A stretch of 64,000 nt of DNA from Acidimicrobiales bacterium. Lineage in GTDB: Bacteria > Actinomycetota > Acidimicrobiia > Acidimicrobiales > GCA-2861595. The position numbers and the translations under genes are program-made. The stretch is from the NCBI GenBank assembly GCA_036262515.1, contig DATAIT010000086.1, positions 3,194 to 67,193 on the forward strand, written 5' to 3'. Numbering within the stretch: the stretch's first letter is position 1; the number at the start of each line of letters is the position of its first letter. Below the pieces are notes generated by a model. It was not told the DNA's origin and made no database searches. It was given only the letters and a program-made list of their open reading frames with translations. Of the stretch, positions 1-64,000 are shown piece by piece.

Positions 1-1
1 G

Positions 2-1150
2 GACACACCCCTCGACCGCTCGCTGTTCCCCGTGGTGCGGAACTGGAACTACCTGAACCACGCAGGCACCGCCCCGCCGTCGGGCCCGGCGGCCGAGGCC
101 ATGCACCGGTGCGTGGTCGAGGCGGCCGGCGGCGGCAGCATGGTGTGCAAGGGCCACGAGGACCGGGCCGAGGAGATCCGGGCGGCGGCCGGTCGCCTCA
201 TGGGCGTGCCGGCGGCCGACGTGGCGTTCGTGAAGAACACGTCTGAAGGCCTGGGCTTCGTCGCCAACGGCCTCACGTGGGCGGCGGGCGACCGGGTGGT
301 CGTCCCTGACTTCGAGTTCCCGTCCACGCTGTACCCGTGGCTGGCCCTTCGCGACCAGGGCGTGATCGTCGATCTGGTGCCGACCTGCGGCCCCGGGCGG
401 GTCCTGCCCGTGGACGCCTACGCGGCCGCCGTGGCCGCCGGCCCGGCACCCAAGGTCGTGGCCACCAGCTGGGTGCAGTTCGGGCGCGGGTGGCGCACCG
501 ATCTGGCCGGGCTGGCGCAGGTGTGCGCCGACAGCGGCGCCCTCCTGTGCGCCGACGTCATCCAGGGCCTCGGCGTCGTGCCCGCCGCCCTGGAGTCGTG
601 GGGGGTGGACTTCGCCATGGCCGACGCCCACAAGTGGCTGCTCGGACCCCTCGGCGTCGGCGTGCTCTACGTGCGGCGCTCGGTGCTCGACCGTCTCCGG
701 CCCCTCGAGCCCGGGTGGGCGTCGGTGGCCCACCGGGAGGACTGGGAGAACCGGGAGCTCGTCTGGGCCGGCGACGCCCGGCGGTTGGAGGGCGGCTCGG
801 CCAACCTCACGGGGATCCACGCCATGGGTGCGTCCTTCGACCTGCTGCTCGACGCCGGCGTCGACCACATCTGGGCCCACGCCTCACGGCTGTGCGACCG
901 CCTACGGGAGGGGCTGGCCGGTGCCGGCGCGTCCGTCCTCAGCGACGGCTCGGCCGCCGGGCGTTCGGCGATCGTGACCTTCGCCGTCGACGGTGTGGAC
1001 CCCTACGTGCTGAGCGACGGCCTGCGGGCCCAGGGCATCGTGTGCGCGCCCCGCGCCCGCGGCGTCCGCGTGTCGCCCCACGGGTACAACACGGCCGACG
1101 AGGTGGACGCCCTCGTGGCCGCCGTGCGAGACGTCGTCAGGCCGAGATGA
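2..1150 (+). CDS. Class V PLP-dependent aminotransferase / cysteine desulfurase-like, 5'-truncated by the window edge
   Basis: The frame stays open to nt 2 (..LDRSLFPVVRNWNYLNHAG). PLP-lysine context FAMADAHKWLLGPLGVG. The C-terminus VRVSPHGYNTADEVDAL is typical of the family. Confidence 0.8.
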   Translation, partial: DTPLDRSLFPVVRNWNYLNHAGTAPPSGPAAEAMHRCVVEAAGGGSMVCKGHEDRAEEIRAAAGRLMGVPAADVAFVKNTSEGLGFVANGLTWAAGDRVVVPDFEFPSTLYPWLALRDQGVIVDLVPTCGPGRVLPVDAYAAAVAAGPAPKVVATSWVQFGRGWRTDLAGLAQVCADSGALLCADVIQGLGVVPAALESWGVDFAMADAHKWLLGPLGVGVLYVRRSVLDRLRPLEPGWASVAHREDWENRELVWAGDARRLEGGSANLTGIHAMGASFDLLLDAGVDHIWAHASRLCDRLREGLAGAGASVLSDGSAAGRSAIVTFAVDGVDPYVLSDGLRAQGIVCAPRARGVRVSPHGYNTADEVDALVAAVRDVVRPR

Positions 1151-2072
1151 GGTCCTGCAGGCTCCCGGCCGTGAAGTCGCGCAGCTTGGCAATGGCCTTG
1201 GACTCGATGTGGCGGATGCGCTCGCGGCTCACGCCGAACTTGGCAGCCACCTCGGCCAGCGTGCGCGGCTCGCCCCGGTCGAGGCCGTAGCGCAGCGTGA
1301 GGATCTCGCGCTCGCGGGCGTCGAGCCGGTCGAGCAGGGCCGCCACCTGGGCGGGGAGCATGGCGGCCAGGACCGACTGGTCCGGCGGCAGGGCGGCGGC
1401 GTCGACGACCAGCTCGCCCAGCTCCGTGTCGCCGGTGTCGCCCCGCGGCTCGGACAGCGACACCGGGTCGACGAGGTAGGGGAGCAGCTCCTCGATCTTC
1501 GACAGCGGCATGGTGAGGGCGTCGATCAGCTCGCAGGGGGCGGGCGGGCGGCCGTGGGTCATCTCGTAGGCGGCCACCGCCTTGCGCAGGCGAAGCAGCT
1601 GGTCGACGGCGTGGACCGGGAGGCGGATCGTGCGGCTGGTGTTGGCGATGCCACGGGTGATGGCCTGGCGGACCCACCAGGTGGCGTAGGTGGAGAACTT
1701 GAACCCGCGTGACGCGTCGAAGCGCTCGACGGCCCGGATCAGGCCCATGTTGCCTTCCTGGATCAGGTCGAGCAGGGGCAGGCCCGAGGCGCGGTAGCCC
1801 TTGGCGATCGACACGACCAGGCGGAGGTTCGACTTCACGAACTTCGACGCCGCGTCCTCGCCCGCCTTCACGACGCCGAGGAGCTCGACACGGTTCTGCT
1901 CGGCCGCCTCGCTGCCGGACTCGAGCTCGGCAGCCGCCTCGCGCCCGAGCTTGATCAGGCCGGCCAGATGAGCTTCATCGGCCCTGGTCAGGAGCGGGTG
2001 CCGGGCGATGTCGTTGAGGTACAGCCTGACGCCGTCCTCCTCGCCGCTTCGAGCGCTGCGCTCGCTGACCAC
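1137..2072 (-). CDS. RNA polymerase sigma-70 family factor (regions 1.2-4 present)
   Basis: YLNDIARHPLLTRADE (region 1.2), FSTYATWWVRQAITR (region 2.4), HTH TLAEVAAKFGVSRERIRHIESKAIAKLR (region 4.2). Start trimmed to GTG 2072, which is preceded by GGGAGGGA. Confidence 0.9.
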   Translation of the reverse strand: MVSERSARSGEEDGVRLYLNDIARHPLLTRADEAHLAGLIKLGREAAAELESGSEAAEQNRVELLGVVKAGEDAASKFVKSNLRLVVSIAKGYRASGLPLLDLIQEGNMGLIRAVERFDASRGFKFSTYATWWVRQAITRGIANTSRTIRLPVHAVDQLLRLRKAVAAYEMTHGRPPAPCELIDALTMPLSKIEELLPYLVDPVSLSEPRGDTGDTELGELVVDAAALPPDQSVLAAMLPAQVAALLDRLDAREREILTLRYGLDRGEPRTLAEVAAKFGVSRERIRHIESKAIAKLRDFTAGSLQDLISA

Positions 2073-2155
2073 CCGATTTCCCTCCCACTGAGGAACCCAC
2101 CCCCGCGGTGCGAACACGAGGTTACAGGCATCTGTGGCGTTTTCACAGCGCGCGA

Positions 2156-2959
2156 TTACAGGGCCGTCCTGAGCAGCTCCGGCGCGACCGGGCAGGGCGC
2201 CTCGTCGTCCTCGTCATCCGGCGTCCGCAGCCCTGTCGGCCGCACCACCTGGTCGCACAGGGAGAGGGGCACGAGCTCGTGGTCGCGCTCCCACGCAGGG
2301 AGGGCGGAGGCGCCCAGGGACGACTCGACGGCGCGCCACATCCGCGCCGGCACCACCCGTCCGACGCCGGCGACCAGCCACACCGGCCGGCCGGTGGACC
2401 GGGCCACGGCGGCCGCGGCGCGCGACCCCGGCGTCGCCACGAACCACTCCGGGCCCACGACCGAGGCCTCCAGCACCACCAGGTCGGCCTCGGCGGCCGC
2501 CGCGCCGAGCCCGGCGTCGGGGACCTCCTCCACGAGCACGTCGACCGCCCGCAGCCGCCGGCCGAGGCCCGCCGCCTCCCCGCCGCCCGACACCAGGAGG
2601 ATCTCGACGTCGCCCCGGCGGCGCAGGCCGTCGACCACCTGGTCGGGCCATCCCAGGACCACGACCGAGGCCTCGTCCGGGACGGCGCCGCACAGGACCG
2701 CAGGGGTGGCGTCCGCCTCCATCTCGGCCGCCGCCCGCCAGGCCTCCGCCATCGGGTCGGCCGCACACAGGACCCGTGAGCACAGCCACCACATGGGTCC
2801 CACGGCGGGGTGGCGCGCCACCAACCGCCGGCACGCCGTCACCAGGCCGGCCGGGTCGTCCCCGAGGGCGGTGAGGGCGCCGGCCGCCTCCTGGACGAGG
2901 ACGCCCGGCCCGGCCCCGGTGGCCCGGGCCACCGACCGCAACCGCTCCATCGGGTGCAT
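2156..2959 (-). CDS. Conserved hypothetical protein (weak eIF-2B/Rossmann-like impression only)
   Basis: 267-codon ORF with a coding-like composition (few rare Arg codons) and no competing credible ORF. No diagnostic motif recognised. Confidence 0.5.
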   Translation of the reverse strand: MHPMERLRSVARATGAGPGVLVQEAAGALTALGDDPAGLVTACRRLVARHPAVGPMWWLCSRVLCAADPMAEAWRAAAEMEADATPAVLCGAVPDEASVVVLGWPDQVVDGLRRRGDVEILLVSGGGEAAGLGRRLRAVDVLVEEVPDAGLGAAAAEADLVVLEASVVGPEWFVATPGSRAAAAVARSTGRPVWLVAGVGRVVPARMWRAVESSLGASALPAWERDHELVPLSLCDQVVRPTGLRTPDDEDDEAPCPVAPELLRTAL

Positions 2960-3044
2960 CGACGCACGACGCTACCGTCGCCCCGGTGCGACCCGCCGTC
3001 GCCACCCGCCGTCGCACCGGTGCGCCGTCTCGCTGCCGGAAAAG

Positions 3045-3554
3045 GTGGTGGACTACCTTGCCGCAGTGGCCAGCGCCCCGCCGCTCGATCTGACCCTGTC
3101 CCCCCTGAACGGGCCGCCACGCAGCGTGCAGGCGTGGCTCACCACCTTCCACCTCGTGTTCGTCGCGCTCGATCCGTTCACCTACGAGAGCGCCTGGCTG
3201 CTGCCCACCGCCGCCCGGGTGCTCACCGGCTTCCAGGAGGCGGACTGCCGCATCGCCTGGCTCGTGGCCGGCACCCCGGACGAGTGCCGCCAGTTCCTCG
3301 GCCCGCTGTCCCAGGCCATCCTCACCTTCTCCGATCCCGACCGCAGCGCCATCAAGGCCTTCGGCCTGGAACGCCTCCCCGCCCTCGTGCACGTGGGCAC
3401 CGACGGGTCGGTGATCGGCGCGGCGGAGGGGTGGGGCCCTGCCGAGTGGAGGAACCTCGCGACGGCGCTGGCCAAGATGATGGCGTGGACGCCGCCGAAC
3501 ATCCCGGTCGCCGGCGACCCGGGGCCCTACCCCGGCTCCCCCGCCCTGGGCTGA
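3045..3554 (+). CDS. Thioredoxin/peroxiredoxin-fold protein lacking catalytic cysteines
   Basis: Only the C-terminal ~170 codons of ORF 1968..3554 look protein-like (HLVFVALDPFTYESAW, LPALVHVGTDGSV). First start after the divergent neighbour is GTG 3045/3048. No CxxC motif. Confidence 0.55.
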   Translation: MVDYLAAVASAPPLDLTLSPLNGPPRSVQAWLTTFHLVFVALDPFTYESAWLLPTAARVLTGFQEADCRIAWLVAGTPDECRQFLGPLSQAILTFSDPDRSAIKAFGLERLPALVHVGTDGSVIGAAEGWGPAEWRNLATALAKMMAWTPPNIPVAGDPGPYPGSPALG

Positions 3555-3578
3555 GGGGCCTGCGGGCGCCGCCTGGCG

Positions 3579-4958
3579 CTAGCTGACCCCGCCGCGGGTG
3601 AGGCCGAGGACGTCGAGGGCCCGGTCTAGCTCCTCGGCGGTCATCCAGCCCCGCTCGAGGACGATCTCGCGGATCGAGCGACCGGAGCGGGTCGACTCCT
3701 TCACGACCTGCGCCGCCCGCTCGTAGCCGATGTGCGAGTTGAGGGCGGTGCCCAGTGACGGCGACGACTCGGCGTACGCCCGGCAGCGCGCCTCGTCGAC
3801 CTCCACGCCGGCCACGCACGACTCGGCCAGCAGCGCGGCCGAGGAGGCCAACAGGCGGATGGACTCGAGGACGTTGCGGGCCATCACCGGCATCATCACG
3901 TTGAGCTCGAGGTTGCCGGCGGCGCCCGCGAACGCGATGGCGGCATCGTTCCCGACGACCTGGGCGACCACCTGGGCGACCGCTTCGGGGATGACGGGGT
4001 TCACCTTGCCGGGCATGATCGACGACCCGGGCTGGAGATCGGGCAGGCGGATCTCGGCCAGCCCGGTGCGGGGCCCGCTGGCCAACCACCGCAGGTCGTT
4101 CACCAGCTTGTGGAGCGAGACGGCGATGGTGCGCAGCGCGCCGCTCAACTCGACCAGCGCGTCCCGCCCGCCCTGGGCCTCGAAGTGGTCGACCGCCTCG
4201 GTGACGGCCAAGCCCGTGCGCTCGGCCAGCCGGGCGATGGTGCGGGCCGCGAACCCGGCGGGAGCGTTGATGCCGGTCCCGACGGCCGTGCCGCCAAGGG
4301 GCACCTCCAGCAGCCGCGGAAGGACCGACCTGAGGCGCTCGGCCCCGAGCTCCACGGACCGGGCCCAGCCGCCGAACTCCTGGCCGAGAGTGACCGGCGT
4401 GGCGTCCATGAGATGGGTCCGGCCCGACTTCACGACCTCGGCGAACTCCTCCTGCTTGCGTCGCAGGGCGGCGGCCAGACGGCCCAGCCCATCCTCGAGC
4501 GAAGTGGTCACGAGGGTGGCGGCCGCTACGTGGATGGCCGTCGGGAACACGTCGTTTGTGGACTGCGAGGCGTTCACGTGGTCGTTGGGGTGCACCGACC
4601 GGCCGAGCCGCTCGGCGGCCAGCCCCGCCACCACCTCGTTCATGTTCATGTTCGACGAGGTGCCGGAGCCCGTCTGGAAGACGTCGACCGGGAACTGGTC
4701 CCCATGGGCGCCGGCGGCGATGTCGCGCGCCGCCCCTGCGATGGCCGCCGCCATGTCCGTATCGAGCACGTCAAGCTCGGCGTTGGCCTCCGCCGCCGCC
4801 GCCTTGATCTCGGCCAGCGCGACCCGCAGCGCCGGCTCGATGCCCCGGCCCGAGATCGGGAAGTTGTCCACCGCCCGTTGCGTCGACGCTCCCCATCGGG
4901 CGCCGTCGGGGATGCGGACGTCGCCCATCGTGTCGTGCTCGATGCGGTAGCCGCCCAT
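3579..4958 (-). CDS. fumC: Class II fumarate hydratase
   Basis: N-terminus [37 protein letters not shown] and signature [16 protein letters not shown]. The 239-codon Arg/Pro-rich N-terminal extension in the ORF track was rejected. Confidence 0.93.
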
Positions 4959-5041
4959 CGCCGGGCCACGGTAGTGGGCGCCACCTCCTCCCCCGGTCGT
5001 TGGCTCCCACCCACCGCACCGGTTACCGTTTCCTTCCAACA

Positions 5042-6298
5042 ATGCACCGCTCCGGGACGACCCCGCGTCATCGGTGGCTCGGCATCGCGCTCTGCGCCCT
5101 CCTGCTGTCCACGAGCTTCGGCCTGCCCGGAGGCGTCCCGGCCGCGCTCGGCGACGAGATCGGGGCCAAGCGGGCGGAGGCAGAGCGGGTGGCGAAGCAG
5201 CTCGACGAGCAGGGCGAGCGGGTGAGCATCCTGGCCGAGAAGCTGAACCAGGCCCGGATCCAGGCCGACCAGCTGGCGGCCCGGGTGCGGGTCGCCGAAG
5301 GTGAGCTGGCGGCGGCCGACCGCGAGGTGGACTCCGTGCGGGGCCGCCTCCGCGATCGGGCCGTGGCCTCGTACGTGGGCGGCGGCCGCGGCGCAGGTGA
5401 GCTCCCCATCCAGCAGCTGCTGGACAGCGGATCGGCCAACGACCTCGCAGTACGCCAGGCCTACGTGTCGTCGATCGGGGGCGCCGAGCAGGCCACCGTC
5501 GACATGCTCGAGGCGGCCCAGGAGCAGCGCCGCGTGCAGCGCGCCCAGCTCGACGAGGCACAGCGGTCGGCCAAGGGCGTGCTGGACGACGTGGCCGCCC
5601 AGCAGAAGGCGGCGTCGGCGGCAGCAGCCGAGCGCAAGGCCACCCTCGACCGCGTCCAGGGGGAGCTCGGAGCACTGGTACAGGCCGAGCAGGCCCGGCG
5701 GGCGGCGGAGGAGCAGAAGCGGGTCCAGGCTGAACTGGGCGCCCGCCAGGCGCGCGAGGCGGCGGCGCGGGCGGCTGCCGCGGCCAAGGCCGAACAGGAC
5801 CGGGCCCGTGAGCAGGAGGAGGCGGCCCGGCGCTCCAGCACCGTCCCTCCCGCCCGGCTTCCGGCGGTGACGATCCCCGGCGTCGTGGACGGCGGCGGAC
5901 AGACCGGGGATCCGTCGACCGGCGAACGGACGGCGGTGCGCCCGCCTGCTCAGGGCGCCGACGCGGCCGTGGCCGAGGCGCGTCGCCAGCTCGGCAAGCC
6001 GTACGAGTACGGGTCGCCCGGCCCCGACACGTTCGACTGCTCCGGCCTCACCAGCTGGGCGTGGCGGGCCGGCGGGCGGACCCTCCCCCATTCGTCGGCC
6101 GCCCAGTACGGCGCCACGACCCGTGTCCCGGTGTCGGAGATCCAGCCCGGCGACCTCGTGTTCTACGGGGTACCCATCCACCACGTGGGGATCTATGCCG
6201 GCGGCGGGGAGATGGTGGAGGCCTCGGAGACGGGGACCCCCGTCCGCATGGCCTCGATCTACCGGCGCGATCTCGTCGGGGTCGGGCGCGTCGGGTAG
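5042..6298 (+). CDS. Secreted NlpC/P60 peptidoglycan endopeptidase with a long N-terminal coiled coil (RipA-like architecture)
   Basis: Signal-like [19 protein letters not shown], then ~230 aa of Ala/Glu/Arg/Gln-rich heptad-like sequence. Catalytic core [11 protein letters not shown] ... [10 protein letters not shown]. Confidence 0.9.
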
Positions 6299-6308
6299 AA
6301 CGCCGGGG

Positions 6309-7976
6309 GTGCCCACCCGCCTCCCCGCTCCGGAGCTCGACGGCAGGGGCGGGTGGCTGGGCCTCCGCCGGCCGCTCACTCTGGCCCGCCTCCGGGGCAA
6401 GGCCGTCGTGGTGTACTTCTGGTCGGCGTCGAGCGCGGAGTGCCAGCGGCTCGTCGAGGACCTGCGCCCCGTCGAGGAGCTGTTCGGGGACGAGCTGGTC
6501 GTCGTCGGCGTGCACGCTCCCCGCTTCCCGGCGGAGGCGGAACACCGCCTGGTGGCCGACGCCGTGGCCTCCCTAGGGATCGCCCATCCCGTCGTCGACG
6601 ACGCCGACCTCTCCGTGTGGGAGGCGTACGGGGCGCAGGAGTGGCCCACCGTGGTGCTGGTGGCCCCCGGAGGCGAGCTGGCCGGGACCGTGGCCGGCGA
6701 GGACTGCGGGTCCGTCCTGGAGAAGGCCGTCACCGAGGTCCTCGAAAGCTCCCCTGCGGTCGCCGGCCGGGTCCGCCGCCGCCCCGTCGCCGTCGACCGG
6801 CTGCTGCCTCCCGACGGCCCCCTCGCCTTCCCGGGCAAGGTGGCCTGCTCGCGGGACGGTCGCCTGCTCGCGGTGGGCGACACGGCCCACGACCAGGTCC
6901 TCGTGTGCTCGCTGGACGGCGTGGTGCTGGAGGCCCACACGGGGTTCCTGCGGCCCCAGGGCGTCCGCTTCGACCTGAGCGGAGTAGTGGTCTGCGACAC
7001 GCTGGCGAACCGGGTGGTGCGCACCGACGGCGAGGTCCTGGCCGACAGCGTCGTGTCACCGTGGGACCTGGTCAGCGACGGCCGCTCCTGGGTCGTGGCC
7101 GAGGCCGGCGGGCACCGCGTGCTGCGCGTCCGCCCCGGCGAGCTGCGCACGCGGCTCGTGGCGGGGACCGGAAGCGAAGGGGCGGCCGACGGCCCGGTGG
7201 AGAAGGCGGCGCTGTCGCAGCCGTCCGGCGTGGCCTGCACCGCCCGCGGCATCGCCTTCGTCGACGCCGGTGCCAGCGCCCTCCGCCTGGTCGTGGACGA
7301 GCGGCGGGGCGGCTCCGTGTCGACCCTCGTCGGCGACGGCCGCTTCGGGTGCGGGGACGCCGACGGGGCCCCCGACACGGCCCGGCTGCAGTTCCCGCTC
7401 GGCGTGGCCGCCGACCCGCGGGCTCCCGACGGGCCCGTGTACGTGGCGGACACCTACAATGACGCGCTGCGGGCGTGGGAGGGCGGCCGGCTCCGCACCT
7501 TGCCGGTGCGGGGACTGCGGCGACCGGGCGGCGTCGACGTCCTGCCCGACGGCCGGCTGGTGGTGGCCGACACCGGCAACCATCGCATCGTGGTCGTCGA
7601 TCCGCGGTCGGGAACGGTGACGCCGGTCGACCTGGACGAGACATGGGTGCACGGCTCCGACGGGCCGCCCCTGCGGGTGGCGTCCGGCCGCTCCGTCGCC
7701 GTCGACGTCGCCATCGAGCTGGTGGACGAGGAGCTCGACCGCTCCGGGGCGGGCTCGGACCCTCCCGTCGAGGCCGTGGTCTCCTCCCGGCCGGCCGCGC
7801 TGCTGGCCGGCGGTCCGCTGCGCCTTGCGCTCACGGCGGGGAGCGGCGTCATCGAGGTCACCGGCGGGCGGCCGGGGTTCGGGCACCTCCTCGTCGAGGT
7901 CACCGCCCGCACCACGGGGGCCGGCGGCGCCGCCCGGCGGGTCCAGCGCCGCCGCCACACCCTCGACGTCGACTGA
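6309..7976 (+). CDS. Thioredoxin-like domain fused to an NHL-repeat beta-propeller (NHLRC2-like architecture)
   Basis: Trx-like GKAVVVYFWSASSAECQRLV...VVGVHAPRF...WPTVVLVAPGG, followed by repeated motifs such as VADTGNHRIVVVD, VAEAGGHRVLRV and VADTYNDALRAW. Start at GTG 6309, just after the upstream stop. Confidence 0.8.
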   Translation: MPTRLPAPELDGRGGWLGLRRPLTLARLRGKAVVVYFWSASSAECQRLVEDLRPVEELFGDELVVVGVHAPRFPAEAEHRLVADAVASLGIAHPVVDDADLSVWEAYGAQEWPTVVLVAPGGELAGTVAGEDCGSVLEKAVTEVLESSPAVAGRVRRRPVAVDRLLPPDGPLAFPGKVACSRDGRLLAVGDTAHDQVLVCSLDGVVLEAHTGFLRPQGVRFDLSGVVVCDTLANRVVRTDGEVLADSVVSPWDLVSDGRSWVVAEAGGHRVLRVRPGELRTRLVAGTGSEGAADGPVEKAALSQPSGVACTARGIAFVDAGASALRLVVDERRGGSVSTLVGDGRFGCGDADGAPDTARLQFPLGVAADPRAPDGPVYVADTYNDALRAWEGGRLRTLPVRGLRRPGGVDVLPDGRLVVADTGNHRIVVVDPRSGTVTPVDLDETWVHGSDGPPLRVASGRSVAVDVAIELVDEELDRSGAGSDPPVEAVVSSRPAALLAGGPLRLALTAGSGVIEVTGGRPGFGHLLVEVTARTTGAGGAARRVQRRRHTLDVD

Positions 7977-8057
7977 CCCCCTCTCGAACGGCGGGTGGGG
8001 CACGGAGAGCAGGCGGGCGGCGGGCTACAGCGGGCCGGCGGGCTACGGTCGGCGGCC

Positions 8058-9002
8058 GTGCGGGCGGCGACGATCGTGGACGGCGATGTCGTCGCGCGGG
8101 AGCACCCCGATCCCGTTCCTGGCGCCTTGGAGGTGCTGGTGCGGGTGAAGGCGGCCGGGGTCAACGCCGCCGACCTGCTCCAACGGGCGGGCCGCTACCC
8201 GCCGCCGCCCGGCGCCCCGGTCGACATCCCCGGCCTCGAGCTGGCCGGCGAGGTGTGCGGCCGCGGGCCGGGCGCCGTGCGCTTCGAGGTGGGCGAGCGG
8301 GTGATGGCGGTGGTGGGCGGCGGAGCCCACGCGGAGCTGTGCACCGTCCACGAGCGCCTCGCCGTGGCTGTGCCGCCGGCGGTGCCGTGGGCGGCGGCCG
8401 GCGGGTTCCCGGAAGCGTTCACGACGGCCCACGACGCCCTGTTCACCCAGTGCGGGCTGGCCATGGGCGAGCGCGTGCTCGTCTCGGGGGCGGCCGGGGG
8501 CGTGGGCACGGCGGCGGTGCAGCTGGCGGCGGCGGCCGGCGCGTCGGTCACGGCCAGCGTGCGCAACGCCGGCCTGCGTCCGGGCGTGGCCGGGCTGGGT
8601 CCGAACGTGACCGTCGTGGCGCCCGACGAGGTCGCCGGCTCCGGCCCCTACGACGTGGTGCTCGAGCTGGTGGGGGCGCCGAACCTCGCCGTCGACCTGG
8701 CCGAGCTGGCCATCGGCGGAAGGGCGGCGATCATCGGCGTGGGCGCCGGGAGCCGGGCCGAGATCGACCTGCGTGTGCTGATGGAACGCAGGGCGTCGGT
8801 GCGGGGGTCGACGCTGCGCGCCCGACCGCTGGAGGCGAAGGCGGACGCGGCCCGGAGGATCGAGGCGCACGTGGCCCCGCTGCTGGCGCGGGGCGCCGTC
8901 AACGTGCCCGTCGCCGCCACCTTCCCGCTCGACGCCGTGCCCGACGCGTACGGGCGCTTCGCCGCCGGGGCCAAGCTCGGCAAGGTGGTCCTCGTCATGT
9001 GA
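8058..9002 (+). CDS. NADPH:quinone oxidoreductase / MDR zinc-ADH-like family
   Basis: VLVRVKAAGVNAADLLQRAGRYPPPPG and GERVLVSGAAGGVGTAAVQLA (Rossmann motif). An alternative longer start lies at 7995. Confidence 0.85.
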   Translation: MRAATIVDGDVVAREHPDPVPGALEVLVRVKAAGVNAADLLQRAGRYPPPPGAPVDIPGLELAGEVCGRGPGAVRFEVGERVMAVVGGGAHAELCTVHERLAVAVPPAVPWAAAGGFPEAFTTAHDALFTQCGLAMGERVLVSGAAGGVGTAAVQLAAAAGASVTASVRNAGLRPGVAGLGPNVTVVAPDEVAGSGPYDVVLELVGAPNLAVDLAELAIGGRAAIIGVGAGSRAEIDLRVLMERRASVRGSTLRARPLEAKADAARRIEAHVAPLLARGAVNVPVAATFPLDAVPDAYGRFAAGAKLGKVVLVM

Positions 9003-9765
9003 GCGTGTCGAGGGAGATCGTGCGGCCGCCGGCGACGGTCCGCTCGGCGTTGGTGGTCTGCACCACGCCCTGCCCGTCGATTCGCACGGTGGTGTTGTCG
9101 CAGCCCCCGACGGCCCTCGCCTGGTAGTTCACCGACAGTCCCCGTGGCGTGATCTGCTCACCGGCGACCGTCCGCGCCTCCAGCCCCGACCACCGTACGG
9201 AGACCGAGGGGTCGTCACAGCGGGCGAAGACCTCCGACCACACGACCGGCGCCGTGAGCGTGTCCCCGCCCGTCTCCAGGTGGCGGATGACCGTCGCCTC
9301 GCCCGTGGCCAGGTCGGTGACCTCTCCCTGCCAGTGCCCCGGCAGGGCCGGCGAAGGGGAGACCCGCAGGCGGTACGGGCGGTTCGGCTGCCAGGGGTAG
9401 TCACGGGTGTTCGGGTCGTCCGGCGTGCTCGGCAGCGCCGACGCCGTCCCGGCCAGCAGCCCCCCGCCCGGGGCGTATCCGCCCCAGTTCACGGCCCGAC
9501 CGGCGCGGTGGCGCGCGTTCCACTGCAGCCCGACGTGCGCCGCCCCCCGGTCGCCGGCGCCGTCGGCGAAGCCCACCTGCAGGGCCCAGAAGTACAGGCT
9601 GTCCACCGCTGGTGGCACGAGGACCTCGAGCACGGCCGACACCTCCACCAGCGCCGGCGCCGGTCCGAGAACCCAGGTGAGGTGGAACGACGAGGCGCCG
9701 TTCGCCGACGTGGGGCGGCCGGTCGTCCGCTGGCCGGTCCCCCGCAGCCACGGGAAGCGAGCCAC
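8995..9765 (-). CDS. Conserved hypothetical protein (beta-rich, possibly jelly-roll; unassigned)
   Basis: 256-codon ORF downstream of the ArsC-family gene on the same strand. Protein-like composition (YFWALQVGF, VNWGGY, WQPNRPYRLRV). No family recognised with confidence. Confidence 0.55.
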   Translation of the reverse strand: MARFPWLRGTGQRTTGRPTSANGASSFHLTWVLGPAPALVEVSAVLEVLVPPAVDSLYFWALQVGFADGAGDRGAAHVGLQWNARHRAGRAVNWGGYAPGGGLLAGTASALPSTPDDPNTRDYPWQPNRPYRLRVSPSPALPGHWQGEVTDLATGEATVIRHLETGGDTLTAPVVWSEVFARCDDPSVSVRWSGLEARTVAGEQITPRGLSVNYQARAVGGCDNTTVRIDGQGVVQTTNAERTVAGGRTISLDTLT

Positions 9766-9811
9766 CCGTCCACCCTACGGCCGCAGCCGCAGCTGCCGTC
9801 AGGCGAGGGAC

Positions 9812-10177
9812 CTACCCCGCAGCGGCTGGTCCCGGGAAGAGATCGAGGACCTTCTCCGCCGGGCGGGCGATGACGGCGCGTCCGTCGTGGACGACGATCG
9901 GGCGCTCGATGAGGATGGGGTTGGCGACCATGGCGTCGAGCAGCTCGCCGGGGCCGGCCGAGGCCAGGCCGAGCTCCGTGTACACCGCCTCCCCCGTGCG
10001 CATCATGTGGCGGGGGTCGTCGATCCCGAGCAGCCCCATCACCTCCACCAGGGCCTGACGGGTGGGAGCCTGGTCGAGGTAGCGGACGTACTCGGCGTCG
10101 ACGCCCTGCTCGGCGAGGATGCCCTGGACCGTGCGGCACTTCGAGCACGATGGGTTGAAGTAGACCTGCGTGCCCAT
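9812..10177 (-). CDS. ArsC/Spx/YffB-family (glutaredoxin-fold) reductase-like protein
   Basis: MGTQVYFNPSCSKCRTVQGIL N-terminus with the family Cys, and ...NPILIERPIV motif. Length 121 aa is typical of the family. Confidence 0.87.
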   Translation of the reverse strand: MGTQVYFNPSCSKCRTVQGILAEQGVDAEYVRYLDQAPTRQALVEVMGLLGIDDPRHMMRTGEAVYTELGLASAGPGELLDAMVANPILIERPIVVHDGRAVIARPAEKVLDLFPGPAAAG

Positions 10178-10634
10178 GGAGGGCGAAGTCTACGTGGCCG
10201 TGGTCGGACCGGCCGAGGCGACGGCCGACGTGGAGGCGCAGGCGGAGGCCGTGGGCGCGGGGCTGGCCGACGCCGGGGCCGTCCTGGTGTGCGGCGGCCT
10301 CGGCGGCGCCATGGCGGCGGCCTGCCGGGGGTCGAAGGCCCGGGGCGGCAGGACCGTGGGCATCCTCCCAGGCGGTGATCGCGGCGCCGCCAACCAGTGG
10401 GTCGACGTGGCCGTCGCCACCGGGCTGGGCGAGGCGCGCAACGCCTTGGTGGTGCGGGCCGCCGACGCCGTGGTCGCCCTCGGCGGCGGGTACGGCACGC
10501 TCTCGGAGATCGCCCTGGCCCTCAAGCTCGGGCGGCCGGTCGTGGGGGTCGGGACCTGGCCCATCCCGGGCGTCGAGGACGCACAGTCGCCCGACGCGGC
10601 CGCTCGCCGGGCCGTCGCCGCCGCCCAGGAGTGA
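10176..10634 (+). CDS. TIGR00725 / LOG-like Rossmann-fold protein
   Basis: VAVVGPAE..., VLVCGGLGGAMAAACRG, ALGGGYGTLSEIALAL (the PGGxGTxxE-like motif of the LOG/TIGR00725 superfamily). GTG 10170 is an in-frame alternative start. Confidence 0.75.
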   Translation: MEGEVYVAVVGPAEATADVEAQAEAVGAGLADAGAVLVCGGLGGAMAAACRGSKARGGRTVGILPGGDRGAANQWVDVAVATGLGEARNALVVRAADAVVALGGGYGTLSEIALALKLGRPVVGVGTWPIPGVEDAQSPDAAARRAVAAAQE

Positions 10635-10722
10635 GCGGTCTCCCACTCGGCAGCAGCACCCGTGTACGACCTCCGGCGGGGATATGCGAGTCTGTAGGGA
10701 TGGCACGACGGGTGCCGGCGGC

Positions 10723-11331
10723 ATGACCGCCGCTGTCACCACTTCGACGCCCGACGAGGCGGCAGGTCCGGAACAGCCGGCTGCCCCGCAGCGCGCCGCC
10801 TCGTCGCCGGTGCGGGTCATGACGGCCCGCTTCTTCCTGTTCCTCGTCCTCTACCAGACCTTCCACCAGCTCGAGCACACCATCGAGACGGTGCAGCTCA
10901 ACATCCTCCATCACCAGTCCGCCCACACCCTCATCAACGGAGTCGACTTCGAGTACGTGCACTTCGGCGCCAACGCCCTCCTGCTCTACGGGCTGTTCGC
11001 GGTGGTCATCGGCGCCGGTAGCCGCACGCGCGCGTGGCTCAAGGCCGAGCACCGCTGGGGCTGGTACGCCATGGTCACCGCCCTGGTTGTGCAGACCTAC
11101 CACGTGTTCGACCACACGGTCCGCCTCATCGAGTACCTCCAGTCGGGCGGACGGCCGCCCGAGGGGACGGTCACCATCTGGCTCAACAACGTGTGGTTCC
11201 ACTTCGGCATCAACCTCACGGTGCTCATCGGCATGTACTGCGCCTTCCTCGGCATGGACATGCACCGATCGCTGCGGTCCCGGAGGCCCGCTCGCCTCGG
11301 CGCCGTGGCCACGCGGCCGCCCGGCCGCTGA
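10723..11331 (+). CDS. Small polytopic membrane protein with two HxxxH boxes (unassigned)
   Basis: Hydrophobic segments FFLFLVLYQTF, ALLLYGLFAVVIGAG, YAMVTALVVQTY and FGINLTVLIGMYCAFLG. His boxes HQLEH, HH and HVFDH. Start is uncertain (ATG 10684, 10723 or 10819). Confidence 0.6.
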   Translation: MTAAVTTSTPDEAAGPEQPAAPQRAASSPVRVMTARFFLFLVLYQTFHQLEHTIETVQLNILHHQSAHTLINGVDFEYVHFGANALLLYGLFAVVIGAGSRTRAWLKAEHRWGWYAMVTALVVQTYHVFDHTVRLIEYLQSGGRPPEGTVTIWLNNVWFHFGINLTVLIGMYCAFLGMDMHRSLRSRRPARLGAVATRPPGR

Positions 11332-11399
11332 CGGGCACGCCGGGCCCTCACCGGGCCGAGGTTTGAGCTCCGGCTGAGCGCCGGTACACCGAAGGAACG

Positions 11400-12152
11400 A
11401 TGTCCGTCACGCTGCCCGGCCGGGTCCTGCGCCGGCTCGACCCGGAGGGTCGGTACGGCCTGCGGCTCACGCTCCTGGCCGTCGCCCTCCTCCTCGTGGC
11501 CGTGCCCTTCGGGTTGTTGCTCGACCAGGTGGTGCGGGACGGACCGCTGGTGCGGGTGGACACCTCGGCCGCCAACGAGCTGCACGGCTGGGTCCGCCAC
11601 TCCAACGTGGCCGTGCGCGTCCTGCAGACCGTGAGCTTCGTCGGCAGTCCGCCGTGGCTCACGGTGATGATCGTGGGAGCCGTGGCCTACGTCCTGCGAC
11701 GGCGCCGCCTGCGACTGGGTTTGTTCCTCGTGGTCACCACCGTCACCGGCGGACTGATCGACACCGCCGTCAAGGTCATCGTCGACCGCGACCGCCCGTC
11801 GCTGGTCGCGCCGGTGGCCACGGCCCACGGGCAGAGCTTCCCGTCCGGGCACGCCATGTCGTCGACCATCGCCTACGGGGCGCTCCTGCTCGTCCTCCTG
11901 CCTGCGCTGCCGGCGCGGGCCCGTAGGCCGGTCGTCGGCGGCGGCGCCGTCCTCGTGCTCGCCATCGGCTTCTCCCGGCTCGCCCTCGGGGTCCACTACA
12001 TCTCCGACGTCCTGGGTGGCTACGCCCTGGGCCTGGCCTGGTTGGCGGCCTCGACGGCCGCGTTCAGCGTGTGGCGGGTCGAGCGGGGACGGCCGCCGGT
12101 CGAGCCGCTGGAGGGACTCGAGCCGGAGGCGGCCGCCGACCTCGGTCCCTGA
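11400..12152 (+). CDS. PAP2-superfamily membrane phosphatase (undecaprenyl-diphosphate / lipid phosphatase-like)
   Basis: The three PAP2 motifs KVIVDRDRPS, SFPSGHAMSS and SRLALGVHYISDVLGG. Multiple TM helices. GAAGGAA lies just upstream of the ATG. Confidence 0.88.
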   Translation: MSVTLPGRVLRRLDPEGRYGLRLTLLAVALLLVAVPFGLLLDQVVRDGPLVRVDTSAANELHGWVRHSNVAVRVLQTVSFVGSPPWLTVMIVGAVAYVLRRRRLRLGLFLVVTTVTGGLIDTAVKVIVDRDRPSLVAPVATAHGQSFPSGHAMSSTIAYGALLLVLLPALPARARRPVVGGGAVLVLAIGFSRLALGVHYISDVLGGYALGLAWLAASTAAFSVWRVERGRPPVEPLEGLEPEAAADLGP

Positions 12153-12180
12153 CCCGGTTCCGGCGATGGTACAAAGAAGG

Positions 12181-12213
12181 TGAGGCGCCGGCAGAAGGAC
12201 CGGTAACGCCTCA
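12181..12213 (+). promoter_or_regulatory. Imperfect GC-rich stem-loop between the PAP2 gene and the PAS-regulator gene (role unknown)
   Basis: TGAGGCGCCGG-cagaagga-CCGG-taa-CGCCTCA: 11 bp of pairing with a 3-nt bulge. No U-tract follows. Lies 29 nt after the PAP2 stop and 64 nt before ATG 12277. Confidence 0.3.
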
Positions 12214-12276
12214 TTCGAGGGGCAGCCGGCCGGCTCCCCCGCCAAGGCGATCTGCTGGGGGTCGAGGAGGCAGCAG

Positions 12277-15200
12277 ATGGGTCCCTGGTCGGGACGAGGG
12301 TCCGGGGCAGGTGGCGACGCTCGCCCCCGCGCGTTCGCCGGCGACCTGGCCGACGTGGCGCCCATCCTCCTGTGGCTGTCGGACGGCGAGGGCCACGCCA
12401 CGGTGCTCAACGAGCAGTGGCTGGAGTTCACGGGGATGCAGCACGCGCAGGCCGCCGGCCTCGGGTGGCTCGACGCCGTGCATCCCGACGACCGGGAGCG
12501 CCGCCTGGGAGCCGAACGGGTCGCGGCCGCCGCCGGCGCGCCGTTCGACGGCGAGCTCCGGTTGCGGCGCCACGACGGAGCGTGGCGCTGGATGCTCGAA
12601 CGGGGTGTTCCCGTGCCGTCGCCGGAGCCGGGCGGGGTCATGTACGCGGGAGCGTGCCTCGACATCACCGAGCGGCGGGTGGAGGAGCAGGAGCTGCTGC
12701 GCAGCCGGGAGGACCTCCGCCTGGCTCTGGCCGCCGGGCACATGGGGACGTGGGTGTGGGACCGCCGCACGGGGCGGGTGACCCGCGACGAGAACCTTCA
12801 GGCCCTCTACGGCCTCCCGGGTGAGCGGAGCGACGGGGGCTTCGACGAGTGGGTGCAGCTCGTGCACCCGGAGGATCGCGAGCGCGTGGTCCGCGAGGTC
12901 GAGCGGGCGCTGGCCGAGGACGGCACGTACGAGCTCGAGCACCGGGTCGTCCGCCCCGACGGCCAGCTGCGGTGGCTCGCCCGGCGCGGCGCGGTGTACC
13001 ACGACGACAACGGCGAGATCGCCGGGACGCGGGGCCTGGTCGTCGACATCACGGAGCGCAAGCGGGCCGAGGAGGAGCGCAACCGCCTGCTGGCGGCCGA
13101 GCAGGAGGCCCGGCGGGAGGCGGAACGGGCCGCCAGCCGCGTGGCGAGGCTCCAGGCCGTGACGGCCGGGCTCTCGGACGCACGGACCACCCCTGACGTG
13201 GCCGACGTGATCGTCCTCCAGGGCGCCGAGGCGCTGGAGGCGACCAGCGGGGCCCTGTGCCTCCTGGCCGAGGGCGGCGACCGGCTGCGCGTGGTGCGCC
13301 AGGTCGGGTACCACGTCACCTCCATCCAGCGCTACCAGACCTTCTCCCTCGAGGACCCGCTCCCGGCCAGCGAAGCGCTCCGGGCCAGGAAGACCGTGGT
13401 CCTCCGCTCGGTCGAGGAGCGCGACGAGCGGTACCCGGCGCTCCGGGGCGTGCCCACGCGCAACGTCTCGTTCGCCGTCGTCCCGTTGCTGACCGGCGAC
13501 CGCCGGCTCGGCGCCCTCGCCCTCGGCTGGCCGGCCGAGCGCAGCTTCGACGACCGGGATCTCGCCTTTCTGACCGTCCTGGCCCAGCAGGCGGCCCAGG
13601 CCCTCGACCGGGCGCAGTTCTACGAGGCCGAGCGCGACCGCGCCCAACGGCAGGCGTTCCTGGCCGAGGCCAGCCGGCTGCTCGGGTCCTCCCTCGACTA
13701 CGAGCAGGCGTTGGCCGAGGTGGCCGACCTCGCCGTGCCGGCGATGGGCGACGTCTGCTCGGTGCATCTCCTCGAGGATGGCGCGCTGCGCACCGTGGCC
13801 GCCGCCGAGGTCGGCGACGGTGACGAGCGCCGCCACCTCGAGCGGCACGCGTGGTGCTTCGGGGCCGCCGAGCTGCTGGACGTGGCGACAGGCGGTGCAT
13901 CACGGGTGGTGGAGCCGGAAGGCGAAGACGGCGAGCCCGGGCTGCGCCCAGACGCCGCCGGCGCCGCCGGTGAGGTCGGCGAGCAGCTCCCGTGCCCGTC
14001 GGCGGCCGCCGTGCCCCTGCGCGGCCACGACGAGGCGCTCGGTGTGCTCGTCGTCGGGATGTGCTCGAAGGACCGCCGTCTGCGGCCCGCCGACGTGTCG
14101 ACGCTCGAGGACCTCGCCGCTCGGGCCGCCACCGCCATCAGCAACAGCCGCTCCCACCGTGCCCGCACCGCCATCGCCCATACCCTCCAGCACAGCCTCC
14201 TCCCGCCCGACGTCCCGATTCTGCCCGGTCTCGAGGTGGCGGCCCGCTACCGCCCGCTGGGCGACGAGGTCGAGGTCGGCGGGGACTTCTACGACGTCTT
14301 CGCAGCCGGCGGCGGCCGCTGGGGCGTGGTCATCGGCGACGTCAGCGGCAAGGGGATCCCGGCCGCCTCGCTCACCGCCCTCGCCCGCTACACCGTCCGC
14401 ACGGCGGCGGCCAGCGAGAGCGGGCCGTCGAAGATCCTCGACGTGCTGAACAACTCCATCCTCGACGACGGCGCCGGCGAGCGGTTCTGCACCGTCGCCC
14501 TCGCGCTCATCGACCACGACTCGTCGGGCACGCGCTTCTCCCTGGCGTGCGGTGGCCAGCCGCTGCCGATGCTCGTGGACAGCCACGGCGACGTCCGCCC
14601 GGTGGGCCAGCCGGGCACCGCCATCGGCCTGTTCGCCGATCCCAGGCTCACCGACGTGTCGACCACGCTCGGGCCGGAGGAGGTCCTCGTGCTGTACACC
14701 GACGGCGTGGTGGAGGCGCGGGCGCCCTCAGGGGCCTTTGCCGACGGCCTCCTCGAGGCCACGCTGCGCTCGTGCGCCGGCCGGTCGGCGGAGGCCATTG
14801 CCGACGGCATCGAGAACGCCCTCCTCGACTTCGTCGGTGGCCGGCCCCGCGACGACACGGCCATCCTCGTGATCCGCCGCCCGCCCGGCATGTTCCACGA
14901 GCACTTCGCGCCGGGGCCGAGGACCGTCCCCCGGGCCCGCCAGCGCCTGCGGGAGTGGCTCGGGACCCAGCTGCCGGCGGCCCCCGAGCTGGCCGGCGAC
15001 ATCCTGATGATGGCCAACGAGCTCACCACCAACGCCGAGCGCGCCGCCCGTGCGGCCGTCGACGTCCATGTCCGCGTCGAGCCCGGGCAGGTGACGGTCG
15101 ACGTCTCCGACGACGGTCCCGGCTTCGGCGGTCGTCTCCCGCCTCTGCCCTCGCCGTCGGACGACGCCATGGGAGGGCGGGGGATGCACATCGTCAGCCG

Positions 15201-15297
15201 CCTGGCCGACCAGTCGATCGTGCGCTCCGGGTCACGCGGCACCCTGATCCGCTGCATCCGGTATCGCTCCCACGGGCCGCGCCGACCACGCGGGTGA
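12277..15297 (+). CDS. Multidomain regulator: PAS-PAS-GAF-GAF-PP2C(SpoIIE)-HATPase_c (RsbU-like phosphatase fused to an RsbW-like kinase module)
   Basis: Two PAS blocks ending in DITERR/DITERKRAEE. PP2C motifs VGGDFYDV, GDVSGKG and LYTDGVVEAR. C-terminal ANELTTNAERAA...DDGPGF...GGRGMHIV. GAGGAGG lies 6 nt upstream of the ATG. Confidence 0.88.
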   Translation: MGPWSGRGSGAGGDARPRAFAGDLADVAPILLWLSDGEGHATVLNEQWLEFTGMQHAQAAGLGWLDAVHPDDRERRLGAERVAAAAGAPFDGELRLRRHDGAWRWMLERGVPVPSPEPGGVMYAGACLDITERRVEEQELLRSREDLRLALAAGHMGTWVWDRRTGRVTRDENLQALYGLPGERSDGGFDEWVQLVHPEDRERVVREVERALAEDGTYELEHRVVRPDGQLRWLARRGAVYHDDNGEIAGTRGLVVDITERKRAEEERNRLLAAEQEARREAERAASRVARLQAVTAGLSDARTTPDVADVIVLQGAEALEATSGALCLLAEGGDRLRVVRQVGYHVTSIQRYQTFSLEDPLPASEALRARKTVVLRSVEERDERYPALRGVPTRNVSFAVVPLLTGDRRLGALALGWPAERSFDDRDLAFLTVLAQQAAQALDRAQFYEAERDRAQRQAFLAEASRLLGSSLDYEQALAEVADLAVPAMGDVCSVHLLEDGALRTVAAAEVGDGDERRHLERHAWCFGAAELLDVATGGASRVVEPEGEDGEPGLRPDAAGAAGEVGEQLPCPSAAAVPLRGHDEALGVLVVGMCSKDRRLRPADVSTLEDLAARAATAISNSRSHRARTAIAHTLQHSLLPPDVPILPGLEVAARYRPLGDEVEVGGDFYDVFAAGGGRWGVVIGDVSGKGIPAASLTALARYTVRTAAASESGPSKILDVLNNSILDDGAGERFCTVALALIDHDSSGTRFSLACGGQPLPMLVDSHGDVRPVGQPGTAIGLFADPRLTDVSTTLGPEEVLVLYTDGVVEARAPSGAFADGLLEATLRSCAGRSAEAIADGIENALLDFVGGRPRDDTAILVIRRPPGMFHEHFAPGPRTVPRARQRLREWLGTQLPAAPELAGDILMMANELTTNAERAARAAVDVHVRVEPGQVTVDVSDDGPGFGGRLPPLPSPSDDAMGGRGMHIVSRLADQSIVRSGSRGTLIRCIRYRSHGPRRPRG

Positions 15298-15334
15298 GTC
15301 CGGCCGGCTCCGCTCGGACGGGCTCGGCGCCTGG

Positions 15335-16531
15335 TCAGCCGAGCTGGTCGACGGGGGTGCCGGCGAGGGTGCGGAGGTGCCGGCCCTCCGGAACCACGAC
15401 GGCGAAGGCGCCGTCGTGCACGGCCACGTCGACGGGGGGCCCGCCGTCGAACGCCGCCTCGATGGACGGCCACTCCACCACCGCCGTCCCCGTCATCACG
15501 TCGCCCTGGAACGACGGGTGGACGGCCTGGGCGAGGAGCACCGGGTTGAGGCCGGGCGCGGCCGGCACCATGCAGTCGTAGAAGGGCGGGGGCGCCGCCG
15601 GTGCCAGGTCGGCGGGCGTGACGGCCACGCACCGCCCCGTGCGGCGCTCGGGGCGGTCGTAGGAGCGGTTGTCCGGGGCGACCAGCAGGTGGTACCGGCG
15701 GCCGGCGGCGTCGGCCTCGTCGACGACGCGCCAGGCGGCGACGGGCACGACCTCGCCGCTGGGGTCGAGGTCGGCCACCGGCGGGACGGCGACGTCGGCC
15801 GGTACGGCGAAGGGGCCGACGTCCAGCGTGAGGTCGATCCGGGGTGGACCGGGCCCGACGGCGGCGGCCAGGTGCAGCCGGCGGATCCGGCCGCCGGCGT
15901 CGAGCCACACCTCGGGGGTCCGGTACCCCTCCCGGGTGAGGGCGTCGGGCAGCCCCAGGCGCGCCCCGCGCCCCACGGGCGCGCCGGCCCGGCCGAGGTC
16001 CTCGACCGAGGTGGCGAGGGCGAGCACGTCGAAGGCGTCGTCGAGCGTCGCCGGCCCCTCGAGCGCCAGCCCGAAGTACCGGTCGTCCTCGACGTCGGCG
16101 GTCGTGGGCACCCGGGTCTGGCTCCAGCGGTGCCGAGCCGCCGGTTCGTCGCCCTGACCGGCAAGCTCGCGCCGCGACAGCCGGCGGAACACCGCGCCGT
16201 TGGCGACGACCACCTCTCCCGACACCGCGTCGCCCGTGAAGCGCCCCTGGCGGCGAGCGAAGTCCCATACGCCGTCCGTCTCGCGGCCCGAGGACGTGGC
16301 CCGGAGGTGGGCGGTGCCCGCCCCCCTGGTCCGAGCAGCGGCAACCCGCACGTCGGCCAGGGTGATCGCGGGTCGCTGGGCGTCTGCGTCGCCGTCAGCC
16401 CCACAGCCGGCGAGGAGGCCCACGAGGAGCACGCAGGCCACGGACGCGGCGCGGGTGCCGCGCCGGCCCCGGCGAGTCGTGGCGGTCCGGCCATCCTCGT
16501 CCTCCATGCCGGCACCGTCCTCGTGATCCAC
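15335..16531 (-). CDS. Predicted lipoprotein, function unknown
   Basis: N-terminal basic region, then VACVLLVGLLAGCGADGD (lipobox LAGC). 398-codon ORF with protein-like composition. Confidence 0.6.
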   Translation of the reverse strand: MDHEDGAGMEDEDGRTATTRRGRRGTRAASVACVLLVGLLAGCGADGDADAQRPAITLADVRVAAARTRGAGTAHLRATSSGRETDGVWDFARRQGRFTGDAVSGEVVVANGAVFRRLSRRELAGQGDEPAARHRWSQTRVPTTADVEDDRYFGLALEGPATLDDAFDVLALATSVEDLGRAGAPVGRGARLGLPDALTREGYRTPEVWLDAGGRIRRLHLAAAVGPGPPRIDLTLDVGPFAVPADVAVPPVADLDPSGEVVPVAAWRVVDEADAAGRRYHLLVAPDNRSYDRPERRTGRCVAVTPADLAPAAPPPFYDCMVPAAPGLNPVLLAQAVHPSFQGDVMTGTAVVEWPSIEAAFDGGPPVDVAVHDGAFAVVVPEGRHLRTLAGTPVDQLG

Positions 16532-16584
16532 GCCTGCGGGGACTGCAGGTCCTCAGGACCCACCAAGGGTACGGCCGAAGGAGG

Positions 16585-16671
16585 TGCCCGGGGCGGGATT
16601 CGAACCCGCACGGCCCTTCCGGGCCGGGAGGGTTTAAGCCCCCCGCGTCTCGCCAGTTCCGCCACCCGGGC
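16585..16671 (-). tRNA. tRNA-Leu (anticodon TAA)
   Basis: The reverse complement reads GCCCGGGTGGCGGAACTGGCGAGACGCGGGGGGCTTAAACCC...GGTTCGAATCCCGCCCCGGGCA. It has a 7-bp acceptor stem, a CU-UAA-AC anticodon loop, a long variable arm and a GGTTCGAATCC T-loop. CCA is not encoded. Confidence 0.9.
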
Positions 16672-16758
16672 GTCTCCGAGCCACCGTAGCGGGGTGCCCG
16701 GAGCCGGGCCCCCCGGCGCGACCGGTCGCCGGGTCCATGCCTCGGCATTCAACGCAAG

Positions 16759-17253
16759 TCAGCCGAGCTCGAGGGTGAACGCCATGATCTGCAGCTCCGG
16801 CGAGATCACCACGTCGCGCTCGGGGACCCGCCGGAAGCCGGCCCGCTCGTAGATGCGATGCGCCACCGTCATCGAGGCGGTGGAGTGGAGGACGGCTCTC
16901 GTGGCGCCGGCGGCCCGGGCCCGTTCGAGGCACGCGGCCAGCAGGGCGGTCCCGATGCCCCGGGTCCGAGCCTCGGGCGCCACGGCCAGCATGCGCACGC
17001 CGATCTCGCCCGCCACCAGGCCCTCCGACCACGGCGACGACGGATCGTCGACGAACGTCACGCACCCGAGCACCCGCCCGTGCTCGACGGCGACCAGGAC
17101 CGTGGCCCCTACGGTGCGGGCGGCCACGTCGCGCAGGTCGGCCGAGTAGCCCTCGGTGAGGACCAGGCCGCCGAGCGTGCGGTACGAGGCCACCGTGACC
17201 TCGCCCGCTTCATCCACCTCGGAGGGGGCGACGGGACGGATCTCGACGCTCAC
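16759..17253 (-). CDS. GNAT-family N-acetyltransferase
   Basis: Acetyl-CoA-binding motif A, MLAVAPEARTRGIGTALLAACLERA, and ...AHRIYERAGFRRV. GTG start forms a GTGA overlap with the upstream ORF stop. The 387-codon track extension was rejected. Confidence 0.85.
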   Translation of the reverse strand: MSVEIRPVAPSEVDEAGEVTVASYRTLGGLVLTEGYSADLRDVAARTVGATVLVAVEHGRVLGCVTFVDDPSSPWSEGLVAGEIGVRMLAVAPEARTRGIGTALLAACLERARAAGATRAVLHSTASMTVAHRIYERAGFRRVPERDVVISPELQIMAFTLELG

Positions 17254-17648
17254 GCCGGTGCCGCCACCCCCGCAGACGCGGGATGGGAGCCGTCGCCCGC
17301 CTGGTCGACGCCGCCGGCCACCCCGGCCCACAGCCGTCGGCGGCAGGCGGCGGCCGCCTGGCCGGCCAGGCCGTTGACCAGCACGACACCGTCGACCATG
17401 TCGGAGAGGACGGCGGCCGTGGCGCGGCCTCGCCACGCAACCGCGACGAGGGCACCCCCCGGCTGGCGGCGGACGGTGCGCACGGCGCCGGCGACCCGGG
17501 GCGGCGACCGGAACCCGGGTACCACCAGGTCGAGCGCCTGCGCCTCGGCGACCACGCGCCGGGCGAGCTCCCAGAACCGCGGCGGCCGCTCGCTCTCCAC
17601 CGCTCCATCCTGCCAGCGCGGGTGTGACAGCCTCCCCGGCTCCGTCAC
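17250..17648 (-). CDS. Hypothetical protein, translationally coupled to the downstream GNAT
   Basis: 132-codon ORF whose TGA overlaps the GNAT GTG. Start uncertain (GTG 17648 or GTG 17600). No family recognised. Confidence 0.5.
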   Translation of the reverse strand: MTEPGRLSHPRWQDGAVESERPPRFWELARRVVAEAQALDLVVPGFRSPPRVAGAVRTVRRQPGGALVAVAWRGRATAAVLSDMVDGVVLVNGLAGQAAAACRRRLWAGVAGGVDQAGDGSHPASAGVAAPA

Positions 17649-17670
17649 ACCCCTGTGTCACCCTTGGCCC

Positions 17671-18618
17671 GTGGACGGCGACGCCCCCCTCACCCCCACC
17701 CAGCGGCGGGTGCTCACCGACGTGATGGGCGTGGGCCAGCCGAGGCCCCGCTTCGACGAGGGCCTGGGCCTCCGCCTGCGCGACGAGCTGGAAGTGGCGT
17801 TGGCCGGCGTGGCCGACCGCCTGGGCGACCAGCAGCTGTCGGTGTCCAAGCAGGCCCTGTCGGAGGTGCACGCCTGCGAGCGTCACCACGTCTCGTCGGC
17901 GGGCACCTTCTCGTGGTCGGTGGCAACGGCGTGCGGCACCGTCACCCACAAAGCCATCGAGCTCGGCGCCACCATGCGCCGGCCGCCGGGTCCCGAGGAC
18001 CTGGTCGACCTCGCCCTCGACCGCCTGGCCGCCGACCTCGAGTGGGGCCCCGGTGCCTGGCTGTCCGAGGCCGGCCCCGTGGAGCTGGCCGAGCTGCGGG
18101 GGGCCGCCCTCGACCGCATGCTGAAGTTCTCCGACGAGTTCCCCCCGCTGAAGCTGTCCTGGCGGCCGCGGCTCGAATCCAGCCTCTCCACCGGGCTGTG
18201 CGGCGACCGCATCTGGCTGCGGGGAAAGGTCGACCTGGCGCTCGGCCGCCCGCACGGTTCGACGGCCGGCGTGCTCATCGTCGACTTCAAGTCCGGTCGC
18301 CCCGGCCGCTCGGCGCCGGACGACCTCCGCTTCTACGCCCTGCTGGAGACGCTGCGCACCGGTGTGCCGCCGTTCCGCGTGGCCACGTGGTACCTCGACT
18401 CCGGCCAGTGCCACGCCCAGGACGTGGGCGAGGACGTGCTGGCCAGCGCGGCCCGGCGGGTGGTCGACGGGGCCCGCCTGCTGTACGAGCTGCGCATCGA
18501 GGGCCGCGAGCCGGCGGTCACCCCGGGGCCGGCGTGCGGCTACTGCACCCGGCGGGGCGACTGCGCGGGTGCCGTCGTGTGGCAGGCCGAGCGGGCCGTG
18601 CTCGGGCTCGACGGGTGA
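17671..18618 (+). CDS. PD-(D/E)XK nuclease with Cas4/AddB-type Fe-S cysteines
   Basis: GKVDLALG...GVLIVDFKSGRP (D...DxK). One N-terminal Cys (EVHACERHH) plus C-terminal CGYCTRRGDC (C-x2-C-x5-C). Start approximate (GTG 17671). Confidence 0.72.
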   Translation: MDGDAPLTPTQRRVLTDVMGVGQPRPRFDEGLGLRLRDELEVALAGVADRLGDQQLSVSKQALSEVHACERHHVSSAGTFSWSVATACGTVTHKAIELGATMRRPPGPEDLVDLALDRLAADLEWGPGAWLSEAGPVELAELRGAALDRMLKFSDEFPPLKLSWRPRLESSLSTGLCGDRIWLRGKVDLALGRPHGSTAGVLIVDFKSGRPGRSAPDDLRFYALLETLRTGVPPFRVATWYLDSGQCHAQDVGEDVLASAARRVVDGARLLYELRIEGREPAVTPGPACGYCTRRGDCAGAVVWQAERAVLGLDG

Positions 18619-18645
18619 CCGCCGGTTTCCCTCCCCGCCCAGGGG

Positions 18646-19251
18646 TCACAGGATCCACTGCTTGACGTAGTCGTCCCGGCGGTCGACCCACTCCTCGGCG
18701 GTGATGGCGTAGCGGATGTGGTCCTCCCACCTTCCGTCGATCTCCAGGTAGCGCAGGGCCGTGCCCTCGTCCCGGAGGTCGAGCTTCATGGCCACCCGGC
18801 GGCTGGCCGTGTTGCGGGGGATGACGGCGATCTGGAGGCGGTGCAGCCCGAGGTCCTCGAAGGCGAAACGGAAGGCGACGACGGCCGCCTCCGGGGTGTA
18901 GCTGTTGCCGGCGCGCGCCTGGTCGATCCAGTAGCCCACGTAGGCGTTCTGGAACGCCCCCCGCTGGACGCCGTTGAGGTTGATCTCGCCGGCGAAGCAC
19001 TCGTCGACGAAGATGCCGAAGCCGTAGCCGCTGCCCATCTGCCGCTCCCGGTCGCGTGCCGCGCAGCGCGCCGAGAAGGCCCGGTGGTCCTCCACGACGT
19101 CGGGATGCCCGGGCGCCGAGCGGGGCTCCCACTTGGTGAGCCAGGTCCGGCACCTGCGCCGCACCTCGCGCCACTGCTCGAAGTCCTGCGGCACCATCGG
19201 GCGCAGCAGCACCCGGCGGCCGCGAAGCTCCACCGGGAGCTGGCGTATCAC
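18646..19251 (-). CDS. GNAT N-acetyltransferase, RimJ/RimL-like
   Basis: LLRPMVPQDFEQW..., GEINLNGVQRGAFQNAYVGYWID, LHRLQIAVIPRNTASRRVAMKLDLRDEG. GTG 19251 forms a GTGA overlap with the upstream stop. Confidence 0.85.
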   Translation of the reverse strand: MIRQLPVELRGRRVLLRPMVPQDFEQWREVRRRCRTWLTKWEPRSAPGHPDVVEDHRAFSARCAARDRERQMGSGYGFGIFVDECFAGEINLNGVQRGAFQNAYVGYWIDQARAGNSYTPEAAVVAFRFAFEDLGLHRLQIAVIPRNTASRRVAMKLDLRDEGTALRYLEIDGRWEDHIRYAITAEEWVDRRDDYVKQWIL

Positions 19252-21188
19252 TCGGCCGCCCCGATGGCCGCCAGCGTGCTCGGGTCCTCGAGCGACGAGA
19301 GGTCGCCTGGGTCCTCGCCGAGGGCGACGGCCCGCACGGCCCGGCGCAGCACCTTGGCGTTGCGCGTCTTCGGCAGGGCGGCGGTGAACCGCACGGACGA
19401 CGGCCGGAAGGGGTGGCCCAGGCGCTCGCCCACGAGGTCGGTGAGCTCGGCCCGGAGGGCGTCGGTACCCGTCGCATCGGGCACCAGCACGACGAAGCAC
19501 CACAGCACCTCGCCCTTCACGTCGTGCGGCACGCCCACCGCCGCAGCCTCCACCACCAGCGGGTGCGACACCAATGCGGACTCGACCTCGGCCGGGCCGA
19601 GGCGCTTGCCGGCCAGCTTGATCGTGTCGTCGCTGCGCCCGTGCAGGAACCAGGCGCCGTCCTCGTCGACCGACGCCCAGTCGCCGTGCACCCACACGCC
19701 GGGCCAGCGGCTCCAGTACGTCTCGAGGTAGCGCTCCGGGTCCTTGTACAGGCCCCGGGTCATGCCGGGCCATGGCGACGTGCACACCAGTTCGCCGACC
19801 TTGCCCCGCACCGGCCTCCCCTCTTCGTCGTAGACGTCCATGGCCATGCCGAGCGCAGGCCCCCCGAGTGACATGGGCTTGATGGGTTCCACCGGGTGGG
19901 GGGTGAGGAAGCAGGCCCCGACCTCGGTGCCGCCGGAGACGTTGATCACCGGGCACCGCCCCCCGCCCACGACCTCGAAGTACCAGAACCACGGGTCGAG
20001 GTTCCACGGCTCACCCGTGGAGGCCAGGACCCGCAGCGCCGACAGATCGTGGGCCCGTACCGGCTCCTCGCCCGACGGCATGAGGGCGCGCACGAACGTG
20101 GGGCTCACGCCAACCATCGTGACGCGGTGGCGCTCCAGGTAGGCCCAGAGCCGGTCCGGACCGGGCCAGTCGGGCGCGCCGTCGAACAGGGCCACGGTGG
20201 CGCCGTTGGCGAGGGTGGCCACGACCTCCCAGGGGCCCATGATCCACCCCATGTCCGTGAGCCAGAACAGGGTGTCGTCGGGCCGCATGTCGAACTGGAA
20301 TGCGGCTTCCGCCGCCACCTTGACGCCGAAGCCGCCGTGCACGGCGACGGTTCCCTTGGGTCGGCCCGTGGTGCCCGACGTGTAGGCGATGAACAGCATG
20401 TGCTCGCTGTCGACCATCCGGGTCGGGAACGGCTCGGCCGCCGGGCCCGGCCACTCGAGCCAGCCTTCGGCGCCGGCCGGCACCGGCGCGCCCGGAACGT
20501 CCAGGCGGCGGACCACGACGACCGTCTCCAGGCTCGGCAGCGACGCCGCCGCCTCCGCCGCCGCCGCCGCCATGTCGACGACCCTGCCCCGCCGGACGGT
20601 GCCGTCGGCGGTCACCAGCGCCTTCGCGCCGGCGTCGGCCAGGCGGTCGGCGACCGCCGGAGCGCCGTACCCGCTGAACAGCGGCAGGAAGACGGCGCCC
20701 ACCTTCATGATGCCGAACAGGGCGGCGACCGTCTCTGGGAGCATCGGGAGGAACACGCCGACCCGGTCGCCCAGGCCCACGCCCCGCTCGCTCAGCAGCG
20801 CGGCCAGCCCGTCCGCTTCCGCCCGCAGCTCTGCCCACGTCCACCGCCGCACCTCACCGTCCTCGCCCTCCCACACCAGCGCCGGCCCGTCCGGCCGGGC
20901 GGCGGCGTGGCGGTCGAGGCACACCTCGGCCACGTTGAGGCGACCGCCGTTGAACCAGGTGGCCCACTCCGGGCCGTTGCCGGTGTCGAGCACCGACGCG
21001 TACGGCGTGGCGAACGGCACGTCGAGGAAGCGCACCACGGCGTCCCAGAACCACTCCGGCTCGGCCACCGACCGGGCACGGAGCGCCGAGAAGCCGGCGA
21101 TCCCCTCGGCGGCCATGAAGCGCCCGAGGTTGGTGGCCTCCGGGTCACCCGGGAACCAGACGGGCCTGCCCTCGAGCGTCGCCGTCAT
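19248..21188 (-). CDS. AMP-forming acyl-CoA synthetase (acetate/acetoacetate-CoA ligase-like)
   Basis: AMP-binding motif YTSGTTGRPKG, length ~646 aa, and the C-terminal LPKTRNAKVLRR lysine motif. ATG 21188 overlaps the DUF2304 stop (ATGA). Confidence 0.9.
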   Translation of the reverse strand: MTATLEGRPVWFPGDPEATNLGRFMAAEGIAGFSALRARSVAEPEWFWDAVVRFLDVPFATPYASVLDTGNGPEWATWFNGGRLNVAEVCLDRHAAARPDGPALVWEGEDGEVRRWTWAELRAEADGLAALLSERGVGLGDRVGVFLPMLPETVAALFGIMKVGAVFLPLFSGYGAPAVADRLADAGAKALVTADGTVRRGRVVDMAAAAAEAAASLPSLETVVVVRRLDVPGAPVPAGAEGWLEWPGPAAEPFPTRMVDSEHMLFIAYTSGTTGRPKGTVAVHGGFGVKVAAEAAFQFDMRPDDTLFWLTDMGWIMGPWEVVATLANGATVALFDGAPDWPGPDRLWAYLERHRVTMVGVSPTFVRALMPSGEEPVRAHDLSALRVLASTGEPWNLDPWFWYFEVVGGGRCPVINVSGGTEVGACFLTPHPVEPIKPMSLGGPALGMAMDVYDEEGRPVRGKVGELVCTSPWPGMTRGLYKDPERYLETYWSRWPGVWVHGDWASVDEDGAWFLHGRSDDTIKLAGKRLGPAEVESALVSHPLVVEAAAVGVPHDVKGEVLWCFVVLVPDATGTDALRAELTDLVGERLGHPFRPSSVRFTAALPKTRNAKVLRRAVRAVALGEDPGDLSSLEDPSTLAAIGAAE

Positions 21189-21562
21189 GTCCTGCCGCCG
21201 GTGCGCGAGGTCCCGGGCGACGGCCCGGCGCCGTCGTCGCGCGCCCGGAGCAGGGCCAGCTCCTCGGCCAGCACACCGGTGCGCTCCTCCAGGCGCGAGA
21301 CCTCCCACGACAGGTGCATGCACACCAGCAGGAGGAAGAGGATGGCGAGCAGGAAGACGGCGCTCGGCCCGTAGTCGACCCCGAGGGCGTGCGCCACCCG
21401 GTCGACGACCGTCCGGCCCAGGCCCAGCACGATGCCGCCCACGCCGACCGCGAGCCACAGCAGCGCGTACTTCTCGCGCAGCTGGCGCCTGCGCACGAGC
21501 TCGAGCACCACGACGACGTTGACCAGTGCGACCACGAGGACGAACACGTCGAGACGACGCAT
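21185..21562 (-). CDS. DUF2304-like small membrane protein (Rv3632-type partner of polyprenyl-phosphate sugar synthases)
   Basis: 125 aa. TM segments VFVLVVALVNVVVVL, ALLWLAVGVGGIVLGL and AVFLLAILFLLLVCMHL, then an amphipathic tail. Position immediately after the GT2 gene is typical of the family. Confidence 0.72.
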   Translation of the reverse strand: MRRLDVFVLVVALVNVVVVLELVRRRQLREKYALLWLAVGVGGIVLGLGRTVVDRVAHALGVDYGPSAVFLLAILFLLLVCMHLSWEVSRLEERTGVLAEELALLRARDDGAGPSPGTSRTGGRT

Positions 21563-22272
21563 CAGGCGTCGGGGCGTCCGGGCGCCGGCCGGAAGCGGTG
21601 CACGAGGACGACGAGGAGCAACCGGACCACGTAGAACGCGCTCATGACGGTGCTGGCCGAAGCCGACCCCGTGGTGCGTCGGCGCATGTGCACGGCGACC
21701 TCGGCCACCCGCAGGTGGGCGTCGGCGGCGAGGAGGAGCGCCTCCACCGTGTCCGACAGGTACTCGGCCGGGTAGACCTGCGCGAAGTACCCCACGGAGC
21801 GACCGCCGAAGGCACGGAACCCGCTCGTGGTGTCGGTGATCTCGGTGCCGAGGCGGCGCGAGACGAGCCTCGCCAGCAGGCGCATCACGGCCCGGCGCGA
21901 GCGCGAGAGGTCGTACCCGTTTGCGAACCGGGAGCCGACCACCACGTCGACGTCGCCCTGCTCCAGGCGCGACAGGAGACCGGCGGCGTCCCGGGGGTCG
22001 TGCTGGCCGTCGCCGTCGAGCTGGAGCACGGTCTCGTAGCCGTTCTCCGACGCGTAGCGCAGGCCGGTGCGCACGGCGGCGCCGACGCCCAGGTTGAACG
22101 GGTGGCGCACGACCACCCCGCCGGCGGCGGCGGCCACCTCACCGGTGGCGTCGGTGGAGCCGTCGTCGACCACCACGACCGTGGCGGCGAGGGCCCGGCG
22201 GGCGGCACCCACCACCCCGCCGATGGCCGCTTCCTCGTTCAACGCCGGCACGATGACGAGAAGATCTGCCAT
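21562..22272 (-). CDS. GT2 polyprenyl-phosphate glycosyl synthase-like glycosyltransferase (DPM1/GtrB/PpgS-like)
   Basis: LLVIVPALNEE..., VVVVDDGSTDAT, LQLDGDGQHDP (DxD) and TSGFRAF. Start at ATG 22272. Upstream track extension rejected. Confidence 0.9.
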   Translation of the reverse strand: MADLLVIVPALNEEAAIGGVVGAARRALAATVVVVDDGSTDATGEVAAAAGGVVVRHPFNLGVGAAVRTGLRYASENGYETVLQLDGDGQHDPRDAAGLLSRLEQGDVDVVVGSRFANGYDLSRSRRAVMRLLARLVSRRLGTEITDTTSGFRAFGGRSVGYFAQVYPAEYLSDTVEALLLAADAHLRVAEVAVHMRRRTTGSASASTVMSAFYVVRLLLVVLVHRFRPAPGRPDA

Positions 22273-22286
22273 CCCGGGGCCGAATG

Positions 22287-24197
22287 CTACCGGGGGTTGC
22301 CCACGCGGGAGCGGCGACGCTGCTCGACCAGCGCGCTGCCGCCCAGGACCAGGAGCCCGGCGCGCCCGATCCACACCCACGCGTCCGCCCATCCAATGAC
22401 CTGCCCGAGCCGGATCCACGACGGGTGGTCGGGAGTGAACAGCTGGGCGAACCTCGCCTCTTCGGGATCGTCCACGCGGCAGAAGATGCGCGCCACCGGG
22501 TCACCGGGTTCGCCGGCCAGCGCGAGACGGGCGTCGAGGTCGTTCGCCGAGGCGCTGACCGGCGCCCCTCCCAGCTGGAGGTCGAACGGCTGATCGAGCG
22601 GAGCCGGGAGCGTGTAGACCGAGATGCGCTGGGCCGGGGTGCCCTGGAGGCCGAGGAACGGCGCGTCGACCGGGCCCGAGGCGGCGTCGACACGGATGGT
22701 CGCGGGTGGCGGCACCGACAGCCCGACCCCGAACGCCTCGGCCGGGCACGGTGGGTCCACCGACACCGCCTGGGCGGCCACCAGGCCCTCGCCCCAGGTC
22801 TGGTCCACCACCGGTGCCAGCCGGCCGATGGTCGCGTTGGCGTACGTCAGGTCCACCATGCGCTGCACGAGCGGCGGCTCGGCCGCCAGCGCCAGGTTGG
22901 CGAGCACGGCCAGTGCCAGCCAGCCCCCGTAGCGCCGGCCTGCGGCGAAGGCGGCGCCCGCCACGGCGACGGCGGCGGCGGCGAGGGCCGGGTACATGTG
23001 GCGCCCGACGGTGCTGCTGTGGCCGCCGAAGACGCCGTAGATGACCGCGATCATGGTGGCGGCGGTGACGGCATACGACGAGCCCAGCCAGGCCAGGACC
23101 CCGGCCCGGCGGCGCTCCCCGGACACCACGCTCACGACCACGCCGGCGACCAGGATCGTGACCGCCGCCACCGAGACGGTGACCATGTAGCGGTCGAGAC
23201 GGTGGCCCACGAGCTGGAAGTCCCAGAACCCGACGGTGGAGCCGACCAGGTGCTGGCGGATGCCCTCGAGGCCGAAGGGGAAGTCCGGCTGCATCGGCCC
23301 GGTGATCATGTCGACCTGCTCGGAGGCGCTGAGCGCGCCGTAGGTGGCCACGTTCCACGCCACCCACGGCACCACGACGGCCGCCGCGGTGGCGCCGGCG
23401 GTGGCCGCCCAGCGCACCACGCCGCTCCACCGCACCCGCCCCAGCACCACGGCCCCGGCCGCTCCCAGGCCGACCAGGGGCACCAGGGCGACCATGTTCG
23501 ACTTGGTGGCCAGCCCCAGGCCGACCAGACCACCCGTCACCGCCGCCCCGAACAGGTCGAGGTCCCGCCGGGCGCTGCGGCAGAAGGCCAGCAGGGTGGC
23601 CCCGGCCAGGGGGACGACGAGGGCGTCGTTGCTCACCGACGCCAGGTTGGCGTTGAAGCCCTGGAGCACGACGAGCAGCGCGGGCGCCGCCAGCCACACC
23701 TCACGGCACCGCGGGAACAGCTCGCGGGCCAGGGCGTAGGCGATCGGCACCGAGGCCAGGGCGAGGAGCAGCGAGCCGATCCGGACGCCGTACACCGATG
23801 CCAGCACGCCGTGCGACCGCGTGAGGCGGTACGGCACGGCCATGAGCAGGTAGTACAGCGGGCCCTGGACGCCCTCGTACGACTCGCCCACGGGCCCCCA
23901 CGCGTCGTCGTCGGGCGACGGCGCCAGGGGCGCGCTGCGCCAGTAGGAGGTCCGGACGCGCTTGACCAGGTCGAGGGCGCCCGGCGACAGCCGGTCCCGC
24001 CCCACGACCGGCGGGCGCAGGTGCGTGGCCATCGACTCGACGTAGGCGAAGTGGGCGGCCTCGTCGACGGGGTTGAACACCTGGGTGACGGCGACCCAGT
24101 AGAGGCCGCGAGCCAGCCCCACCCCGACGATCAGTCCCAGGAACAGAAGCTGGAGGCGGGAACGCCCGGTGCTCAGCCGACCCCTTCCGGGTCGCAC
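22287..24197 (-). CDS. Polytopic GT-C-fold-like membrane glycosyltransferase (PMT/ArnT/DUF2142-like)
   Basis: More than 10 hydrophobic helices. First-loop motif NPVDEAAHFAYV recalls the DE..HF motif of GT39 PMTs. Start uncertain (GTG 24197 overlaps the upstream gene by 25 nt). Confidence 0.72.
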   Translation of the reverse strand: MRPGRGRLSTGRSRLQLLFLGLIVGVGLARGLYWVAVTQVFNPVDEAAHFAYVESMATHLRPPVVGRDRLSPGALDLVKRVRTSYWRSAPLAPSPDDDAWGPVGESYEGVQGPLYYLLMAVPYRLTRSHGVLASVYGVRIGSLLLALASVPIAYALARELFPRCREVWLAAPALLVVLQGFNANLASVSNDALVVPLAGATLLAFCRSARRDLDLFGAAVTGGLVGLGLATKSNMVALVPLVGLGAAGAVVLGRVRWSGVVRWAATAGATAAAVVVPWVAWNVATYGALSASEQVDMITGPMQPDFPFGLEGIRQHLVGSTVGFWDFQLVGHRLDRYMVTVSVAAVTILVAGVVVSVVSGERRRAGVLAWLGSSYAVTAATMIAVIYGVFGGHSSTVGRHMYPALAAAAVAVAGAAFAAGRRYGGWLALAVLANLALAAEPPLVQRMVDLTYANATIGRLAPVVDQTWGEGLVAAQAVSVDPPCPAEAFGVGLSVPPPATIRVDAASGPVDAPFLGLQGTPAQRISVYTLPAPLDQPFDLQLGGAPVSASANDLDARLALAGEPGDPVARIFCRVDDPEEARFAQLFTPDHPSWIRLGQVIGWADAWVWIGRAGLLVLGGSALVEQRRRSRVGNPR

Positions 24198-27100
24198 AGG
24201 AACCGGTAGACCCCCGACAGGGCCTTGTCCCAGCTGCCGTGGTTGGCGCTGATGTCGGCCAGGCCCTGGGCGGCCAGGCGGTGGCGGAGACCCGGGTCGA
24301 GCACGAGCCGCTCCAGGGCGTCGGCCACCCCGTCGACCGTGCGCTCGACCAGCAGACAGTTCTCCTCGTCTCGCAGGAGCCAGGAGAAGTCGGGGCTGTC
24401 GAAGGCGACGACCGGCACGCCGCACGCCATCAGCTCCAGCGGCAGGTACGAGGGGTGCTTCGAAACGGTGAGGGCCAGTCCCACGTCGCACGTTCTGTAG
24501 AGCGGGCCGGTGGCCCGGTAGTCGAGGAGGCCCACGTGCTTCACCACCGTGTCCAGGTCACCGCCTTCGGGCGTGGCCCATGACCCGGCGGCCACGATGC
24601 GGACGCCGTCGCCGAGCCGCTCCTTCAGCTCCTGGAGCGCCACCGACATCAGCTCCCAGCAGTTGCGCCAGTGGCCGGCGCGGGCGTACACGAACACGGT
24701 CACCGGCTCGTCGTCGCGCCGCTCGGCCCGCCCCTCGGCGTGGAAGACGGTGGGGTCCACGGCGGGCAGGAAGTGGTGGCCGGTCCCGCCGTACTCGTGC
24801 TCGTACACCCGCTGGAGCACCTCGGTGTTGCACAGCCCGTAGAGGCCGAGGCGGTAGGTCTCCTCGGCCAGCGCGTACATCGTGCCGGCCGGGTAGAACA
24901 CCGGCTCGAAGTCCTGGATCAGGTAGAACTTCCGGCGCGTCCCCTGGAACCGGGTGAGCTGGTAGGCCGTAAGCCACAGCGTGGCGATGGACACGTCGGC
25001 CTCGGGGATCGCCTCGAACGACTCCGGGAGCCACGTGTCGTGGAAGACGATCGGCGAGCCGGCGATGGCCGGGAAGGCGGCGTTGATGGCGGAGCGGACG
25101 AACCGCTCCGGCCCCCGTCCCCACACCACGAAGCGATTCACGACACCGTGCTCGCGAGCCAGGTGGTCGGCGATGCGGAACGCCGTGTTGATGCCGCCGT
25201 AGAACGGGCTGTCGAGCTCGGGGATGAACCAGTTGACCGTCTCCGGCTCGAACGGTGCCCGGTTGGCCTCGTGCAGCGCACGGGTGGCGGCCACGTCGCG
25301 GCGGCTGGCCCGGCAGTCGCGTGCGTAGCCGACCGCCTCCTGGGCGTCGCTGCGCTGCCGGAAGACCTGGAAGGTGCGCTGGAGGGGTCCGGAGATGAGA
25401 TCGGGCGCCGTGCTGTCGGTGGGACGGCGCAGGGCCGGCTCGCGCGACGTGAGGGACAGGTTCGGCGAGAAGTACGGATCGCCGCCGAACAACCATGCCT
25501 GGTAGCGCCAGTAGCTCATGAAGAAGTCGTCGGGCGGGATCTCGTCGCCTCGCGTGGCCGACTCGAGGTGGCGGACCGGCGAGAAGGGGCTGCACACGCT
25601 GCGCAGCCCGGTCAGCCGCAGGTCGAGCCCGAGGGCCACGTCGCTGCCGCAGAGCACGAAGCGCTCGTCGAACCCGCCCACGGACTCGAAGAGGTCACGG
25701 CGGACGCCCAGGCACGCCCCGGTCACGGCGAGGACGTTCCGGTACCAGCCGGTGGGCCCGAGGAGGCTGTCCGAGCCCGGCTCCATCCCCTGGAAGACGT
25801 GGTCGGCGAAGCCGCCCAGGCCCACGATCGTGCCGGCGAACTGGATGCGACCGTCGCCGTCGAGCAGTTGGAGCCCGGCGGTGCCGATGCCCGGCTGCTG
25901 GGCCCAACCGACCAGCTCCCGCAGCCAGTCGGGGTCGAGCACCTCGGTGTCGTCGTTCAAGAACACCAGCACCTCGCCGGTGGCCAGCCTGGCCGCATGG
26001 TTGTTCACCGCCGAGTAGTTGAACGGCCGGTCCCACCACTCCACCGTGAGGTCGAGCTCCGGGAAGCGGTCCCGGTACCACGCCTCGTTGTCCGCCGTGC
26101 GTTCGCCGTTGTCGATGACGACGACCTCGAACTCGCCGTACGACGTCGTGGCGATGCTCGACAGGCACCGGCTGAGCAGTGGCCGGTTGTGCCGGGTGGG
26201 GATGACGATCGAAGCCTTGGGCCAGCGCCCGAGCTCCCAGCGCAGCCGGACACCGTCGCCGGCCGCCTCCGCCCGGGCCGCCACGCCGGTTGCCGCCAGC
26301 CGCTCGGAGACGGCCCGCACACCGGCGTCGGTCACGCCGTCGCGGCGGCGCCCGAGATGCGCCAGCACTCGCGGCAGCCGGAACGCGCTCGTCTCGGTGA
26401 GCTCGCTGCGCAAGAGCAGGTCCCACAGGGCGGCCTCGCCGAAGCCGGCCCGGAGCCCCCCGGCGGCGGCGAGGCGCGCGCGCCGCACGGCGAACGACCA
26501 ACCGGCGAAGTTGGCGCCGAGGAGCGTGTCCGGCGACCACGAGGGGCGGAACCGTGGAGCCCGGCGGCGGCGGGGCCCGGCGAGGAGGTCGTCGTCCCAG
26601 TAGACGAGGTCGAGAAGGGGGTCCTGGGCCACCGCCGTCGCCACCTCGGAGAGGCAGTCGGGCGCCAGCACGTCGCCGGCGGCCAGGAAGATCACGAACT
26701 CGCCCGCCGCGGCGCGGCCGCCGTGCACGTCGTCGGCGTCGTGGCGCGCCAGGATTCCGTCCACCTGCGCCAGCTGGGCCGGCAGTCCCGCGGCGGGCAC
26801 GCTCCAGGCCGACACCCGCGGGTCGGTCGTCCCGAGGTCGGCGTCGTGACCGGACGAGGAGACCACCGTGGCGGCCCAGTGGCCCCACGACTGGCGGACG
26901 AGCGACCGCACGGTCGCCGCCCTCCCGCCGTCCCCGGTGTCGAGGACGACGACGCGGAAGCGGAGCGGACTGCGTGCCCGGCGCGCCGCGTCCCGCTGGG
27001 CGTCGAGGGCCTGCGGCGATGCGTCGTGCGTCGAGCACCACTCCGCGTAAGGAGGTGGCGGACGCTCCTCGCCGGGCCTCGGAAGGTTCCAGTGCTCCTT

Positions 27101-27283
27101 GAGGCGAACGGTGGCAGAGCGCGCCTCGTTCACGGCCGCGCCGGCCAGCCCGCCGAGGCGCCGCTGCCAGCTGCCGCGGGGCAGGAGCACGCCGGGGAGC
27201 CGGCGCACACCGTGCCTCAGGTCGCGGCCGAGGGCCCCGCCGGGCGTCGTGGGCTGGCCGCCTGGGGCGCTCGGCTCGCTCAC
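24173..27283 (-). CDS. Three-domain glycosyltransferase: degenerate GT2-like, GT2, and C-terminal GT-B (WsaF-like) domains
   Basis: Middle GT2 domain: SIVIPTRHN, VVVIDNGER, VFLNDDTEV. C-terminal domain: VNWFIPELDSPFYGGINTAFRIADHLA. N-terminal domain: VVVLDTGDGG...FLAAGDVLAP. Start at GTG 27283. Confidence 0.85.
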   Translation of the reverse strand: MSEPSAPGGQPTTPGGALGRDLRHGVRRLPGVLLPRGSWQRRLGGLAGAAVNEARSATVRLKEHWNLPRPGEERPPPPYAEWCSTHDASPQALDAQRDAARRARSPLRFRVVVLDTGDGGRAATVRSLVRQSWGHWAATVVSSSGHDADLGTTDPRVSAWSVPAAGLPAQLAQVDGILARHDADDVHGGRAAAGEFVIFLAAGDVLAPDCLSEVATAVAQDPLLDLVYWDDDLLAGPRRRRAPRFRPSWSPDTLLGANFAGWSFAVRRARLAAAGGLRAGFGEAALWDLLLRSELTETSAFRLPRVLAHLGRRRDGVTDAGVRAVSERLAATGVAARAEAAGDGVRLRWELGRWPKASIVIPTRHNRPLLSRCLSSIATTSYGEFEVVVIDNGERTADNEAWYRDRFPELDLTVEWWDRPFNYSAVNNHAARLATGEVLVFLNDDTEVLDPDWLRELVGWAQQPGIGTAGLQLLDGDGRIQFAGTIVGLGGFADHVFQGMEPGSDSLLGPTGWYRNVLAVTGACLGVRRDLFESVGGFDERFVLCGSDVALGLDLRLTGLRSVCSPFSPVRHLESATRGDEIPPDDFFMSYWRYQAWLFGGDPYFSPNLSLTSREPALRRPTDSTAPDLISGPLQRTFQVFRQRSDAQEAVGYARDCRASRRDVAATRALHEANRAPFEPETVNWFIPELDSPFYGGINTAFRIADHLAREHGVVNRFVVWGRGPERFVRSAINAAFPAIAGSPIVFHDTWLPESFEAIPEADVSIATLWLTAYQLTRFQGTRRKFYLIQDFEPVFYPAGTMYALAEETYRLGLYGLCNTEVLQRVYEHEYGGTGHHFLPAVDPTVFHAEGRAERRDDEPVTVFVYARAGHWRNCWELMSVALQELKERLGDGVRIVAAGSWATPEGGDLDTVVKHVGLLDYRATGPLYRTCDVGLALTVSKHPSYLPLELMACGVPVVAFDSPDFSWLLRDEENCLLVERTVDGVADALERLVLDPGLRHRLAAQGLADISANHGSWDKALSGVYRFLCDPEGVG

Positions 27284-27383
27284 GAGGCCGCCCTCCGTGG
27301 GTACCCGCGGCCGTGGCGCGGCCGGGGACCGACGCGCTCCGTAGGCACGGTGGCTCGTTCTAGCACGCCCCCCCGAAGCGGAA

Positions 27384-28931
27384 CTATTCCGACCGGGCGT
27401 ACCCGAGCAGCCGCTCGACGGCCTTTCCGTCGCACTTGGCGTCGTTGGAGACGAACTGGGCCTGGCCGTCCTTGCACGCGTAGAGCGGCTTGGTCTTCTC
27501 ACCGCTCGGCGCGGCAGAGAACAGGTACCCGTTCACGCCGAGGGGCTCCGCGCCGGTGCACGGATCCAGCGACACGAACCGGTCGGCGCCCTCACCGGTG
27601 AGCTCGCCCGACGCCGTGGTGGTGAGCGGCCCCCGCTGGCAGGCGTAGAGGGGCACGAGGCCCGTGCCGGCCTTGATGTCGAGCGAGCCGAGGACGTCGG
27701 GGTCGGGGTCGGCGGTCCGGAAGGCGGCCGGGACGAACCCGGTCGTCACCCAGTACGACGTGGCGCCGCCCGCCTTGCGGCTGTACCGCCGAAGGGGCAT
27801 GCGGCCGCCGTCGACGTCGACGCTGACGGCATGGAGGGCCCAGCTGGACGGCGTCTGGCCGCCCCCGCCGAACCACACGCCGAGGCCGTCCTTCTTCACG
27901 TCCCCGGCGATCTTCCCTTCGCCCGTGCGGACGAGGCCGGGCTCGAAGTTGAGCGGGAGTCCGGTGAGGTTGGTGTCGACCACGGCCAGCTGCTCCCAGG
28001 TGCCGCCACCGGACAGGAGATCCTGCATCGGGATGCGGAACAGGCCGAAGTTGTAGGTCTCGTTCTTGTCGTCCTTGCCCTTGCCGGCGCGGAAGGTGGC
28101 CGCCTGGGCCGAGTACACCATGGCCGGCTGCGTGGAGTCGTCGAACGCGAAGTCGTTCTTCCAGTACGCCGGGGCGCCGTTCTGGCTGATCGTCCTCGGC
28201 GGGTCGAACTTCTTCCCGTCGGCCGAGTCGGCCACAACGGCCTGGGAGCGGTACCCGTCCGGGCTGGCCGGGTCATCGGTCTTGACGGCGGTGGTGTCGA
28301 TCCAGAACAGCGTGACCGCCGACCCGCCGCGGCTCCACGCCGAGGGGAGGCCGGCGCCGTAGGTGCCCGGGACGTTCTTCACCTTCTGCTTGATCATCGG
28401 GTTGTAGCGGTCGTGCTGGCCCGACCAGGTGATGCCGTCGGTGGAGAACACGACCCCCGTGCTGTTGTTGGAGCCGCCACCCTGGGCCACGTTGGTGGAG
28501 GTGTAGTAGAGGGCGTAGGTGAACTCGCCGCCGCCGGGGGCGCCGGGCCACGACCCCCGGATGACGCTCGGGTGGCACACGCCGAACGTGTCCCAGTCGC
28601 CGGTGCGCCCGACCTGGAGCACGGAGCGGCGGTTCGACGCCTTCTTCGTCGCCTTGTCGTACTCCTGGTACCAGATGTTGTCGGTGGCGGCGTCGGGGAC
28701 GGCGCTGCACCACCAGGCCTTGATGACCTTGCCCTCGTCGATGACGGCCGGGCTGTAGTTGTACGAGCCGGGCTCGACCGGAATGGTCTCCGAGCCGGCT
28801 GGCGGCGCCGGCGCGAACGGCGAGGCGGCCGCCCCGCCCCCGCCGCCGGACGACCCCTTGTCGGAGTCTCCGCTCGAGCACGCGCCGGCGACGAGGGTCG
28901 CGAGGACGAGGCAGATGAACGGACGCTTCAC
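27384..28931 (-). CDS. Secreted lipoprotein, beta-propeller/glycoside-hydrolase-like with C-terminal Cys-containing repeats
   Basis: Lipobox VLATLVAGACSSG with GAGAGGA 9 nt upstream of GTG 28931. Trp/Tyr/Gly-rich beta-strand pattern (YALYYTSTN, GVVFSTDGITW). C-terminal repeats PLYAC...FVS.D..C. Confidence 0.8.
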   Translation of the reverse strand: MKRPFICLVLATLVAGACSSGDSDKGSSGGGGGAAASPFAPAPPAGSETIPVEPGSYNYSPAVIDEGKVIKAWWCSAVPDAATDNIWYQEYDKATKKASNRRSVLQVGRTGDWDTFGVCHPSVIRGSWPGAPGGGEFTYALYYTSTNVAQGGGSNNSTGVVFSTDGITWSGQHDRYNPMIKQKVKNVPGTYGAGLPSAWSRGGSAVTLFWIDTTAVKTDDPASPDGYRSQAVVADSADGKKFDPPRTISQNGAPAYWKNDFAFDDSTQPAMVYSAQAATFRAGKGKDDKNETYNFGLFRIPMQDLLSGGGTWEQLAVVDTNLTGLPLNFEPGLVRTGEGKIAGDVKKDGLGVWFGGGGQTPSSWALHAVSVDVDGGRMPLRRYSRKAGGATSYWVTTGFVPAAFRTADPDPDVLGSLDIKAGTGLVPLYACQRGPLTTTASGELTGEGADRFVSLDPCTGAEPLGVNGYLFSAAPSGEKTKPLYACKDGQAQFVSNDAKCDGKAVERLLGYARSE

Positions 28932-29009
28932 GTTGGGGGATCCTCTCGCCGGGGAGCGGTCGATCGGGGGCAACGCTAGTACGGGCATTCCCGCCTTTCG
29001 CTCACGTCC

Positions 29010-30362
29010 TCAGGTGGTCCGGTTGCGGTCCCGAACCATGCCGGCGGCCCGCCGCAGGACGCTCGTGGCACCTTCCCGGCGGGCGTCGGTGACGATCCGC
29101 CACACGCCGTCGGCCATCGGCGAGAACGGGGAGTTGGGGCGGTCGTCGACCACCAGATCGGGGGCTCGGCGGGGGTCGCGGCAGAACGCGAGCAGGGGAG
29201 CCAACGCCTGCTCCCACACGAAGTTCGGCGCCACGCGGGCCACGTTGAGGCGGCAGGACCGGGCCGCGTCGTCGTCGCCGAGCACCTGCCACAGCGCCGC
29301 TTCGAGCGCGGTGTCGTCGCCCGGCGGGACGGCGGCCCCGAGCCGCTCGGCGGCGATGAGGTCGGCGAAGGCGTCGCCGGCGGTGGCCACGATGGGCAGG
29401 CCCGCCCACAGGTAGTCGAGGATCCGGCTGCGGAACGAGTACGCCGTCTCCACGTGGTCGAGGTGGGTGCTCACGCCGACGTCGGCCTCGAGCAGGAAGT
29501 CGGCGCGCGTCTCGTACGCGACCCATCCCTCGTTGAAGAAGACGTGCGTCCCCACGAGGCCCAGCTCCTCGGCCAGCCGGCGCAGCTCGGTGGCCATCCG
29601 CATGGGGGGCACGTTGGGGTTCGGGTGCTGGAGCCCCAGGAAGAAGAGGCGGACCTCGGGCAGGCGATGGCGGAGGCGGTCGACGGCGCGCACGAGGGTC
29701 AGCGGGTCGAACCAGTTGTAGACCCCACCCGCCCACAGGATCACCTTGTCCTCCGGCCCGATGCCGGGGACGACGCCGCGCATGGCCGGCCCCGTGCGCC
29801 GCGGAGGCGTGGACGGCAGCCCGAACGGGCTCACGGCGAGCAGCGAGCGCAGGGTCTCGTCGTCGTCGTACGTGGTGGCGTTGACGCGGCCCAAGGCGGC
29901 GAGGCTCCCGAGCCAGAAATCGCGCTGCCGCTCGCTGGCGCACAGGAAGAAGTCGCCCCGCTGGAGCTGCTCGTTCAGGACGTCGGTGAGATGCCGGATG
30001 GTCGCATCCCGTTCGGACGACGGCCAGCCCTTGGTCTGCTCCAGGTTCTCCAGGTGGAACGGGTCGTACACGTCGGCCACCAGGGTGGTCTCCGACTGGA
30101 GCAGGAACGGGTGGTCGTGCAGCAGGCCGCCCTGGAAGACCAGGACGTCGCACCACCGGTCGAGGTCGCGCAGCTCGCCCGCCGACACCCGGCGCACGGG
30201 GAAGCGGGGATGGTGGCGGTCGCACGCCTCGGTGGTGACCAGCTCCACGTCGTGCTCGCCCTCCAGCACCTCCGCCATGTGCCAGGCCCGGATGGCCGGG
30301 CCGGCCATGCGGGCGGTGAGCGGCTCGCTGGTGGCCACCACGATGCGGCGGCGCTTGGCCAT
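29010..30362 (-). CDS. GT-B fold glycosyltransferase (GT4/GT1-like)
   Basis: MAKRRRIVVATSEPL..., and C-terminal EAYSFRSRILDYLWAGLPIVATAGD (EX7E-like region). The 93-codon track extension was rejected. Confidence 0.85.
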   Translation of the reverse strand: MAKRRRIVVATSEPLTARMAGPAIRAWHMAEVLEGEHDVELVTTEACDRHHPRFPVRRVSAGELRDLDRWCDVLVFQGGLLHDHPFLLQSETTLVADVYDPFHLENLEQTKGWPSSERDATIRHLTDVLNEQLQRGDFFLCASERQRDFWLGSLAALGRVNATTYDDDETLRSLLAVSPFGLPSTPPRRTGPAMRGVVPGIGPEDKVILWAGGVYNWFDPLTLVRAVDRLRHRLPEVRLFFLGLQHPNPNVPPMRMATELRRLAEELGLVGTHVFFNEGWVAYETRADFLLEADVGVSTHLDHVETAYSFRSRILDYLWAGLPIVATAGDAFADLIAAERLGAAVPPGDDTALEAALWQVLGDDDAARSCRLNVARVAPNFVWEQALAPLLAFCRDPRRAPDLVVDDRPNSPFSPMADGVWRIVTDARREGATSVLRRAAGMVRDRNRTT

Positions 30363-30462
30363 CAGGCCGGACGCGCCTGGTCGAGGATCGCCGACTCGTC
30401 GACGCTCCACGCTCCGGTCACGGGGGCAGCGTAGGGCCTGGCCGTCGGCGCACGGCGGGCCG

Positions 30463-33400
30463 TCAGCTCCGAATGCGGAAGGGGTGGAGCCGTTCGAGGT
30501 TGGCGTTGTAGTAGGGGTCGAGGCACTTGTGGGTGACCCACCGGGCCTCGAAGAAGTCGTCGTCGACGACGTGGGCGTGGTACCCACGGGTACCCCCCTC
30601 GACGTGGAACAGCTGGGCGAACGGCGTGTACACCACCTCATGGCCGGCCTGGCGCACGCGCAGGCACAGGTCGACGTCGTTCCATGCGATGCGCAGTCGC
30701 TCCTCGTGGCCGCCGAGGCGCCAGTACAGGGACGGCCGGATCATCATGCACGCGCCGGTGACGGCCGAGCAGTTGCGCACCATCTCGCCGAGCCCGTGGT
30801 ACCCACCGTGGTCGACGTTGCCGGCGTGCCCGCCCTTGTGGCCGACGATCGTGCCTTCGTGCTGCGGGTTGCCGTCGGGGTAGAGCAGCCGGGGGCCGAC
30901 GATGCCCACCTCGGGCCGCTGCGCGTGCTCGATCATCGCCTCCAGCCAGTCCGGTGTGATGACCTGGGTGTCGTTGTTGAGGAACAGGAGGAGGTCGCCG
31001 CGCGCCTCGGACGCCGCCAGGTTCATCATCCGGGCGTAGTTGAAGGGGAACGGATACGGGACGACGCGGCCGGCGAATCCGCGCAGGTAGGCGAGCGTGT
31101 CGGGCTCGGCGCTCTGGTTGTCGACCACCACGAACTCGTAGTTCGTGTACGTCGAACGCTCGACGACGCTGTCGATGCAGCCGCGCAGCATGTCGACCTT
31201 GTCACGGGTGGGGACGAGGATCGAGACCCTGGGTTGGCCGACCACGGCGTAGCGGACGCGGTACGTCGTCGGGTGCAGACCGGGCTCGACCTGCCCGGGC
31301 CTGCGCCGGCGTGCGAGGGCGTCGAGGAGGGCGCGCCGCCCCGCATCGAGGGCCCATGGTTTGGCGTCGGCGGCACCGGCGGTGGACCCGGGCACCTTGC
31401 GCCACGTGTAGAGCGGTTCGGGGACGTGGCCGATCCGGGACGTGAGCTCGGCGACGCGCAGCACGAGGTCGTAGTCCTGGCTGCCGTCGTACTCGGAGCG
31501 CAGCCCTCCCAGCTTCTGGAGCACGCTGCGCCGCACGGCGAGGAGATGGCAGACGTAGTTCTGCGACATGAGCTGGTCGGGCGACCAGTCCGGCTTGAAG
31601 AACGGGTCGACCAGGCGGCCGTCGGGCTCGCGCTTGTCCTCGTCCGTGTACACCATGTCGAGGTCCGGCTGGTCGTCGAGGGCGAGCGCGATCTCGCCGA
31701 GGGCGTGCGGCTTCAGCTCGTCGTCGTGGTCGAGGAATCCCACCAGATCGCCGGTGGCCAGCGAGAGGGCGGCGTTGGAGGCGGCGCTGATGCCCTGGCG
31801 CACCGGGAGGTGGATGGTGCGGATGCGGGCGTCCTCCCCGGCGTGGCGGTCGAGCACGTCGAGCGTCGCCTGCTTCGTCGACCCGTCGTCGCCGATGCAC
31901 AGCTCCCAGTTCCCGTAGACCTGGTCGCGCACTGAGCGAATGGCGTCGTCGAGCCACGCCGGCTCGGTGTCGAACACCGGCATCACGATGCTCAGCGTCG
32001 GGCGCCGGTCCAGCCGTTCCAGTCGCCGTGCGAGGCGGGCCAGGCGGGTGGGCGTGGGGCCGTAGACGGCGCACCACCGGCGGTACTGCTCGTTCTCGTC
32101 CGGCCCGGCACCGGTCGGCACCCGGGCGAGATCGGGTGCGGGGCCGTCGGGCGCAGGGGGCGCCGCCTTCCACGCCGACCCCGGCCGGGCCACCCGCCGG
32201 GGCCGCACCGGTGCCTGGTCGCCGTCGCCCCGGTCCAGCCGTGCGGGCTCCTCCAGCGCCATGCCGGCCGGCGGCCGGATCCCGACGTCCGCGCAGGCGC
32301 GGACGAGCTTCAGGCGGGCCGTCGCCCGGGAGCGCAGGCCCTGCGAGAGCTCGGCCATCGCCGCGTGCAGCTCGGCCCACGCGCCGGGGCGGGCGTGCAG
32401 CTCCCCTGCTCGCAGGACGGCGGACGTGGTGCCGCCGACGCCGGCCAGGCCCCGCAGGCGGCCGAGGTCGTGATCGACCAGGGCGTCGTGAAAGCCGACG
32501 AAGGGGGTGCCCGCGTCGAGGGCCAGGGCGATGGCATCGGCGGCCCCACTGCCTTCCGGGTACAGGGCCAGACCCACCCTGGACCGCCGGAACCAGCGGG
32601 CCGGGTCGTCGCCGGCGTCGACCAGCTCCAGGTGCGGCCCGACCACCAGCTGCAGGGCCGGCGACGGATCGTCCACGACCACGCGTAGGAAGGTGGTCGG
32701 GTCGCGCGCGACCAGGGCAGGGAGGACGTGCCTCGCCGCGTGCAGGGCGGCACCCTCGTGACCGGCGACCACGTCGGCTCCCGGCGTGGCCAGCACGACG
32801 TATCCGGCCCGCTCGTCGAACGAATGGGTCCCCCCCGGCTCGGCCGCCGTGGGGATGACGGCACCGGTGAGGCCCGGGGCGATGCCCCGCACCCACGCCC
32901 GCTCCCGCGCCGTGGCCCACCATGCGGCGTGCACCGACGCGGCGGCCGTGACCACCTGGTCGTGGAGCCGTTGGTCCACGTAGGCGCGACCGGGCGCGTC
33001 CCCGGAGGCGTCGTCGTCGGGCCGTCCCGCCGCGTGGCCGAACGGCAGCGACGGAAGCGACAGGATCCGCATGGCCTGGGGCTGGGTCTCCCGCAACAGC
33101 GGGTCGAAGCGGGCCACGCTCCGGAGATCGGTGAGCAGGACATGGGTGTACAGGAAGGACCGGCGCCCGAACCACGAGGGCCAGTCCTGAGCGCCGGTGA
33201 CGACCTCGATCCCGTCGCGCAGCAGGCGACGGACCGAGGGCGACGACGGGTCCCCCTCGAGGGCCAGCACCGTCACCCGACCGTCCGGGACGATGGCGGC
33301 CAGGTCACCGACCAACTGGGCCGCCCGCCGGTCGGCGCCGGCCACGGCCGGCGAGGGGACGCCCGCCGCCAGCACGAGGATCCTGTCGGGGCAGCGGGCG

Positions 33401-34116
33401 TCGCGCGCCGCCGGGCTCCGGCGGGGCTGCCGGGCGCCGGCGACGTGGGGCCCATCGACGACCACCCGGGACGCGGGCTCGTAGACCGTCTCCAGGTCGG
33501 CCGTGCGGAGGCGGTCGGCCAGGTCGACGCCCGCCGCGACGGCGTCGTCGACGACCGGGTCGAACCCGCCGGTCGCGGCGAAGTCGGCCCTGTCCACGCA
33601 GATGCAACCGCGCGACCCTCCGCCGGTGCTGCGGGGGAAGAGGTGCCCGGTCGCGTCGCCGTCGGCCTCGTCCGCGCCCCAGGGGACGAGGCCGTCGTCG
33701 TGATCGACGACCCAGCCCGCCTCGACGACTCGACCCTCCCGGTCCACCACCATCGGGACGGCGCATCCCACCGACGGCGCCTCCAGGGCGCTCAGCAGCG
33801 GCGGAAGCCATCCCGGGGTCACGGAGGCGCCGGGTGCGACGAAGCACAGCGCCCGACCGGCGGCGGCGGCGGCGCCTCGGCCGGCGGCGGCGGCGAACGG
33901 GAGGGCGGTGACCAGGCGGACGATCCGCACACCGGGGCGGCCGATCGGCTCCAGGAGGCCGGGCGGCCCCGCGCCGTTGGCGACGACGACGACCTCGGCC
34001 CACTCCGGTACCGCGGCGAGCACGGCGTCGAGCGAGGCCTGCGGTGACGGGTCCGAGGGTCGGACGACCACGACGACCGTGGCGGCCGGCACGTGACCGG
34101 TCGCCGGAGCGCTCAC
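30463..34116 (-). CDS. 1217-aa multi-domain glycosyltransferase: degenerate GT2-like, GT-B-like, GT2 and GT2 domains (putative polymerase, arm A)
   Basis: GT2-A: SIVMPVFDTE, IGDDGS, FLDHDDEL. GT2-B: SILVPTRDK, VVVDNQS, LFLNNDTQV. Middle GT-B-like region begins RILVLAAGV. GTG start forms a GTGA overlap with the upstream stop. Confidence 0.88.
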   Translation of the reverse strand: MSAPATGHVPAATVVVVVRPSDPSPQASLDAVLAAVPEWAEVVVVANGAGPPGLLEPIGRPGVRIVRLVTALPFAAAAGRGAAAAAGRALCFVAPGASVTPGWLPPLLSALEAPSVGCAVPMVVDREGRVVEAGWVVDHDDGLVPWGADEADGDATGHLFPRSTGGGSRGCICVDRADFAATGGFDPVVDDAVAAGVDLADRLRTADLETVYEPASRVVVDGPHVAGARQPRRSPAARDARCPDRILVLAAGVPSPAVAGADRRAAQLVGDLAAIVPDGRVTVLALEGDPSSPSVRRLLRDGIEVVTGAQDWPSWFGRRSFLYTHVLLTDLRSVARFDPLLRETQPQAMRILSLPSLPFGHAAGRPDDDASGDAPGRAYVDQRLHDQVVTAAASVHAAWWATARERAWVRGIAPGLTGAVIPTAAEPGGTHSFDERAGYVVLATPGADVVAGHEGAALHAARHVLPALVARDPTTFLRVVVDDPSPALQLVVGPHLELVDAGDDPARWFRRSRVGLALYPEGSGAADAIALALDAGTPFVGFHDALVDHDLGRLRGLAGVGGTTSAVLRAGELHARPGAWAELHAAMAELSQGLRSRATARLKLVRACADVGIRPPAGMALEEPARLDRGDGDQAPVRPRRVARPGSAWKAAPPAPDGPAPDLARVPTGAGPDENEQYRRWCAVYGPTPTRLARLARRLERLDRRPTLSIVMPVFDTEPAWLDDAIRSVRDQVYGNWELCIGDDGSTKQATLDVLDRHAGEDARIRTIHLPVRQGISAASNAALSLATGDLVGFLDHDDELKPHALGEIALALDDQPDLDMVYTDEDKREPDGRLVDPFFKPDWSPDQLMSQNYVCHLLAVRRSVLQKLGGLRSEYDGSQDYDLVLRVAELTSRIGHVPEPLYTWRKVPGSTAGAADAKPWALDAGRRALLDALARRRRPGQVEPGLHPTTYRVRYAVVGQPRVSILVPTRDKVDMLRGCIDSVVERSTYTNYEFVVVDNQSAEPDTLAYLRGFAGRVVPYPFPFNYARMMNLAASEARGDLLLFLNNDTQVITPDWLEAMIEHAQRPEVGIVGPRLLYPDGNPQHEGTIVGHKGGHAGNVDHGGYHGLGEMVRNCSAVTGACMMIRPSLYWRLGGHEERLRIAWNDVDLCLRVRQAGHEVVYTPFAQLFHVEGGTRGYHAHVVDDDFFEARWVTHKCLDPYYNANLERLHPFRIRS

Positions 34117-36311
34117 AGGCGCCCGCCACGCAGCCGTGCGTAGACGGCCCGTGCGGGTCGGAGGACGCGGAGCACGAGGATGCCCTGCAACGCGTCGAGC
34201 TGCGCCACGGCGTCGTCACGCTGGCGCCGCAGGTCGGCTTCGCGCTCGTCGCGGGCGGCCGTGTCGTCGGCCACGGCGGCCAGGCGGGCGGCGAGGGCGT
34301 CGCGCTCGGCGGCCAGGGCTCCATGGCGCCGGCGGAGCTCGGACAGGCGTTTTGCCACTGCACGCCGCTCGGTGTCGAGTCGCGCTTGCATGCGCCGGTG
34401 GGCCGTCTCCACGGCGGCGATGTACTCCGACGGGGCCAGGACCGGCGTCGTGCTCACGGCGCGCGGGCGGGCGGCGGCAGCGGCGTCGGCGACGGCGGCG
34501 ATGCGATCGAAGTGGGTGTCGAGGCGGGTCTGGAGCTTGGCGGCCACACCGACCGTCGGCCGGAACCGTTCGCTGTCGAGCAGCCCGTGCAGCTCACGGG
34601 GATGGCCGAGGAGGCCGTCGATGGCTCCGTTCACCTCCGCCAGGTGGCCGAGGCTCGCATCGTTCCCGATGCTCACGTAGGCCATGGGGCGCTCGTAGGC
34701 GAGCCCGAGCGCGGCGCCCGTCGCCGAGCGCACGGCCACGGCGGCGGCGCCGGCGAAGACGGCCACCAGGTCGTCGGCGACGGCGTCGGCCGGGACCACG
34801 TGGACGCGGGCACCCATGGCGGCGGCGACGGCGGCGGCGGCAGCCGGGCCGTCGTAGTCACGGCCGGCGTCGACGAGCACGACGCCGGCGTCGGACGCGG
34901 CGACGGCGGCGTCGAGCGCCTCGGCGACCGCACCGGCCCACGGCAGGAGACCGCCGTCGACCTCCACGACGACCGTCGGCCCGTGCTCGGGGTACCACCC
35001 CATGAGCCGCACGAGCTCAAGCCGCCTGGCCACAGCCTCGGGGTTCAGGAGCCGGGGGACGAGGAGCAGCGGGTCGGGGACGGGGACGGCGCCGCCGTCG
35101 GCGGCAGCGGCCACCGCGTCGGGGGAGCCGGCCTCGAGGACCGCCCGGTACGCCGGCTCGGCGTCGCCCCGTTCGATGGCGCCCGCCCCACGGGCCCGCT
35201 GTGCCTGCGGCCCCCGTGGGAGGCCCACCGCGCTCCATACGTGCGGGCAGTCGTCGCCCGCCTCGTGCGCCACGCCCTCGTAGAGGAAGCGGGTCGGGTG
35301 CCGGCCGTCGTCCAGCTCGGCCTGGAGCGGCTCCGGCAGGTCGCCCGCGATGACGACGCAGTCGAGCTCGGCCGCCAGCGCCGCCGCTCGTTCCGGCGAC
35401 CAGGGGCCCAGCGGCTCGACCGCCAGTCCGCCGTCGTGCGGGCCCGCCCGGTGGTCGCTGGACGAGAACGGCCGGACGGTCGCCCCGGCGATGCGGCGGG
35501 CGATCTCCGCGCACGTCACCCGCAGGATCAGCGCGCTGCGCACGTTGCCGACGTCGAAGTCGCCCCAGACACCGACCCGGCACCTCACCGAGGCCGGCGG
35601 GGGGGCGACCCCGGCGGCCTGCGGGCTGACCGCGCCGGAACCGTCCTCGGGCACGGCACGGAGGACGAACTGGTAGGTGAGCGACTCCGGGTCACCGACC
35701 ACGGCGTCGACCACGCCCTCGTCGAACTCCTCCCGGCGGAGGGGGACCTCGGTGTCGAAGACCCCGACGGTCGTGCGCCGCACGTCGACGGGCGACAGGC
35801 CGGCGTCACGGAACAGCTGGTGCACCGAACCGCGGGTGAAGAAGCGCAGGTGGGTGTCGTCGAGGAGGCCGAGTGACCGGTACTCGAACCTCCCCTGCAG
35901 CAGGGCAAGGCGCACGGATCCGTGGGCCACGTTGGGGACCGAGGCGACGACCGACCCCCCGGCGTCGAGTAGGGGACCAATCCGGCGCAGCACGGCGACC
36001 GGGTCCACCAGGTGCTCAAGGACGTCGCCGAAGACGACGACGTCGAAGCTCGCCCCCCCGAAGTGGCCCACCAGGTCGAGCTCGGCCGCGTCACCGACGA
36101 GGACCTCGTCGAGCGCGTGCCGGGCCGCTTCGGCGGCTGCCGGGTCGATCTCGACGCCCGACACGGTGCACCCGCGACGCTTGAGCATTCGGCCCAGGTC
36201 CCCGCCGGCGCAGCCGACGTCGAGGACCCGGCGCTCTCGGCCGACGAGCTCGACGAGCAGGGCGTGGCTGGTGTTGGCGTTGCGGAGATCGATCTCCGCC
36301 TCGTACTTCAT
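34113..36311 (-). CDS. SAM-methyltransferase, unknown ~400-aa domain and C-terminal coiled coil (WbdD-like chain terminator/ruler candidate, arm A)
   Basis: VLDVGCAGGDLG (motif I), FDVVVFGDVLEHLVDP, Ala/Arg/Asp/Leu-rich heptad-like C-terminal ~100 aa and tail LRVLRPARAVYARLRGGRL. Its ATG overlaps the wzt stop (ATGA). Confidence 0.85.
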   Translation of the reverse strand: MKYEAEIDLRNANTSHALLVELVGRERRVLDVGCAGGDLGRMLKRRGCTVSGVEIDPAAAEAARHALDEVLVGDAAELDLVGHFGGASFDVVVFGDVLEHLVDPVAVLRRIGPLLDAGGSVVASVPNVAHGSVRLALLQGRFEYRSLGLLDDTHLRFFTRGSVHQLFRDAGLSPVDVRRTTVGVFDTEVPLRREEFDEGVVDAVVGDPESLTYQFVLRAVPEDGSGAVSPQAAGVAPPPASVRCRVGVWGDFDVGNVRSALILRVTCAEIARRIAGATVRPFSSSDHRAGPHDGGLAVEPLGPWSPERAAALAAELDCVVIAGDLPEPLQAELDDGRHPTRFLYEGVAHEAGDDCPHVWSAVGLPRGPQAQRARGAGAIERGDAEPAYRAVLEAGSPDAVAAAADGGAVPVPDPLLLVPRLLNPEAVARRLELVRLMGWYPEHGPTVVVEVDGGLLPWAGAVAEALDAAVAASDAGVVLVDAGRDYDGPAAAAAVAAAMGARVHVVPADAVADDLVAVFAGAAAVAVRSATGAALGLAYERPMAYVSIGNDASLGHLAEVNGAIDGLLGHPRELHGLLDSERFRPTVGVAAKLQTRLDTHFDRIAAVADAAAAARPRAVSTTPVLAPSEYIAAVETAHRRMQARLDTERRAVAKRLSELRRRHGALAAERDALAARLAAVADDTAARDEREADLRRQRDDAVAQLDALQGILVLRVLRPARAVYARLRGGRL

Positions 36312-37528
36312 GCGCTCGGATTGGAGGAGTGGGCCTCCGTGCCGACCTTCCAGCGCCCCCCCAGGGACACCACGCCGAATGTCTCCCGCGGCTCTCCGGG
36401 CTCGACGTGGAACCGGACGATGTGCCGGCGCACGTCGTAGGGGTGGAGGCCCCCCCAGTCGTGGATCGATGCGGAGATGTCGTAGGTGTTGGGCACCAGG
36501 AGCAGGGGGTCGATGCTGAGGTCGATGTGACCGGCGCCCTCGAGGCGCTCGATCACCACGCCGCCGTCACGTGAGTTGGGCCCCGACACCTGGGTGCCGT
36601 CGACGGTCTGGAAGACGATGCCGAAGTTCGGCCGCTCGATCGGCTGCGACACCCGGTAGTGCAGGCGTACCGTCACGGCGTCGCCGGTGCGGATCTGGGT
36701 GGTGGGGGTGCCGGACCCGTTGAGCAGCTCCACGGATTCGAGGACGCCCTCACCCGAACCCCACCTGGTGCCGGTGTCGCCGTCGGCCTTGCTGTCGACC
36801 TGGACCGCGCCCGTGTACTCGTCGACCACGGCGCGGGCGGAGTCGAGCATCTTCACCCGCCCGTGGTCGAGCCACGCCACCTTGTCGCACAGGTTGTGCA
36901 CGGCGACCATGCTGTGCGACACGAGGACGATGGTCTTGCCCTGCGCACGGAGCTCGGCGAACTTCTCCCCGCACTTCCTCTGGAACGCCTCGTCGCCCAC
37001 GGCCAGGACCTCGTCGACGAGGAGGACGTCGGGGTCGACGTTGATGGCGACGGAGAACCCGAGGCGGACGTACATGCCCGACGAGTAGTTCTTCACCGGC
37101 TGGTCGATGAACTCACCGATGCCGGCGTAGTCCACGATCTCGTCGAACTTGCGGTTCAGGTCGCGCTGGCTGATGCCCAGGATGGACCCGTTCAGATAGA
37201 CGTTCTCCCGCCCGGACAGCTCGGGGTGGAAGCCGGCGCCCAGCTCGAGCAGGGCCGAAACCTTGCCCCGCACGGTGAGCTTTCCCGAGTCGGGCCGCAG
37301 GATCTTGGCCATGCACTTCATCAGCGTGCTCTTGCCCGAGCCGTTCTCGCCGATCAGCCCGAAGGTGCTCCCCTCGGGCACCTCGAACGACACGCCCTGG
37401 AGGGCCCAGAACTCCTCCACCACCGCCCGCCGCTTGCGCATGAGGGCGGCCTTCAGCGACTGGTTGCGCTCGTGGTAGAGCCGGAAGCGCTTCGAGACGT
37501 CCTCGACCGCGACGGCGGGATCGATCAC
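36308..37528 (-). CDS. wzt: Polysaccharide ABC exporter ATP-binding protein with a C-terminal carbohydrate-binding (Wzt_C-type) extension
   Basis: Walker A GENGSGKST, signature YSSGMYVRLGF, Walker B VLLVDE. About 150 aa follow the nucleotide-binding domain (RWGSGEGVLESVELLNG...VTVRLHY...). GTGA overlap with the wzm stop. Confidence 0.92.
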   Translation of the reverse strand: MIDPAVAVEDVSKRFRLYHERNQSLKAALMRKRRAVVEEFWALQGVSFEVPEGSTFGLIGENGSGKSTLMKCMAKILRPDSGKLTVRGKVSALLELGAGFHPELSGRENVYLNGSILGISQRDLNRKFDEIVDYAGIGEFIDQPVKNYSSGMYVRLGFSVAINVDPDVLLVDEVLAVGDEAFQRKCGEKFAELRAQGKTIVLVSHSMVAVHNLCDKVAWLDHGRVKMLDSARAVVDEYTGAVQVDSKADGDTGTRWGSGEGVLESVELLNGSGTPTTQIRTGDAVTVRLHYRVSQPIERPNFGIVFQTVDGTQVSGPNSRDGGVVIERLEGAGHIDLSIDPLLLVPNTYDISASIHDWGGLHPYDVRRHIVRFHVEPGEPRETFGVVSLGGRWKVGTEAHSSNPSA

Positions 37529-38349
37529 AGCTCTTCCGCCAACCGGCCCTCCAGGCGGCCGAACAGGTACAGGCCGCCACCGAACACCGCCACCGACGTC
37601 ACGATCAGATAGGCGAGCATGCCCAACGGCGGCATCCGCAGGTCGTAGAGCAGGTCGCGGAACGACTCGACGAAACCGACCATCGGGTTCAGCTCGAGCA
37701 GGGCCCGGGTGGGGAGGTTGTGCCCGAAGATCACGGCGTGGGGCGGCACGAGGTCGATGGGGTACACGATCGGCGTCAGGTAGAACCACACCTGGAACAG
37801 GATGTTCACCAGGTGCTGGACGTCGCGGAAATAGACGTTGAGCACGCTGAAGGCCATCCCGAACCCGAGCGTGAACAGGGTGAGCAGCGCCACCAGCAGC
37901 AGGGCCACCGGGAGGTAGGGGAGGACGACGTTGCCGAAGAGCAGCAGGGCCACCGAGAGGAGCCCGATCTCGATGAGAAAGGAGACGACGCACGAGGCGA
38001 CCAACGACCCCACCAGCAGCTCGCGGGGGAAGTACGTCTTCTTCACCAGGTTGGCGTTGCCGATGAGCGTGCCGATGGAGCCCATGACGCCGGCGACCAG
38101 GTAGTTCCACGCCAGCAGGCCGCACATCAGGTAGAAGGCGAAGTTCTTCAGCCCGCTCGGCTCCCCCTTGGGCGCCTGGATCTTGAGGAAGAACCGGAAG
38201 ACCAGGGTGAAGATGAGCATGGTCGCCAAGGGGTTGAGCAGCGACCACGCCCAGCCGAGCAGCGAGCGCTTGTACTTCGCCCGCAGCTCGCGCAACGTGA
38301 GGTTGCCCATCAGCTCCCGGGACGCGGCGTACTCGGCGAGCGTGGTCAC
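37525..38349 (-). CDS. wzm: ABC-2 type polysaccharide exporter permease
   Basis: 274 aa. N-terminus LRELRAKYKRSLLGWAWSLLNPL is typical of Wzm/TagG. Six hydrophobic helices. GGAGG lies 7 nt upstream of GTG 38349. Confidence 0.92.
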   Translation of the reverse strand: MTTLAEYAASRELMGNLTLRELRAKYKRSLLGWAWSLLNPLATMLIFTLVFRFFLKIQAPKGEPSGLKNFAFYLMCGLLAWNYLVAGVMGSIGTLIGNANLVKKTYFPRELLVGSLVASCVVSFLIEIGLLSVALLLFGNVVLPYLPVALLLVALLTLFTLGFGMAFSVLNVYFRDVQHLVNILFQVWFYLTPIVYPIDLVPPHAVIFGHNLPTRALLELNPMVGFVESFRDLLYDLRMPPLGMLAYLIVTSVAVFGGGLYLFGRLEGRLAEEL

Positions 38350-38538
38350 ACGACACCTCCGGGCACGGGAGCACGATACGCGCCCGCATGGGTGTGGGCG
38401 ACATCATCCGGGCCTGCGCGCGCACGGGGCGGCGGGGAGCCGTTCGCGTCCGGGATCGGCGAAGAGCGGCCGCCTATGCTGCACGCGTTCCAGCAGTCTC
38501 CGCCCAGGAGCCGGCCACCCGGCGGAAGCGAGCCGTCG
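38350..38538. promoter_or_regulatory. Divergent intergenic control region between the two arms of the glycan locus
   Basis: 189-bp non-coding gap between divergent starts (wzm GTG 38349, arm-B methyltransferase ATG 38539). Promoters are inferred from gene arrangement only. A TATGCT hexamer at 38475-38480 is a weak -10 candidate. Confidence 0.4.
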
Positions 38539-40785
38539 ATGAAGTACGAGGCGAAGGTCGACCTCCGGAACGCGAATACCAGCCACGCCCTCCTCGTGGA
38601 GCTGGTGGGCCGGGACAAGCGGGTCCTCGACGTCGGCTGCGCGAGCGGCTACCTGGGCGAGGCGCTGAAGGCCCGCGGTTGCACCGTCGTGGGCGTGGAG
38701 ACCGACGAGGAGGCGGCTGAGGCGGCCAAGGGCGTGCTCGACGAGGTCGTGGTGGGCGACATCGGCGCCATCGACGTGGTCGCCCGGTTCGGTGCCGGGA
38801 GGTTCGACGCCATCGTCTTCGGCGACGTGCTGGAGCACGTCGTCGACCCCGAGGGGGTGCTCCGTGCCGTCCGCCCGCTGCTGGCACCGGGCGGCTTCGT
38901 GGTCGCGTCGATCCCCAACGTCGCCCACGGATCCGTGCGCCTGTCACTGATGAGCGGGCGCTTCGAGTACCGGCCCCTCGGCCTCCTCGACGAGACGCAC
39001 GTCCGGTTCTTCACCCGGACCTCGCTGCACGCCCTGCTGGCCGACGCCGGCTTCGTGCCGACCGACGTGCGCAGGACGACGGCGGGGGTCTTCGAGACGG
39101 AGGTGTCCGCCCGCCGGGAGGATTACGACGCCAAGGTCGTCGACGCCGTCGAGGACGATCCCGACGCCACCACGTACCAGTTCGTGGTGAAGGCCTTCCC
39201 GGAGGACAGCTCCGAGATCGACGCCGTGGCGCCAACGCCGCCACCCGCTCCGGCGGCCCGGTGCCGGGTGGGTCTGTGGGCCGCCTGCCCCCCGAATGCG
39301 CTCCGCGACGCGCTGCTCCTGCGCATCACCCGCCACGAGCTCGAACGGCGGCTCCCCCATGCCGCCTTCCGGACCTTCACCTGGCGCGGCTACCAGGAAC
39401 CCACCCCGCACGCCGGAGGGGAGCACGTCGAGCCGTTGTCCGACCTGGCCGCCGACCGCCTCGACCTCCTGGCCGACCAGCTCGACTGCGTGGTGGTCAC
39501 CGGCGACGTCGACTGCGGGGACGCCACGGACGCCGGCGCGGCCTCGCCGTTCCTGCGCGAGGAGCTCGGCAGCGACCACGACGTGGACTGTCCGGTGCTG
39601 TGGAGCGCGGTGCGCCTGCGCGGCAGCAGCGCCGGCGCAGCCGCCGCCTCCGCCAGCAACCGGGCCTGGGCGACCGTCGTCGACGAGGTCGGCGCCGGCG
39701 CGGAGCGGGGCGAGGGAGACGCCGCTCCGGTCCCCGACCCGCTGGTGCTCGCCGCCCGTCTCCTCGCGCCGGACGCGCTGCGTCGCCGGCTCGAGTTCCT
39801 CCGGGTGATGGGGTGGTATCCCCAGGACGGAGCGGCCGTCGCCGTCGAAGCAGCCGGCTCGATGGCCGGCCACATCGCCGCCATCGGGGCCGCCCTCGAC
39901 ACGCTGCTCGCCGAGCGACCGGGTTCGAGCGTCGTCATCGTCCAGCTCGACCCCGCCGACGCGGCGGCGGGGCGGGTGGCGGACGACCTGTCCGCCACCC
40001 TGCGGTTCCCGGCCTTCCGGGTGCCGGCCGACGCGCCCGTCGACGACGTGGTGGCGGCGATGGCCCACGCCACGGTCATCGCCGCGTCGTCCTCCTCCGC
40101 CGTCTCCCTGGCCCTCGCCTTCGCCCGACCGCACGCCGCGCTCGACCTCGGCGCGGATCACGGCGTCGCCGCCCTCGCCCGCTCCCTCGGGAATCTCGAC
40201 GGAGTCGTCACCCGGCCCGGTGAGCTGTCCGAGCTGCTGCAGGAGCGCCGATTCCGCCCGCTGCCCGCCCCCGCCGGCCTGATGGCCCGCCTCGACGTCG
40301 ACTTCGACCGGATCGCCGCCATCGCCGACGGCGCGGCGGCCGCCCGACCCCGGACCACGGAGATCGGACCGGTGCTCCCCGCACCCGAGTACGTCGCCGC
40401 CCTCGAGGTGGCACACACACGGATGCGCCAGCGCCTCGACGCCGAGCACAGCGCGGTGGCCGACCACCTCGTCGCCCTCGAGCGCGAGCACGTGCGCCGC
40501 CTGGCCGCGCTGCAGGACGACCTCGACGCCTCGGACGCGTCAGCCGCCGCCGAGCGGGCGCGGGCGGACGTCCTCCAGGCCCGGGTCGACACGGTCGAGC
40601 AGGAGCTCACCCGCATGGACGCGCAGGCGGAGCAGCTGGGCCGGCTGGAGCAGGAGATCCGCCGGCTCCGGGCCATCGAGGACCGGCTGGCGGCCGACCT
40701 GGAGGCCCTCAGCAACATCCGCACCTTGCGCCTGATCCGCCCGGTGCGGGCGTTCTACGCGCGCCTTCGCGGCAGCCGTTTGTGA
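38539..40785 (+). CDS. Paralogue of the methyltransferase/coiled-coil terminator candidate (arm B)
   Basis: MKYEAKVDLRNANTSHALLVELVGRDKRVLDVGCASG closely matches the arm-A protein. C-terminal coiled coil and tail LRLIRPVRAFYARLRGSRL. The 273-codon track extension was rejected. Confidence 0.85.
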   Translation: MKYEAKVDLRNANTSHALLVELVGRDKRVLDVGCASGYLGEALKARGCTVVGVETDEEAAEAAKGVLDEVVVGDIGAIDVVARFGAGRFDAIVFGDVLEHVVDPEGVLRAVRPLLAPGGFVVASIPNVAHGSVRLSLMSGRFEYRPLGLLDETHVRFFTRTSLHALLADAGFVPTDVRRTTAGVFETEVSARREDYDAKVVDAVEDDPDATTYQFVVKAFPEDSSEIDAVAPTPPPAPAARCRVGLWAACPPNALRDALLLRITRHELERRLPHAAFRTFTWRGYQEPTPHAGGEHVEPLSDLAADRLDLLADQLDCVVVTGDVDCGDATDAGAASPFLREELGSDHDVDCPVLWSAVRLRGSSAGAAAASASNRAWATVVDEVGAGAERGEGDAAPVPDPLVLAARLLAPDALRRRLEFLRVMGWYPQDGAAVAVEAAGSMAGHIAAIGAALDTLLAERPGSSVVIVQLDPADAAAGRVADDLSATLRFPAFRVPADAPVDDVVAAMAHATVIAASSSSAVSLALAFARPHAALDLGADHGVAALARSLGNLDGVVTRPGELSELLQERRFRPLPAPAGLMARLDVDFDRIAAIADGAAAARPRTTEIGPVLPAPEYVAALEVAHTRMRQRLDAEHSAVADHLVALEREHVRRLAALQDDLDASDASAAAERARADVLQARVDTVEQELTRMDAQAEQLGRLEQEIRRLRAIEDRLAADLEALSNIRTLRLIRPVRAFYARLRGSRL

Positions 40786-43700
40786 CCGACGTCGACCAGC
40801 AGGCCTCACCGCCGGGCGCGTCGATCGTCGTCGTCGTCCCCCCGGCCGCCTCCGGCGTCTCCGTCGACGGCACGCTCGACGCCGCCCGCCGGCACTCCGG
40901 CGCGGGGACCGAGGTCATCGTCGTCGTGAACGGTGCGGCAGGCCCGATGGCGGCCCGCCACCGCCCGGACATCCGCGTCGTCGCCCTCGAGCGGACCGTG
41001 CCCTTCGCAGCCGCCGCCAACCAGGGAGCGGCCGCGGCGGCCGGGGGCGTCGTGTGCTTCCTGGACCACGGGACCACGGTGACGGAGGGGTGGCTCCCGC
41101 CCTTGGTCGCCGCCGCCGCCGGGCTCGGATCAGCGGCGGCCGCCGTGCCTCGTGTCGTCTCCACCGCCGGCCGAGTCGTCGAGGCGGGCGCCGTCCTCCG
41201 GCGCGACGGCGGCGTGCAGGCGGTCGGCCGTGGCGACGTGGCCGCCGCCGTCGAGCACATGTTCACCCGCGAGATCGACGCCGGATCCGCCAGCTGCCTC
41301 TGTGTCCGCCGCGCCGCGTTCGTCGCCGCCGGCGGTTTCGAGCCTCGCCTCGACGACCTCGCAGCGGCCAGCACCGATCTCGTCCAGACCCTGCGTCATG
41401 CCGGGATGCGCTGCACCTACGAGCCGTCCTCGTCCGTGGTCGCCGGCGACAGCCGAGCACTCGACGTCCGTCCCCTCGTGCCGGCCGCATCGCCGGGGGG
41501 ACGGCTCCTGGCCGCCAGATGGGCGGCGTCGGTGCCGCCGGGCCGCCCGGCGGGCGCCGGCCCCGGTGGCCCGCTTCCCCATCACGCCCACGCGGCGCGC
41601 GACGCCGGCGCCACCGGCCGCACTCTGGTCGTGGCCGCCCGCGTGCCTCGTGCGCACGGCCCACTGGCCGAGCGACGGGTCGCGCAGCTGCTCGAGGACC
41701 TGGCCGCCCTGCGGCCGGGCGTCCGCCTCACGTTGCTCGCCGTCGACGGCCACCGAGCCGCCGAGCGGGCCCCGCGCCTGCTCGCCCGCGGCATCGAGGT
41801 CGTGGCCGGGCCGCAGGACTGGGACGACTGGTTCGACCGCCGGCTCCTGCTGTTCTCCAACGTGGTGTTCACCGACCTGCGCAGCGCCCGAGGAATCGAA
41901 CCCCGTGTGTGGAGGACGCAGCCGCAGGCGCGGAAGGTGCTCGACCTTTCGTCCTTCGACTTCCGCGACGTCGCCGCCCTGGAACCCTCGGTGGGTCCGC
42001 AGGAGATCGGCGGGTTCCGGTTCGTGGCCGAGCGCTCGGGTCAGCGCTTCGCCGAGCGCGTCGGGCGGTTCGACGCGCTCTGGTGCGCGACCCGCCGGGA
42101 CAAGGAGTGGCTGGCCGGGTTGGTCCCTCCCGGCACGCCGTGCGCGGCGGTGCCGGTGGCGGCCCGCCCGGGCGGCCACATGGGGTTCGGCTCCCGCTCG
42201 GGTTTCGTCCTCCTGGCCGGATGCGGGTCCGACGTGCTCATGGGACACGAGGACGCCGCCGCCGACACCGTGGCCCGCGTGCTCCCGGGCCTGGTGGCGC
42301 GGGACCCGGCGGCCGTGCTCAGGCTGGTGGTCGACGAACCGTCGCCCGCCGTGCAGCTCCTCGAGAGCGACCATGTCGAGCTGGTCGCCGCCGGCTCGGA
42401 CCCGGCCCGGTGGTTCCGCACGGCGCGGGCGTGCGTCGGGTCCTACCCGCTCGGGACCGGGTGGCGCGAGGCACTCGCCCTCTGCGTCGACACGGGCACG
42501 CCGTTCGTGGCCGCCCTCACCCCGGCCGCCAGGCGGGAAGCCGGCACGCCGGCGCACGTCTTCGTGACCGACGATCCGGCCTCGGCGGCGGCGCGTGCGA
42601 GTCGGCTGCACGCCGATCGACGGGAGTGGGAGGACGCCTCCACCAGGCTCCGCCGGTTCGCAGAGGGACCGGGCTCGCGCGCGGCGGCCCGTTCCGCCCT
42701 CGTGCGGGCCGTCGCCGACATCGGTGTCGCACCCGATCGCCAGGCGCCGCTGGAGCCGCCCGAGGACCTGGTCCCCGACGCGGCCGACGACCCCGCCGCC
42801 GGTGAGGGCGGCGGGTCGCCACGACCGCGGCCGAGGCGGGTGCCCGTCGTCGGCACGGCGGCACCCGCCTCCGTCGACGATGTGGCCCGCCCGCCCGACG
42901 AGCAGTACCGGCGCTGGTGCGAGCGGTCGGGCCCCACGCCGGGACGGCTGGCGGCCGTGGCCGAGCACGTGGCCCAGCTCGTCGATCCACCCCTGATCAG
43001 CGTCGTCATGCCGGTCTTCAACACCGAGCCGTCCTGGCTGGACGAGGCGATCCGGTCGGTGCGCGGGCAGCTCTACGACAACTGGGAGCTGTGCATCGGC
43101 GACGACGGTTCGAGCCGCCCGGAGACGGCGGCCGTGCTCGAGGCCCACCTCGCCGGCGAGCCGCGCATCCGGCTCATCCGGTTGCCCGAGTCCCAAGGCA
43201 TCGTCGGTGCGTCGAACGCCGCCTTGTCGCTCGCCACCGGCGAGCTGGTCGCCTTCCTCGACCACGACGACGAGCTGAAGCCCCAGGCCCTCGCCATGGT
43301 GGCGCTGCGGCTCCGTGACGAGCCCGGCACCGACCTGCTGTACACCGACGAGGACAAGCGGGAACCCGACGGCCGCCTGGTGGAGCCGTTCTTCAAGCCC
43401 GACTGGTCGCCGGACCACCTCATGTCGCGGAACTACGTCTGCCACCTCCTCGTCGTCCGGCGGGCGCTGCTCGACAAGCTGGGCGGGTTCCGTCCCGGCT
43501 ACGACGGCAGCCAGGACTACGACCTGGTGCTCCGGGCCACCGAACTGACCGATGGCATCGCCCACATCCCCGAGCCGCTGTACACCTGGCGCAAGGTCGC
43601 CGGCTCCACCGCAGCCGAGGCGGACGCCAAGCCATGGGCCCTCGATGCGGCGCGGCGGGCGCTGGCCGATGCGCTCTTGCGGCGCAACACCCCGGGCGCC

Positions 43701-44525
43701 GTCGCCGACGGCCTGCACCCGACCACCTACAGGGTCCGCTATGCGTTGCGGGGCGCCCCCAAGGTCTCGATCGTGATCCCCACGCGCGACCGGGGCGCCA
43801 TGCTCCGAACCTGCATCGACAGCATCGTGGAACGCTCCACGTACACGAACTACGAGCTCATCGTGGTCGACAACCAGAGCGAGGATCCCGAGACCCTCGG
43901 CTATCTCGGCGCCGTGCCTGGGCTGGTCCTCCGCTACCCCTTCCGGTTCAACTACTCGCGCATGATGAACATGGCGTGCTCGGAGGCCGACGGCGACCTG
44001 CTGCTCCTCCTCAACAACGACACCGTCGTGCGCTCTCCCGACTGGATCGAGGCCCTCGCCGAGCACGCCCAGCGCGCCGAAGTGGGCATCGTCGGTGCCC
44101 GTCTGCTCTACCCCTCGGGGCGGCCGCAGCATGAGGGAATCATCACCGGCTACGCCGGAGGCCACGCCGGCAACGTCGACCACGGCGGCTACTGGGGCCT
44201 GGGTGACGTCGTGCGCAACTGCACCGCTGTGACCGGCGCGTGCACCATGGTGCGGCCCGCTGTCTATTGGGCCATCGGCGGCCACGACGAGCGCCTGCGC
44301 GTCGCCTTCAACGACGTGGACCTGTGCCTTCGTGCCCGCCAGGCGGGCTACGACGTCGTGTACACGCCGTACGCCGAGCTGAGTCACATCGAGGGCGGCA
44401 CGCGGGGCGTCCACGCCCACGTCGACGACGACGCGATGTTCGAAGGTCGCTGGGCGACGGACCGGTGCGTGGACCGCTTCTACAGCCCCAACCTCAGCCG
44501 GCGGTGGCCGTTCCGCATCGTGTGA
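40782..44525 (+). CDS. 1247-aa multi-domain glycosyltransferase, paralogue of 30463..34116 (putative polymerase, arm B)
   Basis: GT2-A: ISVVMPVFNTE, IGDDGS, FLDHDDEL. GT2-B: SIVIPTRDR, VVDNQS, LLLNNDTVV. GTGA overlap with the upstream stop. Confidence 0.88.
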   Translation: MTDVDQQASPPGASIVVVVPPAASGVSVDGTLDAARRHSGAGTEVIVVVNGAAGPMAARHRPDIRVVALERTVPFAAAANQGAAAAAGGVVCFLDHGTTVTEGWLPPLVAAAAGLGSAAAAVPRVVSTAGRVVEAGAVLRRDGGVQAVGRGDVAAAVEHMFTREIDAGSASCLCVRRAAFVAAGGFEPRLDDLAAASTDLVQTLRHAGMRCTYEPSSSVVAGDSRALDVRPLVPAASPGGRLLAARWAASVPPGRPAGAGPGGPLPHHAHAARDAGATGRTLVVAARVPRAHGPLAERRVAQLLEDLAALRPGVRLTLLAVDGHRAAERAPRLLARGIEVVAGPQDWDDWFDRRLLLFSNVVFTDLRSARGIEPRVWRTQPQARKVLDLSSFDFRDVAALEPSVGPQEIGGFRFVAERSGQRFAERVGRFDALWCATRRDKEWLAGLVPPGTPCAAVPVAARPGGHMGFGSRSGFVLLAGCGSDVLMGHEDAAADTVARVLPGLVARDPAAVLRLVVDEPSPAVQLLESDHVELVAAGSDPARWFRTARACVGSYPLGTGWREALALCVDTGTPFVAALTPAARREAGTPAHVFVTDDPASAAARASRLHADRREWEDASTRLRRFAEGPGSRAAARSALVRAVADIGVAPDRQAPLEPPEDLVPDAADDPAAGEGGGSPRPRPRRVPVVGTAAPASVDDVARPPDEQYRRWCERSGPTPGRLAAVAEHVAQLVDPPLISVVMPVFNTEPSWLDEAIRSVRGQLYDNWELCIGDDGSSRPETAAVLEAHLAGEPRIRLIRLPESQGIVGASNAALSLATGELVAFLDHDDELKPQALAMVALRLRDEPGTDLLYTDEDKREPDGRLVEPFFKPDWSPDHLMSRNYVCHLLVVRRALLDKLGGFRPGYDGSQDYDLVLRATELTDGIAHIPEPLYTWRKVAGSTAAEADAKPWALDAARRALADALLRRNTPGAVADGLHPTTYRVRYALRGAPKVSIVIPTRDRGAMLRTCIDSIVERSTYTNYELIVVDNQSEDPETLGYLGAVPGLVLRYPFRFNYSRMMNMACSEADGDLLLLLNNDTVVRSPDWIEALAEHAQRAEVGIVGARLLYPSGRPQHEGIITGYAGGHAGNVDHGGYWGLGDVVRNCTAVTGACTMVRPAVYWAIGGHDERLRVAFNDVDLCLRARQAGYDVVYTPYAELSHIEGGTRGVHAHVDDDAMFEGRWATDRCVDRFYSPNLSRRWPFRIV

Positions 44526-44566
44526 CCTCCAGGAGCCGGCCAGGGCGCCGGTGTACTGTGCGCCCG

Positions 44567-45592
44567 ATGTCGGCGCCGCCACGGTCCCGAGAGGCGCAGC
44601 GCAGCCTCCTGGCGAGGCATCTGGCCGGCGACGGCATCGAACTGGGCCCGGGCCACGTCCCCTTCCCCGTGCCGTATCCCGGCATCCGCGTCCGCTACGT
44701 CGACCGCTGGCAGCCCGACGAGAACCGGGCGCTGTTCCGCGAGCTGGGCGACGAAGCCCCGTTTCCCATGCCCGACATCGTCTGCAACTTCGACACCGAC
44801 GGGCTCAGGCAGGTCGACGACGCCAGTCAGGACTTCGTCATCGCCAGCCACGTGCTGGAGCACGTGGCCAACCCGCTGTCGTTGCTCGACGAGATCCATC
44901 GGGTGCTGCGCCCCGGCGGCGTGGTGCTCCTGCTGCTTCCCGACCGGCGGCGCACGTTCGACCGCCGCCGGGCACCCACGCCACTCGCCCACGTCGTCGA
45001 CGAGCACCTGCGGGGCATCACCTCCGTGGACGACCACCACGTGGCGGACTTCCTCGTGGGCACCGACGTCCCCATCCCCGACGACGAGGGCGACCGCGTC
45101 GCCGTGTTCGACCTGCACCGCCGGCGTTCGATCCACGTGCACTGCTGGCAGGAGGACGAGTTCTTCGAGGTCCTCGAGCATGCCGTCGCCGAGCTGGCCC
45201 ACCGCTGGGAGCTCGTCGACGCGGTCCTCGCCGACGACGAGGGCGACGACGGGTTCGAGTTCGGCTACGTGCTCCGCCGGACAGCCGCGCTCGACGATGC
45301 CGGCGTCCTCGCCGAGCGGCTCCGCCTGTCGTGGCAGCGGTGGCTCGAGACCAGGTCGTGGTGGCACGGCTGCCTCGCCGCCGGCGGGTCGACGGCGCCC
45401 CCCGAACCTGCTGCCGCCTGCGAGCGGCCGGGCCCGGGGGAGCCGATCGACCTTTCCCTGCCCGCCGAGCCGCCACGGATCCCGACGCCCGCTCGGCCCG
45501 GCGGTCGCGGCGTGCTGGCCGACATCCGGCGCACCACCCGAACGCACGCGGCGACGATCGCCGAGCGGATCCGTCGAACGCCGAACGTCTGA
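44567..45592 (+). CDS. Class I SAM-dependent methyltransferase (third in the locus)
   Basis: GIELGPGH (motif I-like), QDFVIASHVLEHVANPLSLLDEIHRVLRPGGVVLLLLPD. Low-complexity C-terminal ~90 aa. Start at ATG 44567. Confidence 0.78.
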   Translation: MSAPPRSREAQRSLLARHLAGDGIELGPGHVPFPVPYPGIRVRYVDRWQPDENRALFRELGDEAPFPMPDIVCNFDTDGLRQVDDASQDFVIASHVLEHVANPLSLLDEIHRVLRPGGVVLLLLPDRRRTFDRRRAPTPLAHVVDEHLRGITSVDDHHVADFLVGTDVPIPDDEGDRVAVFDLHRRRSIHVHCWQEDEFFEVLEHAVAELAHRWELVDAVLADDEGDDGFEFGYVLRRTAALDDAGVLAERLRLSWQRWLETRSWWHGCLAAGGSTAPPEPAAACERPGPGEPIDLSLPAEPPRIPTPARPGGRGVLADIRRTTRTHAATIAERIRRTPNV

Positions 45593-45601
45593 AAGGACGC
45601 C

Positions 45602-46585
45602 ATGATCATCACGAGGACACCGCTGCGCATCACCCTCGGCGGCGGCGGCACGGACCTTCCGTCGTACTACGAGCGCCATGGTGGCTACGTCATCTCCGCC
45701 GCCATCGACAAGTACGTCTACATCGGCGTGCACCACACGTTCACCGACGAGTACTTCATCAAGTACTCGTCGCTCGAGCGGGTCTCCCGCGTCGACGAGA
45801 TCCAGCACCCCATCGTCCGTGAGGCGCTCCGCCTCCACGACGTACCTCCGGCCATCGAGGTGGTCAGCCTGGCCGACATCCCGGCCGGCACGGGCCTCGG
45901 CTCCTCGGGGTCGTTCACCGTCGGGCTGCTGCGCGCGCTGTACGCCCTCAAGCGTGAGCACGTCACGGCCGGTGCCCTGGCCGAGGAGGCGTGCAGCATC
46001 GAGATCGACCGGCTGGCCCAGCCCGTCGGCAAGCAGGACCAGTACATCGCCGCCTTCGGTGGGCTGACGTGCTTCGAGTTCGGCCACAGCGGCCGGGTCC
46101 GGGTGTCGCCGCTGGCGATCTCCAACGAGACACTGCACGACCTCGAGGAGCACCTGGTGATGTTCTTCACCGGCTATTCCCGCCAGGCGTCGGTGGTGCT
46201 CGAGGACCAGAAGCAGCGGTCGGAGGCGGGCGACGGGCGCATGTTCGACAGCCTCCACATGGTGAAGAAGCTCGGCATGGCGACCAAGGAGGCGCTGGAG
46301 GCGGGTGACACGGCCCACTTCGCCGCATTGATGCACGAGCACTGGCTGCACAAGAAGGAGCGGTCGGCTGGCATCACGTCGGACGAGATCAACCGCTGGT
46401 ACGACCTCGGCATCGAGCACGGAGCCCTGGGCGGCAAGCTGGTCGGCGCCGGGGCGGGCGGCTTCCTGCTCTTCTACACCCGCGACCGCCTGCGGCTGCG
46501 CGACGCCATGGCGGAGCAGGGCCTCACCGAGCTGCGGTTCTCCTTCGACCACGACGGTTCCACCGTGACGGCCCGGGGGACGTGA
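45602..46585 (+). CDS. hddA: GHMP kinase, D-glycero-alpha-D-manno-heptose 7-phosphate kinase-like
   Basis: MIITRTPLRITLGGGGTDLPSYY N-terminus, GHMP motif PAGTGLGSSGSF, C-terminal GGKLVGAGAGGFLLFY. Lies in a cluster with gmhA, gmhB and hddC. Confidence 0.82.
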   Translation: MIITRTPLRITLGGGGTDLPSYYERHGGYVISAAIDKYVYIGVHHTFTDEYFIKYSSLERVSRVDEIQHPIVREALRLHDVPPAIEVVSLADIPAGTGLGSSGSFTVGLLRALYALKREHVTAGALAEEACSIEIDRLAQPVGKQDQYIAAFGGLTCFEFGHSGRVRVSPLAISNETLHDLEEHLVMFFTGYSRQASVVLEDQKQRSEAGDGRMFDSLHMVKKLGMATKEALEAGDTAHFAALMHEHWLHKKERSAGITSDEINRWYDLGIEHGALGGKLVGAGAGGFLLFYTRDRLRLRDAMAEQGLTELRFSFDHDGSTVTARGT

Positions 46586-47316
46586 CGCCCTGCGTCATCC
46601 TCGCCGGCGGCCTGGGCACGCGGATCCGCGCTGTCGCCGCCGATGTGCCGAAGGTCCTCGTCCCCGTCCTCGGGCAGCCGTTCGTGCACCATCAGCTCAG
46701 CTGGCTGGCCAGCCAGGGCGTCACGACCGTGGTCCTGTCGATCGGCCACAAGGGAGCCGCCGTCCGCCACTACGTGGGGGACGGCGGGCGGTGGGGGATC
46801 TCCGTCACGTACGTGGACGAGGGTGAGGACCTGCGGGGCACCGGTGGCGCGCTGCGGCTGGCCCTCGCGCAGGGTGTCCTCCCGGAGCGGTTCCTCCTGC
46901 TCTACGGCGACTCGTATCTCCCGGTCGACATCGCGCCGGTCGAGGAGGCGTACGAGCGGTCGGGGCTGCCCGCCCTCATGACCGTCTATCGCAACGAGGA
47001 TCGCTGGGACCGCAGCAACGCCTCCTACGAGGGCGGCCGCGTCGTGCTCTATCAGAAGCACCATCCCGACCCCGAGCGGGCCGGGCTGCGCTTCCTCGAC
47101 TACGGGCTGTCGATGCTCGGCCACGACGTCGTCGACGAGATGGTCCCGCCCGACCAGGTGTGCGACCTCGCCGACGTCTTCCACCGCCTCAGCGTGGAGG
47201 GGCGCCTGGCGGGATACGAGATGACCCAGCGGTTCTTCGAAGTGGGATCGCCGGAGGGGCTGCGGGACCTCGAAGCTCACCTGTCGGGCCCCGCCCCGGC
47301 CCCGTCGGAGCGGTGA
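46582..47316 (+). CDS. hddC: Sugar-1-phosphate nucleotidyltransferase, heptose-1-phosphate guanylyltransferase-like
   Basis: VILAGGLGTRI NTP-transferase loop, and LLLYGDSY. GTGA overlap with the hddA stop. Assignment relies on pathway context. Confidence 0.75.
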   Translation: MTPCVILAGGLGTRIRAVAADVPKVLVPVLGQPFVHHQLSWLASQGVTTVVLSIGHKGAAVRHYVGDGGRWGISVTYVDEGEDLRGTGGALRLALAQGVLPERFLLLYGDSYLPVDIAPVEEAYERSGLPALMTVYRNEDRWDRSNASYEGGRVVLYQKHHPDPERAGLRFLDYGLSMLGHDVVDEMVPPDQVCDLADVFHRLSVEGRLAGYEMTQRFFEVGSPEGLRDLEAHLSGPAPAPSER

Positions 47317-47362
47317 CGCCGGTCACCCACCTGTCCCGGCACGACGCCGTAGTGTTCGTCGG

Positions 47363-47962
47363 ATGAGCACCTTCACCCGCACCTTCCTCGAGGAGACGGT
47401 CTCGATCGTGGAGAAGCTCGACCACGACGAGATCGAGCGCGTCGCCACCGGCCTGGCCGCCGTGCGCGAGCGAGGTGGCCGGCTGTTCATCCTCGGTGTC
47501 GGCGGCTCGGCCGGCCACGCGGGCCACGCCGTCAACGACTTCCGCAAGATCTGCCTCTTCGAGGCGTACGCCCCCACCGACAACGTGGCCGAGCTCACGG
47601 CGCGGGTGAACGACGAGGGCTGGGACACGACGTTCTCGGAGTGGCTCAAGGGGTCTCGGCTGAGCGAGCGCGACGCCCTGCTCGTGTTCTCCGTGGGCGG
47701 GGGGAACCGGGAGAAGAACGTATCGGTCAACCTGGTGCGGGCGCTCGAGCTGGCCGTGGAGCTCGGCGCCGCGGTGTTCGGGATAGTGGGCCGCGACGGC
47801 GGTTTCACCGCCGAGGCGGCCACCGCCTGCGTGGTCATCCCTCCGCTCAACCCCGACCGGATCACACCGCATACGGAGGGCCTGTGCGCCGTCGTCTGGC
47901 ACCTGCTGGTGAGCCACCCGCTGTTGCAGGTCGAGGGCACGAAGTGGGAGTCGGTCCTCTGA
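47363..47962 (+). CDS. gmhA: SIS-domain sedoheptulose-7-phosphate isomerase
   Basis: GGRLFILGVGGSAGHAGHAVNDF, and ...LLVFSVGGG. Length of 199 aa is typical of GmhA. Confidence 0.82.
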   Translation: MSTFTRTFLEETVSIVEKLDHDEIERVATGLAAVRERGGRLFILGVGGSAGHAGHAVNDFRKICLFEAYAPTDNVAELTARVNDEGWDTTFSEWLKGSRLSERDALLVFSVGGGNREKNVSVNLVRALELAVELGAAVFGIVGRDGGFTAEAATACVVIPPLNPDRITPHTEGLCAVVWHLLVSHPLLQVEGTKWESVL

Positions 47963-48002
47963 ACGCTGCCGGGCGTGCGGGCCGCCGAGGGCCGCAATAG
48001 CC

Positions 48003-48545
48003 GTGCTCCGGCCGGGGGTGTTCCTCGACCGGGACGGCGTCGTGAACCGGGCCATGGTGCACGCCGGCCTGCCGTTCCCGCCGTCGGCGGTGGCCGATCT
48101 CGAGATGCTTCCCGGCGTCGAGACGGCGTGCGCCGCCTTCCGGCGAGCCGACATCGCCGTCGTGGTGGTCACCAACCAACCCGACGTCGTCCGCGGCACC
48201 ACCACGCGCCAGGCGGTCGACGAGATCAACTCGGCCCTTCGCTCGATGCTGCCCATCGACGACCTGATGGTGTGCTTCCACGACGACGACGACGGCTGCG
48301 AGTGCCGCAAGCCCGCTCCTGGTCTGCTCCTCCAGGCGGCCGAGCGGCTCTCCATCGACCTCGCCCGCAGCGTCATGGTCGGAGACCGCTGGGGCGACAT
48401 CGAGGCGGGCCGCCGGGCGGGCTGCAGTACGGTGTGGATCGAGCAGGGGTACTCGGAGCGCCGTCCGGACCACCAGGACGTCACGATGCAGAGCCTGTAC
48501 GACGCAGTGCCCTGGATACTCGCACGCTGCCTAGGAGGCGTATGA
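48003..48545 (+). CDS. gmhB: HAD-IIIA D,D-heptose 1,7-bisphosphate phosphatase-like
   Basis: VFLDRDGVVN (DxDG), VVVTNQPDV, CxCRKPAPGLL, MVGDRWGDIEAG. GTG start at 48003. Confidence 0.82.
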   Translation: MLRPGVFLDRDGVVNRAMVHAGLPFPPSAVADLEMLPGVETACAAFRRADIAVVVVTNQPDVVRGTTTRQAVDEINSALRSMLPIDDLMVCFHDDDDGCECRKPAPGLLLQAAERLSIDLARSVMVGDRWGDIEAGRRAGCSTVWIEQGYSERRPDHQDVTMQSLYDAVPWILARCLGGV

Positions 48546-49258
48546 CACGCATGAGCGACCTTCGGGTGAAGATCTTCGCCGACGGCGCCGATCGAGCCGG
48601 CATCGTCTCGCTCGCAGCGGATCCTCTGATCAAGGGTTTCACCACCAACCCGACCCTCATGCACGCGGCGGGCCTCCGGGACTACGAGGCATTCGCGCGC
48701 GACGTCCTCACCTGCGTGGGCGACCGTCCCATCTCGTTCGAGGTCTTCTCCGACGACTTCGACGACATGGAGCGCCAGGCCCTGAAGATCGCGGCGTGGG
48801 GGGACGGGGTCTACGTGAAGATCCCCGTCACCAACTGCTCGGCCGTCAGCGCGGCGCCGCTGATCCGCCGGCTGGCGGAGCTCGACGTGAAGCTGAACGT
48901 CACCGCCCTGATGACGCTCGACCAGGTCGAGGAGGTCGCAGCCTGCCTCGCCGGAGGACCCCCGAGCGTCATCTCGGTGTTCGCCGGCCGCATCGCCGAC
49001 ACCGGCCGCGACCCCGTACCGATCATGGCCGCCGCCCTCGACATCGTCCGCCGGTACCCCAAGATCGAGCTGCTGTGGGCCAGTCCACGCGAGATCCTGA
49101 ACGTCGTGCAGGCCGACGAGATCGGCTGCGACATCATCACCGTGACCCACGACCTGCTCAAGAAGCTGCCGATGATCGGCTACGACCTCGCCCGCTTCTC
49201 CCTCGACACCGTGAAGATGTTCTTCACCGACGCCCAGGCGGCCGGCTTTTCCCTCTAG
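48542..49258 (+). CDS. Small transaldolase / fructose-6-phosphate aldolase family enzyme
   Basis: KIFADGAD...GFTTNPTLM, VYVKIPVT (Schiff-base Lys region), and VISVFAGRIAD. Its ATG overlaps the gmhB stop (ATGA). Confidence 0.8.
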   Translation: MTRMSDLRVKIFADGADRAGIVSLAADPLIKGFTTNPTLMHAAGLRDYEAFARDVLTCVGDRPISFEVFSDDFDDMERQALKIAAWGDGVYVKIPVTNCSAVSAAPLIRRLAELDVKLNVTALMTLDQVEEVAACLAGGPPSVISVFAGRIADTGRDPVPIMAAALDIVRRYPKIELLWASPREILNVVQADEIGCDIITVTHDLLKKLPMIGYDLARFSLDTVKMFFTDAQAAGFSL

Positions 49259-49264
49259 TCCGCT

Positions 49265-49294
49265 GCGCCCCCGGCGGGGCCCGGCGCTTCTTTT
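49265..49294 (+). terminator. Candidate intrinsic terminator of the plus-strand heptose operon
   Basis: Imperfect GC-rich hairpin GCGCCCCCGGCGGGGCCCGGCGC followed by TTCTTTT, 7 nt after the transaldolase stop. Confidence 0.5.
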
Positions 49295-49326
49295 CCCGTT
49301 CGGCGACACTCCGTGTCGTGTTGCGG

Positions 49327-49355
49327 ACGAAGAAAGGGCGCGTCCCCGCCGCGCC
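49327..49355 (-). terminator. Candidate intrinsic terminator of the minus-strand YfhO operon
   Basis: The minus strand reads GGCGCG-GCGGGGA-CGCGCC (6-bp stem, 7-nt loop) followed by CTTTCTTCGT, 11 nt after the YfhO-like stop. Confidence 0.55.
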
Positions 49356-49365
49356 GGCGGCGGCA

Positions 49366-52215
49366 CTAGGTCTGGTTCGGGTCCGGGGCGTGGCCCGCGC
49401 TCGCACCGGTGCCGACGACCGCTCCCGAGCGGCGGCGCCTGGTGACGACCGCCCACGAGGCCCACACGGTGAGGCCGGCGGGCGGGCCGAGGAGGCCGAG
49501 GCGGAAGTTCGTCGGCCGGTACCGGAACACGACGGTCGAGCGGCCGGCGGGAACGTCCACCCCTCGGAACAGCACGTCGGTCGGGTACACGGCCGCTCCT
49601 GCGCCGTTGACCTCCGCCTTCCACCCCGGGTAGTAGGTGTCGGTGAGCACGAGCAGGCCCGGGCACGGCGAGTCGACGTCGATGCGCACCTCCTGGGGCT
49701 CGTAGGCGCGGATGCGGGTGGCGGCGTCACCCCGGCAGTCCATGCGGCCGCCGGCCCGGCCTTCGACGACCGCCGTCTTACGCGGGTCCAATGTGCCGAC
49801 CCGGACCGCGCCGCCCGGGAAACGACCGCCGGAGGACTTGAAACGGTTGATCGCGGCCTCCTCGTTCCTCACGCCCACCACGTCGTGGACCACCAGGGCC
49901 CGCGGCGCGACCGTCGTGTTGCGGTAGACGGTGGCGTTGCCGGCCGAGCCCAGGAGCTCGTACTGCGGCACGGGAGCCGGTGTCGGCCCGTCGGCACCGG
50001 TGAAGTGGAGGTCGGCCCATCCCGCCCAGTCGGTGTGGGCGTTCGCTCTGGGGCGGACCTCGAGAATGAGGCTTCGGACCGGTCCGTGCGTCCCGCGCAA
50101 CGCGACCTGGCCCGATCGCCACTCGGGCCCCACTGGGTCCTGCCGGGGCACCATGGTGGCCCGAAAGAGCTCGGACACGACGTTGTCGTCCGTGCGGCCC
50201 GAGATCACGAACTCGACGCCGTCATCGGTAAGGTCGCCGAACGCCTCGGTCTGCATGGCGTAGGAGAAGGTGAACCCCGTGGCCTGCGCGGACTCGACCG
50301 GGAACTCGACCTGCTGCCCGCTGTGCTCGAACAGCACCGGCCGGGCGTCGCCGCCCAGGTCGAACACGGTCGGCCGCAGACCGGCGTCGGGCGGGCGGCT
50401 GGCGAAGATCCGCTCGACCAGTCCCGACCGCTCCGGCGCCGTCCCGCCACTCAGGAGGTAGCGGACGCCGAGCATGTCCCACATGGGATTGGCGGCCACT
50501 TCGGAGAGCTGCACCTCCTCACCCGGATTCCCGCCGTGGGGCCCGCCGACGTAGCGCGTGTAGGCGCTCGGCTGGACGAACGTGTTGATGTAGTCGAAGA
50601 ACCGCTTGGGGAACAGGGCGTCGAGCGTCCGGACGTCGGAGATGCCCAACGCCCCGGGAATGTCGGGGAACAGGCGGGCGTCGAGACCGAAGGTCCGGTC
50701 CCAGGTGGCCAGCCCCTTGGACCGGATGAGCTCGACGGCCGGCGGCGGCGTGTAGGGATCGGCCCGCTCCGGATACATCCCACGGGGCGCCAGGGCCAGC
50801 AGCTCGACGACGATGACCCCGGCGAGGAGCACCGAGGCCCTGGGACCCTTGAGGAGCGCGACGATGGCGACGGCCAGGGTGAAGGCCACGATGGCGCCGG
50901 CGAAGGGAACGATCCGGTCGCTCCCGTGGACCAGATCGGGGCGGGCCAGCTTCGTGAGCCAGGCGGTGAGGGCGACCAGGACCACCGCACCGGCGGCGAG
51001 GACCCGTCGGTCGACGTCGCCGTCGGCCACCGCCTGGACACCCGCTCCGGCCAGCACGGCGATGCAGAAGGCGCCGACCGGAGGGGCGAACGCAGGAAAG
51101 CTGGCTCGCACGACGAGAGGCAGGCGGCCGACCTCGGCGATCACCGGGGCCCCGAAGATCTTGGCGATGACGGCCACCCCGAGCACGGCGAAGAACAACC
51201 CCCCTCGACGCCGCCACGTGGGACTGGCGATGGCGGCGACGGCAGCCACCGAGGCGGACGCCCCGACCCACTCGCGCAGCCCGACGAACGAGCCCCGGCC
51301 CCGTGCGAACGGGACCAGCCAGCCGAGCAGCCAGCTGGTCGGGTCGGCCTGCAGGCCCACCTTGGCCGCGTTGGAGTGGGTGTTGTGCGAGATCGAGACG
51401 TATTCGACGAAGAGGAGCAGCAACGGCAGCACGAAGGCCAACGCCAGCGCTCCGGCCGCCATGAGGCCGGCGAGGGACCTCCTCCGCTCCGGTGCCCCGA
51501 CGATGCGGAACAGCGCGTAGAGCACGGTCGCCCCGACGACGAACAGCGTGGACTCGGGCATGCCGACGAGGAAGTTCCCGGCGAGGGCGGAGGCGAGACC
51601 CAGCACGGCCAGCGGGCGTCGCCTGGCGATCACCCGATCGACGCCGAGCAGCAATGCCGGGAGGTAGAGGTAGGACCGGAAGAACTGGTTGTTGGAGTAG
51701 AGGAAGAAGTAGCCGGACAGCGTGAAGGTGAGCGTTCCCGTCGCGCCGGCGACCGGACCGAGCCCCAGGATGCGCAGGAACGCATAGCCGCCGACGGCCC
51801 CCAGCAGCAGCGCGAGAAGGAAGCAGAGGTCCCAGAACAACGGTGTGGCGTGCAGGTGGACAGGCAGGAGCAGCGGATCGAAGGCGGCGCTCTGCATGTT
51901 GGCGGCCAGGGGCTTTCCCGTGGCCGAGTAGGGGTTCCAGAGCGGCCAGTGCCCGGAGCGGAATTCCCGGGCGACGATCTCGCCCCAGGGCTCGAACTGC
52001 CATGCCGACGCCCCCTGGTCGATGCGCACCGGATCGGGCGGCGCATCGACCTTCCTGCCGGCGGGCGGGATCGGCGGGTCGACCCCGTTGGCGTTGGCCG
52101 TCAGGTACGAGGTGCTGAACGTGCGCCCCAGAAAGGGGACCTCGAAGAACCCGACGAGGACTGCGGTGCAGACCAGGAGCAGGGCGACGATGTCGGCGCG
52201 ACGGCTGCGGATCAA
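49366..52215 (-). CDS. YfhO-family polytopic membrane glycosyltransferase (GT-C)
   Basis: Many TM helices. Motif HWPLWNPYSATGKPLAANMQSA. C-terminal TDTYYPGWKAEVNGAGAAVYPTDVLFRGVDVPAGRSTVVFRYRP is typical of YfhO. The only start near the upstream stop is TTG 52215. Confidence 0.8.
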   Translation of the reverse strand: MIRSRRADIVALLLVCTAVLVGFFEVPFLGRTFSTSYLTANANGVDPPIPPAGRKVDAPPDPVRIDQGASAWQFEPWGEIVAREFRSGHWPLWNPYSATGKPLAANMQSAAFDPLLLPVHLHATPLFWDLCFLLALLLGAVGGYAFLRILGLGPVAGATGTLTFTLSGYFFLYSNNQFFRSYLYLPALLLGVDRVIARRRPLAVLGLASALAGNFLVGMPESTLFVVGATVLYALFRIVGAPERRRSLAGLMAAGALALAFVLPLLLLFVEYVSISHNTHSNAAKVGLQADPTSWLLGWLVPFARGRGSFVGLREWVGASASVAAVAAIASPTWRRRGGLFFAVLGVAVIAKIFGAPVIAEVGRLPLVVRASFPAFAPPVGAFCIAVLAGAGVQAVADGDVDRRVLAAGAVVLVALTAWLTKLARPDLVHGSDRIVPFAGAIVAFTLAVAIVALLKGPRASVLLAGVIVVELLALAPRGMYPERADPYTPPPAVELIRSKGLATWDRTFGLDARLFPDIPGALGISDVRTLDALFPKRFFDYINTFVQPSAYTRYVGGPHGGNPGEEVQLSEVAANPMWDMLGVRYLLSGGTAPERSGLVERIFASRPPDAGLRPTVFDLGGDARPVLFEHSGQQVEFPVESAQATGFTFSYAMQTEAFGDLTDDGVEFVISGRTDDNVVSELFRATMVPRQDPVGPEWRSGQVALRGTHGPVRSLILEVRPRANAHTDWAGWADLHFTGADGPTPAPVPQYELLGSAGNATVYRNTTVAPRALVVHDVVGVRNEEAAINRFKSSGGRFPGGAVRVGTLDPRKTAVVEGRAGGRMDCRGDAATRIRAYEPQEVRIDVDSPCPGLLVLTDTYYPGWKAEVNGAGAAVYPTDVLFRGVDVPAGRSTVVFRYRPTNFRLGLLGPPAGLTVWASWAVVTRRRRSGAVVGTGASAGHAPDPNQT

Positions 52216-52231
52216 TGCGCTCGGGCGGCGA

Positions 52232-53197
52232 TCAGGTGCGGATCTCCTCGCGCCCGAGCACCCACGGGTTGTCGAGGAGGTAGTCCACCGTGTCCTCCAC
52301 GGCGGCCCGGATGGAGTACCTCGGCTCCCACCCGGTCGTCCGGATCTTGCCGGTGGCCAGGTAGATGAAGGGGTTGTCGCCGACCCACCCCCGGTCGCCG
52401 CCGGTGTACTCGATCCTCGGCTCGAGCCCGGCGCGGGCGCAGATCCAGCCGGCCGACTCGACCACGCTGCAGTAGTCGTCGACGCCGAGGTTGAAGACCT
52501 CGCAGCGGTGGTCGGCGTCGAGGACCGACATGAGCGCAGCCACGCAGTCCGAGACGTGGAGGTAGCTCTTGCGCTGGCGACCGTCCCCGAGCACCTCCAG
52601 GCGGGTCGGGTCGGCACGGAGCTTGCGCAGGAAGTCGACGACGTGCCCGTGCGTGTAACGGGGGCCCATGATCGACACGAAGCGGAAGATCGTCGCCTTC
52701 AGGTCCGTGCCCTCTGCGTACGCCTGCACGAGCCCTTCGGCCGCCAGCTTGGACGCCCCGTACAGCGACGTCTGCAACGGGAAGGCGCAGCCCTCCGGGG
52801 TGGGGATCTCGGGGGCCTCCCCGTACACGGATCCGGTCGACGAGAAGACGATCCGCCCCACACCCGCCCTGCGCATGCCCTCGAGGACGGCGTGCGTGAC
52901 GATGGTGTTCTGCTCCAGGTCGCGCCGCGGTGCGCTCCAGCCGAAGCGGACGTCGGCGTTGGCGGCGAGATGCACGACGGCGTCGCATCCGGCGAACCGC
53001 ACGGGGAGCTCGTCGGCCTGGCGGTACAGGTCGATCTCGGCCAGCTCGAAGCCCGGCTGCTGGACGGCGTGCTCGAGGAAGCGCATCGATCCGGTGGAGA
53101 AGTCGTCGAGACCCAGCACCCGGTGCCCAGCCGCCAGCAGCGCGTCGGTGAGGTTCGACCCGATGAAGCCGCCAGCGCCGGTGACCGCGATCTTCAT
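52232..53197 (-). CDS. NAD-dependent nucleotide-sugar epimerase/dehydratase (extended SDR)
   Basis: [16 protein letters not shown] (GxxGxxG), and catalytic YGASK. Confidence 0.88.
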
Positions 53198-53234
53198 GCC
53201 AGACGCTACTTCCCCGGCTCCGGGCCGGGCGTGT

Positions 53235-54407
53235 TCACCAGGTCTCGTCCCTGCCCGCCCACTGTCGCCACACCTCGGCCGGCGACCGGTGCCGGCGGCG
53301 GGCGAGGAGCGGCCGGGTAGCCACCGTCGCCGGCAGCCGGGGGATCAGCGCCCGCCGCAGGCCCGGCGGACTGCAGGCACCGAGGGCCCGCCGGAGCTGG
53401 GCGGCGGCCACGGTGACAGGGGCGTTGCGGGCGAGGCACAGCAACCGGTTGCGCGCCGCCAACCCCCGGACCTGAGCGGCGAGCGGTCCCCCGCTGGTGA
53501 CGCCGCCGACGTGGCGGACGACCCCGGACGGCTCGTAGAGCGCCCGGAAGCCGGCCAGCCGCGCCCGCCAGCACCAGTCGACGTCCTCGTAGTACGCGAA
53601 GAACGAACCGGCGAACGGCCCGACCCGAGCCAGCGTCGACGCGGTGGTGACCATGGCGCCGCCGCAGGCCCCGAATCGCTCGGCCGGATCGTCGAACCGG
53701 CCGTCGTCGGGGCTGAGGTACCCATGGTCTCCACCCCATCCCTCCGTGCTCAGGTACGACCCGGCGTTGTTGACGAGCCGGACCGTTCCCACCACGGGTG
53801 CCGGCCGGCCGTCGATCTCGACGGTCGACGGATCGTCCTCGGGGCCGAGGGGCACGTAGATGGGCGACCGTCCCGCCGTCCACCGCCACGGGCCGGCCCG
53901 CCCGTCCAGCTCGCCGTTCTCGAGGGCGTGCACACCCGGCCCGACGAGCCGCTCGAGGACGTCGACTCCGCCCACCGTGGCCGTGCGGAGTGCCCGGCCC
54001 AGTGGGCGGGCGTCGGTGCCGATGCGCCGCGGCTCGTCGTCGAAGCGGACCTCGGCGAACGGCAGGGCGAACACCAGCTTGGGGGCGACCACGGCGACGC
54101 TCGGGTCCACGAGGGCGTCCCGGGCCGACGCCAGCCAGCCGGGCTCGGCCATGGCGTCGTCGTTCAGCAGGGCGATGACGTCGCCGGTGGCGGCGGCGAC
54201 ACCGGCGTTGACGCCGGCAGGGAAGCCGGCGTTGACGGTCAGGCGCACGACCCGGGCGCCGGCGGCGCCCGCCGCCCCGGCGACCGCAGCGTCCCTCGAC
54301 CCGTTGTCCACGACGACGACCTCGTCGCACTGGTCGGCCACCGACGCGAGGCACTCGGGCAGCCACCGGTGGAGGCGGTGGGACACCACGATCACCGACG
54401 TCGCCAC
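53235..54407 (-). CDS. GT2 glycosyltransferase (rhamnosyltransferase-like subgroup)
   Basis: [42 protein letters not shown] and [15 protein letters not shown]. Start at GTG 54407. The 183-codon track extension was rejected. Confidence 0.85.
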
Positions 54408-54446
54408 CGCGGGATGGTATCGGCGCCACCGTGGAAAGCTTCGGCC

Positions 54447-56357
54447 ATGACCGTCCCGAAGCCGAGGTCCCCGCGACGGGTCCTGCCCGTCCTCGCCGCC
54501 TGCGCGCTGGCCGCCGCCCTCCTGGCGCCGGCACCCACCGGCGCGGCGCCGTACCTCGGTTCGACCGGCGCCCTCCGGCTGGCGGCACCGGTGGTGGGCA
54601 TGGCCGGATCCCCCTCGGGGCAGGGCTACTGGACGGTGGCCTCCGACGGCGGGGTGTTCGCCTTCGGGGACGCCCGGTTCCTCGGGTCCACGGGCGGCGT
54701 CCGCCTGGTCCGTCCCATGGTCGGCATGGCGGCGACGCCGACGGGACGCGGCTACCGGCTGGTTGCCTCGGACGGGGGGGTCTTCGCCTTCGGAGACGCC
54801 CGCTTCCTCGGGTCGACCGGAGCAGTGCGACTGGCCGCTCCGATCGTGGGCATGGCGTCCACGCCGTCGGGCCAGGGGTACTGGTTGGTGGCCTCCGACG
54901 GCGGCGTGTTCGCCTTCGGGGACGCCCGGTTCTTCGGGTCGACGGGGGCGATCCACCTGGCGTCGCCGATCGTGGGCATGGCGTCCACGCCCTCGGGCCA
55001 GGGGTACTGGCTCGTCGCCGCCGACGGCGGCGTGTTCGCCTTCGGGGACGCCCGGTTCTCGGGATCGACCGGCGGCCTGCGCCTGGCTCGGCCCGTCGTG
55101 GGCATGGCATCCACACCGTCGGGCCAGGGGTACTGGCTGGTCGCCTCCGACGGTGGCATCTTCGCCTTCGGCGACGCCCGCTTCTCGGGGTCGACGGGCG
55201 CCCTGCGCCTGGCCCGGCCCGTCGTGGGCATGGCCGCCGGCACGACCGCGGACGGGGCCGGCTACTGGCTCGTCGCCTCCGACGGCGGCATCTTCGCCTT
55301 TTCCGAGGGCGCTCCGACGGCCCCTCCACCCGTCGGCGACCCCACGCTGGCCCTGACCACGGTCGTCAACGGCCTCGACCTCCCGTGGGACATCGGGTTC
55401 ACCCCGGAGGGCGCCATGCTGTTCACCGAGAAGGCGGGCCGGATCAGCGTGACGCGGGACGGCGCGACCCGGCGGATCGCCATCATGAGCGACGTGTACA
55501 ACTCAGGGGAGAGCGGCCTGCTGGGCCTGGCCGTCGACCCGGACTTCGCCACCAATCGGCGGTTCTACACGTGCCATGCCTGGACCGACGGCACGAACCA
55601 CGACGTGCGGGTCGTGGCGTGGACGGTCGACGCGAGCTACACGACGGCGACGCGCGCGGCCAACCCGCTGTTCTCGGGGATCCAGATCACCACGGGCCGC
55701 CATGGCGGGTGCCGCCCGCGCTTCGGGGCGGACGGGTTCCTGTGGATCAGCACCGGCGACTCCGCCGTGGGCACCAACCCGCAGAACCTCTCGTCGCTGA
55801 ACGGCAAGGTCCTGCGCGTCGACAAGATGACGGGCGCACCTGCGCCAGGCAATCCGTTCGCCGGGTCACGGATCTACACCTACGGCCACCGCAACGTGCA
55901 GGGACTCGCCCTGCGCGGTGACGGGCAGATGTACTCGGTAGAGCACGGCCCGGATCGCGACGACGAGGTCAACAAGTTGCGCGCCGGGGGCAACGCCGGC
56001 TGGGACCCGGTCCCCGCCTACAACGAGTCCGTGCCGATGACCGACCTGGCGAAGTTCCCCGACGCCATGCGGCCCGTGTGGACCTCCGGCTCCACCACGG
56101 TGGCGCCCTCGGGTGCGACCTTCGTCGCGGGTTCGGGATGGCGGTCGCTGAACGGCGCCCTGCTGGTGGCCTGCCTCAAGGGAGCGCAGCTGCGCGCCCT
56201 CACCCTCGATGCGGCGGGCGCGCTGGTGTCGGAAAAGGTGCTCGTCAACGACCAGGGGCGGTTGCGCACCGCCGTGCAGGGACCCGACGGCAGCGTCTAC
56301 GTGGCCACCTCGAACGGGAACGGCACCGACAAGATCTTCCGTGTGACACCAAGCTGA
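54447..56357 (+). CDS. Secreted fusion protein: six 42-aa repeats followed by a PQQ-dependent sugar dehydrogenase-like (GSDH) beta-propeller
   Basis: Signal peptide [25 protein letters not shown]-terminal domain motifs include [42 protein letters not shown] and [18 protein letters not shown] lies 9 nt upstream of the ATG. Confidence 0.85.
54552..55311 (+). repeat. Six in-frame tandem repeats of 126 bp (42 aa) inside the CDS
   Basis: Period verified on DNA: the GAC GGC GGx GTx TTC GCC TTC GG motif recurs at 54645, 54771 and 54897, then onward at 126-bp spacing. Consensus [37 protein letters not shown]. Confidence 0.9.
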
Positions 56358-56396
56358 CGCGCCCGTCGGAGCCGGGTCGGCCGTAGGCTCCGCCGG

Positions 56397-57896
56397 ATGC
56401 CGGACGTCGACCAGGAGTTCCTCGCCCTTCCCTTCCGGCGCCTGGCCGACGCCGCCCTCGACCGGGCCCGGGCCCTCGGGGCCACCTACGCCGACTTCCG
56501 GTTCGAGCGCAGGCGCGGCCAGACCATCAAGGTCCGCGACCGCAGCCTCGAGCGCCTCACCGACAGCGAGACGGTCGGCTACGCGGTGCGCGTCGTGCAC
56601 GGGGGGGCCTGGGGGTTCGCCTCGGCCGTCGAGCTCACCGAGGACTCGGCTGCGGCCACCGCCGAGTCGGCCGTCGCCGTCGCCGCCACGCTGGCCCCGC
56701 TCAACTCCGAGCCGGTCGGGCTGGCCCCCGAGCCGGCGCACCGGGGGACGTGGGTCTCCTCCTACGACATCCACCCGTTCTCCGTCCCCGACGCCGACAA
56801 GGTGTCGTTCGTCACTTCGGTCAACGAGCGGCTCCTCGGGTCGGGCCGCGTCCGCCACGTCGACTTCAACGTGCGCCAGGTGCTGGAGGGCAAGTACTTC
56901 GCCGACCTCAACGGCTCCGATCTCGTGCAGCAGCGGGTGCGGGTCGACGGCGACTTCACGGCCGTGCGAATCGACGACGCCACCGGCTCGTTCGACACCA
57001 TGCGGTCGTGCGCCCTGCCGTCGGGGCGGGGCTGGGAGCACGTGGCCACCGCCTACAGCTGGGCGGCAGAGGCCGACCAGGTGCCGGAGCTGCTCGAGGA
57101 GAAGATGGCCTCTCCGTCGGTCGAGCCCGGGCGCTACGACCTGGTGATCCACCCGACGAACCTGTGGCTGACCATCCACGAATCCATCGGCCACGCCACC
57201 GAGCTCGACCGCGTCCTCGGCTACGAGGCCAACTACGCGGGAACGTCGTTCGCCACGCTGGACAACCTGCACACCCTCCGGTACGGCTCGCCCGTCATGC
57301 ACGTCACCGGCGACCGCAGCGTCGAGCACGGCCTGTCGACGGTGGGCTGGGACGACGAGGGCGTGGCCGCCCACGAGTGGGACCTCATCCGCGACGGGGT
57401 GCTCGTCGGGTACCAGCTGAACCGCCAGATGGCCCACAAGCAGGGCTTCGGGCACTCCAACGGCTGCGCCTACGCCGACTCGCCCGCCACCGTGCCGATC
57501 CAGCGCATGCCCAACGTGTCGCTCCGGCCGGCTGCCACCGACATCACCGTGGACGACCTCATCGGCGGCGTCGACCGTGGCCTGTACGTGGTGGGTGACA
57601 AGAGCTGGAGCATCGACATGCAGCGCTACAACTTCCAGTTCACCGCCCAGCGCTTCTACGAGATCCGCGGCGGCAAGCTGGGAGGCCAGCTCAAGGACGT
57701 GGCCTACCAGGGCAACACCACTGAGTTCTGGAACTCCCTGGAGGCGGTGGGCGGCCCCTCCACCTGGCTCCTCGGCGGTTCGTTCAACTGCGGCAAGGGA
57801 CAGCCCGGTCAGATCGCCCCCGTGAGCCACGGGGCGCCGGCCGCCCTGTTCCGGCAGGTGAACGTGCTCAATGTCGCGTCGGAGACGTCCGGATGA
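56397..57896 (+). CDS. tldD: TldD-family metallopeptidase
   Basis: HESIGHATELDRV metal-binding motif, and ...GKGQPGQIAPVSHGAP near the C-terminus. Paired with a PmbA-like paralogue. Confidence 0.88.
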   Translation: MPDVDQEFLALPFRRLADAALDRARALGATYADFRFERRRGQTIKVRDRSLERLTDSETVGYAVRVVHGGAWGFASAVELTEDSAAATAESAVAVAATLAPLNSEPVGLAPEPAHRGTWVSSYDIHPFSVPDADKVSFVTSVNERLLGSGRVRHVDFNVRQVLEGKYFADLNGSDLVQQRVRVDGDFTAVRIDDATGSFDTMRSCALPSGRGWEHVATAYSWAAEADQVPELLEEKMASPSVEPGRYDLVIHPTNLWLTIHESIGHATELDRVLGYEANYAGTSFATLDNLHTLRYGSPVMHVTGDRSVEHGLSTVGWDDEGVAAHEWDLIRDGVLVGYQLNRQMAHKQGFGHSNGCAYADSPATVPIQRMPNVSLRPAATDITVDDLIGGVDRGLYVVGDKSWSIDMQRYNFQFTAQRFYEIRGGKLGGQLKDVAYQGNTTEFWNSLEAVGGPSTWLLGGSFNCGKGQPGQIAPVSHGAPAALFRQVNVLNVASETSG

Positions 57897-59269
57897 GCCG
57901 GCCCCTGGCGGAGGTCGTGGAGCGAGCACTGTCCCTGTCCCGCGCCGACGACTGCATCGTGATCGGGTCGCAGAGCTCGACGGCCAACGTGCGGTGGGCC
58001 AACAACACCTCGACCACCAACGGGCTCAGCATCGGTACCGCGCTCCACGTGGTCTCGGTGCTCGGGGGGCGCGTCGGATCCATCGGGATCACCAGTCCCA
58101 CCTTGGAGAACCTCGAGTCGGTCGTGCGCCGGTCGGAGGAGGCGTGCGACGGCCGGCCGGAGGCGGAGGACGCCATGCCGCTCCTGCCCGGCGACGGGGC
58201 GCCGGCGGGTTGGACCGAGCCGACGGCGGCGCCCGGCATCGGCGTGTTCGCCACGCTGGCGCCTGCGCTCGGTGACGCGTTCCGCCGGGCGGCGGGCGAC
58301 GACATCCTGCTGTTCGGCTACGCCGAGCACGCGACCTCGACCACGTGGCTGGCCACGTCGACCGGGATGCGGCGTCGCCATACGCACCACGACGGCCGCC
58401 TCGAGATCAACGCCAAGACACCCGACTTCGCCCGGTCGTGCTGGGTGGGCCTGACGAGCCCCACCTTCGCCGACGTCGACGTCGACGCCCTGTACGACCA
58501 TCTGGCCGAGCGGCTCGGTTGGACGGCCACCACCGTCGACCTGCCGGCCGATCACTACGACGTGCTCCTCGAGCCGTCGGCGGTTGCCGACATGCTGTAC
58601 TACCTCTACGTGTCGAGCTCGGCCCGCGAGGCCGAGGAGGGTCGCACGGTCTTCAGCCGGCCCGACAGCGGGACCCGAATCGGCGAACAGCTCTACCCCG
58701 CGTCGGTGAACATCCACTCGGACCCTGCGGAGCCCGGCATCCAGGTGATGCCGTTCGTGCTGGCGTCGTCGTCGAGCAGCTTCGCCTCGGTCTTCGACAA
58801 CGGGCTGGCGGTCGGACGCACGCAGTGGGTGCGCGACGGGGTGCTCGAAGCGCTGGTCTCGACGCGTCACTGGGCCGCCATCTCCGGCGGCGAGCCGCAT
58901 CCCTACGTCGACAACCTCGTCCTCGATTCGCCGTCGGGCGCCGACCTCGCGGCCATGATCGCCGCCACCACGACCCCCACCCTGCTGGTGACGTGCTTCT
59001 GGTACATCCGCGACGTCGACCCCCAGACGCTGCTGCTCACGGGCCTCACGCGCGACGGCGTCTACCTGGTGGAGGACGGCAAGGTGCAGGGCGCGGTGAA
59101 CAACTTCCGCTTCAATATGAGCCCCGTCGACATGCTGGCCCGCGTCGTGGAGATGGGCGCCACCGGGCCGGCGCTTCCCCGCGAGTTCGGCGACTACTTC
59201 CGCAACGCCCGCGTCCCCCCGCTGCGGGTGCAGCGGTTCAACATGAGCTCGGTCAGCCAGGCCACTTGA
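57893..59269 (+). CDS. pmbA: PmbA/TldE-family protein (partner of TldD)
   Basis: Same-fold paralogue that lacks the HExxxH-type motif. Its ATG overlaps the tldD stop (ATGA). The C-terminus ..PPLRVQRFNMSS is typical of the family. Confidence 0.82.
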   Translation: MSRPLAEVVERALSLSRADDCIVIGSQSSTANVRWANNTSTTNGLSIGTALHVVSVLGGRVGSIGITSPTLENLESVVRRSEEACDGRPEAEDAMPLLPGDGAPAGWTEPTAAPGIGVFATLAPALGDAFRRAAGDDILLFGYAEHATSTTWLATSTGMRRRHTHHDGRLEINAKTPDFARSCWVGLTSPTFADVDVDALYDHLAERLGWTATTVDLPADHYDVLLEPSAVADMLYYLYVSSSAREAEEGRTVFSRPDSGTRIGEQLYPASVNIHSDPAEPGIQVMPFVLASSSSSFASVFDNGLAVGRTQWVRDGVLEALVSTRHWAAISGGEPHPYVDNLVLDSPSGADLAAMIAATTTPTLLVTCFWYIRDVDPQTLLLTGLTRDGVYLVEDGKVQGAVNNFRFNMSPVDMLARVVEMGATGPALPREFGDYFRNARVPPLRVQRFNMSSVSQAT

Positions 59270-59281
59270 CCCGGCGCGGCC

Positions 59282-60214
59282 CTATGCGGGGTCGAGCACC
59301 GACAGGACGAGGCCGTCGAGGATGTCGGCCTCGGACACGAGGCACGACCGGAAGTCGAAGTGGCGCATGATGGCCACCAGGATGGCGGCGCCGCCCACGA
59401 TCACGTCGGCGCGCGCTTCCTCCAGCCCGGGGTTGTGGATTCGGTCGGCCCGCCGTTCGGTGGCCAGCGTCCGGAACACGTCCTCGGCCGCCGCCCGCGT
59501 GAGCTCGAAGTGGTGGATGCGCTCGGGGTCGTACTCGTGCAGGCCGATCTCGACGGCAGCCATGGTCGTGACCGTGCCGGCCAGCCCCACGAGGCGGACG
59601 GCCTCCTTCACCGCGGGCACCTCCCGCTGCACGTCGTCGAGGTGGGAGCGCATCACCGAGATGGCCTGCGAGAGCTCGAGCGCCGACGGTGGATCGCTGT
59701 GCAGGTACTTCTCCGTCATGCGGACGCAGCCGACGTCGACCGAGATCACTCCGACCGGTTCGGACGTGCCGGTCACGAACTCGGTGGACCCACCGCCGAT
59801 GTCGACGACCAGGAACGGCCCTTCGTCCGGGTCGAGTCCCGTGGTGGCGCCCCGGAACGACAGTCGCCCCTCCTCCTCGCCGTCGAGCAACTCGGGGCGG
59901 CTGCCGACGGTCGCCTCCGCCGCGTCGAGGAAGTCCTCGCGATTCGTGGCGTCGCGCACCGCCGACGTGGCCACCATGCGCACCCGTTCCACCCCGTGCG
60001 CTTCGAGCGAGGTGCGGTACTCGGCCAGGACCGCCATGGTGCGGGCCAGCGCGTCGGGGTGGAGGCGCCGAGAGGCGTCGACGCCCTGCCCGAGCCGGGT
60101 GATGCGCATGCGGCGCTCGAGGGGGCGGCCGCGTCCGTCGCTCACGAGCAGGCGCGTCGAGTTCGTGCCGCAGTCGATGGCGGCGACCGGCGGCGAGGAC
60201 ACGGCGGAGCTCAC
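59282..60214 (-). CDS. ppx: Ppx/GppA-family exopolyphosphatase
   Basis: AAIDCGTNSTRLLV and FLVVDIGGGSTEFV (ASKHA phosphate motifs). GTG 60214 forms a GTGA overlap with the DUF501 stop. The DUF501-ppx order is conserved in actinobacteria. Confidence 0.88.
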   Translation of the reverse strand: MSSAVSSPPVAAIDCGTNSTRLLVSDGRGRPLERRMRITRLGQGVDASRRLHPDALARTMAVLAEYRTSLEAHGVERVRMVATSAVRDATNREDFLDAAEATVGSRPELLDGEEEGRLSFRGATTGLDPDEGPFLVVDIGGGSTEFVTGTSEPVGVISVDVGCVRMTEKYLHSDPPSALELSQAISVMRSHLDDVQREVPAVKEAVRLVGLAGTVTTMAAVEIGLHEYDPERIHHFELTRAAAEDVFRTLATERRADRIHNPGLEEARADVIVGGAAILVAIMRHFDFRSCLVSEADILDGLVLSVLDPA

Positions 60215-60657
60215 GGCGGAGGCGCGCTGGCCAGCCGGTCGTGCACCCACCGGCCCACGGGATCGTCGCCGCCCGCCAGGTACCACGCGTAGTGCGCGTG
60301 GAGGCACTTCACGCCGCGCCTCGTCCCGCCCACGCCGCCGGCCGGTCTCGGCCCTGCGTGACCGGCCGCGATCTCGCCGTCGCGCTCGGCCGCGTACCGC
60401 CGGTGGGCGGCGTCGAGCAGGACCGGGTCCACTGCCGCCTCCGCCGCCCGCACTCCCCCGTCCGCCTCCAGGCGCGACACCGCCTCCCGCTCCGCCGCAC
60501 CAACCAGCCAGAACCGGGTGGGCATGGGGGTCCCGTCGTCGAGCAGCGGGGCGTTTCGGATCACCACCGGCTCGCCACGGTCACCCCGCACGACGACGTC
60601 GTAGGCCGCCCGGGGGGCCCGGCCCAGGAGGGCCTCGACCCGATCGTGGTCGCTCAG
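60211..60657 (-). CDS. DUF501-family protein (start codon unresolved)
   Basis: DRVEALLGRAPRAAYDVVVRG...DGTPMPTRFWLV...VKCLHAHYAWYLAGG. No in-frame ATG, GTG or TTG lies near the domain start. A CTG at 60657 has GGAGG 10 nt upstream. Confidence 0.65.
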   Translation of the reverse strand: MSDHDRVEALLGRAPRAAYDVVVRGDRGEPVVIRNAPLLDDGTPMPTRFWLVGAAEREAVSRLEADGGVRAAEAAVDPVLLDAAHRRYAAERDGEIAAGHAGPRPAGGVGGTRRGVKCLHAHYAWYLAGGDDPVGRWVHDRLASAPPP

Positions 60658-60661
60658 CGGC

Positions 60662-61039
60662 TCACGACCTCCGGCCCCTTCGGCCGCTGCGTGCGGCCAC
60701 GCGCGTGCGGCGGCGGCGACGGAGCAGCACCAGTCCCGCCAGGGCCGCGACGGCGACGGCGAGGGCCCGCAGACCCCCCTGGAGGGCCATGCGGGGCTCG
60801 GTCTCGCCAGCAGCCCCTCCCGCCGGGCTGCCGGGTCCGGCCGGTGCCTTCTTCGGCTTCTCCGGGAGCTCCTCGAAGGGCGGGCGGTCGGCGTCGTAGA
60901 AGTCGGATGCCCGGCCGCCGCCGTTGCCGCCGTCATCGTACGGGGGCACCTCAGCGGCGCCCGGCTCGGCGATGGGGTCGGTGGTGGGATCGGCGATCGG
61001 GTCGATGGTGGGATCCGTGTCCTGGTCGGTGATCTCCAC
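60662..61039 (-). CDS. Small acidic, Pro-rich protein with a C-terminal TM helix and poly-Arg tail (tail-anchored topology), unassigned
   Basis: AGGAGG lies 8 nt upstream of GTG 61039. GC3 is high in this frame, while the overlapping frame has rare AGA/CGA codons. Ends LRALAVAVAALAGLVLLRRRRRTR. Confidence 0.7.
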   Translation of the reverse strand: MEITDQDTDPTIDPIADPTTDPIAEPGAAEVPPYDDGGNGGGRASDFYDADRPPFEELPEKPKKAPAGPGSPAGGAAGETEPRMALQGGLRALAVAVAALAGLVLLRRRRRTRVAARSGRRGRRS

Positions 61040-61235
61040 GAGCGGGCCTCCTGGGATCGGGGGGTGGCTGCGGGTGGCTCCGGCACCCGACGCTAGTCCT
61101 GGCCGGGACGACGTCCGGACGACCGGTTTGCACCCCTCCGCTCGGCGGAACGTTCACCCCGGCGACGCGGCACAAATGTGGTGATGGCGTAAGATCGGTG
61201 CGAAACGTGCCGGCACGAGTCTGGACGACGATCGC

Positions 61236-61589
61236 ATGAGAGAGCCCCGAAAGACGATCGAAGGACTGGCAGCCGAGATGGGCGTTTCGGTCGACGCCGC
61301 CATCGACGGGCTGGCCTACGAGTTGCGCACCATCCGCTCGCACCTTCCCAACCACGGCTCCTCGGGGGAGCTCACCCCCGGCACCCCGGGAGGCTGGAAC
61401 GCCGCCATGTACGCCTACGACGAGGCGCTCGTGGTGGCCGCCAACCTGCTGCGGCTGCCCAATGCGCCGCCCCTCGACCTGTTCGTGGGCACCCGCCTGC
61501 TCACCCATCTCGAGCGGGCGCGCCTCGAACGGGGCCTGGCCGACGAGGGCGTCGACCTGCGCCCGCCGCTCGAACTGGGTCACGGCTGA
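61236..61589 (+). CDS. Hypothetical protein
   Basis: 117-codon ATG-initiated ORF with high GC3. No family recognised. Confidence 0.5.
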   Translation: MREPRKTIEGLAAEMGVSVDAAIDGLAYELRTIRSHLPNHGSSGELTPGTPGGWNAAMYAYDEALVVAANLLRLPNAPPLDLFVGTRLLTHLERARLERGLADEGVDLRPPLELGHG

Positions 61590-61633
61590 CCCTGCCGCGG
61601 CGGACGGCGCGTCAGCCCGCGGGTCGATCATCC

Positions 61634-61840
61634 GTGACGTTCGAGATCCGCCTCCAGCGGGCCCGCTGCATCGGCTCGAAGTGCTGCACCCACGCCGCCC
61701 CGGGCGTCTTCGCCCTCGACGACCAGCAGGTCGTCACCGTCGTCGACCCGGCCGGGGGGACCCGCGAGCAGGTGCAGCTGGCCGCCGACGAGTGCCCCAC
61801 CGGAGCCATCTCGGTCGTCGACGGCGACCCGCCGGGCTGA
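61634..61840 (+). CDS. Small single-cluster (3Fe-4S/4Fe-4S type) ferredoxin
   Basis: 68 aa with CIGSKCC...ECPTGAI cysteine spacing, typical of actinobacterial Fdx-type ferredoxins. GTG start. Confidence 0.8.
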   Translation: MTFEIRLQRARCIGSKCCTHAAPGVFALDDQQVVTVVDPAGGTREQVQLAADECPTGAISVVDGDPPG

Positions 61841-61851
61841 GTCGGCTGTTC

Positions 61852-63078
61852 ATGGGCCACCAACCGAGAGGCGAACCCGACGGTCACGACGACCGGCCTG
61901 CCCGGCGGGCGCGGCTTGGCCCGCCGGGCTGCGCCGATCCGGCTGGCGGGGGGGCGGTCCGAGCGCAGCGTGCCGGTGCAGCCGTCACCGCGGCCGGAGG
62001 GGCGGTCGTCACGGTGGTCCTCCTCGTCCTCGCCCTCGGCGCGGCCGGGCCCGCACCTGCCAGCGGGCAGCTGCTTCCCACGCTGCCCACGACGACCACC
62101 GTCGCTCCGCCGACCCAGCCCCCCACGACGGCGGCGCCCACCACCACGCCTGCGACCGCGCAGCCGGTGCCGACGGTGACCGCCGCCACCACGCCCACGA
62201 CGGCCCGCCCGCGCACCACCACCACGACGGCACCGGCGTCGACGACGTCGTCCACCGAGGTGCCCACGACGCCCGCACCCACCACGGTGCCGCCCGAGAC
62301 GACTCCGGTCACGACGGCGATCGGGCCCATCGAGGTCCGCCACGCCTCCTACCCGTGGCTGCCCCTCCTCGTCACACTCTGCGCCTTCGGCGCTGCGGTC
62401 GGGATCCTCGCCGCGCCCACCCTGGCGGAACGCGCCCGCCACCACCCGACGGCTACAGAGCCGGCCCGTGCGGTCGCCGCCACGAGGGCCCGCCTGGCCG
62501 GGCGCGTGCCTCCCTGGCGTCGCCCGGCCGCCCGCGACGACGTCCCCTCCGTAGACGGCCCAGGTCGCCCGGGCCGCCGGAACCGCCCCGAACGGTCGGA
62601 CCCGGCGGCCACTGCCACGACGGAGCTTCGGCCCGCTCGTGGCGACGCCGAGGACGGGCCGGCCGGGACGCGGACCGGGGCGGCGCGAATCGCCGCCGCC
62701 GTCCGGCCCGATCCCGCTCCGCCAACCGCCTCCGGGAACGCCGCCCGGCCCGCGGGCGATCCCCCAGCCGGCGAGGCGGCGGGCGGCTCCCGGCGGGCGA
62801 CGGGCGGGACGCCGGGCGGCGAGGCGGCGCCGGTCGGCGGGCCCCCGGGCGGCGAGGCGGCTGACGCCAAGGTGACCCGACGTGGGCCGCGCCTCGCCCG
62901 CACGGCCCGTCCCCCGCGTGCCCCGAAGCCGCCCCGGCCGCCGGTCGCGCCGTCGGCCGACCACGTCTGGGGCGCCGTGCCGGAGGGCCGGGTGCCGTCG
63001 GACGACCCTCTCGCCGATCGGCCGGACGTGGCCCGCCGCCCACCGCGCCGCTCCGCCAGGCAGAAGCCGGAGAACTGA
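61852..63078 (+). CDS. Thr/Pro-rich membrane protein with a low-complexity basic C-terminal half
   Basis: TM segment VVTVVLLVLALGAAG, a ~90-aa T/P/A tract, a second TM segment WLPLLVTLCAFGAAVGILAAP, then an Arg/Pro/Ala/Gly-rich tail. Low complexity makes the call less certain. Confidence 0.5.
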   Translation: MGHQPRGEPDGHDDRPARRARLGPPGCADPAGGGAVRAQRAGAAVTAAGGAVVTVVLLVLALGAAGPAPASGQLLPTLPTTTTVAPPTQPPTTAAPTTTPATAQPVPTVTAATTPTTARPRTTTTTAPASTTSSTEVPTTPAPTTVPPETTPVTTAIGPIEVRHASYPWLPLLVTLCAFGAAVGILAAPTLAERARHHPTATEPARAVAATRARLAGRVPPWRRPAARDDVPSVDGPGRPGRRNRPERSDPAATATTELRPARGDAEDGPAGTRTGAARIAAAVRPDPAPPTASGNAARPAGDPPAGEAAGGSRRATGGTPGGEAAPVGGPPGGEAADAKVTRRGPRLARTARPPRAPKPPRPPVAPSADHVWGAVPEGRVPSDDPLADRPDVARRPPRRSARQKPEN

Positions 63079-63101
63079 GCGGGAACCACGGCGGCGCGCA
63101 C

Positions 63102-64000
63102 ATGCGTCCAACCGGCATGCGCAAACTCCTGACACTCGCCACCGGCGTGGGCATTGCCCTCGCTGCCGCCGTACTCACCGCAGGACCGGCCGCCGCCTGC
63201 GGGGGGCTGGTCGCACCGAACGGCACCGTCCGCCTGCTCCGTACGAGCACGCTGGCCGCCTACACGGCCGGTGTCGAGCACTACGTCACGTCGTTCCAGT
63301 TCGCCGGCGGGGGCGCCGAGGTCGGCTCCATCGTTCCCCTGCCTGGCATCCCCACCAAGGTCGAGCGAGGCGGCGACTGGACGCTCCAGCGTCTGCAACG
63401 CGAGACCCAGCCCGTGCTCGAGCGGTTCGCCGCCGACGGTGTCGCCCAGGCCGCCTCCGCACCCGAGGCCCAGGTCATCCTGGAGACCCGCATCGACGCG
63501 CTCGACGTTACGGTCCTGAAGGGCGGCGGCACGGCGGTGGGCGACTGGGCCCGCGAGCACGGCTTCGCCCTGACTCCCGACGCGCCCGAGGTGCTCGACT
63601 TCTATGCGAAGCGCAGCCCGATCTTCATGGCGGCCCGCTTCGACGCCACCGCTGCGCGCGCCGCCGGCCAGGGCATCGGCGACGGCACTCCGATCCACCT
63701 CACCATCCCGACCGACGCTCCGTGGGTCCCCATCAAGATCCTGGCCCTCGGCCGGGCCGAGCAGGAACGGGTCGAGGCGGACGTGTACCTGCTCACCGAC
63801 GAGCGGCCCACACTCCTCGCCGGTGCCGGGCTGCGCACCGAGCGCAGCGAGGCGGCCTCGGCGTCGCTCCTCGACGACCTGCGCTCGGACAAGGGCATGG
63901 AGTGGATGCCCCGCGACATGCACCTCACCTATCTCCGCGTCGAGGGCACCCGTGACCAGCTCGACCACGACCTGGCCATCAGTCCCACCGGCGGGGTGCC
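63102..64000 (+). CDS. DUF2330-like secreted protein, 3'-truncated by the window edge
   Basis: Absent from the ORF track because it has no stop in the window. My translation: MRPTGMRKLLTLATGVGIALAAAVLTAGPAAACGGLVAPNGTVRL...VTSFQFAGGG...IVPLPGIPTKVERGGDW... Confidence 0.7.
   Translation, partial: MRPTGMRKLLTLATGVGIALAAAVLTAGPAAACGGLVAPNGTVRLLRTSTLAAYTAGVEHYVTSFQFAGGGAEVGSIVPLPGIPTKVERGGDWTLQRLQRETQPVLERFAADGVAQAASAPEAQVILETRIDALDVTVLKGGGTAVGDWAREHGFALTPDAPEVLDFYAKRSPIFMAARFDATAARAAGQGIGDGTPIHLTIPTDAPWVPIKILALGRAEQERVEADVYLLTDERPTLLAGAGLRTERSEAASASLLDDLRSDKGMEWMPRDMHLTYLRVEGTRDQLDHDLAISPTGGV

Follow-up and report, generated by a model that had tools for sequence, protein, structure and literature searches.

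Which nucleotide sugar is made by the five-gene cassette that lies in a surface-glycan locus of this soil-dwelling Acidimicrobiales bacterium (contig DATAIT010000086.1, assembly GCA_036262515.1)? A first-pass annotation of the window, i.e. the whole stretch of 64,000 nucleotides analysed, took the cassette for a complete GDP-D-glycero-D-manno-heptose pathway accompanied by a transaldolase. Our analysis suggests something other than a plain copy of the textbook route to heptose, because the cassette starts with a transaldolase of its own and would yield a nucleotide-activated sugar of seven or eight carbons. The five genes very probably constitute a single transaldolase-primed module for an NDP-activated higher sugar of some chain length. 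As for the length itself, judged from protein relationships, eight carbons would have about one chance in two, and seven carbons a considerable but smaller one.

Organization of the cassette and of the surrounding locus

The five genes follow one another on the plus strand as annotated, and profile matches upheld the enzyme family named for each:

45602-46585, plus strand: GHMP sugar kinase (PF00288 and PF08544)
46582-47316, plus strand: sugar-1-phosphate nucleotidyltransferase (PF00483 and PF12804)
47363-47962, plus strand: SIS-domain ketose-phosphate/aldose-phosphate isomerase (SIS_2, PF13580)
48003-48545, plus strand: HAD-IIIA phosphatase (TIGR01662)
48542-49258, plus strand: small transaldolase of the TIGR02134 subfamily (TAL_FSA PF00923, 136 bits)

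Both of the 4-nt overlaps reported earlier can be read in the sequence, namely GTGA between the kinase and nucleotidyltransferase genes (46582-46585) and the start/stop overlap ATGA between the HAD and transaldolase genes (48542-48545). AGGAGG lies immediately 5′ of the transaldolase start, and an alternative ATG is found at 48551. Third-position G+C is high in all five frames, as expected of real genes (the window has ~73% G+C), and each cassette gene is present as a single copy in the genome. The neighbouring genes bear out the placement in a glycan locus:

36308-37528, minus strand: Wzt, ABC ATPase with a Wzt_C glycan-binding domain (PF00005 and PF14524)
37525-38349, minus strand: Wzm, ABC-2 permease (PF01061)
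38476-40785, plus strand: methyltransferase-fusion protein (Pfam), in the same gene string as the cassette
40782-44525, plus strand: triple-GT2 protein (Pfam), in the same gene string as the cassette
44558-45592, plus strand: class I SAM methyltransferase (PF08241 and PF13489), starting at ATG 44567 or GTG 44558
49337-49355, minus strand: G+C-rich hairpin with a T-run, terminator-like, between the two convergent units
49366-52215, minus strand: YfhO-like polytopic membrane protein (C-terminal PF09586, E 3.3e-14)
52232-53197, minus strand: E1, extended SDR of the GDP-sugar 4-epimerase subgroup (solved-structure matches), the sixth cassette-linked gene
53235-54407, minus strand: soluble family-2 glycosyltransferase (PF00535), first gene of the convergent GT2-E1-YfhO unit

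Wzm and Wzt are the predicted exporter of the locus. The methyltransferase directly upstream of the cassette is a genuine gene, as had been supposed; it is a local add-on, with just three weak partial matches among 80 loci from other genomes (see below). The methyltransferase-fusion and triple-GT2 genes share a 4-nt overlap (40782-40785), and no terminator-like site was found between 38476 and 49258. The hairpin at 49337-49355 is the sole such site in 38000-50000, and is by itself without significance, since shuffled sequences give 2.0 on average. The YfhO-like protein, in which ~12 hydrophobic segments (residues 9-480) precede a large C-terminal domain, is a candidate GT-C type extracytoplasmic glycosyltransferase. 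Homologues 35-36% identical to it adjoin the cassette in two of the eight Acidimicrobiia loci fetched (L089 and L092), and the 80 wider loci gave three weak matches only. No hydrophobic segment was found in the family-2 glycosyltransferase, a homologue of which (34% identical) immediately precedes E1 in L091.

Comparison with the lincosamide pathway

The cassette has the same five enzyme types as the lincosamide GDP-octose sub-pathway of Streptomyces lincolnensis and S. caelestis. As outlined in the published accounts, LmbR forms octulose-8-P from ribose-5-P and either fructose-6-P or sedoheptulose-7-P, and the isomerase LmbN, the kinase LmbP, the phosphatase LmbK and the guanylyltransferase LmbO then carry this transaldolase-made ketose phosphate to the GDP-sugar on which LmbM, LmbL, LmbZ and LmbS act (PMC5854111, PMC4351081, PMC12945683). 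The likeness may extend further, in that an SDR epimerase would act next and a long form of the cassette also includes UGDH-like and Gfo/Idh/MocA genes. Unlike the Lmb route, the cassette is without an aminotransferase and a carrier-protein domain, and it is part of a surface-glycan locus that includes an ABC exporter, not of an antibiotic cluster. Proteins were compared with an lmbRSOPZNML-K-ordered block from four actinomycete genomes (L102-L105), which is called Lmb-like on gene order and protein families only; the window proteins are just 29-48% identical to it.

Lmb-like transaldolases match TIGR00875 best, are 29-31% identical to the cassette enzyme and reach 78-106 bits on TIGR02134, on which the cassette enzyme scores 322.8 bits (cut-off 281.95). 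Because the transaldolase subfamily differs, the cassette is a separate lineage and not an Lmb orthologue. Small transaldolases of the TIGR02134 type are known from annotations in Staphylococcus and Coxiella, and the window enzyme shares 46.6% identity with a copy on a Staphylococcus aureus plasmid. In contrast to cells where this type is the only transaldolase, it is here a second one, joined to a sugar-activation operon: the same genome has a classical housekeeping Tal within a tkt-tal-pgi-gnd-zwf-opcA operon (contig C128), so that the cassette gene is an extra copy, predicted to be dedicated to its pathway. The enzyme keeps all residues aligned to Thermoplasma D6, N28, S58, E60, K86, T110, F132 and R135, which we take to be functionally important; at the position aligned to F132, presumably the transaldolase/aldolase switch, it has Phe, not Tyr. 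On a plasmid of Streptomyces sp. 3211, a TIGR02134 gene adjoins genes for an arabinonolactone oxidase and a hexitol phosphatase.

The isomerase and the phosphatase

The first four genes had been equated with the established heptose route, an assignment that the isomerase does not bear out. This protein scores 40-44 bits on GmhA models (cut-offs 209-320) and 36 bits against solved GmhA, and BLASTP gave 75-77 bits to the Lmb-like isomerase (G764 and G1107) as compared with 46-47 bits to the GmhA of E. coli and Burkholderia. In the isomerase tree, a branch with 98/94 support parts the cassette, Lmb-like and Rhizobium leguminosarum SIS proteins from GmhA and DiaA, and a joint clade of the cassette isomerase with GmhA was rejected (delta lnL 32.2, p-AU 0.011). 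Facing the S-T-S-G stretch of GmhA, which we take to be the phosphate-binding loop, the cassette isomerase has an insertion in the alignment, so that it would be remodelled there. The HAD phosphatase exceeds the cut-offs of TIGR01662 (82.6 bits) and TIGR01656 (124.7 bits), reaches 113.4 bits on the GmhB model NF006506 (cut-off 178) and scores 81.5 bits against the solved structure 3L8H. It, too, is closer by BLASTP to its Lmb-like counterpart (144 bits, 48%) than to E. coli GmhB (80 bits, 33%); the phosphatase tree gives no resolution of its placement. All deep branches of the isomerase and kinase trees are long, and attraction artefacts are therefore possible. Missed NCBIfam cut-offs are weak evidence, because these are so strict that the Burkholderia wcb set misses them as well (HddA 381/600, GmhA 172/209, HddC 152/300).

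The kinase and the nucleotidyltransferase

The kinase leans towards the wcb type and is no closer to the Lmb-like kinase. It scores 180.6 bits on the HddA model (cut-off 600), on which Lmb-like kinases reach 93-115 bits, and its best solved relatives are heptose-7-P kinases of the WcbL/HddA type (WcbL 173.7 bits, as against 60 for fucokinase and 36 for galactokinase). A clustering with hexose kinases, which would have spoken against the heptose assignment, thus did not appear. Identity is highest to the kinase of a transaldolase-less cluster on Rhizobium leguminosarum plasmids (43%), followed by the Burkholderia wcb-type (35%) and Lmb-like kinases (29-31%); BLASTP gave 129 bits to the wcb-type kinase versus 70-100 to the Lmb-like ones. 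The best tree groups the cassette and wcb-type kinases (95/86), with an alternative that stands in the AU test (p-AU 0.15). The nucleotidyltransferase stays below cut-off on all models (MurU 86, mannose-1-P guanylyltransferase 81, HddC 72 bits), matches the solved structures 4Y7T (74 bits) and Yersinia HddC (68 bits), and is equidistant by BLASTP (77 versus 68-69 bits); it is probably a guanylyltransferase. The GHMP-kinase and NTP_transferase domains agree with the alpha-anomer, HddA/HddC-like architecture put forward earlier, as opposed to HldE.

Proposed pathway

From these enzyme families we infer the following chemistry. With fructose-6-P or sedoheptulose-7-P as donor, the transaldolase would hand a three-carbon dihydroxyacetone unit to an aldose phosphate, in the favoured case ribose-5-P, yielding an octulose-8-P. 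The non-GmhA SIS isomerase would convert the ketose phosphate to an aldose omega-phosphate, to which the GHMP kinase would add an alpha-1-phosphate at the anomeric O1; the HAD-IIIA phosphatase would then strip the terminal (omega) phosphate and the nucleotidyltransferase would form the NDP-sugar, most likely with GDP. The convergently transcribed SDR would invert C4, and the product would be consumed by the glycosyltransferases of the Wzm/Wzt-exported glycan locus, while the adjacent YfhO-like protein may also attach it outside the membrane.

The SDR step is suggested by E1, which scores 267 bits against 3EHE and 251 against PhGal4E_1 (8RDG), as compared with about 90-119 for ordinary GalE. 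E1 of L044 and E2 of L045 match the same structures, and the E1/E2 range is 221-302 bits overall. These structures belong to archaeal promiscuous GDP-sugar 4-epimerases (PhGal4E_1 of Pyrococcus horikoshii, 8RDG/8RDH; Archaeoglobus 3EHE; Pyrobaculum 3AW9), a subgroup for which the description in PMC12171764, in the part concerned, names no native substrate. E1 keeps the catalytic Tyr and Lys (Y145, K149) as well as R83 and H182, and differs in having Ala for P80 and Ser for N174. If, as we infer, subgroup and cassette are tied, E1 speaks for a GDP-activated product that is epimerised at C4.

The octose-type version, in which the module builds an activated eight-carbon aldose from central metabolites, may equally well be right or wrong. 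Heptoses are common in bacterial polysaccharides, and we know of no report of linear aldo-octoses from them. Against this version stand the wcb-leaning kinase, the non-Lmb transaldolase subfamily, the equidistant nucleotidyltransferase and the genomes in which the TIGR02134 enzyme is the sole TAL_FSA match.

Alternatively, the cassette may be a divergent GDP-heptose pathway, a reading to which we give somewhat more than one chance in three. The isomerase would take sedoheptulose-7-P, the next three enzymes would lead to a GDP-D-glycero-heptose, manno-configured or other and then C4-epimerised by the SDR, and the transaldolase would only raise or secure the supply of sedoheptulose-7-P. Four of the five families match the established HddA/HddC pathway with its GHMP/NTP_transferase (alpha, GDP) architecture, and for each of the four genes other than the transaldolase gene a heptose-pathway enzyme is the best named relative or nearly so, HddC and GmhB structures being among the best matches alongside WcbL. 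The kinase grouping, the strictness of the cut-offs and the transaldolase-less Rhizobium relative favour the same reading. Moreover, TIGR02134 is the only TAL_FSA match in five of the 19 cassette-bearing genomes searched (G121, G133, G536, G756 and G676), so that the enzyme is probably capable of the ordinary sedoheptulose-7-P reaction. However, every cassette protein scores about half or less of the Burkholderia wcb-type set on the same models, and the isomerase, which falls outside GmhA/DiaA, has 40 bits on TIGR00441, where Lmb-like octulose-type isomerases have 54-89. The role of mere supplier is weakened by the intact pentose-phosphate operon, which already provides sedoheptulose-7-P, by a classical Tal in 12 of 14 further Acidimicrobiia cassette genomes that were searched (G275 left out), and by strict co-inheritance with the isomerase. 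The literature searched mentions no transaldolase where HddA or HddC is named. The reading as a complete heptose pathway is supported in part only: the kinase is akin to solved heptose-7-P kinases, and the isomerase is no GmhA.

Were the acceptor another one, such as arabinose-5-P, a deoxy or amino aldose phosphate, or a hexose-6-P (from which a nine-carbon ketose would arise), the module would make an undescribed NDP-sugar, neither plain heptose nor lincosamide-type octose. The separate lineage formed by the cassette in every protein compared and the remodelling of what is presumably the isomerase phosphate loop would suit this unlikely outcome. Transaldolases are described as accepting several aldose phosphates (PMC5854111), but the data give no positive pointer to any particular other acceptor, and the kinase, phosphatase and nucleotidyltransferase are recognisably near heptose and octose enzymes.

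Distribution of the module

Among 80 loci that were retrieved from other genomes solely through the transaldolase, at least 67 carry a cassette-type SIS gene, at least 62 the HAD gene, at least 45 the kinase and at least 41 the nucleotidyltransferase; all five genes occur in at least 26, and in the window's order within 4 kb in at least 18. These counts are lower bounds, because several loci are short contigs. The five-gene arrangement far exceeds chance. Among 401 sampled Acidimicrobiia genomes, TIGR02134 matches occur in 16 and the cassette-type SIS (E <= 1e-50) in exactly the same 16 (15/15 without G275, an unpublished genome), on one contig in 15 of them; transaldolase and cassette isomerase are strictly co-inherited, an obligate partnership. 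The rival view, in which an ordinary metabolic transaldolase gene merely follows a sugar-activation operon, is contradicted by these synteny and co-occurrence counts, by an isomerase adjoining it in 67/80 loci, by the ATGA overlap and by HAD-transaldolase fusion proteins (P0089 and P0102), and is highly improbable even though the surroundings of some TIGR02134 genes are unrelated, as in Streptomyces sp. 3211, and six of the 80 loci, in part on short contigs, have no partner gene.

The transaldolase-primed cassette is thus a widespread yet unstudied module, recurring in more than 10 phyla, including on Rhizobium jaguaris and Lawsonia plasmids. E1 homologues with at least 50% identity are found in 20 of the 80 loci. 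In the long form, E1 and the UGDH-like and Gfo/Idh/MocA proteins are 38-40, 30-37 and 35-39% identical to the Lmb-like epimerase, dehydrogenase and oxidoreductase, respectively.

Organization of the cassette and its surroundings

Genes were called from third-position G+C together with an ORF listing, and domains were assigned with Pfam. The window (contig C86, 3194–67193) has a G+C content of ~73% and belongs to a 3.41-Mb genome that is 97.8% complete; among named relatives of the window's proteins, the best come from Acidimicrobiales MAGs. The stretch is present as DNA in soil or unspecified metagenome runs from four studies; among the runs listed, no RNA sequencing run contained it. The first-pass annotation had described five consecutive plus-strand genes, two of whose junctions were overlaps, with a methyltransferase gene directly upstream. 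This arrangement was borne out by the gene calls and Pfam, which also identified the methyltransferase gene as real, and the start/stop overlaps can be read in the sequence (GTGA at 46582–46585 and ATGA at 48542–48545). The domains of the five genes, as assigned by Pfam, are:

45602–46585, plus strand, GHMP kinase (PF00288/PF08544)
46582–47316, plus strand, NTP_transferase nucleotidyltransferase (PF00483)
47363–47962, plus strand, SIS_2 isomerase
48003–48545, plus strand, HAD-IIIA phosphatase
48542–49258, plus strand, TAL_FSA transaldolase

The cassette is the end of a plus-strand string that starts at 38476 with a methyltransferase-fusion gene, a triple-GT2 gene and the methyltransferase gene. 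Throughout this string (38476–49258) the gaps are short or the genes overlap, and no terminator-like site was found inside it; a promoter scan returned no sites. The genes wzm (37525–38349) and wzt (36308–37528, with a Wzt_C domain) are divergent from the string. The permease (PF01061), the ATPase (PF00005 and PF14524) and the multi-domain GT2 proteins are features of an ABC-transporter-dependent glycan locus, and the locus is one, with a mirrored duplication. The duplication is arranged about wzm–wzt, with 30463–36311 (minus) facing 38476–44525 (plus); its triple-GT2 proteins are ~1200 aa long, and the opposite-strand paralogues of the methyltransferase-fusion and triple-GT2 proteins are 47.5% and 53% identical, respectively. 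A three-gene unit runs convergently towards the cassette and encodes a soluble GT2 (53235–54407), an extended SDR (52232–53197) and a YfhO-like protein (49366–52215) that combines ~12 membrane segments with a large C-terminal domain. Further away, a 229-aa GT2 and a small DUF2304 membrane protein are encoded at 21185–22251 (minus); together they could produce a polyprenyl-phosphate sugar donor such as a YfhO-like transferase would need. Two other glycan-locus genes, 22287–24122 (minus; 611 aa, ~6 membrane segments) and 27384–28973 (minus; 529 aa, soluble), were without a Pfam match at E ≤ 1e-5 and without a homologue in the 80 comparison loci introduced below. A TldD/PmbA pair (56397–59269, plus) lies 3 kb from the SDR gene, and the lmb cluster likewise has two PmbA_TldD-family genes (lmbIH, lmbQ). 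The resemblance is probably coincidental, the pair having no homologues in the 80 loci.

The transaldolase as part of the pathway

The transaldolase scores 322.8 bits with TIGR02134, above the curated cut-off of 281.95. Residues equivalent to the catalytic set of the Thermoplasma enzyme 3S0C are all kept (D14, N36, S65, E67, K93, T121, F147 and R150); we take their roles to be those of the aligned residues, including the Schiff-base lysine and the Phe found where fructose-6-P aldolases have Tyr. Each cassette gene is single-copy in the genome, which also encodes a classical second transaldolase in a tkt-tal-pgi-gnd-zwf-opcA operon on contig C128.

TIGR02134-type matches occurred in 16 of 401 sampled Acidimicrobiia genomes, spread over 14 genera, and the cassette-type SIS isomerase (E ≤ 1e-50) was found in exactly those 16; a single further genome of the 401 had a distant SIS match (2e-19). 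Isomerase and transaldolase genes share a contig in 15 of the 16 carriers. One carrier, G275, is flagged unpublished, and without it the co-occurrence is 15/15. No p-value is attached to this co-occurrence because relatives are not independent. In a phylum-wide sample the TIGR02134 cut-off was exceeded in 6 of 401 genomes, and when one genome per species was scanned, at least 589 relatives of the transaldolase were returned. The best 80 of these loci, several of them on short contigs, come from more than ten phyla (58–68% identity) and contain a SIS gene in 67 cases, a HAD gene in 62, a kinase gene in 45 and a nucleotidyltransferase gene in 41; all five genes are present in 26 and the window's gene order within 4 kb in 18, while six have no partner gene. 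Two of the proteins matched in the protein search (P0089 and P0102) are HAD–transaldolase fusions. Given the co-occurrence, the locus counts and the fusion proteins, the link between transaldolase and cassette is therefore functional and not accidental.

One finding points in the opposite direction: when 19 cassette-bearing genomes were searched with PF00923, five (G121, G133, G536, G756 and G676) had TIGR02134-type copies only; thus the subfamily can probably act as an ordinary transaldolase. A classical Tal is also present in 12 of the 14 Acidimicrobiia among these 19. Two actinobacterial genomes of 2.2–2.3 Mb from one family (f95), G665 and G676, each have two TIGR02134-type copies over the cut-off, and in G676 these are the only TAL_FSA genes. 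On plasmid p3211-1 of Streptomyces sp. 3211, a transaldolase of the TIGR02134 type (54% identical) has quite different neighbours: an MFS transporter, a D-arabinono-1,4-lactone oxidase, the hexitol phosphatase HxpB and many transposases.

Comparison with heptose enzymes

As had been proposed, the kinase is an anomeric kinase of the GHMP family (PF00288/PF08544) and the nucleotidyltransferase has the NTP_transferase fold (PF00483), rather than HldE-type domains being present. The isomerase is not a GmhA orthologue. Its score with the GmhA model TIGR00441 is 40.1 bits (cut-off 209), as against 172 for the Burkholderia GmhA and below even the 54–89 bits of the isomerases from the Lmb-like block described in the next section. 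In addition, a tree in which the cassette isomerases were forced together with GmhA was 32.2 log-likelihood units worse and was rejected by the AU test (p-AU 0.011). Against solved GmhA structures the isomerase reaches 36 bits, and in the ESM Atlas it matches only clusters named "SIS domain-containing protein".

All four non-transaldolase proteins fall under the NCBIfam equivalog cut-offs. The kinase scores 180.6 bits with the HddA model NF049969 (cut-off 600), between the Burkholderia wcb-type kinase (381.4) and the Lmb-like kinases (93–115); among solved structures it matches WcbL-type heptose-7-P kinases at 173.7 bits and fucokinase at 60. The phosphatase reaches 113.4 of 178 bits with NF006506, its best solved relative being the GmhB-type 3L8H (81.5 bits), and the nucleotidyltransferase 71.9 of 300 bits with NF049965, with 4Y7T (74 bits) and Yersinia HddC (68 bits) as structural matches. 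By themselves the missed cut-offs prove little, because the wcb-type proteins of Burkholderia arboris, our heptose reference set, also miss three of the four (HddA 381/600, GmhA 172/209, HddC 152/300). A search of plasmids gave no canonical, annotated HddA.

Comparison with an Lmb-like block

The encoding together of a transaldolase, a SIS isomerase, a GHMP kinase, a HAD phosphatase and a nucleotidyltransferase recalls the lincosamide GDP-octose pathway. Searching 371 genomes from a large-genome actinomycete genus (g201) with the isomerase of the window gave matches of 32–36% identity in six, and four of these (G764, G883, G972 and G1107) contain a nine-gene block encoding TAL_FSA, a DegT aminotransferase, a nucleotidyltransferase, a GHMP kinase, a Gfo/Idh/MocA oxidoreductase, a SIS protein, an SDR epimerase, a UGDH-like dehydrogenase and a HAD phosphatase. 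In G972 and G1107, extra genes lie between the kinase and oxidoreductase genes. Order and functions are exactly those published for lmbR-S-O-P-Z-N-M-L plus lmbK (PMC12945683 and PMC4351081). The flanks of the G764 block (L102, contig C17, 148000–167900) encode a class II tRNA-synthetase-like protein, an uncharacterised 436-aa protein and ABC transporters. Since no obvious lmbT, lmbV or lmbQ was seen in these flanks, the block is named an Lmb-type sugar block and not a lincomycin cluster. The four blocks (L102–L105) may belong to a natural-product cluster of lincosamide-like or amino-octose type that has yet to be described. When 401 genomes of a large-genome actinomycete genus were searched with TIGR02134, nothing was returned at E ≤ 1e-45, a threshold too strict for Lmb-like transaldolases because these score only 78–106 bits with TIGR02134; their best model is FSA/TalC TIGR00875 (88–144 bits).

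With L102–L105 as stand-in for the lincosamide proteins, orthology of each cassette protein to its Lmb counterpart was not found. Identities are 29–31% for the transaldolase, which is of a different subfamily, 29–31% for the kinase, 30–32% for the nucleotidyltransferase, 33–34% for the isomerase and 39–48% for the phosphatase. From the LmbM/LmbL/LmbZ/LmbS tailoring set only the SDR epimerase is present in the window, and no aminotransferase domain was found among the window genes scanned. In BLASTP, the nucleotidyltransferase stands at equal distance from its Burkholderia and Lmb-like counterparts.

BLASTP bit scores of window proteins against Lmb-like and other reference proteins
Isomerase: Lmb-like 75–77; E. 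coli GmhA 47, Burkholderia GmhA 46, DiaA 43
Phosphatase: Lmb-like 144, 101; E. coli GmhB 80, Burkholderia 64
Kinase: Lmb-like 100, 70; Burkholderia 129, R. leguminosarum cluster without transaldolase 230
Nucleotidyltransferase: Lmb-like 69, 68; Burkholderia 77
Transaldolase: Lmb-like 84, 64
Epimerase: Lmb-like 202, 188

Trees were built with IQ-TREE (LG+C20) from 21–23 cassette rows each, picked for diversity beforehand; deep branches are long in all of them, and the program warned of possible attraction. In the isomerase tree, a branch with 98/94 support separates the cassette, Lmb-like and R. leguminosarum SIS proteins from E. coli GmhA, Burkholderia GmhA and DiaA, and the cassette groups with the Lmb-like isomerases at 85/81; it is the only cassette protein that sides with the Lmb-like block in its tree. 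In the kinase tree the cassette, R. leguminosarum and Burkholderia kinases are set apart from the Lmb-like kinases and GalK (95/86), with the alternative of cassette plus Lmb-like not rejected (p-AU 0.15). The phosphatase tree gave no resolved placement.

Forms of the cassette, the linked SDR and carriers

The cassette exists in two forms, both of which occur in Acidimicrobiia. The long operon (L044 and L066) encodes an SDR (E1), adh_short, a UGDH-like protein, a second adh_short, Gfo/Idh/MocA, kinase, nucleotidyltransferase, SIS, HAD and transaldolase, whereas the short form (L045 and L071) runs SIS, SDR (E2), HAD and transaldolase, then kinase and nucleotidyltransferase. The window has the gene order of the long form. 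Its kinase, nucleotidyltransferase and SIS isomerase have their nearest relatives in the short form (71%, 60% and 74% identity to L085), and its SDR is nearest to long-form E1 (59% to L044; 63–65% to L089, L091 and L092). In L089 and L092, a YfhO-like gene lies beside the cassette as it does in the window.

Among solved structures, the window's SDR is closest to 3EHE of Archaeoglobus (267 bits) and PhGal4E_1 of Pyrococcus (251 bits), members of a recently described GDP-sugar 4-epimerase subgroup (PMC12171764). Relative to these structures it retains the catalytic triad, with its Tyr and Lys, as well as R83 and H182, and has P80 replaced by Ala and N174 by Ser. E1 of L044 and E2 of L045 match the same structures at 221–302 bits. 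Together, these matches point to a predicted cassette product that is GDP-linked and epimerised at C4. Elsewhere in the genome, at a contig end (C35, 97–2853), are genes for Gfo/Idh/MocA (49.5% identical to that of the L044 long operon), adh_short and GT2, which may tailor the same sugar as the cassette. For the cassette-type UGDH-like gene the genome yielded no counterpart; its closest match, on contig C11, is 34% identical.

Complete long operons are carried by plasmid pRCCGE525c of Rhizobium jaguaris CCGE525, 64–86% identical to that of a Geobacteraceae MAG, and by plasmid 3 of Lawsonia intracellularis. The transaldolase and SIS isomerase of the R. jaguaris operon (L094) are 53–86% identical to those of the window. 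Databases and first-pass readers label the cassette genes as an ordinary heptose pathway; on the Lawsonia plasmid, PGAP uses generic names ("SIS domain-containing protein", "HAD-IIIA family hydrolase", "transaldolase", "galactokinase" and "nucleotidyltransferase family protein" in RefSeq).

Nature of the product

The cassette follows the same pathway design as the textbook heptose pathway and the Lmb block but is the orthologue of neither, forming a third lineage. A built-in transaldolase and a non-GmhA isomerase are common to the cassette and the Lmb block and absent from the heptose pathway, and the long form shares with the Lmb block the trio of epimerase, UGDH-like and Gfo proteins. The cassette transaldolase was recruited from a different subfamily than that of the Lmb block. 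The genes concerned with the far end of the sugar (the transaldolase partnership, the isomerase and the phosphatase) lean to the Lmb side; the C1-acting ones (kinase and nucleotidyltransferase) lean to the heptose side or are neutral. On this pattern we favour an octose-type product, with confidence evenly balanced, although what was found for the kinase, and the fact that the transaldolase subfamily is an ordinary one, speak against it. A heptose is a serious but less probable candidate. Another chain length is improbable.

If the product is indeed an octose, a broader reading suggests itself, which we put forward tentatively and with some doubt: bacteria of more than ten phyla, including R. 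jaguaris, may place a linear eight-carbon aldose on their surfaces, made by the cassette as GDP-octose on a route independent of that of lincomycin. GDP-octose would then be the natural substrate of the 'promiscuous' GDP-sugar 4-epimerases, which to our knowledge have so far been encountered only in archaeal in-vitro work. Should an octose or an unusual heptose be made, a whole class of surface glycans would hold a sugar that nobody has sought, and this class would span soil Acidobacteriota, Planctomycetota, Chloroflexota, Legionellales, candidate phyla and Rhizobium.

Within the CC-licensed PMC and bioRxiv literature, the enzyme set was found only in lincosamide papers, and none of the papers listed there describes a heptose or polysaccharide gene cluster with a transaldolase within it. 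In the accessible part of the bradyrhizose study (PMC4743980), 11 genes for sugar-modifying enzymes make up an operon, and no transaldolase is mentioned. New here are the co-occurrence count, the housekeeping-operon control, the link to GDP-sugar 4-epimerases, the named carriers and the first sequence-level comparison of the cassette with an Lmb-type block, the results of which are mixed. The question is made testable by a carrier of the complete long operon that is both cultured and harmless (R. jaguaris CCGE525, on pRCCGE525c), by the lmbRSOPZNML-K-type block as a natural comparison set, and by a candidate for the native substrate of the GDP-sugar 4-epimerases. A natural contrast for the contribution of the transaldolase is offered by a relative cluster without this gene on pRle248b of Rhizobium leguminosarum bv. 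viciae 248 (L108) and on ~55 other Rhizobium plasmids; it encodes a SIS protein, a GT2, an SDR, a HAD-IIIA fusion of 650 aa, a GHMP kinase that shares 43% identity with that of the window, and two oxidoreductases.
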